From Massalongia carnosa (taxonomy: Eukaryota), in contig OZ287077.1 of assembly GCA_965645245.1 (NCBI GenBank), positions 310,001-374,000 on the forward strand: DNA of 64,000 nucleotides, given 5' to 3'. A model generated the notes under the pieces. The model was not told the origin of the DNA, ran no database searches, and worked only from the letters and a program-made list of their open reading frames with translations. A program made the translations under genes and the position numbers. Shown one piece after another: positions 1-64,000 of this stretch. Each line of letters begins with the position of its first letter. Position 1 is the stretch's first letter.

Positions 1-1090
1 TCGCACAGCATCTTCATGGGCCTTACCCTTCTGTTCGGTATAGATCAGTATATCATCCAAATAAACGATGCAGAAGACATCCAGTTTTAGTGCCAACGCT
101 TTATTAATATAAGCTTGGAAGGAGGCGGGAGCATTGGATAATCCGAACGGCATGACGCAGTATTCGAAATGGCCATATCGGGTGCGAAAGGCTGTCTTCC
201 ATTCGTCGCCTTTCTTAATTCTGATGCGATTATAGGCTGCAGTCAAATCCAATTGGGTGTATTGTTTGGCCCGTCCTAGTCGATCTAAAGACTCGCCTAC
301 TAATGGTAGCGGGTAGCGATTTTTAACTGTCAAATTGTTCAGACCCCTATAATCCACGCAGAGCCTCAGGGTACCATTTGCCTTAGGCACGAAGAGAATA
401 GGAGCTCCAGCTGGTGAGGTGGATGGCCGGATAAATCCATTAGCCAGGTGAGCATCGAGGTAGGCTCTTAGCACTGCAAGCTCTGTTTCTGATAGGCTAT
501 AGATAGGTCCATATGGAGGCTGCTTTCCATCCACGAGGTCGATCGCATGATCATGGGGCCCGTGCTCTGGTAGCTCGGCTGCACTATCTTCAGAAAAGAC
601 ATCTGCGAAATCCTTATAAGCCTCAGGGACCTTGATTTCTTGTACCTTCACTGAGGCTATTCTAGCTCGACGGCTCGAATGGATGTTATCTACACCTAGC
701 GCCTTAGCATGGACCACGTAGGTCGGTGTATCTTCTGATAACGCCTCTTCTATGAAGACTTCTGGCTCTATAAGCTCTATCCGATGAGTAGTCATCATGG
801 CCGATTGAACGCTTAGTTCTCGCCAATTCAGGGTCCTTGCTGACCAATCAATATCGGGATTGGCTAGCTGCAGGAATGGCATGCCCAACACGATATTATG
901 AGGTATATCTGCTATTAGGAATGTTTCCTCAAAGAAACGTTGCAGACCTAATTGATCAGTTACCCCGAACACCAACAGACCCATGCCATGTGTCATGACT
1001 TGCTGGTGATTAATAGCTTCCAAACTGACGCTGGAGTGTAACACTGTCAGAGCGCATATATTTGCGTAAGCTCTAGAAATAAGGTTAACT
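1..1090 (-). pseudogene. pol: Pol fragment (protease remainder + reverse transcriptase), out of frame with gag
   Basis: Manual minus-strand translation gives EVNLISRAY...IVLGMPFLQ...LRLCVDYRGLN...[14 protein letters not shown]...YLDD. Confidence 0.88.
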
Positions 1091-2386
1091 TCACCCGCTG
1101 TCAATTAGTGCTTTTGCTGTTTCTTTAGCGTGTGTTATTTCGTACTCTATGCAGGGTGCGACTTCCAATGTCTTAGGACTTGCCGATGCCTCTTTGATAG
1201 TAGTCGCCGGTAAGGAGGCAGCAGCGGCGACTATGCTTTTTTTTGGATGGGGACAGTCTTTTACCCAATGTTCGAGGGATCCACAATTATAGCAGCTATT
1301 CTTGTTATTATCTTGTATCTCGGTCACAGTGCCTAGCGGAATGGCATTGCTATTTGTCGACGGCGCGCTAGTACCAGCCGGAGCCGCATTCCTGCCGCCT
1401 CGGCCTCTTCCGCCTCTATTGCCTCTTCCGTGGTGACTACCTCGATGACCTCTTCCGCCTCGACCTCCGCGATGATTAGTTGGATATGGTTCTCGGCGGC
1501 CCTGATCGTTAGAAGCCTGGGCACCTTGCTCCCGCCTGGAGTAGCCTCTACCTGTTGATGATGGCAACACAGCCGCTCCCTCAGCTAGTTGTGCATCACT
1601 GATGAATTCCGCTATGGTAGCGGGATGTCGATGACCTAGTGCTAAGGAATTCCGAATTATTGGTATGACTCCCGTACGAAGCTTCTGGACCATCTGTTCT
1701 TCGGTAATAGGATGTTCCGGATCTGCATCGGCTAATATTGTTCGTAGGCGTTGTAAGTGGGCCGCAAAGGATTGAACAGTATCATTGGGACGTTGTTGTG
1801 CATGATGGTACTGCATCCAGGTTCGATCTTTGAAAACTTCTGTAGAGCCTAGTTGATTCATGAGGTTCTTTTTGAACTCCTTCCAGGTAAGATTCAGATG
1901 ACCCCCTCGTGATAGTATCTCATGCCAATTGTCGCTAGGGGTGTCTCGAAGGTAGCTGCCTGCATAGGCTATACGACGATCTTGTTCCGTTTCAGGCATG
2001 CCACTAGTGTTAAAGACAGCCTCGCATTGTCTGGTGAATTCGAACAAGGTCTTATGGTCCTTGCCATAGTACGGGTCGGGCGACTTAGCTTTGAGGTTAT
2101 ACCTGACAGATCGTTCCATGGAGCGAGGACGACGAGGATCTCTTTCCTCGTGTAGTCGTTCTAGTTCCCTTTCATTGGCAGCGAGACGGGTACTTTGCTG
2201 AGTCAATAAGGTGGCCTGGGCCTGCATGGCTGCTGTCTGTTCGGTCAAATGGGCCTGCATGGCTCTAATCTCGTCGATTAGCTGGTTTGGTGGTGTTTGT
2301 TCCAGCGTATCGTAGTCCAGTAGGTCATCACCCTGATTGGACGTGGGATTGGCCGAATTCTGGCCGCCTCGTCCTCGTGTGTTCAT
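1091..2386 (-). CDS. gag: Gag (CCHC zinc knuckle) fused to the start of the aspartic protease
   Basis: CYNCGSLEHWVKDC knuckle. The ORF ends ALIDSG*; the continuation EVNLIS lies in another frame, so there is an indel at the protease active site. Confidence 0.9.
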   Translation of the reverse strand: MNTRGRGGQNSANPTSNQGDDLLDYDTLEQTPPNQLIDEIRAMQAHLTEQTAAMQAQATLLTQQSTRLAANERELERLHEERDPRRPRSMERSVRYNLKAKSPDPYYGKDHKTLFEFTRQCEAVFNTSGMPETEQDRRIAYAGSYLRDTPSDNWHEILSRGGHLNLTWKEFKKNLMNQLGSTEVFKDRTWMQYHHAQQRPNDTVQSFAAHLQRLRTILADADPEHPITEEQMVQKLRTGVIPIIRNSLALGHRHPATIAEFISDAQLAEGAAVLPSSTGRGYSRREQGAQASNDQGRREPYPTNHRGGRGGRGHRGSHHGRGNRGGRGRGGRNAAPAGTSAPSTNSNAIPLGTVTEIQDNNKNSCYNCGSLEHWVKDCPHPKKSIVAAAASLPATTIKEASASPKTLEVAPCIEYEITHAKETAKALIDSG

Positions 2387-2654
2387 GTTGACGATAAATA
2401 GGTTGAATTGTTTGGACGGTAGGTGTGATAGGATTGAACTATCAACAGTCGGACCAAGCTATCCTAAGATATGGAGCTTTTAGAATTATAAGAGGGACAG
2501 TAGACACTAGTCCTTATGGGTTATAATGCTCAGTGTGACTGCTAATAGATTGGTAGGTGCTAAAGCTAAAAGCTGATTCCCTGAAGATGGGAATCGAGCT
2601 TTCTATATACCCCTTGGGGTCCTATTTACTAACTACTTGTCTGGTTACCTGTCT

Positions 2655-2811
2655 GCCTTGTTGCCTTCAGCTGAGGTCTAGTAGATAGCCTTGCTGCCTT
2701 CAGCTGAGGTCTAGCAGATAACCTTGTTGCCTTCAGCTGAGGTCTAGCAGATAGCCTTGTTGCCTTCAGCTGAGGTCTAGCAGATAGCCTTGTTGCCTTC
2801 AGCTGAGGTCT
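2655..2811. repeat. 33-bp tandem repeat (~4.8 copies) in LTR U3
   Basis: Unit GCCTTGTTGCCTTCAGCTGAGGTCTAGCAGATA, head-to-tail with no spacers. Confidence 0.95.
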
Positions 2812-3045
2812 CCTAGGCGTCCCAGGCCTCCCATGAGATCGAGGCTTATCTGAATAGCTTCAGTTGCTGCCTAATAAACTGGTAAGGCTGATTGCTGATG
2901 GCTTAGTATTGCTATCCGCCTTATCATGACTAAGCATCCGGATTATCAGTCACCCGGTCTTCTTGGGTGAGTCATCTCAGGAGCTAGCGCAGTCCTGTAT
3001 TGCCGCGCTATTACATAATCAGCCTTATACGGCGGCGCTGTAACA

Positions 3046-3590
3046 CCTACAGTCAACACCCTCGCTTTAACACCCCCTTTTCTGAATGCTTTTTGACGTC
3101 GTTGAGCCTGTTTAGCAAGCAGTTCTTGATTGGTGTGTTTCAGAATAACCCTATCAGCGACGGTATTCAACGCAGTTGTTTTAAGCAATTCAACATACGC
3201 GCGAGAAGATGGAGTCATACGGGATATAAGAGCATCGCTGGCCTCCTGAACCCGCTGGACCATTTTGGGGGCGTCGGTGAGGGTTTCTGAACGGGTAGGA
3301 GGTGTAGTAGACCTAGGCAGTTTGCCTAAAACATGCCCTGGACTAAAGGCAATAAGGCCTGCCCCCCGCCATGCACTCATGATGTTGATAGTCGTTATGG
3401 CCTGTTTTCTAGCCACCTGAATAAAGCGTAGGAAATCCAGTTTAGAAACAGTCACAGCCCCGTAACGTGATTGGCTGGAAACCAATCGTTTATAGGCCTT
3501 AGATAAAGGGCCAAAAATACCGACATCCAAAGGCTGCAATAAATGAGTAGAATGAGATGGCAAACAAAGAGGTATAATCCGATGCTTTAC
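3046..3590 (-). pseudogene. pogo/Fot1-like DDE transposase C-terminal fragment
   Basis: PSHSTHLLQPLDVGIFGPL motif; cut at KARVLTVG by the gypsy LTR. Confidence 0.88.
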
Positions 3591-3828
3591 AATTAATTGT
3601 TGAACTATTCTATCTTATTATTGATATTATTTACTTCGTACTTGTATCGTAAATTTATCGTATATTTCATTAGCGTAAGAATCAACGTCGTAAAAGATTC
3701 GTAGTTTTTCGTCGTACGAATAATAACGATAATTAATACAATCGTCACGCAATAAACGATATAAAATATGTTAAATTCTTTAACCGTTACTGTCAGGGTC
3801 CTAGCCTGACATAGGATTGCCTAGCGTT

Positions 3829-4014
3829 TGTAACAGGGGTAGTAATAAGTCACCTAAGCCACTGAGCCAAAAGGCTACTATGGTAGTTCTCCTATAGAGA
3901 CACTACCGCTTATTACACTATATATAGATGCCCCGCGCCTGATACGTTACCGTACCTCCTTAGGCGCTCATGTTTTGCGCCCGCTGGCTAGCAGTACTGA
4001 GTACCGCTATAACA
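3829..4014. mobile_element. Solo LTR
   Basis: TG...CA ends with an exact 5-bp TSD GCGTT (3824-3828 / 4015-4019). Confidence 0.8.
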
Positions 4015-4098
4015 GCGTTTAACAAACATGTTTAGCCAGCATCATGGAAGTACGCGAGGCTATAATCAATGTTATTCTTATCTAGATACTCCGCGCAA

Positions 4099-4268
4099 TG
4101 TAACGGCTCGACCTTGCGTGGTGCGGACGGCAAGACCTACAGCGAGCATAGCAGGAGTCCCAGTTATAGTGGAATAGAGCTTGGTCTGCGGACTAAGTAT
4201 TGTGCCTTTTGGTCGGGAGGACAGGTGGCGCAATGGTAGAAATCTATTCACTATCTCGCTTCGTCACA
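4099..4268 (+). mobile_element. Solo LTR of the self-priming TRIM family (same family as 48194 and 54466)
   Basis: 170 bp, near-identical to 48194-48363; TG...CA; flanks do not match as a TSD. Confidence 0.9.
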
Positions 4269-4467
4269 ATTTAATAAAACTTGATCAAATATAATTATAA
4301 GTCATCTAAGTTGATGAGTCGAAAGACTACTACGATAATTATTTAATGAAAATATTATTACTTGTTAGACGCTCGTGTATTACGTCTTCTGACTAGCAAT
4401 ATTAAATACCGTTGTAACATCAGTAATAGAAAAAGAGTATTTCATAATAAACTTTTATTCTTAAGAT

Positions 4468-4619
4468 TAAGCTGCGCAACGGGTTTGAATTTTGTCACAA
4501 AATTTCTTTTTAGTTATCGTGTTTTTCTTTTAAAATTCCATCTATACTTCAAAAATCATATGATTGGTCACAAACAGGTTGAGCTTTCAATAGAGAAACC
4601 CGTCTTATTGCGCGACGTA
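4468..4619. mobile_element. hAT-type MITE, 152 bp, degenerate
   Basis: Homologous to 62072-62223; TACG(C/T)CGCGCAA-type TIRs; 8-bp TSD CTTAAGAT/CTTAAGCT. Confidence 0.75.
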
Positions 4620-4716
4620 CTTAAGCTCACGATTATAAATTTCTTTATTGTTACATAATAACATAATTATAGTTATATATCTATTTTAACATATATACTC
4701 GAATTATTTATTTATG

Positions 4717-5175
4717 TACGTCGCGTAACGGGTCGGGTTGGGTCGGGTTTTGACTAGTCGATCCCGACACGCTACCGGGTTAAGGAACCTGTAGGGCTTA
4801 ACCCGGTAGGTTAGGGATCCGTTCCCGTGTTTACCAGTTTGACCCGTTCGACCCGGTCGATTTTTGATATCAATTTAAACATGTTTTCTGGACGTTTTAA
4901 ACACATTAAAGACTCTTAAAATTCCGAATATTAGTCATCAAGACATTTTGATGAGTAAGCAAAATTTTTATCATTTTAAACGTGATATTTTCGTCGAATT
5001 TTCTTGTTTAATTAGAATAAAAAATTGACTAGGTTGAACTGTATAACCCGGAAACCCGGATCAAAAAGCAGGACCCGTCGGGTCGGGTTCGAGAAGGTCT
5101 AACCCGACCCGAAACCCGACCCAAACCCGAGGCGTTGAATAACCCGACGGGTTTCCCAACCCGTTGCTCGGCGTA
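4717..5175. mobile_element. hAT-type MITE, 459 bp
   Basis: TIRs TACGTCGCGTAACGGGT...ACCCGTTGCTCGGCGTA; ACCCG subterminal repeats; 8-bp TSD TATTTATG/CATTTATG. Confidence 0.85.
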
Positions 5176-5221
5176 CATTTATGTAATCTTTTGACAAATT
5201 TTAAGTTCAATATTATATTTA

Positions 5222-6728
5222 GGGAACGGATTACAGGACACCACTTTAGTTAGATAAACACCACCTCCGGTTAGGTAAACACCGCTAGCCCTGGTAGTGT
5301 AGATTCCTCGGCCCCGCCCGCCTCTTCCCCTTATAGGTCTAGCGGTTGAAACTCCCACATTCTACCTGCACCTCATCCTTGCACTCATATTTCACATTTG
5401 ATCTGCAGGCACCCTGCCGCCGCCACGTCGTCATGCCGCTTCGACCTCCCGAAGATAGTCAATCCTTTGCCTCACTAGAAGACCTGTTGCTTAGAGTCAA
5501 TGAGCATGCCGCCCCCGAAGGCTACGCCGTGGTGCTTCTTCGAACCAAGAAAACCAAGCTGGGAGTGAGAAATAAAGCTTGATTAAAATGCGACCGAGGT
5601 AGAAAAGTCAGAGAACCGCAGGGTCAGGATCGTCGGCACACCAGCAGTCGACTAATTGCTTGTCCATTTGCCCTGACAGCCAAAATGGACGACGAGGTGT
5701 GGTTTTTGGAGGTGGTAAATGGGACACACAATCATCCGTCCAGTCTTGCTGGCTCTCATCCTGCCTTGAGAAAAATGGCTCTGACTGGTATAAAGGATGA
5801 CGTTACCAGACAGTTAACAGTACAAACGTCGGCGTCAAAGGTTTTGTCTAGTCGGCGTGTTCCCGATGTGAATACAGATCTCAGTCCTCATGATCCCAAT
5901 GCCGAGATCATTGTGAATCCGATGTTAAAACCTCGGGACATCTACAACTTAAAGGCGCAGATGAGACGTGATTTCTTGGGACCATTGACTCCTATTCAGG
6001 CATTGATTCGTGAGTTTGACGAAAAAGATTGGGTGTACAACTTTCAACAAGACATTTATCAGCAGATTACGCATCTCTTCTTCAGCGAGGGCAGTTCCCA
6101 AACTCTTCTGATAGATAATCATAAAGTTCTCATTATGGATTGCACGTACAAGACCAATCGATACAAAATGCCTCTTCTCGTCATCAGCGGACAAACCGCG
6201 CTACATACTACCTTTTATGTCGCCTTTTGCTTTCTGATCACGGAGACAGCAGAGGATTATATCTGGGCTTTACAGCAATTGAAGGAGGTGTATTCTCGAT
6301 TGGAACTTCCTGATTCAATTATTCTCGTGTCCGACATGGAGAAAGGATTAATGTTGGCATCTTCAATAGTTTTTCCAAATATCAATCATTTGCTATGCAT
6401 CTGGCACATCAATCAGAATGTGTTGACAAAGTGCAAAAAATCTTTCGACAATGAGGAATGGAAGATCTTTTTGTCAGATTGGAAATCAGTGATCTATGCA
6501 GCAACCGAGCCTCAATTTTGGAAGCTATGGGAGCATTTTTCTGCTACCTATATGACTTCTCATGAAGATTGTATTCGATATTTGAAGTCCACCTACATTG
6601 ATAATCATCGCGATCGCTTCGTGGCATGCTACACCAACAAGGTGCTGCATTTTGAGACAACGGTAACGTCGCGAGGGGAAGGCGCAAGTGCAGTATTAAA
6701 ACGTCAATTAGGATCTTCTCGTTTCTGA
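5222..6728 (+). mobile_element. Mutator-like (MULE) element, 3'-truncated, with a transposase pseudogene from ~5433
   Basis: FAR1-like N-terminus (EGYAVV...CDRG...CPF...HNH) and MULE motifs DCTYKTNRYKMPL, LLCIWHIN, TSRGEG; in-frame TGA at 5580. Confidence 0.88.
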
Positions 6729-7221
6729 ATTAAACTTTGACTGTGGGATTTCTGTTTAAAGATAGTATATCTATTCGTCACATGAATTTCGATAAAGATA
6801 ACACTTATTCTGCAAAGGCGGTCGGGAGCATTAGGACGAGGCATGCTTACGTGCATATGTTTTACAGGTTTTGGATGTATCAGGCTACATTAAAGACCGC
6901 ATATATAAGAACGATTTAATAGATAGAAGCAATTTGAAAGATAAGAAGGGTCGAAGAACTAACACAAAGGATGCTTACTTGCATACTTCATTCTCCAATT
7001 AGGTTCTACTAATCATTCTCGTGTTCGACTCGCAGTTCGCTACAGCACATATCAGAACAAACCGGTGAGAAAGGGTCGAAGAACTGACATAAAAGACGCA
7101 TATGTGCATACTGCATACTCCAAGCAGGTTCTACGAATCATTATCGAGTTCGATTTTCTAGCTTTGCAGCTGGCTACAGCAAAGGCAGCACTTATCAGCA
7201 CAGATTGAACTATATAGCTCA

Positions 7222-8691
7222 ATGAATAGTCTCAATGACACAACAACAGCAGAATACTCAATTCAAATCTTACCCTTGAAGAAAATCAAAAAAATGAGAC
7301 TCGATATCGTCAACTCTACAACTTGCTCCGTCTCAACCTCAATCGAGATCGCTCAAACCTATCACATCGTAAATTCTGTCTTCGATTCAAAGAGTCCCAA
7401 TCTTGCCGAATTATATAAGCCATGGAAACGTTGCCTGGCTGTAGTTGATCACTGGGTGCATCTTCTTTATGGTGACCAGATCAAGAGCTACTTTGAGGCC
7501 TACAATATCGCCGCTACAGTTCAGTCTGTAAACATTACAGAAGACAAGAAAAGTGTGGAAACTCTCCTGGAAATTTGTAGTTGGATCACTGATTTCGACA
7601 TCCTTCGTCGCGAACCGGTCCTCGTTATTGGAGGAGGATTGGTGACTGACGTTGTTGGGTTACTATTGAATTTCTTAATATTTCCAATCAAAGAGGATGC
7701 TTATATAGTATATTATATGGCTTACTTTTCTTTGTCTTAGTTTCGCCTGCGCCATTTATCGTAGAACAACACGTTACATCCGCGTGCCAACAACTCTTAT
7801 TGGTCTAATCGACGCCTCAGTCTCAAACCGCGTTGCTGTAAATTGGAATGGTTTGAAAAATCGCCTAGGCGGTTACCACGAACCTCTTCATACCATTATC
7901 GACGCCACGTTTTTGAGAACGCTTCCAGAGGCAGAGGTCAGGAACGGTATTGCTGAAATATTAAAGATTTCCTCGTGCACTCACATTGCTACCTTTGAAA
8001 CACTAGAGCAATATGGCGTGAGCTTAGTCGAGAGGCGTTTTGGACACATCGATGGGGACAACGGTGAGCTGGCTAGTATTGCAGATACTGTGATTCGCCA
8101 AGGTAAGACAATGAGAAACATATATTGATTCCTCCACACTAATCATATATCCTTTACGCAAATGTTTACACCAACTTACTTTTCTCTATCTACTCAGCAA
8201 TCCAGTCCGTCCTCGAAGTTGAAGTTCCCAACTCTCGCGAACAATCCCTAGACCGCGTAATGTATTTCGGTCACACATGGTCCCCAGTCCTTGAACTCGC
8301 CGTCTCACCGCCCCTCCTGCATGGCCATGCTATTTCTGTCGATATGTGTTTTTCTGCAACCCTAGCGCACCATATTGGCTTACTCCCCTCCAATCAGTAC
8401 TACCGCTTCCTTCGTGTGTTTTCTACGCTGGGCCTGGCGCTGGATCATCCTGCATTTACGCTTCAACTGATGAAGAAAGCTACAAATGCAACGATTGCGA
8501 CCAGGGATGGAAGATTGAGGGCACCGGTGCCGACGGGGGGTTTGGGGAGCCATGAGATTTTGCAGATGATGGATGAGGGGATTTTGACAAAGGTATGGGA
8601 AGAGCATAAGAGAGCCATGGAGGGGTGGCCAAGGAAGGGATTAGGATTGGATATGGATATTGCTATAAGACTTTCGCAATTGCCGAATTAG
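7222..8691 (+). CDS. Sugar-phosphate cyclase, DDGS (demethyl-4-deoxygadusol synthase)-like; exons ~7222-7658, 7741-8102, 8198-8691 (start may be the ATG near 7293)
   Basis: GGGLVTDVVG, PTTLIGLIDAS, KNRLGGYH, AEILK, LDRVMYFGHTWSP, LLHGHAISVDM. Two GT-AG introns (7659-7740, 8103-8197) join the three ORF-track pieces in frame. Confidence 0.87.
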
Positions 8692-9274
8692 CCCTTTGGG
8701 CGAACCATTGTCATTGAACAATCATGTACCTCAAAGGTTATAGATAGGACAAAAGAGGGTTGCTTATTTGACCATCATCAAAATAAAACGCTGATTCTTT
8801 TCTTTTATGATAGAGTAGGAACCGTCACTGCTTTGAAAGCTTTCTGGACATAGATAGGTAATGAGCTTGACATTTCTTGGGAGTTTACTTTTTAAATAGA
8901 AAGAACTCGATGATAGAATCTCTTTGATCGATTCTTATTTAATCAACGAGAGTCTACAATAAAATAATCTACTCTTTTTATTGGGAACTAATACCGGGAC
9001 GCCCCTTTTCCCTACCTTGACACCTTGACACCCTCATTCTCTAGGTTAACACCCCCAAGTACAGTCGACTGCAAAAGGTTGGTCGCGACCCTGAATTTGG
9101 GACCACACATCACGCGAAAATGGCAAAATGCCGGCAAAAATCCGAAAAACTACCCTCACCGCCTACATGCCAATGAAGTCGTACTACTGGTCAGTATTGA
9201 AGCGACTTGTAGATTAGTATATGTAGATGCCATTCCCCGTCTTTTTTCCCTCTCTCCTCTGCCATTTTCCCAAA

Positions 9275-10319
9275 ATGCCCCCCCCTCTCAGTGAGACCCT
9301 TCGTGAGACAATCACGCTTCGTTTTGTACGAGGTGACAGCAATAAGACAATTGAATCTGTCACTGGTGTTGGCATCAGACAGATTCAACGAATGAGACGT
9401 AATTGGACTCATTTTGGAGATGTGATTCTACCTCAATTGTCAATTGGACATCGCCCTCGTAAACTCAGTCAATTTCATGAGATTGAACTTCTGAAATATC
9501 TGGAGCAACGTCCGCATGCCTATCTGGACGAAATGTGCTGGTTCATTTGGGACGAATTTCAGATCTCTGCAGATGAGACCACCGTTGGTCGTGCCCTAAA
9601 AAGGCTTGGTTGGAATCGAAAGAAGGTGATCAAACAAGCAGCTCAAAGAAATCAAGGCCTTCGAGATGGATGGATGCAGAGACTCGGAGAATGGACTGCA
9701 GAGCAATTGATCTTTTTGGACGAAAGTGCAGCTTGCGAAAGAACCGGTTATTTCCTATCTCATCTTTCATCCCATCTTCGTCATTTTTCTGACTTTCTGA
9801 CTAGGTGATCGACGATACGGATGGGCTCAGGCAGGCGTCCCTCCAATCATGATTCAGGATTTGAAAAGGTCAAAGAGATGGAGCATTCTTCCTGCATTTA
9901 CCGTCGATGGATATATAGCTTGGGAGGTGCATCAGGGCTCCATAACTGCCGAAATTTTCAACGACTTCGTTCGAAATCAGGTTCTTTCTCAGACGACTGC
10001 CAATGGAGGTCCTAGATCTGTTTTAGTACTAGATAATGCCAGCATTCATTGGAATCAGGAGCTTATTCAGATGTGCGAGACAGCCAACGTCACCTTGGCA
10101 CGACTACCTCCTTATTCTCCATATTTCAATCCAATTGAAACGTCGTTTGCATTGCTAAAGGCATGGATTCGACGGAATGGAGAAATGAGTCTTTCGTACA
10201 CGGAGGAGTATGGGGGATTCGGACAATTTCTTCGGGATGCAGTCAAAGATCTGAGAATGGGAGGCCCGGGAAATTTATTTAGATTGGCTGGCATTCAGTA
10301 TCCCACCATTTCAATCTGA
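9275..10319 (+). CDS. DD34E transposase; exons 9275-9746 and 9805-10319 (in-frame upstream ATG at 9227)
   Basis: HTH-like N-terminus; IFLDESA, LDNASIH...PPYSPYFNPIE with 34 residues between D and E. Intron 9747-9804 restores ERTGDRRYGW. Confidence 0.9.
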
Positions 10320-10405
10320 TTAGATACATAGTATCTAATCCTCATCTTCATATTCGGCATAATCGTATTCTAGACTATGCGTTTCATCTTCCTCAATTGT
10401 ATCTC

Positions 10406-12497
10406 TCACTCCAGATCTACCTCCCCGCCCCCGTCCACCTCCCCATCCTCCATCCCCTTATCCACCCGAGTGACCGCCTGAGTGACCGCCTGAGTGGCCA
10501 TTTGCGATGTCGGTAAATGGCGTTGACGCCGAGGGGGAGGCGGGGGCATTTGCTGAGATATCTGTCGAGACATTTGTCGAGACATTTGCAAAGGCATTTG
10601 CCGAGACATTTCTCTTCCAAATTTACTGACGTCTCGCGCCAGTTGAATCCCGATTCCCGGAGGAATTCCTAGCTCCTGCCAGAACGGCTAATGCTCGATG
10701 CCTTTCAAGGATTGAACGGTCATCAGATCGTACCCACCTTCCATCAATCGATCGCAGGCGTTGGTGAGCACTCCTTTCAAATGAGGCTTCATTTGAACAA
10801 GCCAACTGACATAGTCTTCCAGATCTTCTTCTACTGGACTGCTGCGGGCGACGGAGGGGAGAGGGAGAAATCGACTCACGCTTCGACTGCTTCTGGATGA
10901 TCTCGAATCTCTCCAATCCAACGGCGTTTCCTCAAGGGCTCGTCTCGAGTCAGGTAATGTAGAAGGAGCATACTGAGAAGGATAAAATGCCGGGGGGGGG
11001 AATGCCGAGTGAGGAAATGCCGAGGGGAATGCCGAGGGAAATGTCGAGGGGAATGCCAATGACGAGGGGGGAAATGTCGAGTGGGGGATTTGGTACGAGT
11101 GGTGTTGATACATGGGATGTTGATAAATGGAATGCCCACCTCCAAAGGGCATTTCCTGAGACGAGGTTTCCTGTTTTGGAGATGATGATTCAGTCTTTTT
11201 CTTACCTTTATTCAGGGAGAATAAATTCTCTCTGATCTTCGGTGGAGGTGTTCGAGAATCAACGCCTGAAATTCCATCATCTAGTGCTTTTCCAGGTCAC
11301 GAAATGAGCACTGTTGAGAGGATAATGCTGATTCTTCGTCTCATCATTCCAACAGTACTGTCCGAAATTCCTACATGCGCGTTTTTCACAGAGATGCAGA
11401 CTTTGCAATTCGGACATTCTTTCGGCCGTCATGCCTTGCAACATGGCTCGTTCCTCCATCTCTTTTTGCAGCTTCATGGTCGCGGTTCCCAATTTCTTGG
11501 TGGCGACAGCTGTGGCAGCAGCAATAGGATCATCGGGAGGAATGACGCCATCTTTGGTACGACTGAAGTTGAAAATAAGATCAACCGCGAAGCTTTTCTT
11601 TCGAAGGCTGCTGTCTTCTAAATGAATTAGAACCTCCTCAATGGGCTGCCAGGATTCGATCAACATGAGAGCTGATTTTTCATGCGGTTTGATTCCATTC
11701 CATAACACGGTCGCTTTGATATCGACCAAATGACAAGCATACATTTTGGAATTCGCATACGTCTCGGCTTTCAAACTCATGTCCCCGGTGTAGCTTCTCA
11801 AAAAGAATCTTTTCGACGTAGTTGAATTGACTTCGTATGGAATCACCGTCTCGAAAACGACGTGCTTCTCATACGACATCTTCACATTTAGTAGATATTT
11901 GATTACCGTGGGAGGCAGTGGCGAAGGGGATAAACGGGAGGGTTCCTTTCTTCTTGGTTTTCTAGACTTCTTACTGACAATCGAGTTACTAGGCACATTG
12001 AGATCTTCGACATCATCTTCGGCATCATCTTCGGAATCATCTTCGGCATCATCTTCGGCATCTACAGCTTTCATCGCGTTCTCCTTTCTCCACTGACCCT
12101 GCCACCTCTGCTTCTCGTCTTCATCCGTCCAGTCGTCGGAGGAATCCTCCGTAATGACAAGGGGACTATAATAATTCGATTCGAAAGTCTTTGACTGCTG
12201 AGGCTGGACCTTTGACTTGGAAGGGGCCTTTGGCTTGGGAGGGACCTTTGGCTTGGGAGGGGCCTTTGGCTTGAGGGGGGCCTTTGGCTTGAAGGGGGGC
12301 TTTGACTTGAGGGGAGGCTTTGGCTTGGGAGGGGCCGGCGTCAATTCCGGCGAGGCTTCATCGATGCCGGCGGCGACAATGGCTCTGGCTCTCGGCCCTC
12401 CCAAAGTCAGTTTGATTCTCTTACCTTTGAAAGGCTCTTTTCCAGCCGGGGGGGGGCCGGAATTTGATCTTTTTGCTCTCGGTTCACAAAGTTTCAT
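10406..12497 (-). pseudogene. Second gene of the transposon: ~700-aa unknown protein (PK repeats, acidic tract, Cys/His motif, SAM-like C-terminus) with one frameshift and one premature stop
   Basis: ORFs 11277-12557, 10688-11152 and 10406-10609 join into one frame with an A-run frameshift at ~11290 and read-through of TAG at 10688-10690. Confidence 0.72.
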
Positions 12498-13680
12498 ATC
12501 TGAGGTAAAAAATGGGGAATGGCAGAGGGGGGAGGGAAAAAAGACGGGGAATGGCATCTACATATACTAATCTACAAATCGCTTCGATACTGACCAGTAG
12601 TACGACTTCATTGGCATGTAGGCGGTGAGGGTAGTTTTCAGATTTTTGCCGGCATTTTGCCATTTTCGCGTAAATATTTGATGTGTGGTCCCAAATTCAG
12701 GGTCGCGACCAACCTTTTGCAGTCGACTGTAAGCTAACCCGATTGGATAGTTTATCCGTTCCGGAGCTGGAACTTCGAAAATTTCTGCACTCATACCTGC
12801 ATGCATTTCATAGGGCGTCCTACAATCGTGATGCTTTTACAATCGGAAAGAGCAACGAAAGGCTGATAACTCTACTCAACGGGAGTTATCAGAGTTCGAA
12901 CATGTCGAGGAGATGTTTAATGGGCCTCCGAGGCGGGGGCGGAGGCGGGGGCGGGGGCGGAGGCGGAGGCGGAGGCGGAACCGAGGTCGAGGACCGGGGC
13001 GAGGGCGAGGACGGGGCAGAGAAAGGAATCTTGAGCCGTCACAAGATGAAGAGGTGGTCTCCGGTGAAGCTATCCAATCGATTGAAGTAGATGAAGTAGA
13101 TTTGTTTCAGGCCTTTCGAATGTAAATACGAAATGAAGCTCAATTCATTGAAAAAGGTCATCGAGGAAGCATCAAACGACCGTCTAAAACACACCTGAAT
13201 TTCATCAAATCGAGAATGTTTTCTTCAGTTGTTTCTGCTTCCGAGGGAAATTTATACTCAATTGAGTAAGCTTATTATGTTCAACTTCTACAACAGATTA
13301 GATTAGATCAGATCTAGTCTAACCTTATCGGTTACTTAAGACCTTTAACGGTGTCTTAAGCAACCTAGGCTCGGATAAACTATTATCACTTCGCTTAGTA
13401 GAGGGTGACCATATAAAAGGAGAAGACTGCTTCATAGCAACTTTTCATCTTATACATCAGGGTTATACACATTGTCATTTATTACATAGCCATATTGTCA
13501 TAATCATATACCTATTTCAACAAGTTATGAGCCCGGAAGGGTGCTATAGATCACACAGGAATCGAAGCAGACCTATCCGCTGCATTCAATGCTAAAACAG
13601 CTAAGCATCGATCTCTCTCATCAAAAGTTCTATAAACGAGACATACTAAATCTTCATGTGCACGAGAGACAGAGACGATT

Positions 13681-14210
13681 GCCCGCAGTGCCCATAGTCA
13701 AACTACAAAGTCCTGCTGGCCTACGTGCCCCATAGGCAAACTACAAAGTCTTGCTAGCCTACGTGCCCCATAGGTAATCTAGTCCTGCTGGCCTACGTGC
13801 CCCATAGGCAAACTACAAAGTCCTGCTGGCCTACGTTGCCCCATATGCGAAATACTCAAAAGACCTTTTGCCAGATTACATGCATCAGAGGCACTCTTCA
13901 AAGACCTTGAACACTCGACAGGCTTCTTGCCAGAAGGTTCTAAGACAATCCAGATGATGACGTTGACCCAGAGGCAGATTTCAGTCTGACTTTTGCTGCA
14001 TCACCATTCAGATGATGACGTTGACCCAGAGGCAGATTTCAGTCTTGCTGCATCATCATTCACCTTACTTTGACCCAAGAACAGATCACTTCAAAAAATC
14101 TGATTCTTGCTGCATCGTCATTTGACTGACGTTGACCCAGAGGCAGATCTCAGTCTGCCTTTTGTTGCATCGCCACTCAACAAACTTTGACCCAGAGGCA
14201 GACCATCTGA
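13681..14210 (+). repeat. Two tandem arrays in the copia leader (~38-bp and ~58-bp units)
   Basis: GGCCTACGTGCCCCATAGGCAAACTACAAAGTCCTGCT ~4 copies; repeats containing TTGACCCAGAGGCAGA ~5 copies. Confidence 0.85.
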
Positions 14211-14627
14211 ACTATCTTTCAAGCTCTGATTTTGCTGTATCACCTATCTTAATCAGACTTTCAATAAGCAGAACGCCTCAAAAGTCTCGGTATTGGTAGT
14301 AAAAGACCTCGGAAAAAACTTATTCTCTTTGACAGGCCCGGCCTGCTAAATAGATCGGTAGAGCCATGGTTCAGAACGCCCCTATCTTCACACCACCAAG
14401 TGAAAGTTCCACCATTGAGTGAAAGTCTTTCTTGAGGGTAAAAGCGTTGTGGCAAATAAGGAACATCACAGTTTGATGTCGCAGAGAGGGATCGTTTGTC
14501 TATATAATGACCACGTATCCCAATCTTCTCCATTCATTCCAGTGCACATCCAACTTCCGTGTTTACCTCAGAAACTTAGATATTTATCAAAAAATCACAG
14601 AAATTTACTTAGACACCTCTTTTCATC

Positions 14628-15614
14628 ATGTCTCTCCCAGATGCCATCAGTTCCAAAGAGAAGTCCTATCTTCTAGAGAAGGCAGAGCACTATTCGGCAT
14701 GGGCTAGCTACACCAGAGGAGTTCTGCTGAAGAACAACTGCGATACAGCCACATTGGGGACCCAACCAGATATTACACTTGATTCCATCCGACAGAGCCT
14801 CATCGACTCAGGCTTCACTCAAGCCAGTCTTACTACCAGCATCCTTGTCAATGAACTTCGGGATGACATGAACAGACAGAAGACTGCGATGACCAAGGCT
14901 ATTGGAATCATACACGGACTGGTTGCGCCATGCCATTTCAACCTCATCAACAACAAAACTACTGCCGAGATGTGGGCAACCCTGAAGACTAGATTCCAGG
15001 ACGTAGCACCAATGAGCATCACGGATGTTATCTTGAGGGTCAGTGCAAAAAGGATGAGAGATTTGGAAACCGTAGGTCAATACTGTGCAGAGTATGACGG
15101 TGCTTTCAATCAGATCAAGGGCATGTTGGTCGACGGAGCCAAGGTGAACATAGCCTCCATAGAGTTTGTGCTACAGGGCATGCTACTTGGTAACACTACA
15201 GACAAGTATGATCCACTCATTGCACAACTCCGCAGGGACTGGACACATGACACCACAAGTCTCTCAGAAACCACAAAGGCCCTCATTGCATATGCAGGCA
15301 ACAACACAGACGTCAAGGCCCTTCACACTAGCACTAGCACTTCATCCAACAGAGGCAGAGCACCTATAGGAAGTTGTACTGTTCCAGAGTGCGTAGCAAG
15401 GAATAGAGCTCGCCACTGGCCAAATGAGTGCTTTCAGAAGTTTCCTCATCAGAAGAGAGCGGGAGACGTAGCTGATTCAGGGAGGGCCAAAAGGGCCAAG
15501 TCCTCCAAGCCAGAAACAATGGTTATTCCAGACTCCTTGGCCACAGAACCCCCTACACTGAACAGTTGTCTCACACTGGTCATGACCACAGTACTACAGA
15601 AGGTCATGCCATGA
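14628..15614 (+). CDS. gag: Copia Gag
   Basis: AEMWATLKTRF motif; Cys/His knuckle CTVPEC...HWPNEC. Confidence 0.85.
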   Translation: MSLPDAISSKEKSYLLEKAEHYSAWASYTRGVLLKNNCDTATLGTQPDITLDSIRQSLIDSGFTQASLTTSILVNELRDDMNRQKTAMTKAIGIIHGLVAPCHFNLINNKTTAEMWATLKTRFQDVAPMSITDVILRVSAKRMRDLETVGQYCAEYDGAFNQIKGMLVDGAKVNIASIEFVLQGMLLGNTTDKYDPLIAQLRRDWTHDTTSLSETTKALIAYAGNNTDVKALHTSTSTSSNRGRAPIGSCTVPECVARNRARHWPNECFQKFPHQKRAGDVADSGRAKRAKSSKPETMVIPDSLATEPPTLNSCLTLVMTTVLQKVMP

Positions 15615-18488
15615 CAAACTTAGACCGAGACACCTGGCTCCTTGACACCGCCGCAGACATGCACGTATGTAATCACAGATCATCTTTTATTTATTATATA
15701 TTACGTCCAACAGGTCTGGCAGGATCTACTTCAGAAGGAATGTCTCCATGGAGGGGAGTTATCGAGAGAACGTTGGTACTACAGGACGACTCACCCTCGT
15801 CAGTGTTAATCTTACACAACGTACTACTCATTCCACAGTGTCCAGTGAACCTTATCAGCCTGGCACTACTCAATCGTCATGACATCTACAATGAAAATCT
15901 GAACAGGACCCTATTCCTCCAATCCAGTGGAAGGGTCATAGGGTATGTCCCAAGAGTCAACACCAACTTCTTAGTGAAGATCTTGGATACCCCAGAAGTG
16001 GCTGTACGTCTCACACAGATAGACGATCAAACTTTTCAATGGCCCAAGACCGCTGTTTATCATACATCTAACAGAGCGGACTTGACAACATGGCATGCAC
16101 GTCTTGGTCATCTGAACATAACTACTTGTCGCACTTATCTAAAGCGACTCGATGTACCTTACTCGGACAATGTCAGCAAGGATTGGTACTGTCCATCCTG
16201 TGAACTCGGAAAGGTTACAAAGATATACAACAGAACACCTCAGGAGAGAGCTACAGGCATATTTCAAAAGGTTCATTCAGACCTGGTCGGACCCATCAAA
16301 CCGGCGGGACTTCTCGAGGAAATATACTTCTTCACCTTCACCTGTGACGCAAGCAGATACACACATGTGTATACCGGCATCAAGAAGAGCGATTGGTTCG
16401 ATCATCTATCATCATATTATAGCCTGGCTTAGAACAGGACAGGAAAGAGCAAACCAATGAGCGTCTTTCGCACCGACTATGGCACCGAACTCCGAAGTCT
16501 GAAATCGGACGACTGGTTTCTGAAGGAAGGGATAACATTTGAACCCTCCGCACCACATTCACAGGAACAGAACGGAGTGTCCGAAAGAACAGGCAGGACC
16601 ATCATGGACATGACCAGGTGTACTATCATCGAAGGAGGCATTCCGGACTATTTATGGACAGAGGTAGTTCTAGCTATGATTCATACCAAGAACGTCAGAC
16701 CTACAAACGCTTTACCTGGAAAGAGTCCCTTTGAAATTGATGAATCAAAGCCACCTTCTTTAGATCATCTGAGAGTTTTAGGATCTACTGTATATGTTCT
16801 CCTTCATAGAGAAGAACGAGTAGGAGCAAATAGCAAATCGGCCAAATTCTCACCTCGGGCCCAGCGTGGCATTCTATGTGGATATGACGGCTGCACCATT
16901 TATCGGGTTTTTGTTGGAAAAGCACTACAGGGTCATCAAGGTCAAAGATCTGCGCATTCATGAAGTCGCCATCTCCAAAGACCAGACCAACGTTCCTACG
17001 TATGATGCCATCATGGCACCCGATACAAACATCCTATCAGAACCAGTTGTCATTTCACCTCCCACTTCAACTCCTAAACGTGGACGAGGTAGACTCAGAA
17101 AAAATATTCATGTGAAGCACATATTGTCTCTGCTCTCCGACAAAGCTTTAGTTGAACCAGACCATGTCCATACATCTGAAGACAGACATGCAGAGGACCC
17201 ACTTGTACTTTTAGCCAGAACTCTAGAGAAAGAAGGATCTTCAGGACTGCAGGACTATGATGCACTGTCCCATCTCGACGTTGCTGAACCACAGACATAC
17301 AATCAAGCCATGAAATGTTCTCATTCAGACAATTGGAGTCACTCCATCGACAAGGAACACAACAATCTCCTCGTCTGTGGTATGAAAGTTCAACTCATCA
17401 AGCTGGGTCTGTCGAAACTTCATGCAGATTATAGCATTTTTGCCTCTCCAGCAGGCATCAAAGGTCCCATTTTCACCTCCTTCGTGGATGACCTGAACAT
17501 CATAGGACCCAAGGGGTCATCAATGATCTCTGAGGTCAAGAGACAACTTAACATCGCTTTCAAAATGGTGGACATGGGCCCAATCAGTCACTATTTGGGT
17601 CTAAAAGTGGAACGGAATCGCGTAAACAAAACACTTAAACTATCTCAGCCTACATACATTACAAAGGTCCTTGAGAAGTTTCACATGCAGAACGCAAAAT
17701 CCACCACCACCCCTATGAAAGAAGGCAGTCTATTCAGAAATGAATATCAGGCCTCAGAATCAGACATTAAGCAATATCAAACCATAGTAGGGTCCATCAT
17801 GTTTGCCATGATAGAGACACGGCTAGATATAGCCTTTGCAACCTTAGTGGTTAGCCGACACGCCAAAGACCCAGGCAAAACACATATGGAAGCAGCCAAA
17901 CACATACTCCGGTACCTCAGTGCCACCAAAGACAGAGGTATCACCTTTGGTGGAGGAGATATGTCTGTACAGAGCTATTCCGACTCTGACTGGGCCGGAG
18001 ACAGGGAAGACCGCAAGTCCACCTCCGGATACGTCTTTATGTTAAAAAAGGGACCAATCAGTTGTTCCAGAAGACAACAAACCGTCGCACTATCATCCAC
18101 AGAAGCAGAATATATGGTACTCACCTTGGCTGCTAAGGAGACCATATGGATACGCTTATTGATGGCTGAGCTCGGCCTGATGCAGGATGATGCTTCTCCG
18201 GCAGTGAATGTACTTGAAAGGGAAGGCGCTATAGCACTGGCCAACAATCCCGTCTTACATTCAAGGACTAAGCACTTCGATATTCAGCACCACTTCATTC
18301 GAAATGAAGTCACAGAGGGACGGATAGACCTTACATATGTCCCAACTGAACACATGGTAGCGGACGGGCTGACAAAGCCGCTTACCCACGTCAAGTTCTT
18401 CTCTTTTATCAGACAACTACATATGGACTCGGCTACTGAGCTCAATAGTCATCCACAACAGATTCGACCACCTACATACCTCATCTGA
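15566..18488 (+). pseudogene. pol: Copia Pol (PR-IN-RT-RH) with a stop at 16430, a frameshift at ~16915 and loss of the RT N-terminus near 17375
   Basis: WLLDTAADMH, WHARLGH, VHSDLVGP, RTDYGTE, QNGVSER, FVDDL, YSDSDWAG, RTKHFDI, ADGLTKPL. Confidence 0.92.
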
Positions 18489-19450
18489 CGGACAAGTACT
18501 GATAGAACTTGAGGGAGGGTGTTGAATGTTCAACTTCTACCAGCACAACAGATTAGATTAGATCAGATCCAGTCTAACCGTATCAGTTACTTAAGACCTT
18601 TAGCGGTGTCTTAAGCAACCTAGGCTTGGATAAACTATTATCACTTCGCTTAGTAGAGGGTGACCATATAAAAGGAGAAGACTGCTTCATAGCAACTCTT
18701 CATCTTATACATCAGGGTCATACACATTGTCATTTATTACATAGCCATATAGTCATAATTATATATCTATTTCAACAGTGGTGTTAACATAGAGAATGGG
18801 GGTGTCAAGGTAGTGAAAAGGGGTCCCGGTATTAGTCCCCTTTTTCTTTGTTAATACAATATCAAACAAATATTAAGAAATTAACTTTTTAAAGCGACCT
18901 TAACTCCAGTACTCGTCAGTTAGTCAAATTATTGAAAACGCACCAGCTTGCTGGGGGCTAGTGAAGTTGTCACCGTGACGGACGGCACCAGGCGTGTAAG
19001 TGGGATAGGGCCGGACGCTAGCAGGGAGGTGAAAAACTCTTCACCTCCTCTCTCTTTCCTCATCAACACTCATCAAAAATCGTATTTCGCTGTTTCTCCC
19101 ACCCGCCCTCTCCTACACAGTCTGTCGCTTAGATAGATAGAGTATGTCTTGACCCCAGGGTTCGCATCTACAGCGTCCATGGACCCCGTAGCCTACCCGT
19201 TGCGGCTCCGTACCCGGCGCGGATGGCGCACGAACGGTGTCATGCCACACCCTAGGGTGAGTACTTTGCCCAAACAGTAGAATAGCAATAAACACAAGGT
19301 GGCTGCGTTTCACTAGAGAAGTGTCACTCGATTAGCAAGTGTTGCACTTAGTGAATGGCTGCCTACCGAGTACGCACAAAAGGTGATGGGATAAGATAAA
19401 ATAGATATTTAGCTAGAGATGATTTCTATCATAAACAACCATCCTTAATA

Positions 19451-22400
19451 ACGTATTTTGTCACCGGATGAACTTTATCACCGGATGAACACCCCTCCAG
19501 AAATGGTAACTACGACCTCAAACTAGAATATCTCGATGAACAATGAATATAAAGCTATAAAAATCATATGAAAGGGTAAATAGCATTGTACGAACACGAT
19601 ACAGCTATTTTCTACTCCTTAAACTTAGAAGGAATCACTACAGTGCGCCCGCTACGAGCTACTCTCGTTTCGGGCAGTTTCGGCTCTATAGGAGGTGGAT
19701 CCTCCAGTTTTCGCTTTCTAGCTATAGTAGCTTGCTTCTTTTGATCCTTTTCTGACTGCTCTTCAAGCCTAAGCTGCTTGTTAAGCTCCACGGGGACCGA
19801 GGTGACCTCCGGGGACCGAGATTCAGTGGACCGGCTGACTCCTTCTGAAAAGGGTCGCCGAAAGGTCTCCAATGTGACTGCTATATAATGAATTAGATAG
19901 CTCACATATAATCCATACCTTCAATGACAATCATGCTACTATACCTATAAAGTGAATTTTACTATTCATAGTGTTGTTGTTGCAGACGATGTGGATGGTA
20001 GCTGGCTAGCGCGAATGTTTTTTTGATTGAGGCTATAAAGGGAAGGAGCTTTTGGAGAGGGAACCGTTTGGGAAGGAGCCTTTTAACCATGTTTCGCCAG
20101 CAATTCATCAATATCTGCAAATCAATCGGAAGAAGATGCCGGGGATGGAGGGATAATATCATCATTCTCATTCAGAGGGAGTGGAGGATCGGGGGTAGGC
20201 TGAGTTGCTATATATTGCAGGTCATCGTCGTCAGATACGATGATAGCATCTCCGGAATCTATACCGAATATTAGCCGCGCTACATCGATCGATTTGCTGA
20301 TATCGTGGGTTTTTTATCATCAATCATACCCTTGTCTTCAACGCCTACCCGCAATTCATCCTCATGCCTTCCTCTCCTCCCTTCTTCTTCAATAGAGTCC
20401 TTACGTTTAGCACGTCGCTGCTTAGCTAACATTTTCTTGATTTATGAAAATCAATAGATTGATGTGCGGCCGCATGCAGCAAATCAACACCCCCGCGACG
20501 AAATCTATCCCCAGTATTATTGTCAACTGCCTTCTCGATCTCCTCTTCCGGCTCAGATTCTTGTCTTTGTTAAGCATTTCCCCCCTGATCCGCCTCCTCA
20601 TCTTGCTCTTCTGTAGTCTTCCTGTTATTGTAATAGAAGCTCTGCTGGCATAGTAAAAAGCTCACTTTTGAAACGATTGATATTTCTATCTACCTATCTA
20701 TGGACCGTGTTTATATAGATAGAAAAACATGCCGAAAACCGTTCTCCCTATGACTCACCTTCCTGCTTCCTAGAAATCTAAGATTGGTGATTGACTCATA
20801 TCCAATTTATGACTCGATGGGAATGTTCATAGAAGTTTTGCGGTGCTTCTCGAGGTCGTTATGTGTTGCCTAATGTTCTTACCAACGCACTAATCCCAAT
20901 GCGGTACTATGTGACTCTGAACACTTTACTAGGCATCAGCCGGGTGACTTTGCACATTACAACACCTGTGAGCTGCTCTCCGAAACATCTCAGCGAAACT
21001 TATGGTGGGGTCGAAAAGCATTTTCCACGAGACCACCAAAGGCGGGCCATCGAAAAACCAGTGGGGATGAATGAGGGAGATAGGTATGAGGATAACATCA
21101 ATGACGCAATGATACAACCAGCATCTGCATGGGAGACCGTATCGTGAAGGCAAATCACAATCATACATACAATCCTCACCGGTTGGTTCGATTAATGCAG
21201 TCCCTTCAACTCCAAAAGAAACCTGTTGATTGAAATCTTCGGCTAAAATTTTAGCTGCATCCAACTCTCTAGATATGAGGTCAATAGAATGATGAGTTAT
21301 TAAACCTATAAGGTCTTTGAACGCACTTCTATCCATTAGCGTGCTGTTGATTCGTTGATGATTGGTTGATATTTCGTAGTCAACCTGAACCCTTTGCACT
21401 GTTTCGCATATTTTCCGCACCGAGCCTTTAATAGTTATATGCCTATTTGTCACATTCTTTACCAACGGATGCAAACCTTCCACCCTTTGTGTGCTATGTG
21501 CACGTAAATTAGGGAACTTTTTGGTGTATGCGGAAACAAACTGAAACCCCTGACGTTGATAATAGCTGGTAAAATACTCCTGGAAATAGGAGTGAGTTAG
21601 CCCTTATTAACGTTTTTTGATGGCTTCATACCTTTTCTGAAGCATGAAGCTTCAACATCAACGCGTTTCTTTTCTCATCCAGCTGTTCAACGGTAGGATT
21701 TTTGATCCACTCCCATATCAATTCATGCAGCTCTTTTCGTACTTCTAAAGGATATGAACCCGCCCTGATCAGGCGTTTCTTGATTGCCTCCGCTGCGTGC
21801 CACGTGTATAATTGCAACACACGATCAGGGCCGGTTTCGTGTATTGATTGGGCGACTTGCCATGCAACGGTCATTGCTGCATCCGGGTTTATTTCCTTAG
21901 CCCGTTTTTTATGCATCGCTGCAGTCAGTCCAGCGGCGAAGTCTCCGAGGATGACCCTAGAACCAGGACATGTATCATGAAAAAAGATATCTTTAATACA
22001 ATCAAATAGAAACGTAAAGCACTCAGCCGATTTAGAAGTTATATAACAATAGGCCGCGGGGAAAGTCTGATTTGTGTTGGTGATGCCAACCAACACCGAT
22101 AGAGGTAAGTTCAACTGATTTGTATTGAACGTAGCATCCGTTTCTATCAAAAATCCACTGACGAATCGTCTAGTCAGTCGGATCTGTTCAGCGTTACAGA
22201 AAAAGAAATATTCAACAACACGTCTTCGGGGAGTATTTTTTTCAACGAGATATTTCTCCAAAGTCCGTGCATGAAACCCTTCTTCTTCTAGAAATCCAAG
22301 TGCATAGGTCAACTCTTCTTCAGGTGTATGTTTGCCCTGGAATCGAGCCAGGTTGTAATAGTCCTTCGAAAGGCGCAGGCCAGTCATTCCCAAAACGCGA

Positions 22401-22892
22401 GATGCTTGACCGTATCTAGTTGATGCATCACGGAGACTTTTTGCTTGATCTAGGGCAGTTGCTCGATCGAGGTCTTGGCTACGATGCTCTTTGAAACCGA
22501 AGGGGCCTGTAGCCATCTCGTGATTGTGATCAGGATTGGTGATGATTAATCTCCACGATTCGTCTTTATTTTGCTTCAGTCTTAGTCGATATTTGCACTC
22601 GTTGAACGAGACCTTCGTGTTTTTTCGTACGCGGTCCTTCTCTCTAGCTTTCTAGTGTTTCTTTCTCTTTTGTGATGACGGGTGCAATCTAGTATAACGA
22701 GATGATTCTTCTTATCATTAGTCTCTGTGACCAATGCAAAGCCTTGAGTAAAGGCATAATTCTGAAGGCGGGTTTTTCCCTCCTCCCAGGAGATAAAGAT
22801 TTCACTCTCACTTGGAGGAAGACGATGAGACGACGGTAAACTCGCTATAGCCCTTTGCAAACGTGCATCCAGGGACGTTGATGTGAGGGTCA
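19451..22892 (-). mobile_element. Mutator-like element, fragmented transposase pseudogene
   Basis: YAFTQGFALV...CTRH, ETDATFNTNQLNLPL, QLYTWHAAE, EGLHP, CDLPSRYGLPCRC; C-terminal RSGRTVVIPSKF; multiple frameshifts and stops. Confidence 0.85.
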
Positions 22893-22927
22893 TAGCAAAG
22901 AAAAAGGTAAGGGAGAGAAGAAGGGCG

Positions 22928-24244
22928 CACGCGGGTGACAAAATAAATTGCAACGTGTAAGCGAATTTACCCCCCCTTTTTTATTCAAATTTTCATCTCA
23001 TCATCAACCATCATCTGCATAGCTGATAAAATTCATCTAAATTACATGAGATCAATAACCAGTCATCGCCCCCTTTGCATCTTTTACCTCTTTCAATCTT
23101 TTGGGCATGGATAACACCCTTTCATTGATAAATTCCTGACTGACTCGAGCCCATCCCTCCCTAATCAGCTGCTCCAAACTTGCATCGTCCCAATGAGGAA
23201 ATTTACGAACATGCTGCTTTGCGGGCTGCCAGCAATTTTCAATGGAGGCTAGATCAGTAGATGAAGCACAATTGAAATAGTGCTCTAAATCGTGATCTAA
23301 CTTCCACTTTTTGACCGCGTTTCGTGTCTTGCCCGTGCCATGACCAGAGTCTCCATCTTCTTCAAGTACGAAGTCATCTCCACGCTCCAACCAGGGCTTG
23401 ACAACGGGATCAAGAATAGCGTCAATATACACCTGATGAGTCATTTTTCCATTGCTATTGCTGGGCACATCGTAGAAGTAGATATCCGACTTGAAATTGT
23501 AACCAACTGCTGCCCAGCAGTGCTTTCTTTTACGATCTTTCTCAGGTGGTGCATCACGATGCTGAATACAATCCCAACGATATCTTGTTCCGGGCTTACG
23601 AATGATTCGTAACTGTCCTTCAGGCCCGTAGCCAAAATGAATCTCATCGCTGAATCGTACGCGATGCCAGTCTTCGGACCGAGGATATTTATTTAACATA
23701 ACTGTAGCAAATTCTTCTCTTCTTTCTTCTGATGCCATTGCCAGCCACCCTTTGACACAGGCTAGACATTTGTGATAATTCAAGGCAGCTGTAAGAGTTC
23801 TCTTCATTGTACGTCCCATCACGTCGGCCCCAATCTCCTGTGCTAAAGCATCCCATGTGTAGCGTTTTCCTTCCAATTGTAGATCTTGATCCTGCAGAAT
23901 GTGATCTGCCTCCTTCAGCTGATCATCACTAATATTTCGCTTTCGACCCCGAGTCTCAACGAGAGAAGAATTGTGACGTGTGCGAGAAGAAGCTCCGCTT
24001 TTGATGATGTTATAGCCCGCGCGCTCGGCCACGCCAAATTCCTAAAAAATGGCCCGTGGATCGAATGGAATTGCATGTGAGATGAGAAAGTGATAAGCTC
24101 CTTGAACTTTGGCCTTTGTGGGAGTATCATAATGAGGCTTTTTGGGTCGAGACATTGATGATGAGATAAAAAGTTGAAAAAAGGAGGGTGTTTTGATGGG
24201 GCATTCAGGGGTAAATTCGCTTACACGATTTTGTCACCCGCGTG
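22928..24244 (-). mobile_element. Tc1-like DD38E transposon without a TA TSD
   Basis: Inner IR CGTGTAAGCGAATTTACCCC and outer IR CACGCGGGTGACAAAAT; GGGCG on both flanks. Confidence 0.8.
23052..24157 (-). pseudogene. Tc1-like transposase (EEDGDSGHG type), N-terminal frameshift near 24035
   Basis: RFSDEIHF, WAAVG, LEEDGDSGHG...SSTDLASIENCW, SMPKRL...GAMTGY. Confidence 0.85.
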
Positions 24245-24250
24245 GGGCGG

Positions 24251-25250
24251 TGTCAAAGTGGCCATTACTAAGCGAGCTCGGCCCTCAGCCCTGTCACTCT
24301 GTATATAGTCATCTCCCTTTTCTGTAGTAGCAAGGAAGGTCTTCGCCCATCATCATCTATCTGACAGTTATGAGCCCGGTTGGTCAGCAGTGTTCCGTAC
24401 ACGTTCCGCTACCCTCATTTGATAGATAGAAAGAAGCCTTCCTTCACGATAGCTTGGCGGAAGCTATTGTGTCGTAAGCCATGTCATCCTTCTTATTCAT
24501 CACATCAGCCAGATACAACCACGAAGCAGATACGGGTCGAATAAGCAGACACAAGCCAGAGCCGACACGGGCTAGAGCAGAAACGAGCTGACATCGAGGG
24601 ACAACGAGCGGGGACGTCAAGCGGAAACGAGTCGGACACGAAGCAGAAACGAGCCATAGAGCAGAAACGAGCGGGACACGAGACAGAAACGAGCGAGATG
24701 TCGGGCAGAAACGAGACGATTACGATAAAGAAGAAGATGACACCACATCGAGCCTACGAAGGAGACGATCAATCAAAAAGCCCTTCGTGCAGGCCAGCAT
24801 TTATGGCTTAGCATCCACAAAGTAGCTACACTTCGGCCCCATCGAGGGGTTCTCACTAGCTCAGCCTGCGAAGGAGATTCAATCAAACAATCTTCAGCAA
24901 AAAGCCCTTCGTACAGGCCAACAGCAAAAAGCCCTATCTGCTACGTCCGCGGTAGGCAAACGTCCATAGTACTCTTCCCATCCACCCACGAGGTCTACGA
25001 ATGAGTGCTGGTTGTGGGTTTAATGAGGCTACAAAGCAGGACAGCATCGTCAAGGAAGAAACTACAAAGTCAAGGGATGCTCAATGTCAAGGTGACAGCG
25101 AGGCCGACAGCAAGGTCCTTCGCTCGAAGGGGTGTGTCAAAGTGGCCATTACTAAGCGAGCTCGGCCCTCAGCCTTGTCACTCTGTATATAGTCATCTCC
25201 CTTTTCTGTAGTAGCAAGCAAGGTCTTCGCCCATCATCATCTATCTGACA
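24251..25250 (+). mobile_element. TRIM-like non-autonomous LTR element, copia-type
   Basis: 116-bp LTRs (24251-24366, 25135-25250, 2 differences); PBS GTTATGAGCCC; PPT GAAGGGG; TSD GGCGG; no retroelement ORF. Confidence 0.92.
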
Positions 25251-26028
25251 GGCGGTCTACCTATCATAGTGATAAATTTATACAGAGGGCTGGCTGCCTG
25301 TACCTATAATATTATTAATAAATGCACCTAATTATTTAGTATGGGGAGGTGGCTTGTAGCTAGTCCTAATTTGGAATGATTTTCGTGGGGGGGACTGTCC
25401 CGAGTCTTCTCGAGACTTCTGGCACTCTGCTGCCTATTTTCTGTGCATTGGGTCCATCATTCTCCATCCATCCCTCCAATTTAAAACAACTACAGTCAGA
25501 CGGATTTTGAGTCATCCAGTTCTAAACTTCTGTGCTGCTCTTACCAAATCGCTGCAGTAAGACGGCTTTTTATCCTAATTGTCTGCTGCCGTGAGCATCC
25601 AAGATGCTTGGGATTTCCAAGGATTAGTTCTGAGGATCCAGCAATTCGGATGCTTTAGCGGATGATGGGATACTACTGCACTTTTTCCAATAACTCTAAC
25701 CAAACACCTGAACTGGATTGACCAAATCTTTAAGGGGGTGCGGGGTTTTCAACTACCGTGGTTTTGAAAAATTGTAGTCAGACTAGTCGAAGCGCTGCGT
25801 TGAAAGTAGAGTGGTTCTGTCTAATTATTTTGCCAATAGCATGTATTTATCCCGAGTTATGGTCAAGCTCCCATCAACCCTAATTGCTGCAATAACACCT
25901 TGTTTAGATACATGCAAGACCACTTTTCATTATTACTCCCACACCATTGGTACGTGTCTCCGAATAGAGATCTAATTATACGCAGCTTTCGAACTGATGG
26001 AACCAGAACCACTTGAATCAGAACTCAT

Positions 26029-27843
26029 TCAGTTCTGAGGCCGGTCCACTCCTTTTTCAAGGTGCCAACGACGCAGAAATCCGTCCAATGACCCAGCAGA
26101 TAGTCCTGGGAACGCTTTCGTCTTCCGCCGAAATGCCTTCTCGATCTCATACAACGATTTGCCCTTAGTCTCCGGCATAAAGACAAAACAGACAATGGCT
26201 GTAAGAAGTGTGCATCCACCAAATAGAAAATAAGCCCCATAGCTGCTCTTTGCCAACAGAATCGGAGTCGTAAGGGCTACTAAAAAATTTGTCAACCAAT
26301 TACTCCCGTGTGCGAGATTGGTAGCTGATGCCCGCGTTCGTTGCGGTTGACTTTCCGCCACGTAAATCCTTATCCCGACTGCCCAAGAAATACAGAATAT
26401 CGTCACGAAGATGTAGATCGAGATGATAACTACCCAACGACCTGCCCCGGAATTGCTGTGAACAGCATTTCCCGCGTAAAGCCCACCTATCAGAAACATT
26501 GTAACACTGAGTCCCAGACCACCGTAAATAGTACTATGCCGACGACCCCATTTGTCGGAAAAGAGGAGAGCGGGAATAGTCACGGTGAAAATAACGATTG
26601 CGGAAACCCCAGACGCGAGGAAGGAAGATTCCGAGGAGGCGAGACCGGCCTGTTTGAAAAGAAGCGGTGCGTACTTGAGATTGTTAGTAGGGTTGTTTCT
26701 GTGCAAATCATCTACGGGGAGGAAGTTTAACGAGCTTACATAAAGCACGCCATCGATACCGCTGAGCTGTTGCATACCAAGCAAGAAAACTGCCAGGCCA
26801 GTTCGCAAGCGTACATCCCGGGCGAAGACATCAAAGAAGCTATGTTTGGTGGCCAAGTCTGGGTTGCGTGTGGGTGAGGCATCTTGTTGGCGAGGAGAAT
26901 CAGTAGAGTCGACGAAGCTTTGGACTCGAACTATGGCTGCTTGTATTTCAATCTCAGCCTTCTCACGTTCTGCATGGCCAACGCCTAAGACGTCCCACGC
27001 GGCGGAAGCTTCGGCATGCCGACCACGAAGGATCAGCCAACGTGGAGAGGGAACAAGCCAAAGGGCTGATGCTATAACGAACAATATCGAAAAACAAGTG
27101 AGGATGATAAATGGGATGCGCCATGCGAGAGAGGACTCCATATTAGCGGTTCCATAACAGGTAAAAAACCCAATCATGAGACCGAAAGTGTTTAATAATT
27201 GAGGGCCTGCCGTCAGAGGTCCTCTTTGGTTAGGTGGTGAGATCTCGCAGATATACCTATTTGTTGTCAGCCATATTTATCCTGAATCTCCCATCGTTTG
27301 CTGGGGTTGCTGTGTCGCTTGGCATTCGAATATACCCCAAGAGTTGCGAAGCAACATAGCAACCGACAGCAGCAGATGATAGGATGGGGATTAACTTGCA
27401 CGACCAAGGTGCCTAGATATAGTCCTTCACCGATGCCTTCAATAACTCTGCCAACGATAAACATGGCAATCGTGACTGCTCCCGCTTCGAGAGCCGCTCC
27501 AAGGCCAAAAATCAGAGCACCGATAGCGATATTCTTTGGCCGCCCAAGTACATCAGCTACTTTTCCGGCGAAAAAGGAGGATACTGCAGCGGGAATCAAG
27601 ATTGAGGAGACAATCAATCCATGGACGGTAGCGGATTGTGAGCCAAAATCTGAGACATAGCTCTTCATAACGGTAACAGAGCCAATAATACCGGTGTCCA
27701 TCCTAGATATTACGTGTTATTAACTCTCCATATCTCGCAGGCGTATATAAGGGTTCATACCCGAAAAGAAAGCCGCCAAAAGAGCAAAGCATGCTGGCGA
27801 GGACATATCTTGGGGGACAGCGAATATGATTAGACAGAAACAT
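26029..27843 (-). CDS. MFS sugar porter; exons 27843-27761, 27702-27400, 27256-26740, 26673-26029
   Basis: GGFLFGMDTG, DVLGR, YICEISPPNQRG, WR...PSPRWL, QQLSGIDGVLYYAP, DKWGRR, PETKGKSL. Splice sites checked in frame. Confidence 0.92.
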
Positions 27844-28328
27844 TTTTCGAGATTCTAATCCGCGTTCTTCTCTCGTTGTTAAGGATTCTCTTTGGGAGTT
27901 CTCATATGTTTTGGCTTGTTAGGGACGTAAGAGGGGGGGATGTAATTGAGAAGTAATGGAGAGGCACCTCAGGTTTCCGTCAGCTGAGGAGCAAAAGAAG
28001 CAGAGACGGGGCCTGATAGCAATCGCACTACGTCAGTTATATGACGGATCATCCGTTAATGCTTATCTATCAGCTCCAGATAACGTGGATCCAAAGTCGT
28101 TCATTGTTATTTTTGTCTACGACGTTGCAATTCAAAGACGCGTTTCCATTTCGAAGTAACGTTACACGATTCAACGAGTCATCGACATTGAGAAAGTCAT
28201 ACAGATAGTTTTTATAGCTTCTTGTTAAAGTTTACTTAATGAAATTCAAAACTTGTTGATAACCGCCGGATTAAGTCAAGCGTGCATTTTGAAAATAATA
28301 TTAGATTCTGCAGATTTAACAACGAAGT

Positions 28329-28542
28329 TACACCGCACGACGGGTCCGTTTGAATCGGATTTCGACTAGTCGAAATCGAGTCGAAAACCCGATCCGAAAC
28401 TACAGGTTAGGTTTTGATTAGGGAAATCCAACCCGAATGTGGCGAATCCTCTGATATTCCACGTGCGGATTAGGTTTTGGAGTCAAACCCCTGATGAAAA
28501 ATCGCTATTTTCGCTCGAAAGCCCAACCCGTTGCGCGGCGTA
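28329..28542. mobile_element. hAT-type MITE, degenerate
   Basis: Ends TACACCGCACGACGGGT...ACCCGTTGCGCGGCGTA; TSD not clear. Confidence 0.65.
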
Positions 28543-29457
28543 GTCGAGTTATCCGTTATAATCCGTTCGATTAGACTAGCTTTTCATATCGAATATAATT
28601 TCATAAATGATGAATTTTAAATAGGTAACAGATGATCATGTAAATACAGAGGTAAACGTTATTCTGTGGGATTTTGGATGTTATTTTCTTATCTTATCTC
28701 TTAGCGTCGGGCTGTGTCGTCGAATCGAATTCGAGCGTCGCACATAACTAACGATGATCCGAGTGACTCAATCGGAATGTCCGAAATTGTCCAACGCGGG
28801 AGCTCGGTTGGGTCCAAACCCAACACGGCGGTCATCCTATAAAATCGTCAGAAAAAATCGACCGAGTCGAACGGTTCCAGCGGGTTTAACCCGAGATCGA
28901 TCCGCCAACCCGTCGGACTGAGCTTTACAGATTCCCTAACCCGATCCGTTGGGGGACTTCTGTGATAAGAATAGGTACGTGGCGTCGAAATGGGAAGAAT
29001 GTCGGTCGACATTCCTTCAGCTGTGCTATTCGCCGGGATTATTGTGTCAAGATGACCGGTTGTCCAAGGGAGAAGGCGAGGGAATTCTCGACCGCAATGG
29101 TAAGATGTCGGTGACACGGCCGAGTGTGAATGCGATGGACGGTAGAACAGCGACTGCCAAGAAGAGCAATGTGAGCGCTGTGGAGCGGTGCCAACGGTTG
29201 TGACTCCTTTCACTGCAGTTTTTCATTCCTTCCGATGCTTATCCTCAGCTCCTTGACACCGTCGGAGGTCACTAGTCAAGATGAAGGATTTGCCCAGAAA
29301 TCGCGAGATGATTCATGAGATGAGACTCGTATCAGCGAGGTTGCGAGGGTATTTAGTCCATTGCAGCCTGTCACGATGCTGTCTGCTTAATTTCAAGCAA
29401 AGTCTAGACTACTTATGATCACCTGATGCATTAGTTTACGATCTTTTACTCCTTGCA

Positions 29458-31089
29458 ATGTTTATGATATTATACTCTTTTTTTACGCTAGCGTCCCTTT
29501 ATGTGGTCCTACGACCGCTCATCACTTTCATCCGCGACGAGAAAGGCTTCCGCAAGTACCCTTTGCAGAATTGGTCATCTGGAATCACTGCTTTAGCCTA
29601 CGGCTGGGAGGTCGGACGCAAGCACGACGTCTTCCACTCGAGACGACTGCATGATGCACATATGAAGGATCCTGTTATTCGAGTCGGTCCCAACTGGCTA
29701 TCCTTTGGGAGCTCCCGCGCGGTCAAGGACATCTATGGCTACAACTCGTCGTGCAACAAGGGCACCATCTATGCGGCCTTGCAAGGTGGAGGGAAAAACC
29801 TTTTGAATATGGTCGACCGATCAAAGCACTCACATCGCCGCCGCATGGTTGCTGTCGCCTATGCCCCGAAGAATATTGAAGTTTGGGAACCGCATATCGC
29901 CGATTCGGTTGCCAGGCTGTTGAAGCAGATGGACGAAATGTGTACGGCCCCTCTTGCCCCCAAAGAATGTTTCCCGAAGAAGGAGGATCTCAAGTTTGAC
30001 GGCGTCCATTGGAGCTACTTGTTCGCCGTCGAAGCCGTGGTGAAAATCGGGCTCAGCAAGGACCTACACTTCACTGAGGCTGGAAAGGATGTTTTACCCT
30101 TAAATGGTGCCAACGGCACGGTCAGAAGCATCAGTGTCCGTGAAAGTCTCCGGGGTGGGTTGCGTGCAACGTCGACTCTGGTCTGGGAAACCAAATGGTT
30201 TTCGTTCCTCAAGAAAGTAACGCGCGCGCTGTCCACCAAGTACAGGGAGAACTGGCAGCATGGCGAAGATTCGACGGCAATACTGACACAGCTGGTGAAG
30301 GAGCGCATGGAACGATATAAAGAGGGAGAAATTCTTGACGACTTATTTCAGCCAATGATGGAAGATAAGAGCGGCGCCACGCCTGAGATCGACGATCAAG
30401 ACAGGATTGCAGAAACGGATCAGATGAGTAGGTCATCAAACCACGTGCTTGATGGCTGAAGACTAATATCTTTACTAGTTAATGGTGGCGTAGATGCTGC
30501 TGCAACCTCTCTTGCCTGCACGCTCTATTACCTCATCAAGAACCCAGAGACCCTGGAAAAACTACGAGAGGAGCTCGACTCCGCCCTGTCTCCTACCGAC
30601 AGCGTTGCTCCGTGGTCCAAGGTGAGAAATCTTCACTACCTCCGCGCCTGCGTCGATGAATCTATGCGTCTCTCCCCCCCAGTGGCCACCGATCTCGTCC
30701 GCCGCACACCACCCGAAGGGGCCAAAATCGATGGTCAAATGGTCCCCGGCGATACAGCAGTGTCAATCTCGGCATACACCGCGCATCGCGACCCTATTGT
30801 GTTTCCCGACCCTGAGGCATTCCGGCCCGAACGTTGGCTTGCCAAAGGCGACGATCGGTTGAAGGATATGCTCATGAGATTTATTCCCTTCAGCGCAGGC
30901 TCGAGAAGCTGTATTGGGCGGAACGTGACAAGTTTGACGCAACAAGTTTTTCTGGCAACGCTCTGCTATCGATATGAGTTTGCTTTACCGAGTAGAGAGT
31001 GGGAGATGAAGTGGGAGGAGTATTTCAATTTGTGGCCAGTGAAACTGCCATTGCAGATCTGGCGGAGAGATATACAGGCGTCGGCTTGA
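29458..31089 (+). CDS. Cytochrome P450 (benzoate 4-monooxygenase-like family by appearance); exons 29458-30427, 30479-31089
   Basis: N-terminal TM segment, IRVGPN, ExxR (DESMR), PERW, heme motif FSAGSRSCIG; GT-AG intron 30428-30478 with a CTAAT branch site. Confidence 0.93.
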
Positions 31090-32087
31090 GATGGGATTCA
31101 GATCACCTATCGAACGAGATTGCCATGCACGCTGCCTTCGGAGTTGGCAGAGTCCACTTTTATCCGCACCAAAACTACTCGAGTTATATAGGCTAGTACA
31201 GCTGAAGGAAGGGTCGCTATGAATCTTAGCGAGGTTATGAAGCAAGAAGGGATCGTAGATAGATTGTATTATTTGTGAGGGTTTAGTCGTCCGAGTTTTA
31301 ATCCCAACTGCTCTCAAAGTGGACGAATTGCTCACGGAGCCAAGGCTTTGGCCAAAGAACTCTAAAATACGTTTGCTATTTTCTTTCACCAACAGACTTG
31401 AAGGCACACAAAACGAAGTCCAAAGTCTCCGCAAAGAACCCCTGTGCCGTCTAAGGAGCATCTGCGCGCTGTCTATGGGAATGCAGAAGAATAGACTGAG
31501 TATGACAAGAGGCGGGAGGGGAGGCTGGTGTGGACGATATGCGTGAAGGATCCTCTCATTGAGGTGAGAAAAAGTTGGAAGGACTAGATTCAACTCACGC
31601 GCCCAGGTCCGAGTAGGTCGTGAGGCCGCCGAACTTGCGGACACTAAGCAATTCAAAAATCAAGGGGAGTGCTGGCTGGGGACAGCACTCGCATTCGATA
31701 TTGCTAGACCAATGCTTTTGTCTTTCCTCCAATATCAGATCAAGAAGTTTATGATTAAACAAATCTGTCACTACTTGAAACTCGCGAAGGCATTCAGATT
31801 CATCCTAATTCTATCCTCATCAACATTTATCAAATTATTTCAGAAAATTTACTGAACGAATAAACAATAGAATCAGTTATTCAACACAATATTACGTCGT
31901 GATGCTTTTAAAGGTTTAATCACGTTGATGTTCTGGCTCCTGCAAGATTTCGAGAGTGTAAGAGTCCAAGGGATTGTCTTTCCGTCGTAGGAGAATGGAG
32001 GCTTGACAAAGATGAAGAGCAGAATTCAGAGCGATTATCTTTGTTAAGACTCTGTACGAGATATTGATAAGTTATTGTAATTGAACA

Positions 32088-32625
32088 TACGTCGCGCAAC
32101 GGGTCGGTTTTGACTAGTCGAACCCGACCCGCTACAGGGTTGGGGAACCGATCCCGGATTTACCCGTTTGACCCGTTCGACCCGGTCGATTTTTTATGTC
32201 AATTTTAAACCTGTTTTTTTAGACATTTTAAACAATTCTGAAAATTCTGAAAATTCGTCATCAAGAAATAATGATTAGTTGTCAGGTCACGAATCGGTAG
32301 TTATAACCGATCTCTGATCTCCGACTAGGACATGGCTCGTGTTAGTATTCTTCTTTTCATTGTACCAATCATAATCACTATAATTAAATCAACGGACTCG
32401 TGACTCGAAGAAGTGGGGCTATATGATAAAGACCTGATCGCCCACTTCTTTCGCGGGGTCACTGATCAATTTATTGATTTACCACTCTCTAATCGTATAT
32501 TTACCACGAATCAATATAGTAGTCACGCTGTTAAAATTGACCCCTTACATTAGTAACCAAAAATATATCACTTTAAACGTTATATTTTCGTCGAATTTTC
32601 ATATTTAATTTGCAGAAAAATTTGA
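32088..32625. mobile_element. Left part of a hAT-type MITE (4717-5175 family), interrupted by a solo LTR and a gypsy element
   Basis: Starts TACGTCGCGCAACGGGT; colinear with ~4717-5028. Confidence 0.8.
32280..32549. mobile_element. Solo LTR
   Basis: TG...CA, exact TSD TTAGT. Confidence 0.8.
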
Positions 32626-32699
32626 TGTTACAGCGCCGCCGTATAAGGCTGATTATTACTAAGCCTGATGACTCAGCGGTACTGAACACCGTCATACTA

Positions 32700-34867
32700 T
32701 CCCTCTCGCTGTCATTCTAGCACCCCCCTCCCAAGCTAATCTATATTGGACTAGCTTCCGCACCGATGAGTCATCAGAACATTAGTTTTCTCTAGAGTGT
32801 TTGCGCGTTTGTTTACTTTTCAAAGAATACTATTCGGTCATTCAATCAAAATAAATCACATAAATTACTATTCTTCTAGCTTCGGAATTGATATTATAAG
32901 TATGACGCTCAATGAAGAAGAAATCCCGAGTGTATCAGATAAATCTCCCATTTCAGCGAAGCAACATAAAATAAATCGCAAAAGAAGTGTTCGGGATATT
33001 TTAATCGACCTTCCCCCTATTTCCTCAAAATATACCCCCATTCGGGTTGAAAACAGGCCTTTTGTTCCGCTCGTTGAAAACGATTCTCGAAATCCTTTGG
33101 GATTATTTCGGTTATTTATAACAAGGCAGCATTGTCGTATCATCGCAAATCATACCAATATCAAGGCAAATAACTACATGGAAAAGGAGAAGGAGAACAA
33201 TCATCGGGTTTGGACTGACACTACTGACTCGGAAATTGAGGTTTTTTTGGGCATATTAATTCTTATGGGACTCGATCATCTACCTGCTACAGAGGATTAT
33301 TGGAATCAACGTCCTGACAAACCAGTTATCATGCCTATTCTGTCCGCGATGTCGCTTGGTCGATTTCAACAAATCAAACGATTTTTGAAAATCAATAATG
33401 GACAGACTGACCCTTTCGGACTTGGTCAAGGACCTGATTGGTGGAAGAAACTGGAACCGTTGGCTACTGATTTCCGAAAGACTTCATTGAAACATTGCAG
33501 ACCAGGAAGTATGATATCTATAGATGAACAGCTGGTGTTATTCAAGGGCCGTTCTCGACATACCTTGCAGATTACTACAAAAAGTGCCCATAAAGGATTT
33601 AAAATCTACAGTCTCTGTCAGGATAATTATCTGTTGTCATTTATGTTTGCCTCGAAGAGTAGCAGAATAAGTGAATTGAAAACAGTCAGACAATTGGGAT
33701 TTTTGCCAAAAGATAAACTAACTCCTAGTGCTTTGCTAGTGATTCAGTTATGTAAAGAACTTCCATCCTCACTGAATTATCATCTTTTCTGTGATAATTT
33801 CTTTACTAGTACGAAATTATTCAAGGCACTTCGATCAATCGGAATAGCTGCCAGTGGAACTGCTAAAAAGGGCTCGGGCTTTCCAGAAGAATTGTTGGCC
33901 ATACGGGACGTCACTTCAAAAGGAAAAGACTGGGGTCTTCAGGCCCATATGGTGGTCGACGATAAGGTGCTTTGTATGGGCTGGGTGGATAATAATGGTG
34001 TGCAGTACATGACCACCGGTCATTCTCCTCAGGACTTGTACGAAATGCACTATATAAATCCGCACAAGAGATATGGAATTCCCGAGACCTCTCTTCAACC
34101 TATTGTATCGTATTTCCCATCAACTCTGGCTCACTCCATTCCCTTGCTCAATCAAGAGGTTCAACGGCCCTTAGGATTACCGATACCAGCCCCAATCAAA
34201 GAATATAATCTTCATATGGGGGGATCGGATGGAAACGCTCAGCAACGAGCGATTTACTCATACAATCGTCGAACGGATCGTTACTGGTGGCCTTTGTTCA
34301 TTTTTATTTTAGATGCAGCCGGATTGAATGCCTATAAACTTTACTCGCTGAACTCTTTCGATTCCGAGGAGATAAAATTTACTCGTTCTGAATTTCTTCG
34401 TCGGATTGCTCTTGAACTGATATCAAATCAAGCGGGCATCAGGCCCGGCTCATCAAAGATAAGCATCAATACCACGATTGATGCTTTAGTACCATCTCCC
34501 ATTCATTATTACGTTCGTCTTGAAGGCAGAAAAAGATGTGTGCAATGTAACGCCGAGAAAAAACGACCTTCAAAGCGGAAGGGAGAGCCACTGGCTGAAA
34601 TAAGTGTCGATGGGCGTAAAAGAAGGCGAAGGGGTGCTCAGACTATATGGGCTTGTGGAGGATGTAATCCAATCAGGCCCTGCTGTAAGAAAGCCAGCTG
34701 TTGGGAAGCTATTCATATGATAGGGGACGAGTAAATAGGTATCTGATACTCCGTACAACTTCTTGTGAATAGGAATAACATTGATTGGTCAAAAGTTTAA
34801 GGTTTAGCGCTTTCTAACCAACAATGGTTTAGCTTGGGGGGGGGTGCTAGAATGACAGCGAGAGGGA
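32700..34867 (+). mobile_element. piggyBac-like transposon, intact, with ~40-bp TIRs and apparent TA TSD
   Basis: TCCCTCTCGCTGTCATTCTAGCACCCC...GGGGTGCTAGAATGACAGCGAGAGGGA; TA at 32698-99 and 34868-69. Confidence 0.9.
32902..34734 (+). CDS. piggyBac DDD transposase
   Basis: SIDEQLVLFKGRS, GFKIY, FCDNFFTS, WVDN, YNLHMGGSD, WWPLF, and a C-terminal Cys-rich domain; uninterrupted ORF. Confidence 0.93.
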   Translation: MTLNEEEIPSVSDKSPISAKQHKINRKRSVRDILIDLPPISSKYTPIRVENRPFVPLVENDSRNPLGLFRLFITRQHCRIIANHTNIKANNYMEKEKENNHRVWTDTTDSEIEVFLGILILMGLDHLPATEDYWNQRPDKPVIMPILSAMSLGRFQQIKRFLKINNGQTDPFGLGQGPDWWKKLEPLATDFRKTSLKHCRPGSMISIDEQLVLFKGRSRHTLQITTKSAHKGFKIYSLCQDNYLLSFMFASKSSRISELKTVRQLGFLPKDKLTPSALLVIQLCKELPSSLNYHLFCDNFFTSTKLFKALRSIGIAASGTAKKGSGFPEELLAIRDVTSKGKDWGLQAHMVVDDKVLCMGWVDNNGVQYMTTGHSPQDLYEMHYINPHKRYGIPETSLQPIVSYFPSTLAHSIPLLNQEVQRPLGLPIPAPIKEYNLHMGGSDGNAQQRAIYSYNRRTDRYWWPLFIFILDAAGLNAYKLYSLNSFDSEEIKFTRSEFLRRIALELISNQAGIRPGSSKISINTTIDALVPSPIHYYVRLEGRKRCVQCNAEKKRPSKRKGEPLAEISVDGRKRRRRGAQTIWACGGCNPIRPCCKKASCWEAIHMIGDE

Positions 34868-35188
34868 TAGTCAGGTCAAGCGATGACTAATGGGACTGGA
34901 CAGAAGGTCTGAGCCCACGGAGGAACGTCCGCCTTAGTTGGCATAGTTGGCAGAGTACTGAAGAAACTCGACCTCGACTATTCCTACTGATCTATATAAT
35001 ATGGTGTTAGGCCCACCTAGATAGATCATCTTACAATTTAACTACTCCGTACTAAATTGTTCTACTCTTAACCCACTACACTACTCCTAGTCCAGAGTCA
35101 CTCTAACATATTGTAAGATCCATTACGACGAGTGGTCCAGTGGGAACTCTACCCTATCCTGTCGTCTCAACGACATTTATCCTCTATT

Positions 35189-36552
35189 ATGACCTCTTAT
35201 ACCCTCCGAAGTCGTTCCGTAGGCGCCCAACCCTCGGAGTCTGAACTGGAGCCAGAGGCCCAACATCCTAGTATAGGGATTGTGGTAGACAGCCAGATGG
35301 ACATCGGGCCAGACATCGTCACCGTGTCGGGCTTAACTGACTCAAGCCTAAGCATTCCTTCTCCTGGGGTAACGTTAACCAAGGAGCAGATGCAAGCGCG
35401 TATAGATACCATCATGGCAAAGAAAGCTGAGGCTCACCTTAGCCGACAGCTTGCCATCATGGAGCAAGATGAACAGGACGGTTTTCCTCTCGCTGATACC
35501 AGTCCAATGACGTTGTCTCACCGGGGCCGCAGCAGCAGGTTGCCGTCTAGCGAAGAGATACTCGAGAAGAAGCTAGAGAACAATCGAAAGGTTGAGGCTC
35601 GGCTGAACGTCATCAAGGTAGATCTGTACACAGCTGACACGTATGCTAAATGTGTCATCTTTATAGCCCAGTGTCTCCAGGCTTTTCAGCAAAAGCCTAC
35701 CACATATGATACGGCCAAGGGACAGATCCTTTTCGCCAAAGCCTTCAAGCGAGGAGACGTTGTTATCAAGTGGCAGACCCACGAGGAAGCGGTAGGTCTC
35801 GATAATATTACCTGGGAAACATACGTTACCTGGTTGAGAGACGATGTATGGCCGCCACACCTCCGAATTCATGACGGATTCTTGAAGTACCGCTCAGTGC
35901 GACAACGGGAAGGACAAACCGTTGCCCAGCTAATCGCGTACATCAGGAGCATAGAAGACATCCTACCCCCACAAGAGTCATCCATGAGAATGAACACACT
36001 CCTAGGAGCTCTGAAGCCTACCCTCCGGGAAGAAATAATCAAGCACAACTCTTCGGTAACCACCCGGGAACTCCTTGAACCCTTAGCTTAGAAGCTCGAG
36101 GCCATTGACAACAACTATAACCGTACCAAGGCGAATGGCCGAAGAGAGGCACTATCGCGACCCACACGGGATAGCGACGCCACATCTGGATGGAACGTCT
36201 GGAAATCGGACTCGGGGAATGTTTACCGATCTGGCTTCCACCAAACCCCTACTCATGACAAGAGGAACAAGGACGGTTTCCATCAAGGTCAGCGTCGCAA
36301 GAGGTCCGTATCTTCCCATCGCACATATAACGAGGGAGGAAAGTATAATCGACACGGATCAAACGGTAAGGAGCCTATGAGGTCCTTCAATCGTGACAGG
36401 ACAGATCCGGGCCGTCAGCGGGAACGCCGTGGCAACAATGGTAACAACGACAGTACCATCAAGTGCTATAACTGCGGCGATTACGGCCACATGGCAAAAA
36501 CTTGTCTCAAACCCAACAGTCCAAAGATGGAGGGATACGGCAGGGGCCAGTA
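35189..36552 (+). pseudogene. gag: Gag with an internal TAG at 36089
   Basis: The frame stays open past the stop to CYNCGDYGHMAKTC and a TAG at 36552. Confidence 0.85.
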
Positions 36553-39500
36553 GACATCGCAACCCTTCTATTGACCCGTTCTGCTAGGGGGCAAAATGTC
36601 AGCCACATAGTGACGCCGGTTACTATGATATGCGGTAAGTTCAAGTTGACGGTAAGAGGTCTCATAGATTGTGGCGCAACTTTGAACTTTATCACCCAGA
36701 TCCTAATTAAGAGGTTGGGTTGTGAGCCTGGCGTTGATCTCCCGCATGGGGTTCGGACCATTGACGGTAGCATGGGGTCAGCGGAAGTGGTGGTATCGGC
36801 TAGGGCCTGCGTCGCCACCGATCCCTCTTCCACCGTTGCAAAAAATACAGGTTCATAAACCCACGGAGTTGCCACCGGTACCTGGAAGTCATTTAATGAA
36901 TGGACCCACGCTACCTAAAGGGCGGTACAAGCTCGTGAGGCAAAGAGCCTTGGCAAAAAGAAGAAAGCAACTGCCCATACCTGCTCCGCTTAGGAGCCGT
37001 AGAAGTTCAGTCGGACGCTCTGTGAGTCCAGAGAAGAAGTCAGCGACATCGATCGTTGCAAAGAATGTACAGTTGTCATCGGAGTCTTCTTTCGTGAACC
37101 CGAATAATGTACATGAGACCAAGAGAAGTCTTACTTCGGAAGATATCTTGATGAGTTCTTCTACTAGGAAAGAACCGTATAATGCGCGTGACGAACCCGT
37201 ATCTATAAACATAGCATTATTTAGTGCAGAGGAGTTTGATGAATGTATCACAGAAGTTGGTGCTTATCTCTTTGCCATCGAAGTAACGGATGTGACCCGT
37301 GATAGTCCCGTACTCGGTGCGACCGTTGAAGTCATTCTTCCTGAGGAGTATCAAGACTTCCTCGATGTCTTTTCTGAAGAGAAAGCAAACAAGCTTCCCG
37401 CTCATGCATCTCATGATCATGCAATAGAAACGGAAGGTAGTCAACCCCCGTACGGGCCTATCTATCCTCTTTCCATTGTAGAATTAGAGGTCTTGAGAAA
37501 GTACATAGACGAGCACCTCGCGAAAGGATTCATCACCCCATCCGTGTCTCCAGCGGGAGCACCCATACTCTTTGTAAAGAAGAGCGATGGAGAGTTGCGT
37601 TTATGCGTAGACTATCGAGGACTAAACTCCATCACCATTAAGAATCGACATCCTCTGCCTTTAATCGCAGAAGTATTAGATCGACTGGTGGGAGCAAAGT
37701 TCTTTACAAAGATAGACCTGCGTGCCGCATACAATCTGATACGCATCCGGGCAGGTGACGAATGGAAGACAGCGTTTAGAACCCGTTATGGACACTTCGA
37801 ATATAATAAGGTCATGCCATTCGGACTAGCAAATGCCCCAGCGACATTTCAAGCATATATTAATAACACGCTGCGCGAGTTTCTTGATCTGTTCGCAATT
37901 GCATTCCTAGATGATATTCTCATCTTCTCGAAGACGTTCGATGAACATGTGGAACACGTACGAAAAGTACTCGGGAGGCTGCGGAAGTTCAAACTCTTCG
38001 CGAAGCTATCGAAGTGCGAGTTCCATGTGTTAGAAACCCTGTTCCTTGGGTTCTTAGTAGGCGCGGATGGAATTTCTATGGACCCCAGCCGCGTCGAGAC
38101 TATTCGGAGCTGGCCTGAACCGGGAACATATAGAGACGTGCAGGTCTTTTTAGGCTTTGCCAATTTCTATCGCAGATTCATTGAGGCGTTTGCCCGCATA
38201 GTATCCGCACTCTCCGATCTGTTGAAAGGAAGTACGAAAGGAAAATTTACAACCAAATTTATCCTAACAGAAGAGGGTCGAAAGGCTTTTCACCGTCTAA
38301 AGGCCGCATTTATGACGGCACCAATGCTTCGTCATTTCGATCCCAGTCTGAAGATAAGGATTGAAACGGACGCATCGGGATTTGCTGTCTCTGCGATCAT
38401 TACTCAATTAAATCCAGAGACAGGACAATGGCTTCCTATTGCATACTGGTCTAGGAAAATGACTGATCCTGAGAGAAATTATGGCATCGGCGAAGCCGAA
38501 ATGCTGGCTATCGTAGGAGCGTGCCGGCAGTGGAGACACTACGTAGAAGGCGCGGCTCATCCTATTGAAGTCATTACCGACCATGCAAACTTGAGAACTC
38601 TTCTTACTAGCAAAAATCTCAATAGAAGAGAGGCTAAGTGGTGGGAGAGACTCTCCGGCCTAGATCTTCAAATAATATACCGCCCGAGGAAACTCAATCC
38701 TGCGGATGCGCCCTCCCGACGGAGCGACTACGCCCCTCTCGGTGAGGCAGAGACGCTTCTGGCCACGCTGTCAGGAAGCAGTCAAACAATAATTATTCCA
38801 TCCCTTAATACAGGGGGAGGAGCCTTGCTGACCGCAACAAGCAGGCCCCATCCTAAGCCCGGCATCGTATCGGAGGAACTGCTTAGGAACGGTGCTCAAA
38901 CACCGTGGGATATATCCCGAAGCGCATTTGCCTCGTTAGTTCCGAAGGAAGGATCTTCTGTGCCTTCTGCGGGCACTACACGGAGTCCTTCCGAACTCAC
39001 AACGAGAAGAGATTCCAGTCTTAAGGGAGAAAATTCCACTACCCTGACTGATCTTCGCGAGCCCGCTGAGGAAGCGTGGTCGTTCCAGCTCGCGGACGTT
39101 GCAGGACCGCAGACCCTGGCGTCAAAAGATACTGTGAAAGAAGTAACTCAGTATGAAACGGCCTATGCTGTGCCCTCTTTAGAATTGCGCACCGTTTTAC
39201 AAATCTTACAGGAGGCTGATCACCTTGTGCAGGAAAAACGGCCCCTCACCGCACAGTCGGAGTTGTGGGAGCGTGAGGACAGAGAGAGTACGGACGATAG
39301 ACTGGTAAGAAGAGACTCTGTGCAAAGCGACACACCGCCGGCCCAGCTCAGGCAACCCGAAGGTGCAGAGACGGCTAGGCAAAAATATGTTAACTCCATG
39401 ACCAAAAGAAAGTGGCATATGGATGGAGAACTCTTATGTTATAATGAGAAATGGTATGTTCCTGCTGGTCTTTTGAGAAGACGCTTACTTGAACGTAATC

Positions 39501-40798
39501 ATGACGATCCCTTTGCGGGCCATTTCGGATTTGATAGAACTCTTGACTTGATAAGAAGAAAGTATTATTGGCCAGGTATGTACAAAGACGTAAAGCATTA
39601 TGTCGAGACGTGCGCAAAATGTCATCGGGCAAAAGCCGTAAGGCACAAGCCCTGGGGACAATTATCTTCCATTCCCCTTCCTAGAGCCCCATTCAGTGAT
39701 ATGACAATGGACTTTATCACCGATCTTCCGCCCAGCATGCGGAGAGGCCTCGTATCAGACTCGATACTTGTGGCCGTCGATCGTTATACAAAGTTCGCCA
39801 TTTATATTCCCTCAAGAATGGACTGGTCAGCCGAAATAATGGCCGACGCTGTGTTTGACCTAGTCTATGGTCAGCATGGAATGCCTGAGAATTGGGTCAC
39901 TGACAGAGGCAGTCTGTTTACCTCTCATTTCGGGGAAACTTTTTGCGCACACCTGTCGATACTGTGCCGCTACAGCAGCGCGTTTCACCCGCAAACTGAC
40001 GGGCAGACAGAAAGACAAAATCAGACCTTGGAACAATATCTTCGTACCTTTATCAATTATCAGCAAGATGACTGGGCACCATGGTTAATTGTTGCTGCAT
40101 TTGCTTACAATAATAGCGTTCACACGACTACCGGGGTGAGTCCATTCTTCGCCGCCTATGGCCGTCATCCCAGATGGGAAGAAGAAATCAAGGACGTAAA
40201 TACAGACATCCCAGCGGCCAGGGTGCGGGCAGAGGGACTCACAGAGATGAGACGCATGCTTGAAGCAAGATGGAAATCCATCATGGAGAAACAAGCCAAG
40301 AATTATGACAAAAAACATGTCCCTCACAACTCCAGCAAAGGAGAAAAGGTATGGTTGAATGGAAAGAACATCCGCACCATTAGACCTTCCAAGAAGTTGG
40401 ACTACAAATTCTTTGGACCTTGTGAAATCATAGAACCCATAGGTAAGCAGGCGTACAGGCTCCGGCTTTCCACCACAGCGAAAGGCATACATGATGTTTT
40501 TCATGTGTCTCTATTGGAACCTTATAAGGTATCCGCCGAAAGAGAAGAGCCTCAGCCGCCGCCAATGGAAGTTGACGGCGAAGAAAAATGGGAAATAGAA
40601 GATGTACTAGACAGCCGCTTCTATTATGGGAAAATACAATACTTAGAAAAGTGGTTGGGTTACCCAGATACGGATAACCAGTGGCTACCGGCCGGGGAAA
40701 TGGAGGGAGCAAGAGAATTGACCTCGTCGTTTCATGAGAGGTATCCAAATAAACCACCAAGTGGTGGGCCACCCAAGAAACGACGACGACTCAACTAA
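36530..40798 (+). pseudogene. pol: Pol (PR broken near 36770; RT-RH-IN-chromodomain open)
   Basis: LIDCGAT, LRLCVDYRGLN, FLDD, ETDASG, HPQTDGQTER, WEIEDVLDSR...KWLGY. Confidence 0.9.
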
Positions 40799-41134
40799 GA
40801 TGCAGACTCACTTCAGGTCACAATCAATCAAGCTTAAAGCGAGCAATGATGGAAAGTAAGATTGTTGATGTTGCTTGGAAGAAGATTCTACGGGGAAGCG
40901 GAGTAACAACACTTGTACGTCTAGCGCGAAATAGCGCACAGTCCGGCTCAAAAAAGCGGAGTTGTTACGAGAGTTAGGATTTAAGTCTTCCAAGAGTGAG
41001 GTTATTCACAACTCGCGATAATGCGGCTCCTGAGGACAGTAGCCCTAAGGGGAGGCCTATTGTTACAGCGCCGCCGTATAAGGCTGATTATTAATAAGCC
41101 TGATGACTCAGCGGTACTGAACACAGTCATACTA

Positions 41135-41918
41135 CAGTGAACCCTGGTTAAAACGAACCTTTTTCCAACGAATTCGGCTTATAACGAATTTTTTTCATGG
41201 ATGAGCGATTCTTGTATGTAAAATAACGAATGTCGGCCTATTGCGAATTCGTAAGCAATTTTAGAAAGTTTCTTAGTGATTCGCTATAACTAGACCTCGG
41301 CAATTACCCTTTTAGGATTAGCTGATAAAAAGTCTTGATACGTAGTACTACATGCTACGTATCCTATCGATAGATAACATATCCTTTTAATAACCAACAA
41401 CTCATCATGAATTCTTCCTCCAAAAAACGTCGTCGACCTATCACAGATGCAGAAAAACACGCGCTTCGTCAGAATGTTCGGAATAATTTCGTTAAAAGAC
41501 CTTTCGGCAAAGCTCTTCAAGTCTGGTTTGAAGCTAAATTCGGTCATACACCTTCGGAATCTACAATATCGGATATTCTTTCTCGAAAATACGATCGTTT
41601 AAATGAGAAGGAGACATTTCAACCTGATATCAAAAGATTGAAAGCTTCTTTTTGGCCGGATCTTGAAGCGGCTCTTTTCGAATGGCAACAACGAATGCAG
41701 ACAAAGCAGGCGACTGTGACGGGAGAGTTATTGAAGGAGATGGCAAAGAAAATCTGGACAAGACTTCCTCAATACTCTCATGAAGAAATGCCCAAATTTT
41801 CTAACGGTTGGCTAGATGCTTTTAAAGCTCGTCATTCCATCTCCTTTCGTATTCGACATGGAGAAGCGGCATCAGTTGACAAGGAGACAGTGGAAGAAGA
41901 ATTGAGGGACTTGAGAAT
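41135..41918 (+). mobile_element. pogo/Tigger-like transposon, 5' fragment with CENP-B-type HTH ORF from 41407
   Basis: TA|CAGTGAACCC terminus; STISDIL, WPDLEAALFEW, FSNGWLDAFKARH, HGEAAS; cut by an LTR at 41919. Confidence 0.87.
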
Positions 41919-42164
41919 TGTGACGAGAAGGACTCAATGAGATAAGATCAGGTGGTACGAAGTCTTTGCTATATGTAGGCTATCGGATATTTACAAGACG
42001 TTCGACAAGGAAGAAAGAAAATCTCAACAGCGAAAGCAAAGATATAATCTTTCCGTTGATCTCGCTAACCATGCTGAGCCTAGCCCTCGCTTATCATTCA
42101 AGCCTTAGCGCCGTGACTCGATTCGGGTGCTAGCGAGGCAGTACCGTGACATCAGGTCTCCTCT

Positions 42165-45100
42165 TTAGGTTCGAGCTCCGCGAGAACCTCTAGGTTTGGT
42201 AGGCCTCAGTTGGTGATATTCTCGTAATAAATCTTCGCAGTGAGTGATGTCCTTTTCTTCATTCCAACTAGGTGCGTCATGGCCGGCCCACTTAACAAGA
42301 TATTGCAGTCGTCTTCGGAAAAATCTCGAATCAAGAATACTCTCCACCTCCCACTCTTCTTCACCTTCAACTTCAACCGGCGGGGCAGGTGGAGGAATTT
42401 GGCCATCGTGTGGGTTCTGAGCAACCGGCTCTAGCAGAGAAACGTGGAATACAGGGTGTATTTTCATAGAGGTAGGGAGATCAAGTTCGTAAGCATACTT
42501 ACTTACTACTCGCTTGATGGTAAATCTTCCTAACTTCTTCCAATCCAGCTTTTTAGAAGGTCGCTTGGTTTTGATGTTCTTAGCATTCAACCAGACTTCG
42601 TCTCCTACGCGAAACGACGGTGCGGGGGTTCTATGATAATTAGCAGTGGATTCATACCGAGCTTGAGCCAATCGCATTTCATTTTGAAGGTGGGCATTAA
42701 TCTCTTCCATCTTGGTAGCAAATTCATCAGCATTGGTGAGCTCTGGGGAGTTGTTGGTGCGAGAGAGAGGTTCGAAACCTAGACGGGGGTGGAAGCCATA
42801 ATTCGCTAAAAAGGGACTTGTCGTAGTGGTCTCGGAATCAACATTGTTGCTAGTGAACTCTGCCATTGGTAGCCATTCTTCCCAGTCATCTTGCATGTAA
42901 TTTACGTAGCCTCTTAAATATGATTCCATGACTGCATTGAATCGTTCCGTTTGGCCATCTGTCTCCGGGTGAAAGGATGTGGATAGGGCCGACTTAATTC
43001 CTAGTCTTTCACATAGAGCCTTCCAGAATTCCGAGATGAACTGCCCTCCGCGATCCGAGACTATTGATTCGGGCAGGCCGTGTAATTTCCATACATTCTG
43101 CAGATACAACTTGGCTAAATCGTGAGCGTTGGTAGTCTCTTTGCACGGTATGTAATGCTTCATCTTGGTGAGTCGATCAACTACAACCAGGATTGCGTCT
43201 TTCTTGTCACTACCGGATTCGGGTATGCCGCTTACAAAGTCCATGGAAATATCTCTCCAGCGTTGCTGAGGAATGGGCAGAGGTCTTAACACACCGTACT
43301 TTGGATGACGGGAAGCTTTGCTACGAGAATATACGTGACAGTTCTGTACGTATCGTGCTACGAAATGATGGTACTGGGGCCAATAATAAGTTCGAGATAG
43401 CAAACCGAAAGTTTTGGCTCTACCGGGATGACCGGCGACAGGGCTATCGTGGTGTTCCTTGCATAGTCTGAGTCTCAAATCATGCAAATCGGGTACGTAT
43501 AGGCGTTCGCGGTAATATAGTCTCCCATCTCGGTCTTCGCATTCGGCCAGAGTTATATCCTTGCTATGGCTAGCACCGTTTCGAAGAAGAGTCAAAATGC
43601 TGTTGGGGAATGGGTCCAGCTCGTATCCTTGATTCATCAATTCCTCGATAGATTTCTCGGAGTCTTCATGTTCGGTTTCTAGATCATTATCCGTATCAGC
43701 GTCATCGTTGGTAATATCGGTCAGGCGAAGCAGATTATTAGCCAGAAGTTCGAAATTATGGGGTTTTAGTACCACCTGATTCTGATGTTCCAGTCTCAGG
43801 TCCCCCTCTTTAGGAAGATCTCCTGATCTTCTAGTCAAAGAATCTGGTTTTTCTCCTTGTTTCCCTGGTCTGTAACCTATCTTAAAGTCGAATCGTGATA
43901 AAAATTCGGCCCATCTTGCCTGGCGCCTGCTGAGTTGCTTGGTGGTAGTGAAGTACTCAAGATTCTTATGGTCTGTTATTACCTTTACTGGATGTGCTGC
44001 TCCTTGCAATTCGGGTCTCCATTCTTCAAAAGCTCTGATAATGGCCAGAAGTTCTTTATCATAGATTTCATAATTACACTCCGCTGGCGATAGTCTTTTG
44101 GAAAAGAAGGCTACTGGTTTAAGTACACCCTCTACCTCATACTGCGATAGTACTCCTGCGCTTACATAGTCGGAAGAATCTGTTTCCACTATGCTTTCCT
44201 TATCGGGGTCGAAATGAATTAGTATGGTGTCACTGGAGAACACATCCTTTAAGATTTTAAAGGCCTTTGCACACTCTTCGGTCCACACGAATGGCGTAAT
44301 CTTTTTGGACATAGCGGTGAGGGGGGCAGCGATCTTTGAAAAGGATTTCACAAACCGTCTGTAGAAATTCGCAAATCCTATAAACGCCTGCACATCCTTG
44401 AGGTTCTCCGGGGTATTCCAGTTCTTTATGGTCTCTATTTTCTTAGGGTCCATTTTTATGCCTTTATCCGAAATAATAAATCCAAGATATATTGTCTCCG
44501 TTACATGGAATTCGCATTTCGAAATATCCAGTTGTAACCCCGCTTTTTGCAGAGCCTTCAAAACTTTGGTGACATGACCCTTATGTTCTTTCATGGAACT
44601 ACTGTAGATTAATATATCGTCGATATAAGCGGTACAGAATATATCGAGATATTCTCGTAAAACATCATTGATATAATGCTGAAACGAACTGGGTGCATTG
44701 GCGAGACCGAAGGGCATAACGAGATATTCAAACAAACCGTATCTTGTCCGAAAGGCGGTTTTCCACTCCTCTCCATAGGCCATACGAAGGCGATTGAATG
44801 CGGCGACTATATCTAGCTTAGTAAAAAAAATGCATGCTTTACTCAGGCGGTCTAGAGTTTCTCTGATCAGGGGCAGGGGATATCTGTTTTTGATAGTCAT
44901 AGCGTTCAATGCTCTATAATCAACGCAAAAGCGCAGGCCTCCGCCCGGCTTTTTGACAAACAGTACTGGGGACGCGGCGGGGGAAGAACTTGAACGAATA
45001 AATCCTTTCTCCAAATTCTCGGTAAGATACTTCTGCAGTACCAGCAATTCATCTCGGCTCATACCATACAAGGGTCCATACGTGGGTTCTTTTCCCTTCC

Positions 45101-46116
45101 ATCAGCGGAATAGTGTGGTCATAGCTACGGCGTTCGGGCAGTTTATCAGCTTCATTCTTGGAAAATACATCAAGAAATTCGTGATACTCCGGCGGCAATA
45201 TTGTAGCGGGATCAACTTCCGGTTTCGGGGTCAGGGCTCGTTCAATGTCTCTAAGGTTCACGGTAAATAGTTCGCAGTCCTTTTTCCGCGCAAGACGGAC
45301 AAAAGGGGCGGCTCCTATCATGCAGATATTCAGGGGTTTCTTGATCTCGGGTTTCTCGGTCTCAGGTTTCTCGGTCTCAGGTTTCTCGGTCTCGGGCGGG
45401 GTCTTGGGTCTTGGGTCTGGATCTGATTGGTCGAAGGAGGGAGCGCTAGACCTCTTCAATTTAGCGCCCTTTCCTTCAGACCGGCCGGGCTGGTCTGAAG
45501 CGGATGTTCGTTGTTCCGGACTAGTGACTTTCATGACTGCGGCGGGGTGCTCCTTCTCTGCACGAAGTTCTGGAACGTTGCTTATTCCGACGACAGTGTT
45601 GGGTTCATGATTCTCGAGGCAGTGCTGAAGACAGTATGGTGACGTGAACGAGAGAGTGTTTCCAGCCCATCGTATGCTGGTGTCGTGTATCTGTAGCCAC
45701 TTGATCCCTAGAACGATGGGGTAGTGGCCCAAATTGGTGACGAGAAGGTTGGCGGGCTCGGAATGCGTGGCGATTTGAAGACGTAACTTGACTAGGTGAG
45801 TGATTTCACCAGAGGAGATGGGTTGTCCATCGGCTAATTCGAGGATACGAGATTGCTTCAAGGGGGATAGGGGCAGGGAATGACGGCGCGCGAACGAAGA
45901 GTCAATAAAAGCAAAACCAGATGCTCCACAGTCAACTAGTGCATAGGTCTTTATTTGACGATTACCTATGGATACAATCATTGATATCACCAAATGTTTG
46001 CCATCTAATTCTTCTTCTGGCAAAGGTTTGGTGGACAAGGAAAATGCTGATATTGAAATACACTTGTTCCGTGTTGGTCTCCGAACGCGACTTAGTTCGG
46101 AGACTGTACTTTTCCC
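42165..46116 (-). pseudogene. pol: Pol (PR-RT-RH-IN-chromo), normally reached by -1 frameshift; extra frameshift near 45090
   Basis: [38 protein letters not shown]. Confidence 0.92.
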
Positions 46117-47270
46117 CCCAAATCAACAGTCTTCTGTTCCATTTCAGAGACTTGGAATCGCGGGCGTGTTTTGGACGAGGATAGCGGGCAGGATTGCGCA
46201 AAATGTCCAGATCCCCCGCAATACATGCACAATCCTTCGTTCATTCTTCGTGATTTCTCGGCGGGGGTAAGAGGGCCTCGATGACGAGATACTGATAGAT
46301 CCATGGCGTCAGAGGAGGGGGGTGCGGAGATTTTGGTGGTGGTGGTGACGGTGGGAGCGGGAGCGGGTGTGGGTTTGCTGACAGCGGCGATAGTGGGTGC
46401 AGAGCTAGATCGTGATGTGTTGCTAAAGACAGTCCCAGCTTTGCGGATGGAGGCCTGGGTGGCGCGGTAGCGGTTGTCGATCTTCTGGAGAATCTGAATG
46501 ACCTCGTCTAGGTCGGTCGGAAGATCAAGCGTCAGGATGGCGCTTTTTAGCTCATTACTTGTGCCTTCTAGCAGGATCGATCGTTTCGCCTCTTCGTTGT
46601 ATCCAGTATCGGGGATCAACCGCTGATACTCGGCCAGATATACATGGAATTCTCGGTTTGCTTGCTGGAGGCGACGAAGTTCTCGCTGTGCGGTGGCCTT
46701 TCTGTCCGGATCACCGAAGGCCAGCTCCAGCTTGGTAATCAGCTCGCTAACATCGCGCAGATCGATAGTGTCGTCATCCTTGATATAAGGACGTATCTGA
46801 TACAAGGCCGTATCCTTGAGACGACTTATCGCGTACGCTAATTTTCCTGGCATGGTGGGGTATCGATCTGCGTTCATCAAGAGTTTCAGACGCAGCTGAG
46901 TAGTCCATGTGCGTAATTCGGCTCTGTCTCCGCCGTACATAGGCGGATCAGGATGTTTCTCTGAACGCGGAGATGAATGTGCGACTGCGGTGGGGGCGGA
47001 TCGTATTTGTTCACGAAGCTCGGCAGCTATCGCGTTACTGCCAGCCAGTCTGTTGTTCAAATCTAGGATCGCGTGATTCGCCTCTGCTAAATCGCGATCA
47101 TTGGTATCCAGATGCGTACTGGCATCGTGGGCGAATAGATCCAGGCGCTGCATATACTCATACCAGGTTATGGGATTAGATTGAACTGCGGACAACAAAT
47201 TTTCCGCAGAACCCACGGAAACGGGAGGAGTTGGAACGATGTATGGGGACGGGGGCGATGCTTCGGCCAT
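46092..47270 (-). CDS. gag: Gag
   Basis: CMYCGGSGHFAQSC knuckle. Confidence 0.92.
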   Translation of the reverse strand: MAEASPPSPYIVPTPPVSVGSAENLLSAVQSNPITWYEYMQRLDLFAHDASTHLDTNDRDLAEANHAILDLNNRLAGSNAIAAELREQIRSAPTAVAHSSPRSEKHPDPPMYGGDRAELRTWTTQLRLKLLMNADRYPTMPGKLAYAISRLKDTALYQIRPYIKDDDTIDLRDVSELITKLELAFGDPDRKATAQRELRRLQQANREFHVYLAEYQRLIPDTGYNEEAKRSILLEGTSNELKSAILTLDLPTDLDEVIQILQKIDNRYRATQASIRKAGTVFSNTSRSSSAPTIAAVSKPTPAPAPTVTTTTKISAPPSSDAMDLSVSRHRGPLTPAEKSRRMNEGLCMYCGGSGHFAQSCPLSSSKTRPRFQVSEMEQKTVDLGGKVQSPN

Positions 47271-48852
47271 GGCAAAGGCGTACCAGCTGATAGGGTAGGT
47301 CGAACGTAGTGTGACGAGAAGGACTCAATGAGATAAGATCAGGTGGTACGAAGTCTTTGCTATATGTAGGCTATCGGATATTTACAAGACGTTCGACAAG
47401 GAAGAAAGAAAATCTCAACAGCGAAAGCAAAGATATAATCTTTCCGTTGATCTCGCTAACCATGCTGAGCCTAGCCCTCGCTTATCATTCAAGCCTTAGC
47501 GCCGTGACTCGATTCGGGTGCTAGCGAGGCAGTACCGTGACAACACTACTCTTCGCTTTAAATCGCGATCACCTGAACGCGAACTAGGAAGTGCAGGCTG
47601 TGCAGGCGGTGCAGGTAGAGTGTTGTAAGCGGTGCAATTAGCTCATAAACTGAAGTGTTTTTGATTCTTTACTAAGGTTTCCCATGTCATTCCAAGCTCT
47701 TTCGTCGTTTTTCCGGTAAAGTCGATGCAGTCTGTTAAATTATCCTCCAACCCCCTTTATAGGTGTAGCGCAGCCCTGCGAGACTTGGCATGCTAGGCAG
47801 TATATAATAGCCATGTATAGTACTAGGCCAAAAGTCTGCGGCCCCGCACCCCACCAACATTTCAATTATTCTATTCAATCAACAATCAACCACGTCACGA
47901 TTGCTAAAATGTCTTGAAACTTTACATAATGATTACATATATACTAAACAAGAATTCCTCCAAAAATTGATTTTTAATATTTAGTATACAATCCTTCCGA
48001 CGCTATACACGCTTTTTTCCTCCTATTCATGCTCTCTATAACCTCCTTATCATTTTCACATCTATCAACGTCCAGGCTTCTTCTAACGCTTTCCAAAGTA
48101 CCTCACGAACTGTTTCATCCCTGTCTATCTCCAAATCCATGTTCGGGTTGACTTGATAGACGAGCTTTTTGAGCACATACCAAACGTGCTCGATGTAACG
48201 GTTCGACCAAGCGTGGTGCGGACGGCAGGACCTACAGCGAACATAGCAGGAGTCCCAGTTATAGTAGAATAGAGCTTGGTCTGCGGACTAAGTATTGTGC
48301 CTTTTGGTCGGGAGGACAGGTGGCGCAATGGTAGAAATCTATTCACTATCTCGCTTCGTCACAGAATACTTAGTCATCAATCGGTGTTTCAGTCGTGAGT
48401 TCGATTCCTGACCTGAGTTCCTCGCTTTTTCGCCTTGATTCTGTCATGGAGTGACTGGGCACCTGCCAGTTAGTTCATTGAACCAACCTTAGCTGCTTGA
48501 ACGAAGCACTAGCCGGCTAGCCGATCCGAAAGGAACTAAGCTTAATCCGGTTTAGTCAGGGCAAAGGTAAGTGTTCCGGCTGAAGGTAAGTGTTCGGACT
48601 GTCAATAGTGTCATAGCGATAGTTTCATGCCAGGGACTTGGGAAATTGGATCAACGGCTGGATTGGGACTGGTTCCGTTCGCCAGAGTCTTATACTCGCT
48701 CACGTTGGATTTTCTGTTTCTTTTCTCCTTGTCGAACGTCTTGTCCACCTAGCTAGACAATCAAGTAATACGTTTGCACCATCTGAATTTCTACCTGACC
48801 TCGCACCGTGACACTACGTTCGACCAGCCTATTCACCTGGTGCATCATCATC

Positions 48853-50003
48853 ATGTCTATCAACCTCGACCCCCCCACCGCCGTTTCCAATGCCAACGAA
48901 CTGAGCAGTGCCGTGCAGCAACACCCACAAGCATGGCTCGATTTCCTTCTTCGCATCACCAACTTCGCGTCCAACGCTCAGGAAATCATCACCACCTTAG
49001 AGACCGACAAAGCAACCGCACTATCTTCCCTTGAACAGGCTAACGTCACTCTGACCGAGAATTCAATCACCATGGCCGCCGGACAGGCTGTTCTAGACGA
49101 ACTCCACACCAACCTTGCCGATGCTCGCAGTCTAAATCACACCGCTCCACTAAGCATCCAGACCCCTCTCTCTTTGGTGGCGACAAAGCAGAACTTCGAG
49201 GATGGATGACACAACTCCGGATCAAGCTAAACATCAACAAGGACCATTATCCCACCGAGCAAAGCAAGCTGGCTTATGCGCTAAGCCGCTTGAAGGAAAA
49301 AGCTTTGGAACAAATGCAGCCGTACCTAGAAAGAGATGGAAACATTGCCCTTGTCGATATGAACGCGTTCTATACCAAACTGCAATTGGCCTTCGGTGAT
49401 CCTGATAGAAAAGCAACAGCACAAAGGGAACTGCGACAGCTTCGACAAAAGAATAAAGAGTTCTACTTATATCCATCCGACTATCAGCGCCTCGTTCCCG
49501 ACACAGGCTTCGACGATGAAGCCAAACGATCGATTCTTCTGGACGGTCTCAGCGATGAGTTAAAATCCGCTCTAATCACGGTAGACCTACCCGCTTCCCT
49601 GGATGACACTATACAAGTCCTCCAGAAAATTGATAACCGATTCCGCTCCGTTCAAGCATCGCTTCGCAAACCATTCACGTATGGCGGCACTTCCCGTTCT
49701 TCCTCCGCTCCGTCTACTCCGACCACCAAGACCTCTTCCAGTCCTACCACCCCCGCTCCTCGACCCGCCCCCACCCCCTCTGCAGACTCAGACGTCATGG
49801 ACCTGTCAACCTCTAGGCGTCGGGGTCCCATCACACCGGCGGAACGATCGCGCCGCATGAACGAGGGACTATGCATGTACTGTGGAGGATCCGGACATTT
49901 CGCCAACGCTTGTCCGGTCTCCAAAGGAAAATCTAGAATGAAGACATTTGAACTAAGCTCGGGAACTCCGGAGGAGGAGGAAAAAGCTCAGTCTTCGGTC
50001 TAA
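48853..50003 (+). pseudogene. gag: Gag with a frameshift near 49130
   Basis: Homologous to the intact gag at 60263-61417; CMYCGGSGHFANAC. Confidence 0.9.
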
Positions 50004-53000
50004 GTCGCGGCCGAAGACAATTATCGAAAGGAGCTATTTCAATTTCGGCATTTTCCTTGTCCAAAGAGCCTCTGTCTGAAGAAAACCTAGATGGTAGGCA
50101 TTTGGTTGTGTCTCTTGTTGTCTCCATAGGAACAATCAGAATCAAGACTTATGCATTGATTGATTGTGGAGCATCTGGATTTGCCTTTGTTGATTCTTCG
50201 TTCGCGCACTACCATCGCATACCCCTCGCCCCCATGAAGAAACCTCGTATTCTTGAACTCGCAGACGGTCGTCCCGTATCGTCTGGAAAACTTACCCACC
50301 TTGCTCGTCTGAACCTTGACATCGCCTCCCACTCCGAACCCGCCAACCTTCTCGTTACCAGTCTCGGTCATTATCCTATCGTTCTCGGCATTAAATGGCT
50401 ACAAGTCCACGACGTCAGCATACGATGGGCCATGAACTCTCTCTCTTTCAACTCACCTTACTGCCGTCAGCACTGTCTTGACAACTCCGAGTCAAATACG
50501 GTGATAGGCATAACCAACGTTCCTGAACTTCGCGCGGAAAAGCCCCTCGTCGTTGAAAGTATCGCTAGTCCCGACACGACTGCGCCAATCATCGCTCATA
50601 ACACTAGTCCCGAGGCGGTTAGATTTAAAAGGTCCGGCCGGTTAAATCTGCGCGTCAACTCTAATGCGGTCGCGTCCGCCGCCCCTTCGCCTATCTTGTC
50701 TTCGACCTTACCCGTTCCGTCCCCGCTCGTTCCGCCGCCGACCAATCAGAGTCCACCATTGAGCATATGTATGATAGGGGCCGCCCCCTTTACCCGTCTA
50801 GCAAAGAAAAAAGAGTGTGAACTCTTTACCGTGAACATGAGAGATATCGAGCGTGCCTTGAACCCTAAACCGGAAATTGACCCTGCTACAGTGTTGCCAC
50901 AGGAATATCATGAATTTCTTGATGTATTTTCCAAGAAAGAAGCTGATAAACTTCCTGAGCGACGTAGCTATGATCATAAAATTCCATTGATGGAAGGAAA
51001 GGAACCCACGTATGGCCCGTTATACGGCATGAGTCGAGACGAACTGTTAGTTCTACAGAAGTATCTCACGGAAAACCTGAAGAAAGGTTTTATTCGATCC
51101 AGTTCTTCCCCGCTGCGTCCCCGGTGTTGTTCGTTAGGAAACCAGGCGGCGGCCTGCGTTTTTGTGTTGATTACAGAGCATTAAATGCGATAACGATCAA
51201 GAACAGATACCCCCTACCTTTGATCAGAGAAACCTTGGACCGCTTGAGTAAGGCAGTTGTCTTTACTAAGTTGGATATTGTCGCGGCTTTCAACCGTCTC
51301 CGTGTAACTCATGGAGAGGAATGGAAAACTGCCTTTCGAACACGTTATGGATTATTCGAATATCTCGTCATGCCATTTGGGCTCTGTGGAGCGCCATCCT
51401 CGTTTCAGGAGTACATTAATGATGTGCTTCGTGAATATCTAGACATCTTCTGCACCGCGTACATCGATGACATATTGATTTACAGCAATTCCATGAGCGA
51501 ACACAAGGGTCATGTGAGAAAAGTACTAACGGCCTTACGGAAGGCCGGACTACAACTCGACATCTCAAAGTGTGAATTCCATGTCACGGAGACCATTTAT
51601 TTAGGGTTGATAATATCCAAAGATGGTATAAGAATGGACCCTAAGAAAATTGAGACAATTCAGAATTGGAACACCCCCGAGAATCTAAAAGACGTGCAGG
51701 CTTTCATAGGATTCGCGAATTTCTATCGTCGATTTGTCAAGGGTTTCTCTCGTATAGCCGGACCATTGACTGCTATGTCAAAAAAGAAGACATCATTCGT
51801 ATGGACCGCTGACTGCGCCAGGGCCTTCGAGGATCTGAAGGCTATGTTCACCAGTGACGTTGTTCTGCTGCATTTTGACCCCGATAAGGAAAGCGTGGTT
51901 GAAACTGACTCTTCTGATTATGTCAATGCCGGAGTTCTCTCACAGTATGATGACAATGGAGTCCTTCGCCCCGTAGCCTTTTTCTCGCGACGTTTGTCAC
52001 CGGCGGAGTGCAATTACGAGATTTATGATAAAGAACTACTAGCCATAATACGTGCATTCGAGGAATGGAGACCAGAACTCCAAGGAGCCGCATACCCGGT
52101 TAAAGTAATCACCGATCATAAAAACCTGGAGTATTTCACCACCACCAAGCAGCTAAGCAGACGACAGGCCCGCTGGGCAGAATATCTTTCACGTTTCGAC
52201 TTCAAAATCACGTATAGACCCGGCAAATTAGGTGGAAAACCTGATGCTTTGACTAGAAGATCAGGAGATCTTCCTAAGGAAGGGGACGTGAGACTGGAAC
52301 ATCAGAATCAGGTGGTATTAAAACCGCATAATTTTGAACTTCATGCTAACAACGTGCCTCGTGTGACTGACGTGTCCGACTCTGAACCTGACATCGTCAT
52401 TGAACCATCGAGCCTTGCTCCCGCCTCCGACTCGGAAGACAAATCTATAGACGAACTCATTGATCTAGGATATGAACATGACCCTATGCCTAACAAAATC
52501 CTGACACTTCTCCGAAACGGTACTCGACACAGCAAGGACATCACCCTAGCCGAATGTGAAGACAGGAATGGAAGACTATACTACAAGGAAAGGCTATATG
52601 TCCCTGATTGGCATGAATTAAAAATGAGACTATGCAAGGAATATCACGACAGTCCAGTCGCCGGTCATCCAGGCAGATCTAAAACATTTAGTCTAATGGC
52701 GCGAGACTACTACTGGCCCCGATATCATCAGTTCATTGCCCGCTATGTTCAGCACTGTCACACATGCTCTCGCAGTAAAGCTACTCATCATGCTAAGTAC
52801 GGAGTGTTGAAACCTTTGCCTGTTCCTCAACAACGATGGAAGGACATATCCATGGATTTCGTCACTGGCCTACCCGAAAGTAGTGATAAAAACGCCGTAC
52901 TAAGCGTTGTTTGTCGACTAACCAAGATGAAGCATTTTATTCCATGCAGAGAAACCACCGACGCTAAGGCCTTGGCTAGGCTATACGTGGAACATGTCTG

Positions 53001-53925
53001 GAAACTTCATGGCCTACCTGACTCCATTGTATCGGACCGAGGAGGCCAGTTCATCGCTGACTTCTGGAAAGCACTATGTGAACGACTAAAGATCAACAGT
53101 CGGCTATCCACATCGTTTCACCCGGAGACCGACGGTCAAACGGAACGATATAACGCGGTCATGGAACAATACCTCAGAAGCTATGTATCCTATCAACAAG
53201 ATGACTGGACCGACTGGTTGCCCATGGCTGAGTTCGCTAGCAATAACTCCGACTCCGAAACAACGTCCGTCAGCCCGTTCCTTGCTAACTATGGTTTCCA
53301 CCCCCGTCTTGGTTTTGAACCTGTTCATCGCGACTCCCCCAATGCGCAGGTCATTAGCGCCGACGAATTCGCCTCCAAAATGCAAAGTATCAGTGAACAC
53401 CTCGGCGACGAAATGCGCCTAGCTCAAGCGCGTTATGAAGCATCTGCTAATGCAAACAGGACCCCGGCTCCCATGTTTCATGTCGGTGACGAGGTATGGT
53501 TGGACGCTAGGCATATAAAGACCAAACGGCCATCACGAAAGTTGGATTGGAAAAAGCTTGGAAGGTTCATTATAAAGAAGGTTGTTAGCAAGTACGCATA
53601 CGAGTTAGACCTTCCCGCCTCTATGAAAGTTCATCCTGTGTTCCATGTCTCTCTTCTAGAGCCTGTCTCTCAACACCCCCACGTCGGCCACATACCCGCT
53701 CCTTCTCCCCCTGTCGAAGTTGAAGGTGAAACAGAGTGGGAAGTCGAAGAAATTTTGGACTCCCGTTTCTTTCGAAGACGATTACAATACCTGATCAAAT
53801 GGACTGGTTGGGACGCCCCCGACTGGACTGAAGCTAAGGACGTCACCCACTGCTCAGACCTATTGGAAGACTTTCATCGATTGAGGCCTACCAAGCCTGG
53901 TGGTCCTCGCGGAGCTCGGACCTAA
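49979..53925 (+). pseudogene. pol: Pol with a frameshift near 51110
   Basis: ALIDCGA, YIDD, integrase, chromodomain; sister of 56295-60287. Confidence 0.92.
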
Positions 53926-54788
53926 AAGGGGAGCTGGTGTCATGGAGTGACTGGGCACCTGCCAGTTAGTTCATTGAACCAACCTTAGCTGCTTGAACGA
54001 AGCACTAGCCGGCTAGCCGATCCGAAAGGAACTAAGCTTAATCCGGTTTAGTCAGGGCAAAGGTAAGTGTTCCGGCTGAAGTTAAGTGTTCGGACTGTCA
54101 ATAGTGTCATAGCGATAGTTTCATGCCAGGGACTTGGGAAATTGGATCAACGGCTGGATTGGGACTGGTTCCGTTCGCCAGAGTCTTATACTCGCCCACG
54201 TTGGATTTTCTGTTTCTTTTCTCCTTGTCGAACGTCTTGTCCACCTAGCTAGACAATCAAGTAATACGTTTGCACCATCTGAATTTCTACCTGACCTCGC
54301 ACCGTGACAGCTTCGACGGACTGAAGCTAGGACGAAACGGGAAAGGGTTGGATGAAAACTCTCTAATTCGGATCGGCGAGGGCAGTACGCTAAGAAGAGC
54401 CCATTCTTCGGGGCTAACTATAACTGGAAGCGGCTAGGGGCTAGCCGCAGCTAGACGGGCGGTAGTATAACGGTTCGACCAAGCGTGGTGCGGACGGCAG
54501 GACCTACAGCGAACATAGCAGGAGTCCCAGTTATAGTAGAATAGAGCTTGGTCTGCGGACTAAGTATTGTGCCTTTTGGTCGGGAGGACAGGTGGCGCAA
54601 TGGTAGAAATCTATTCACTATCTCGCTTCGTCACACTCGATAGGATTTAAATCAGGTAAATAGGGGGGCCAATGGATGACCTCTATGCCGTTCTCATTGA
54701 ACCATTCTATTACCTTTTTAGCCTTATGTATAGGTGCGTTATCCTGCATGAAAATGAGGCCCGGTTGCCAAATTCCAAGCAGATTATC

Positions 54789-55278
54789 TGTCATGGAATT
54801 ACCTCGCACCCTCCCACGTTTCCTGATCGGGTTAGTATTTAACAGGCTCTCTTGCCGTGAAACCTGCCCTGCATGTTGAATAGAACCGTGGCCCGTTATT
54901 CCGAACTATCCTGAAACCTCGCCCCATGTGTTCAGACGTTCTTCCGCTGCCTTCAGTGCACTCCCAAACTCCTATATCCCGAATCCAATCTCAACGTCTC
55001 CACTATCCAAGCCTACGACTGGGATTGCCCAGCAGAGAGAGATTGCTTCGGCATGGAGAAAGGCGGAACAGGTCAAAGCGATCATGGTTAGGAAATTAGA
55101 ACAGGAACAGAGATGAGGGCAAGTCAAGAATAGGGGAGTTGGAAGCCATGGCTATAAAACCTATGTGGTTTCTCAGGTGTTTGGAGCTATTCGTCGGACG
55201 TCTTGTATACTATCCCTAGACCTAGCTTTCTAAATAGTAACTCTTGTATATCTCCCTATCTGGACCTTGTCCGTGACA
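54789..55278. mobile_element. Solo LTR (490 bp) inside the Tc1 transposase
   Basis: TGTCA...TGACA, exact TSD TTATC; start resembles the LTR at 63435. Confidence 0.87.
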
Positions 55279-56294
55279 TTATCGTTCAATAATTCCATAT
55301 ATGAGTTCGCCGAGTACCCCATCTTCTTCGCAGCAAAATCACGAGCCAATTTGTAAAGATCTGACCTGTCATCTCCCCAAAAAGCTGCCCAGACCATGAC
55401 ACTGACTCCTTTGCCTTTGGGGACAGGTTTTATCATCTCTTTATTCTATTTTTCTTTCGGCAATCTGAACACCTACTGACGCTGTTTTCCTGACCCCTTT
55501 TCCACCGAGCACTCATCTGACCATATAACTCTTGACCACTGCTCAAAAGTCCACTTACGCCGCAGCAAGCACCAATCCAATCGTTTCTTGGCCACCTCAG
55601 GCGTCAATAAGGTCGTTTTTTAGCCACCCAGTTGATTAAACCATACAGTTTGAGTGCCCGATAAATAGTCGTACGACTGAAGCCGAGCCCTACTTCTAGT
55701 TTGATTTGTGCATAAGTGATTCGTGGATTGATTCGTGCATGCTTGATGATATAACGTCGATCGCGTTCTGACAGCACTTCAGGCCGTCCAGAACGTGATT
55801 TAGACACGCCGTCGTTGCGAATTGAGTACTTCTGAAGGGTGCTCTGCACGGTCAATTTAGTGAAATTAAGAGTCTTCCCAATCTCGGTCGGTGTGTGCCT
55901 CAATGCCTGGGCCCCAACAATTATACCACGTTGATATTGTCACGGTGCGAGGTCAGGTAGGAATTCAGGTGGTGCAAACGTGTTACTTGATTGTCTAGCT
56001 AGGTGGACAAGACGTTCGACAAGGAGAAAAGAAACAGAAAATCCAACGTGGGCGAGTATAAGACTCTGGCGAACGGAACTAGTCCCAATCCAGCCGTTGA
56101 TCCAATTTCCCCAAGTCCCTAGCATGAAACTATCGCCATGACACTATTGATAGTCGGAACACTTACCTTTGAACCGGATTAAGCTTAGTTCCTTTCGGAT
56201 CGGCTAACCGGCTAGTGCTTCGTTCAAGCAGCTAAGGTTGATTCAATGAACTAACTGGCAGGTGCCCAGTCACTCCATGACACCAGCTCCCCTT

Positions 56295-59200
56295 TTAGGT
56301 CCGAGCTCCGCGAGGACCACCGGGCTTGGTAGGCCTCAGTCGATGAAAGTCTTCCAATAGGTCGGAGCAGTGGGTGACGTCCTTAGCTTCGGTCCAGTCG
56401 GGTGCGTCCCAACCAGTCCACTTGATTAGGTACTGTAAACGTCTTCGGAAGAAACGAGAGTCCAAAATTTCCTCGACCTCCCACTCCGTTTCACCTTCAA
56501 CTTCGACAGGAGGGGAAGGAGCGGGTATGTGGCCGACGTGGGGGTGTTGAGAGACAGGTTCTAGGAGGGAGACATGGAACACAGGATGAACGTTCATGGA
56601 GGCGGGAAGGTCTAACTCGTATGCGTACTTGCTGACAACTTTCTTTATAGTGAACCTTCCAAGCTTTTTCCAGTCCAACTTTCGCGATGGCCGTTTGGTC
56701 TTTATATGTCGAGCGTCCAACCATACCTCGTCACCGATCTGAAACATAGGAGCCGGGGTCCTACTTGCATTAGCAGATGCTTCGTAACGTGCTTGAGCTA
56801 GGCGCATTTCGTCGCCGAGGTGTTCACTGATACTTTCCATTTTGAAAGCAAATTCGTCAGCGCTAATGACATGGGCATTAGGGGAGTCGCGATGAACAGG
56901 TTCAAAACCAAGACGGGGGTGGAAACCATAGTTGGCAAGGAATGGGCTGACGGACGTTGTCTCGGAGTCGGAGTTATTACTAGCGAATTCAGCCATGGGT
57001 AGCCAGTCGGTCCAATCATCTTGTTGATAAGACACATAGCTTCTGAGGTATTGTTCCATGACTGCATTATAACGTTCCGTTTGACCGTCAGTTTCCGGGT
57101 GAAACGACGTAGATAACCGACTGTTGATCCTTAGTCGTTCACATAGTGCTTTCCAAAAGTCAGCTATGAACTGGCCTCCTCGATCCGACACAATGGAGTC
57201 GGGTAGGCCATGAAGTTTCCAGACATGTTCAACGTATAGTCTAGCCAAGGCCTTAGCGTCGGTGGTTTCTCTGCAGGGAATAAAGTGCTTCATCTTGGTT
57301 AGTCGACAAACAACGCTTAGCACGGCGTTTTTATCACTACTTTCGGGTAGGCCGGTAACGAAATCCATAGATATGTCCTTCCATCGTTGTTGGGGAACGG
57401 GCAAAGGTTTTAACACTCCGTACTTGGCATGATGGGAAGCCTTACTGCGAGAGCATGTATGACAGTGTTGAACATAGCGAGCAATGAACTGATGATATCG
57501 GGGCCAGTAGTAGTCTCGCGCCATCAGACTAAATGTTTTAGATCTGCCTGGATGGCCGGCGACTGGGCTGTCGTGATATTCCTTGCATAGTCTCATTTTT
57601 AGTTCATGCCAATCAGGGACATAAAGCCTTTCCTTGTAGTATAGTCTTCCATTCCTGTCTTCGCATTCGGCTAGGGTGATGTCCTTGCTGTGTCGAGCAC
57701 CGTTTCGGAGAAGGGTCAGGATTTTGTTAGGCGTGGGGTCATGTTCATATCCTAGATCAATGAGTTCGTCTATAGATTTGTCTTCCGAGTCGAGGGCAGG
57801 GGCGAGATTCGATGGTTCAATGGCGATGTCAGGTGCGATGTCAGGTGCGATGTCAGGTTCAGAGTCGGACACGTCAGTCACACGAGGCACGTTGTTAGCA
57901 TGAAGTTCAAAATTATGCGGTTTTAATACCACCTGATTCTGATGTTCTAGTCTCACGTCCCCTTCTTTAGGAAGATCTCCTGATCTTCTAGTCAAAGCGT
58001 CAGGTTTTCCGCCTAATTTGCCGGGTCGATACGTGATTTTGAAGTCGAAACGTGAGAGATATTCTGCCCAGCGGGCCTGTCGCCTGCTTAGCTGCTTGGT
58101 GGTGGTGAAATACTCCAGGTTTTTATGATCAGTGATTACCTTGACCGGGTAGGCGGCTCCCTGAAGTTCTGGTCTCCATTCCTCGAAGGCACGTATTATG
58201 GCTAACAGTTCTTTATCATAAATCTCGTAATTGCACTCTGCCGGTGACAAACGTCGCGAGAAAAAGGCTACGGGGCGAAGGACTCCATCGTCATCATACT
58301 GTGAGAGGACTCCGGCATTGACATAATCGGAAGAGTCAGTTTCAACCACGCTTTCCTTATCAGGGTCAAAATGCAGCAAAACAAGGTCACTAGTGAACAT
58401 AGCCTTCAGATCTTCGAAGGCCTTGGCGCAGTCATCGGTCCATACGAATGGTATCTTCTTTTTTGACATAGCAGTCAATGGTCCGGCTATACGAGAGAAA
58501 CCCTTGACAAATCGACGATAGAAATTCGCGAATCCTATGAAGGCCTGCACGTCCTTGAGGTTCTCGGGGGTGTTCCAATTCTGAATAGTTTCAATTTTCT
58601 TAGGGTCCATTCTTATACCATCTTTGGATATTATTAACCCTAAGTAAATGGTCTCCGTGACATGGAATTCACACTTTGAGATGTCGAGTTGTAATCCGGC
58701 CTTTTGTAAGGCCATCAGCACTTTTCTCACATGATCCTTGTGTTCTTTCAGGGAATTGCTGTAAATCAATATGTCATCGATGTACGCGGTGCAGAAGATG
58801 TCTAGATATTCACGAAGCACATCATTAATGTACTCCTGAAACGAAGATGGGGCTCCACAGAGTCCAAACGGCATGACGAGATATTCATATAATCCATAGC
58901 GTGTTCGAAAGGCAGTCTTCCATTCCTCTCCATGAGCTACACGGAGACGGTTGAAGGCCGCGACAATATCCAACTTAGTAAAGATAACTGCTTTACTCAA
59001 GCGGTCCAAGGTTTCTCTGATCAAAGGTAGGGGGTATCTGTTCTTGATCGTTATCGCATTTAATGCTCTGTAATCAACACAAAAACGCAGGCCTCCGCCT
59101 GGTTTCCTAACGAACAACACCGGGGACGCAGCAGGGGAAGAACTGGACCGAATAAAACCCTTCTTCAGGTTTTCCGTCAGATACTTCTGTAGAACTAACA

Positions 59201-60287
59201 GTTCATCTCGACTCATGCCATATAACGGGCCATACGTGGGTTCCTTTCCATTCATCAACGGAATTTTATGATCATGGCTACGTCGCCCCGGAAGTTTATC
59301 AGCTTCTTTCTTGGAAAATACATCAAGAAATTCATGATATTCCGATGGCAACACTGTAGCGGGATCAACTTCCGGCTTAGGGTTCAAGGAATGTTCAATG
59401 TCTCTCATGTTCACGGTAAAGAGTTCACACTCCTTCTTCTTCGCTAGACGGGTAAAGGGGGCTGCCCCTATCATACATATGCTCAATGGTGGATTCTTAT
59501 GGGTCGGCGGCGGAACGAGCAGGGACGGGACGGGTGAAGTCCAAGGCAAGATAGGCGAAACGGGCAAGGTCGGAGGCAAGATGGGCGAGGGGGCGGCGAT
59601 CGCGATCGATTTTGAATTAACGCGCCGATTTAACCGGCCGGGCCTGTTAAATCTAACCGCTTCGGAACTAGGGTCTTCGGTGATTGCAGCAGTCAAGTCG
59701 GGACTAGCGCTGCTTTCAACGACGAGGGGTTTTTCAGCGCGGAGTTCTGGAACGTTGGTTATGCCGATGACCGTGTTTGACTCGGAGTTGTCAAGACAGT
59801 GCTGACGGCAGTAAGGTGAGTTGAAAGTGAGAGAGTTCATTGCCCATCGTATGCTGACGTCGTGAATTTGCAGCCATTTAATGCCGAGAACGATGGGATA
59901 GTGACCGAGGCTGGTGACGAGAAGGTTAGCGGGTTCGGAATGCGAGGCGATGTCAAGGTTCAGACGGGCGAGGTGAGTAAGCTTTCCAGACGACACGGGA
60001 CGGCCGTCTGCGAGTTCAAGAATACGAGGGTTCTTCATGAGGGCGAGGGGTATGCGATGATGGTGCGCGAACGAGGAATCAACAAAGGCAAATCCAGATG
60101 CTCCACAATCAATCAATGCATAAGTCTTGATTCTGATTGTTCCTATGGAAACAACAAGAGACACAACCAAATGCCTTCCATCCAAATATTCTTCGGATAG
60201 AGGTTCTTTGGACAAGGAAAATGCCGAAATCGAAATAGTTTCTTTTTGTCTTCGGCCGCGACTTAGGCCGAAGACTGAACTTTTCCC
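56295..60287 (-). CDS. pol: Pol (PR-RT-RH-IN-chromodomain), expressed via -1 frameshift
   Basis: >1300-codon open frame; slippery G GGA AAA at 60287-60281 followed by a hairpin. Confidence 0.95.
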   Translation of the reverse strand, partial: GKSSVFGLSRGRRQKETISISAFSLSKEPLSEEYLDGRHLVVSLVVSIGTIRIKTYALIDCGASGFAFVDSSFAHHHRIPLALMKNPRILELADGRPVSSGKLTHLARLNLDIASHSEPANLLVTSLGHYPIVLGIKWLQIHDVSIRWAMNSLTFNSPYCRQHCLDNSESNTVIGITNVPELRAEKPLVVESSASPDLTAAITEDPSSEAVRFNRPGRLNRRVNSKSIAIAAPSPILPPTLPVSPILPWTSPVPSLLVPPPTHKNPPLSICMIGAAPFTRLAKKKECELFTVNMRDIEHSLNPKPEVDPATVLPSEYHEFLDVFSKKEADKLPGRRSHDHKIPLMNGKEPTYGPLYGMSRDELLVLQKYLTENLKKGFIRSSSSPAASPVLFVRKPGGGLRFCVDYRALNAITIKNRYPLPLIRETLDRLSKAVIFTKLDIVAAFNRLRVAHGEEWKTAFRTRYGLYEYLVMPFGLCGAPSSFQEYINDVLREYLDIFCTAYIDDILIYSNSLKEHKDHVRKVLMALQKAGLQLDISKCEFHVTETIYLGLIISKDGIRMDPKKIETIQNWNTPENLKDVQAFIGFANFYRRFVKGFSRIAGPLTAMSKKKIPFVWTDDCAKAFEDLKAMFTSDLVLLHFDPDKESVVETDSSDYVNAGVLSQYDDDGVLRPVAFFSRRLSPAECNYEIYDKELLAIIRAFEEWRPELQGAAYPVKVITDHKNLEYFTTTKQLSRRQARWAEYLSRFDFKITYRPGKLGGKPDALTRRSGDLPKEGDVRLEHQNQVVLKPHNFELHANNVPRVTDVSDSEPDIAPDIAPDIAIEPSNLAPALDSEDKSIDELIDLGYEHDPTPNKILTLLRNGARHSKDITLAECEDRNGRLYYKERLYVPDWHELKMRLCKEYHDSPVAGHPGRSKTFSLMARDYYWPRYHQFIARYVQHCHTCSRSKASHHAKYGVLKPLPVPQQRWKDISMDFVTGLPESSDKNAVLSVVCRLTKMKHFIPCRETTDAKALARLYVEHVWKLHGLPDSIVSDRGGQFIADFWKALCERLRINSRLSTSFHPETDGQTERYNAVMEQYLRSYVSYQQDDWTDWLPMAEFASNNSDSETTSVSPFLANYGFHPRLGFEPVHRDSPNAHVISADEFAFKMESISEHLGDEMRLAQARYEASANASRTPAPMFQIGDEVWLDARHIKTKRPSRKLDWKKLGRFTIKKVVSKYAYELDLPASMNVHPVFHVSLLEPVSQHPHVGHIPAPSPPVEVEGETEWEVEEILDSRFFRRRLQYLIKWTGWDAPDWTEAKDVTHCSDLLEDFHRLRPTKPGGPRGART

Positions 60288-61417
60288 TCCTCTTCCGAAG
60301 TCACCGTGCTCAGTTCATATGTCCTCACTCTAGGTTTTCCCTTGGAGGCTGGGCAGGAATTGGCGAAATGTCCTGATCCTCCACAGTACATGCATAGTCC
60401 TTCGTTCATGCGGCGTGATCTTTCCGCCGGGGTGATGGGACCGCGACGCCTGGAGGTCGACAGGTCCATGGCGTCCGTGTCTGCGGATGGGGTGATTGCG
60501 GGCCTAGGAGCGGGAGTGCTGAAGGTGGAGGTGGAAGAGGTCTTGGTAGTCGGGGTGGACGGGGCGGAGGAAGAGCGAGATGAACCATATGAAAATGGTT
60601 TGCGGATTGAGGCCTGGACGGAACGGAATCGATTATCAATTTTCTGGAGAACTTGTATGGTGTCGTCCAACGACGGGGGTAGGTCAACCGTGATGAGAGC
60701 AGATTTCAACTCATCACTGAGACCATCTAGGAGAATGGATCGCTTGGCTTCATCATCGAAGCCTGTGTCTGGAACGAGACGTTGATAATCTGATAGGTAT
60801 AGGTAGAACTCTTTATTCTTTTGTCGAAGCTGTCGCAGTTCCCTTTGTGCTGTCGCTTTTCTATCGGGGTCACCGAAGGCCAATTGCAATTTTGTATAAA
60901 ACGCTTCCATATCGACAAGAGCGATATTTCCATCTTTTTCCAGGTACGGCTGCAGTTGTTCCAATGCTCTCTCCTTCAAGCGGCTTAGTGCATAAGCGAG
61001 CTTGCTTTGCTCGGTGGGATAGTGGTCCTTGTTGATGTTCAGCTTTATTCGGAGTTGCGTCATCCATCCCCGAAGTTCTGCCTTATCGCCACCAAAGGAA
61101 GATGGGTCCGGATGTTTGGTAGAACGATGTGACTTAGACTGCGAGGCATCGATCAGATTGGTGCGAAGTTCGTCTATGACAGCTTGTCCAGCGGCCATGG
61201 TGATTGCATTCTCGGACAGAGTGATGTTAACCTGCTCAAGGGAAGATAGTGCAGTTGCTTTGTCGGTCTCTAAAGTGGTGATAAGTTCCTGAGCATTGGC
61301 CGAGAAGTTGGTGACGCGAAGAAGGAACTCGAGCCATGCCTGTGGCTGTTGCTGCACGGCAGTTCTCAGTTCGTCGGCGTTGGAAACGGAGATAGGGGGG
61401 TCGAGGTTGATGGACAT
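60263..61417 (-). CDS. gag: Gag
   Basis: MSINLDPP start; CMYCGGSGHFANSC. Confidence 0.93.
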   Translation of the reverse strand: MSINLDPPISVSNADELRTAVQQQPQAWLEFLLRVTNFSANAQELITTLETDKATALSSLEQVNITLSENAITMAAGQAVIDELRTNLIDASQSKSHRSTKHPDPSSFGGDKAELRGWMTQLRIKLNINKDHYPTEQSKLAYALSRLKERALEQLQPYLEKDGNIALVDMEAFYTKLQLAFGDPDRKATAQRELRQLRQKNKEFYLYLSDYQRLVPDTGFDDEAKRSILLDGLSDELKSALITVDLPPSLDDTIQVLQKIDNRFRSVQASIRKPFSYGSSRSSSAPSTPTTKTSSTSTFSTPAPRPAITPSADTDAMDLSTSRRRGPITPAERSRRMNEGLCMYCGGSGHFANSCPASKGKPRVRTYELSTVTSEEEGKVQSSA

Positions 61418-62071
61418 GATGGTGATGCACCAGGTGAATAGGCAGGTCGAACGTAGTGTCACGGTGCGAGGTCAGGTAGGAATTCAGGTGGTGCAAACGT
61501 GTTACTTGATTGTCTAGCTAGGTGGACAAGACGTTCGACAAGGAGAAAAGAAACAGAAAATCCAACGTGGGCGAGTATAAGACTCTGGCGAACGGAACTA
61601 GTCCCAATCCAGCCGTTGATCCAATTTCCCCAAGTCCCTAGCATGAAACTATCGCCATGACACTATTGATAGTCGGAACACTTACCTTTGAACCGGATTA
61701 AGCTTAGTTCCTTTCGGATCGGCTAACCGGCTAGTGCTTCGTTCAAGCAGCTAAGGTTGATTCAATGAACTAACTGGCAGGTGCCCAGTCACTCCATGAC
61801 AGATATGGCGTCAATTCAGTGTTACGAGGCCGATTACCACTTATGGGGGTCAAAGAAGCACGAAGCATGGTGAAATTATGAGGTGGAAGATAGGGGGTTG
61901 ATGAGTTGAAAACGCGAAATCACGAAAATCACGGGTTGGGCCGCAGACTTTCGGCACGGGACTGTAGACAGATCTCAATAGAATATACCTTCATGCAATC
62001 TTCTCTCCTCCCTACCTGATATACCATTTAACTCAGTAACTACTTTTTTGCTCAGTAGGACTAATTGCGTT

Positions 62072-62223
62072 TACGCCGCGCAACGGGTTGGGTTTTCGCC
62101 ACAAATTTGCTTTTTCGCTACGGGGTTTTTCTTTCAAAACTCAACCCGGACACCATAAATCATAGGGTTCGCCACAAACGGGTTTGGTTTTCAGTAGAGA
62201 AACCTGACCCGTTTCGCGGCGTA
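62072..62223. mobile_element. hAT-type MITE, 152 bp
   Basis: TACGCCGCGCAACGGGT...ACCCGTTTCGCGGCGTA; exact 8-bp TSD ATTGCGTT. Confidence 0.9.
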
Positions 62224-62585
62224 ATTGCGTTAGTTATAGAAGGTTCGGTGACGCGATTTTGATATACGCTCCAACAATAATGATAAAGAGAAAAGAAAAA
62301 CTCGAAAGATCGAACTCGTCTCTATAAAGCAATTCTTCTCTAGTCTACATGCAGTAAGGTTGCGAAAGAGTTTTCCGCGTTATCTTGTGACTCCCGTTAT
62401 AGGGTGGAGCGGTGATACTCTAAATTCAAATTGCTAGCGGTTCGGGAGTTGGTTCTTTTCGGCTCATACTCGGTAAAGGTAGCGGGGAAGTCAGGTGACA
62501 GTCTTTCTTTTAGCTTAGTTATAGATGATTCTTTTCCTTTTGGAGCAAGCATGGTCGTAGCAATAGCTACACAACACATAGCATC

Positions 62586-63434
62586 TACGCCGCGGAATGG
62601 GATGGGTTGGGTTCGGGTTGGGTTATTTTTGGGTTGGGTTGGGTTCGGGTTGGGTTTTCATTGGGTTACCCAAATCACATGCTTAGTAATAGACCTTGAC
62701 TTATCAACGTGGCGATCGGCGTTAGTATCTTATGTATTCTCAACTATACCATCTACTTACCATTAGGCATACTCTTCCTGGTGGTTGGTTTTCTTATCGC
62801 ACCAGTTCTGGCACCTGGTCCGGGTATTCTGTCGAGTGTTCGGTTTGGAATTCGCGCAGGTTTGCGCGTACGCTTGCGTGGAGTCTTCGGTGCCATATCT
62901 AAAAGCAAACAGGCAAGCAGACAGGTTATCAGTGGTCGCGCGTGGCAACTAGGTTAGGTTGGGTATGGTTAGGTTCAGTATGACTAGGTTTGGTTGGCTA
63001 GTTTAGGTGGAATATGTATGCATGCGTTGGATTTGACTAAGTGTTTAGAACGTAAACGTAGTTATTAATGCTTTATCGCAACATAATCTAGTCAATGAAG
63101 TTACATTCCTACAGCTACATTCCTACTGTTATATCCTATATATACATTCCTATATATACAATCCTCGTCATTCGCAACAATGAGCAGCTCGCAGATGATA
63201 GATTCAGAGATATACGATCTTCAAGTTGTGGGCAAACCCACCAGATGCTACGCATATGTGGCCGAGAAGAGCGAGGAATTTATGGAATGGTGGCGAAGTA
63301 CGAGATGGCATTTTGCTAATGAAGAGAAGAGTAGAAAGGCGATGAAGAAGATCGATTGGGGATCGACCAAAAGAAAGGCAGCGGAATGGAAAGAGTTTCA
63401 GGAAGGCGCCACTGTGGGCGATGGTAATCCCAAA
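62586..63434 (+). mobile_element. 5' end of a probable autonomous hAT-like element (ORF from 63180), cut by an LTR
   Basis: Terminus TACGCCGCGGAATGGG plus GGGTT subterminal repeats matching the MITEs. The ORF (FMEWW...W...W) is truncated before diagnostic motifs. Confidence 0.55.
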
Positions 63435-63530
63435 TGTCACGGAATCGCTTCGCACCCTCCCGCTTGTCCTGATCGGGTTAGTATTTAACAGGGCCCATTG
63501 CTGTCATCCATCGTGCTCAGGCGTTCTTCT
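63435..63530. mobile_element. LTR fragment related to the 54789 solo LTR
   Basis: Shares TGTCA.GGAAT...TCGCACCCTCCC...TCCTGATCGGGTTAGTATTTAACAGG. Confidence 0.7.
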
Positions 63531-64000
63531 TGTTGAAGTGAATTGTTGATCACTATAGTGCATGTACGAATATTTAGAAGGAATAGTTTTGATTAATTCT
63601 ATCGTGGGTGCTTTTGAGCACCCACATCGGCTAAACTACCCTAGGCCCATTCCGGCCAAGCAGTCACCAACTGCCTGACACTTGTCCGTTAGGCTAATGT
63701 TTAGCGTAACATCAACACTCCCACTCAGGCATGGTGTCTGCCTTGGTTGATGCTATTCAGAAATTGCCCTGCCCTACCTCATGCCCATCATGGCCCTAAA
63801 GGCCTGGAACCTTGCTGGTGGTAGCGGCTTTGTCATCCCATCTGCTATCATTTCATTCGTTGAAATGTATGTGATGATTATCTTTCGGTCTAGTACAACT
63901 TCCCTTATCCAATGATGTCGTACGTCAATATGCTTTGTTCGTTTATGGAACTCTGGGTTAGCGGTAAGGTCAATCGCCCCCTTGTTGTCTGCTCGGAGGT
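63531..64000 (-). mobile_element. Ty1/copia 3' end: RNase H tail (stop at 63774), PPT and 3' LTR (63717-~63531)
   Basis: ADNKGAIDL..NPEFHKRTKHIDVRHHWIRE...ADGMTKPL; GAGTGGGAG|TGTTG...CAACA. Confidence 0.9.

Follow-up and report, generated by a model that had tools for sequence, protein, structure and literature searches.

A Tc1/IS630-like fungal transposon with a convergent second gene and long terminal inverted repeats

Background

Tc1/mariner elements are the textbook minimal transposon, with one self-sufficient protein and two ends; they owe their use as tools for gene transfer to this simplicity. According to the available text of PMC7325037, typical Tc1 members are about 1.3 kb long with a single transposase ORF, and Minos also has long inverted ends. 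In the ciliate TBE and Tec elements, according to the same text, the DD34E transposase is accompanied by further ORFs, among them one for a zinc-finger protein, and Tec elements have very long terminal inverted repeats (TIRs) (PMC7325037).

Maize MuDR has two convergent genes and TIRs of ~215 bp which contain promoters; poor termination between the genes results in antisense transcripts (available text of PMC3440606). Harbinger elements encode a Myb-like partner which binds the TIRs as well as the transposase, and which imports the latter. This partner evolves faster than the transposase, and the phylogenies of the two are congruent (available text of PMC9179366).

The window analysed here is a 64,000-nt stretch of contig OZ287077.1 from Massalongia carnosa. 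In it lies a cut-and-paste transposon of the Tc1/IS630-like (DD34E) kind, one of multiple copies in a fungus that is probably lichen-associated. That it is a transposon is established by the duplicated TA, by a paralogous site found empty and by its many copies. The family is probably ancestrally two-gene, with the genes convergent from long terminal inverted repeats and with the second gene, ORF2, encoding an accessory factor.

Ends and target site

The element is 3668 bp long (9062-12729), and TA is found on either side. An initial annotation, made from the sequence, had described such a TA-flanked unit with TIRs of ~210 bp; both are present, and the ends measure about 205 nt on the left (9062..9266, plus strand) and about 212 nt on the right (12518..12729, minus strand), where 8 bp are inserted in comparison with the left. 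The left end opens with CAGTCGACTG at 9062, and the reverse complement closes the element at 12729. The first 53 nt of the inverted ends are a perfect match; after the 8-bp indel, identity is 94-97% up to about 9266/12518. The 29-nt terminus has only two sites in the window, both at the element ends, while none of 100 shuffles gave two matches. The left terminus, CAGTCGACTGCAAAA, matches the terminus CAGTCAATTGCAAAA of a distantly related element, L001. No IR/DR organisation was found, as the ends contain no internal direct repeats of the terminus (at <=3 mismatches in 14 nt).

The TA target-site duplications (9060..9061 and 12730..12731, unstranded) are identified from the sequence and from an empty site in run X1. 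Three contigs of this run carry the empty site with a single TA, ...CCCCCAAG TA AGCTAACC (joint from 9058 to 12729). L001 likewise has a TA target-site duplication and terminal inverted repeats, as is characteristic of Tc1-like elements.

Two further details of the ends had been reported. The 10-bp terminal palindrome is present in the window copy but is not conserved in L001, and is rejected as a meaningful family feature. Similarly, in-frame ATGs for a shared leader, MPFPVFFPS.LCH, are found in both ends, but the leader is not conserved and is out of frame in L001; homologues P0021 and P0015 begin at downstream ATGs. It is therefore rejected as coding, and the identical peptide in both genes follows trivially from the ends being repeats of each other.

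Transposase gene

The transposase is encoded on the plus strand. Exon 1 (9275..9746) encodes the DNA-binding HTH region at the N-terminus, as well as the first D of the catalytic triad (DES); exon 2 (9805..10319) contains the DDE_3 catalytic core with DD34E spacing and ends in a TGA stop (10317-10319). The start, MPPPLSET, matches that of homologue P0021. The spliced product has 328 aa and is open in the window copy. Between the exons lies a 58-bp GT..AG intron (9747..9804, plus strand) at the same protein position as the L001 intron; the intronless relative P0021 aligns straight over it. The initial annotation does not mention this intron.

Pfam finds DDE_3 (PF13358) on exon 2 (E 4.6e-25, 88.6 bits, cut-off 28.6) and HTH_33 in the N-terminus (26.2 bits, cut-off 25); HTH_32 is below its cut-off. 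By count, the second D (LDNAS) and the E (NPIE) are separated by 34 residues. In 54 relatives, column D234 (P0021 numbering) is nearly invariant and E269 is invariant. The gene had been called a DD34E transposase, and these features bear this out. The transposase has no MULE domain (Mutator/MuDR); Pfam gives DDE_3. The window also contains a second DDE_3 gene at 23055-24041, which is unrelated to the element transposase by BLASTP.

ORF2 gene and copy number

ORF2 (10335..12497, minus strand) encodes about 721 aa when intact; in the window copy only a pseudogene remains, split into three colinear pieces. A large convergent gene on this strand had been predicted correctly, but the 426-aa ORF is the first piece only of the broken gene. 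ORF2 begins with MKLCEP at 12497. Its stop occupies 10335-10337; P0004-type copies have it at 10320-10322, which leaves a gap of 0-15 nt to the transposase stop. No other ORF2-like gene was found in the window.

Three lesions on the minus strand account for the loss of ORF2. The first (11289..11290) is a 2-bp deletion relative to the majority copies of runs X1, X2 and X3; the frameshift gives HFVTW followed by KSTR and a stop, where the majority copies read HFVTWNKALDD. The second (10688..10690) is an in-frame TAG in place of CAG in the majority copies, giving GIEH-stop-PFWQ instead of GIEHQTFWQ (majority-copy differences 10690 A>G and 10687 G>T). The third (10416..10417) is a 1-bp deletion relative to the majority copies and shifts the frame in the C-terminal tail. 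The majority copies are intact at all three positions. In the window copy, the transposase gene is open and ORF2 is dead; if ORF2 is needed, this copy would rely on intact copies in trans.

The depth of the element is roughly 21-24x that of its flank in public assemblies and is equal across both genes; these ratios use summed contig depths and are rough copy numbers only. In run X2, six element contigs have depths of 2844-3318 (transposase contigs 3177, 3262 and 3318; ORF2 contigs 3150, 2970 and 2844), and a mismatch-free flank contig of 2376 nt has a depth of 135.6. Depth is equal over the transposase and ORF2 in three runs, and a 2511-nt contig of run X1 spans both genes. The two genes travel together at equal copy number.

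Recurrence of the two-gene layout

The locus search used the closer subset of ORF2 relatives (alignment A3) as query; the broader alignment (A2) is too diverged for this purpose. Searching with ORF2 relatives only, all five loci retrieved carry a convergent transposase, 50-54% identical to that of the window, together with TA flanks, a perfect 231-nt inverted end, the CAGTCAATTGCAAAA terminus and an intron in the corresponding position. All five represent a single insertion site and so count as one independent lineage; in it, ORF2 homologues lie tail-to-tail with this transposase clade inside long TIRs, which is the arrangement that the initial annotation proposed to look for by BLAST.

L001 is 3782 bp long and also has two genes. 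Its transposase is ~52% and its ORF2 ~25% identical to those of the window element, and the layout is shared. ORF2 starts 21 nt inside the end and the transposase 10 nt inside, so that in both elements each TIR runs up to the start codon of an inward-facing gene, as first described for the window copy. Between its flanks, the interior of L001 occurs in either orientation in the assemblies.

Two lineages are thus verified at the DNA level, while three further transposase/ORF2 pairs rest on equal-sized contigs: P0021/P0128 (4066 nt), P0025/P0147 (10484 nt) and P0035/P0197 (50441 nt). By chance, 0.29 such pairs are expected (Poisson P about 0.003), and these three appear to share contigs.

Nine of the 20 long ORF2-like clusters examined lie on contigs of 3.3-4.6 kb, which is the size of the element; among the 20, no ORF2 relative was seen outside a repeat-like context. 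Searching viral contigs with A3 gave no relatives, and the A2 profile gave only two hits in a word-indexed protein collection. Many transposase relatives are found on contigs of 1.1-3 kb, too short to reveal the presence of ORF2.

Comparing the divergence of the two genes had also been proposed. Transposase identity is correlated with ORF2 bit score (Spearman 0.88; five elements, ten pairs), and across the compared elements ORF2 identity is 22-27% and transposase identity 39-62%. On these sequences, ORF2 seems to diverge in step with the transposase, and much faster. Together with its multi-copy state in TE-like contexts only, its depth equal to that of the transposase and the recurrence of the convergent layout in L001, this supports the suggestion that ORF2 is a dedicated, lineage-wide partner of the transposase clade; neither a single-copy host gene nor a one-off capture, either of which would have told against it, was seen among the loci and clusters examined.

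No description of a two-gene fungal Tc1-like family was found in the literature searched (papers, as distinct from Repbase/Dfam); on this literature the family is possibly undescribed, as the initial annotation had suggested.

ORF2 protein family

ORF2 has 151 representative database hits at E<=1e-3, 60 of them at E<=1e-10. Pfam gives nothing above noise, and no Myb/SANT, for ORF2 and 22 of 22 long relatives; against PDB sequences, ORF2 has no match below E 0.18. In the 22 long members, C, C, C, H, W, PP and SSP columns are invariant at about 20% identity. Judged from sequence, ORF2 is a conserved, unannotated protein family of its own.

A fold predicted from a deep alignment has three domains with pLDDT above 90; an earlier fold from a 12-row alignment (mean pLDDT 36) was set aside. 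The predicted parts are a beta-grasp domain, a CCCH knuckle (invariant C-x4-C...C...H) and a SAM/HhH-like domain, with a basic NLS-like N-terminus and an acidic tail. Interaction modules dominate the predicted structure, with long disordered linkers and no enzyme fold.

By fold, the middle domain comes closest to PB1 (best match 4mjs_A, Z 7.1, rmsd 3.1, 85/88 residues aligned; no sequence-profile hit) and the C-terminal domain to SAM, RAD51 N-terminal and NusA HhH domains (Z 6.3-5.0, with the best SAM and RAD51 matches at 6.3-5.3; no Pfam hit); these matches are middling, with Z below 8, a level which can arise from common folds. Atlas gives weak leads only, of which a SAM-type lead scored 0.76. 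Foldseek finds no PDB match at E<=1e-3; weak rows at E of about 4e-3 are superantigen beta-grasp domains, taken as fold-level likeness only.

Comparison with described elements

The window element shares with the Tc1 family (Tc1, Minos, impala) the DDE_3 core, DD34E spacing, N-terminal HTH, TA duplication and termini starting with CAGT. It differs in its length of 3.7 kb and in a conserved second gene, encoding about 720 aa, on the opposite strand. A single ORF and a length of ~1.3-2.4 kb are typical of Tc1-like elements, though not strictly defining; at 3668 and 3782 bp, with two genes each, the window element and L001 both depart from this.

As in the published description of MuDR, the element has two convergent genes, of which one encodes a transposase and the other a protein whose function is unknown, and each of them adjoins one TIR. 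MuDR has a MULE transposase of an unrelated superfamily and a 9-bp target duplication, whereas the window element has DDE_3 and TA; the likeness is one of gene layout only.

PIF/Harbinger elements, so far as the available text describes them, also combine a transposase with a separately encoded, faster-evolving, non-catalytic partner, and ORF2 appears to co-diverge in the same way. However, the transposase superfamily and the target duplication are different: the window transposase is DDE_3, and the Harbinger partner is Myb/SANT, while ORF2 has no Pfam match.

TBE and Tec elements belong to the same broad superfamily and have DD34E and extra ORFs. In the available account, they differ in having three ORFs, one of which in Tec is a site-specific recombinase, and in residing in ciliate germlines.

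Proposed mechanism and alternatives

Within the element, in both families, each start codon has nothing but the inverted end upstream of it; each end may therefore supply the promoter and 5'UTR of the gene adjoining it. Such a promoter-in-TIR plan, suggested by geometry, would resemble that of maize MuDR. End promoter activity is demonstrated for MuDR (available text of PMC3440606), whereas for the window element we infer it. Since the stop codons are 0-15 nt apart, the mRNAs of the two genes would necessarily overlap at their 3' ends.

The modelled structure suggests that the ORF2 protein is an accessory factor without catalytic activity, one which oligomerises and binds nucleic acid or chromatin. 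By analogy with the Harbinger Myb-like protein, it would assist the transposase in reaching the ends of the element or in pairing them, or would regulate the transposase.

A more specific two-component system is conceivable, and is put forward tentatively: the transposase would depend on ORF2 (PB1-like, CCCH and SAM/HhH-like), ORF2 would pair or target the ends, the duplicated end promoter would drive both genes, and the 3' overlap would yield self-limiting antisense RNA. Tc1/mariner transposases are classically self-sufficient, so an essential ORF2 would be unusual.

A fast-evolving second gene kept across deep divergence suggests added end recognition, targeting or self-regulation. ORF2 defines a new protein family without annotation, and the element would be a fungal parallel to MuDR and Harbinger, arisen in a different superfamily.

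It is rather unlikely that ORF2 is instead a transposon-borne regulator or anti-host factor outside the transposition machinery, modulating silencing, chromatin state or copy number by analogy with the anti-silencing VANC-type proteins of plant Mutator elements. Its interaction modules and disordered linkers, in place of a catalytic fold, would fit such a role; its rapid divergence relative to the transposase fits an arms race, and the abutting stop codons force the convergent transcripts to overlap. On the other hand, the GIG motif, which we take to be HhH-like, and the basic N-terminus suit DNA binding equally, and the Harbinger Myb-like cofactor is likewise fast-evolving (available text of PMC9179366).

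An accessory factor is also far better placed than passenger cargo, that is, a host gene that an ancestral Tc1-like element took up a single time and that is of no service to it, which is improbable. The window copy does tolerate a dead ORF2 while its transposase gene is still open, and cargo-carrying Tc1/mariner-type elements exist in fungi. However, long open ORF2 genes persist where the transposases are only 39-62% identical, with Cys/His and SSP motifs kept invariant and with the position and start-codon geometry relative to the ends conserved. Furthermore, the majority copies carry none of the three lesions that break the window ORF2, and in the 20 ORF2-like clusters examined no relative was seen outside a repeat-like context.

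Least likely is a composite of unrelated units bracketed by an inverted duplication, or an assembly artefact. The two orientations of the L001 interior show that inverted ends of such length and perfection can mislead an assembly or recombine, but the boundaries are shared and, like the TA duplication and the empty site, they fit a single unit; depth is the same over both genes in the three runs, and an independent lineage has the same architecture.

Element structure and inverted ends

There is good support for a family of Tc1-like transposons in which a second gene, conserved and convergent with the transposase gene, codes for a new family of proteins. The copy in the window spans 3668 bp and carries a transposase gene on the + strand and the second gene, ORF2, on the - strand; its ORF2 is dead. 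The initial annotation located the element exactly: it starts at 9062 with CAGTCGACTGCAAAAGG and ends at 12729 with the reverse complement of this start, and TA adjoins both ends in the window sequence. The inverted ends are perfect over the first 53 nt, followed by an 8-bp indel and then 94-97% identity, with inner limits at about 9266 (left) and 12518 (right). The 29-nt terminus does not occur in the 64-kb window beyond the element ends; two matches to it were found in 0 of 100 shuffles.

Two features of the ends first put forward as distinctive do not characterise the family. Among Tc1-like elements, long inverted ends are nothing out of the ordinary: Minos, a member of this group, is also described with them (PMC7325037). 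The 10-bp terminal palindrome is not conserved; it is absent from the distant related element at metagenome locus L001, where the corresponding sequence reads CAGTCAATTG.

Transposase gene

The transposase gene starts at 9275 (MPPPLSET...), contains a 58-bp GT..AG intron (9747-9804) and stops with TGA at 10317-10319. P0021, the closest full-length relative among the database proteins, begins with the same MPPPLSET and aligns unbroken across the intron position; the identity is 53% in exon 1 and 62% in exon 2. Pfam matches HTH_33 in exon 1 and DDE_3 in exon 2, and by direct count 34 residues separate the second D from the E. The spliced protein of 328 aa is open in the window copy. A search with exon 2 returned 103 relatives, about 70 of them nameless or bearing just the JGI label 'transposase'. 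The taxa are read from the named rows alone, which are hypothetical proteins or transposases from groups that include Dothideomycetes, Agaricales and Tilletia.

The N-termini of two database proteins, P0023 and P0024, look like that of the window transposase altered by numerous substitutions (P>S/L, G>R/E/D, D>N and V>I). Every one of these is a C>T or G>A transition, which suggests RIP-like mutation of the transposase family in another deposited genome.

ORF2 in the window

The second gene is present on the - strand and convergent, as initially annotated; the 426-aa ORF assigned to it is only the first piece of a longer gene. Three database proteins (P0002, P0004 and P0008) are 95-99% identical to this ORF and continue beyond the window stop as HFVTWNKALDDGISGV..., reading GIEHQTFWQ where the window reads GIEH*PFWQ. 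The ORF2-family HMM matches three colinear - strand pieces (11280-12557, 10691-11296 and 10409-10687). Contigs assembled from the public sequencing runs X1, X2 and X3 differ from the window at exactly these points: by TA inserted behind 11289, by A>G at 10690 together with G>T at 10687, and by C inserted behind 10416. In the window copy, ORF2 has therefore lost 2 bp and 1 bp to two deletions and gained a nonsense codon between them; at all three positions the majority copies are intact.

Intact ORF2 starts at ATG 12497 on the - strand (MKLCEP...), which is confirmed by the N-terminus MKLRGPRSKR... of P0015 from the close subfamily B. Its stop codon occupies 10335-10337; in P0004-type copies the stop is found at 10320-10322. 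The product has about 721-726 aa, and the gene ends 0-15 nt from the transposase stop, so the two genes abut tail to tail. At 10317-10322, the transposase TGA (+) directly adjoins the P0004-type ORF2 stop (TTA on +, TAA on -).

Since the stop codons abut, the 3' ends of the two transcripts would overlap; where they are directly adjacent, as in P0004-type copies, each gene's 3'UTR must run antisense through the other gene. In the element families of the window and of L001, the inverted end is the sole element-internal DNA upstream of either start codon; for this reason, any element-borne promoter for either gene must lie in the inverted end. A TAGTATA(T/C) motif that may be there by chance occurs in the ends of both families (window 9215-9222, L001 5195-5202), 60 nt upstream of the start codon in the window and 125 nt in L001. 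The leader MPFPVFFPS.LCH, initially proposed as common to both genes, follows automatically from the end repeat. As a coding sequence it was rejected: in L001 the ATG inside the end shares its frame with neither gene, and P0021 and P0015 start at downstream ATGs.

Copy number and mobility

The element is a mobile multi-copy unit carrying both genes. In X2, a 2376-nt contig representing the left flank with zero mismatches has a depth of 135.6; element contigs have depths of 3177, 3262 and 3318 (transposase) and 3150, 2970 and 2844 (ORF2), which as rough values are about 21-24 times the flank and equal over both genes. An X1 contig of 2511 nt covers 9223-11730 and bridges the two. Three X1 contigs join 9058 to 12729 as ...CCCCCAAG TA AGCTAACC, an element-free site with a single TA. 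Since the flanks too are of high depth, these sites probably belong to paralogues of a repeat that the element has entered. At least 12 different Mb-scale contigs carry ORF2-like ORFs from the two close subfamilies.

The flanks (8874-9059 and 12732-13229) are themselves repeated, with high depth and several element-free variant contigs. As the DNA on both sides is repeated, the element sits inside another repeat. The best run with the window's element is a lichen metagenome. Near-identical copies occur in X1, X2, X3 and X6, whose labels are lichen metagenome and three organisms with different codes; X6 has the copies on contigs of depth 2-3 only. This may reflect a single fungus sampled several times or movement between taxa. 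One X2 contig skips 172 bp (9630-9801) at a depth of 1097, about one third of element depth. Lost with it are the last part of transposase exon 1, where the first catalytic D is encoded, and the greater part of the intron; the contig represents a deletion-derivative subfamily.

Occurrence in other lineages

Searching metagenome contigs with an alignment of ORF2 relatives only (A3) recovered five loci, L001-L005, which are a single insertion site in five assemblies and count as one independent lineage. All five have an ORF2-like gene (671 aa; L001 5320-7335) followed by a convergent transposase, which is 50-54% identical to that of the window and has its intron at the same protein position. The L001 element (5070-8851, 3782 bp) has TA on both sides and perfect 231-nt inverted ends with terminus CAGTCAATTGCAAAA. 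Its start codons lie 21 nt (ORF2) and 10 nt (transposase) inside the ends, compared with about 20 and 8 nt in the window. L001 (5070-8851) has flanks identical to those of L003 (2530-6311), L004 and L005, with the element interior reversed; L001 and L002 have one orientation and L003-L005 the opposite. This reflects either recombination between the perfect 231-nt ends or an orientation beyond the resolution of short-read assembly.

Three further transposase/ORF2 lineages have indirect support from ENA contigs, with pairing judged by equal contig size: P0021 and P0128 (4066 nt), P0025 and P0147 (10484 nt), and P0035 and P0197 (50441 nt). Between 102 transposase and 39 ORF2-like contig sizes there are 3 exact matches, against about 0.29 expected (Poisson P about 0.003). 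Across five elements, transposase identity and ORF2 bit score correlate (Spearman 0.88 over 10 non-independent pairs, some compared over exon 2 only). ORF2, at 22-27% identity, is far more diverged than the transposase (39-62%).

ORF2 protein family

Among 1.84 billion representatives, an ORF2 profile had 151 matches at E<=1e-3 (60 at E<=1e-10), about 18 of them proteins of 590-806 aa. No Pfam family was found in 20 scanned ORF2-like proteins (P0005 and P0127 included) or in 22 aligned members, and a PDB sequence search with ORF2 gave nothing below E 0.18. The 22 long members, at about 20% identity, have the same succession of features. A basic, RKRRSST-like N-terminus leads into a middle domain; then come C-x4-C...C...H with W (invariant), PP and SSP (the latter likewise invariant), followed by a helical C-terminal domain that closes with LGI..GIG..LA and by an acidic tail. 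We take the LGI..GIG..LA end to resemble a helix-hairpin-helix motif. One member is a hypothetical protein on a 3407-nt contig of a metagenome-assembled genome labelled Brigantiaea leucoxantha. For 9 of 20 long ORF2-like clusters examined, the longest contig is 3.3-4.6 kb, about one element.

The predicted fold of P0005 (subfamily B; 149-row alignment, mean pLDDT 70.5, 246 residues at >=90) has three confident domains with disordered linkers between them and no enzyme-like domain. Residues ~78-200 form a beta-grasp domain, whose top match is PB1 domain 4mjs_A (Z 7.1, rmsd 3.1 over 85 aligned residues). The domain at ~423-500 has five helices; its matches are SAM domains (Z 6.3) and, at Z 5.1-6.3, NusA AR2 and the N-terminal domains with which RAD51 and RAD51C bind DNA. 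All these Z values are in a range that common folds can produce. Residues ~216-313, a long helix and a hairpin bearing the Cys/His motif, have no structural match listed. Foldseek with this model returned nothing at E<=1e-3. We read ORF2 as a putative nuclear, oligomerising accessory protein that binds nucleic acid or chromatin; it may aid the transposase in finding or pairing the long ends, or regulate it.

Comparison with known elements

The element has every defining Tc1-like feature tested; it departs from the typical single-ORF form of about 1.3 kb (PMC7325037). Multi-gene DNA transposons are already known in other groups. In MuDR, mudrA and mudrB are transcribed towards each other from promoters and start sites within TIRs of about 215 bp (PMC3440606); the present element likewise has convergent genes next to long ends, for which a promoter role is inferred. 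In PIF/Harbinger, the transposase is imported by a less conserved Myb-like protein that also binds the TIRs (PMC9179366). The ciliate DD34E elements TBE and Tec have three ORFs (PMC7325037). A survey of fungal cut-and-paste elements relies on transposase domains to assign Tc1/Mariner, and its account of this assignment is silent on any second gene (PMC5751038). The literature searches turned up no Tc1-like element with two genes in fungi; one may be catalogued in Repbase/Dfam.

Surrounding sequence

No other ORF2-like gene is present in the 64 kb. A second DDE_3 Tc1-like transposase ORF (23055-24041, -) is unrelated by BLASTP to the one studied. The window consists almost wholly of transposable elements: MULEs (5583-6728 and 21629-22651), a Copia-type RT (16824-18488) between repeats 13290-13522 and 18545-18777, a piggyBac-like DDE_Tnp_1_7 (32770-34734) and chromodomain Gypsy ORFs (36707-40798, 42165-47324, 49044-53925 and 56295-61471). 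Pfam supports the Gypsy assignment over 36707-40795, 42168-45101 and 56298-60314, and 49044-53925 is assigned by repeat similarity only. There are also a sugar-transporter fragment (26032-27276) and short tandem arrays of 33-bp and about 38-bp units (2656-2820 and 13671-13841).
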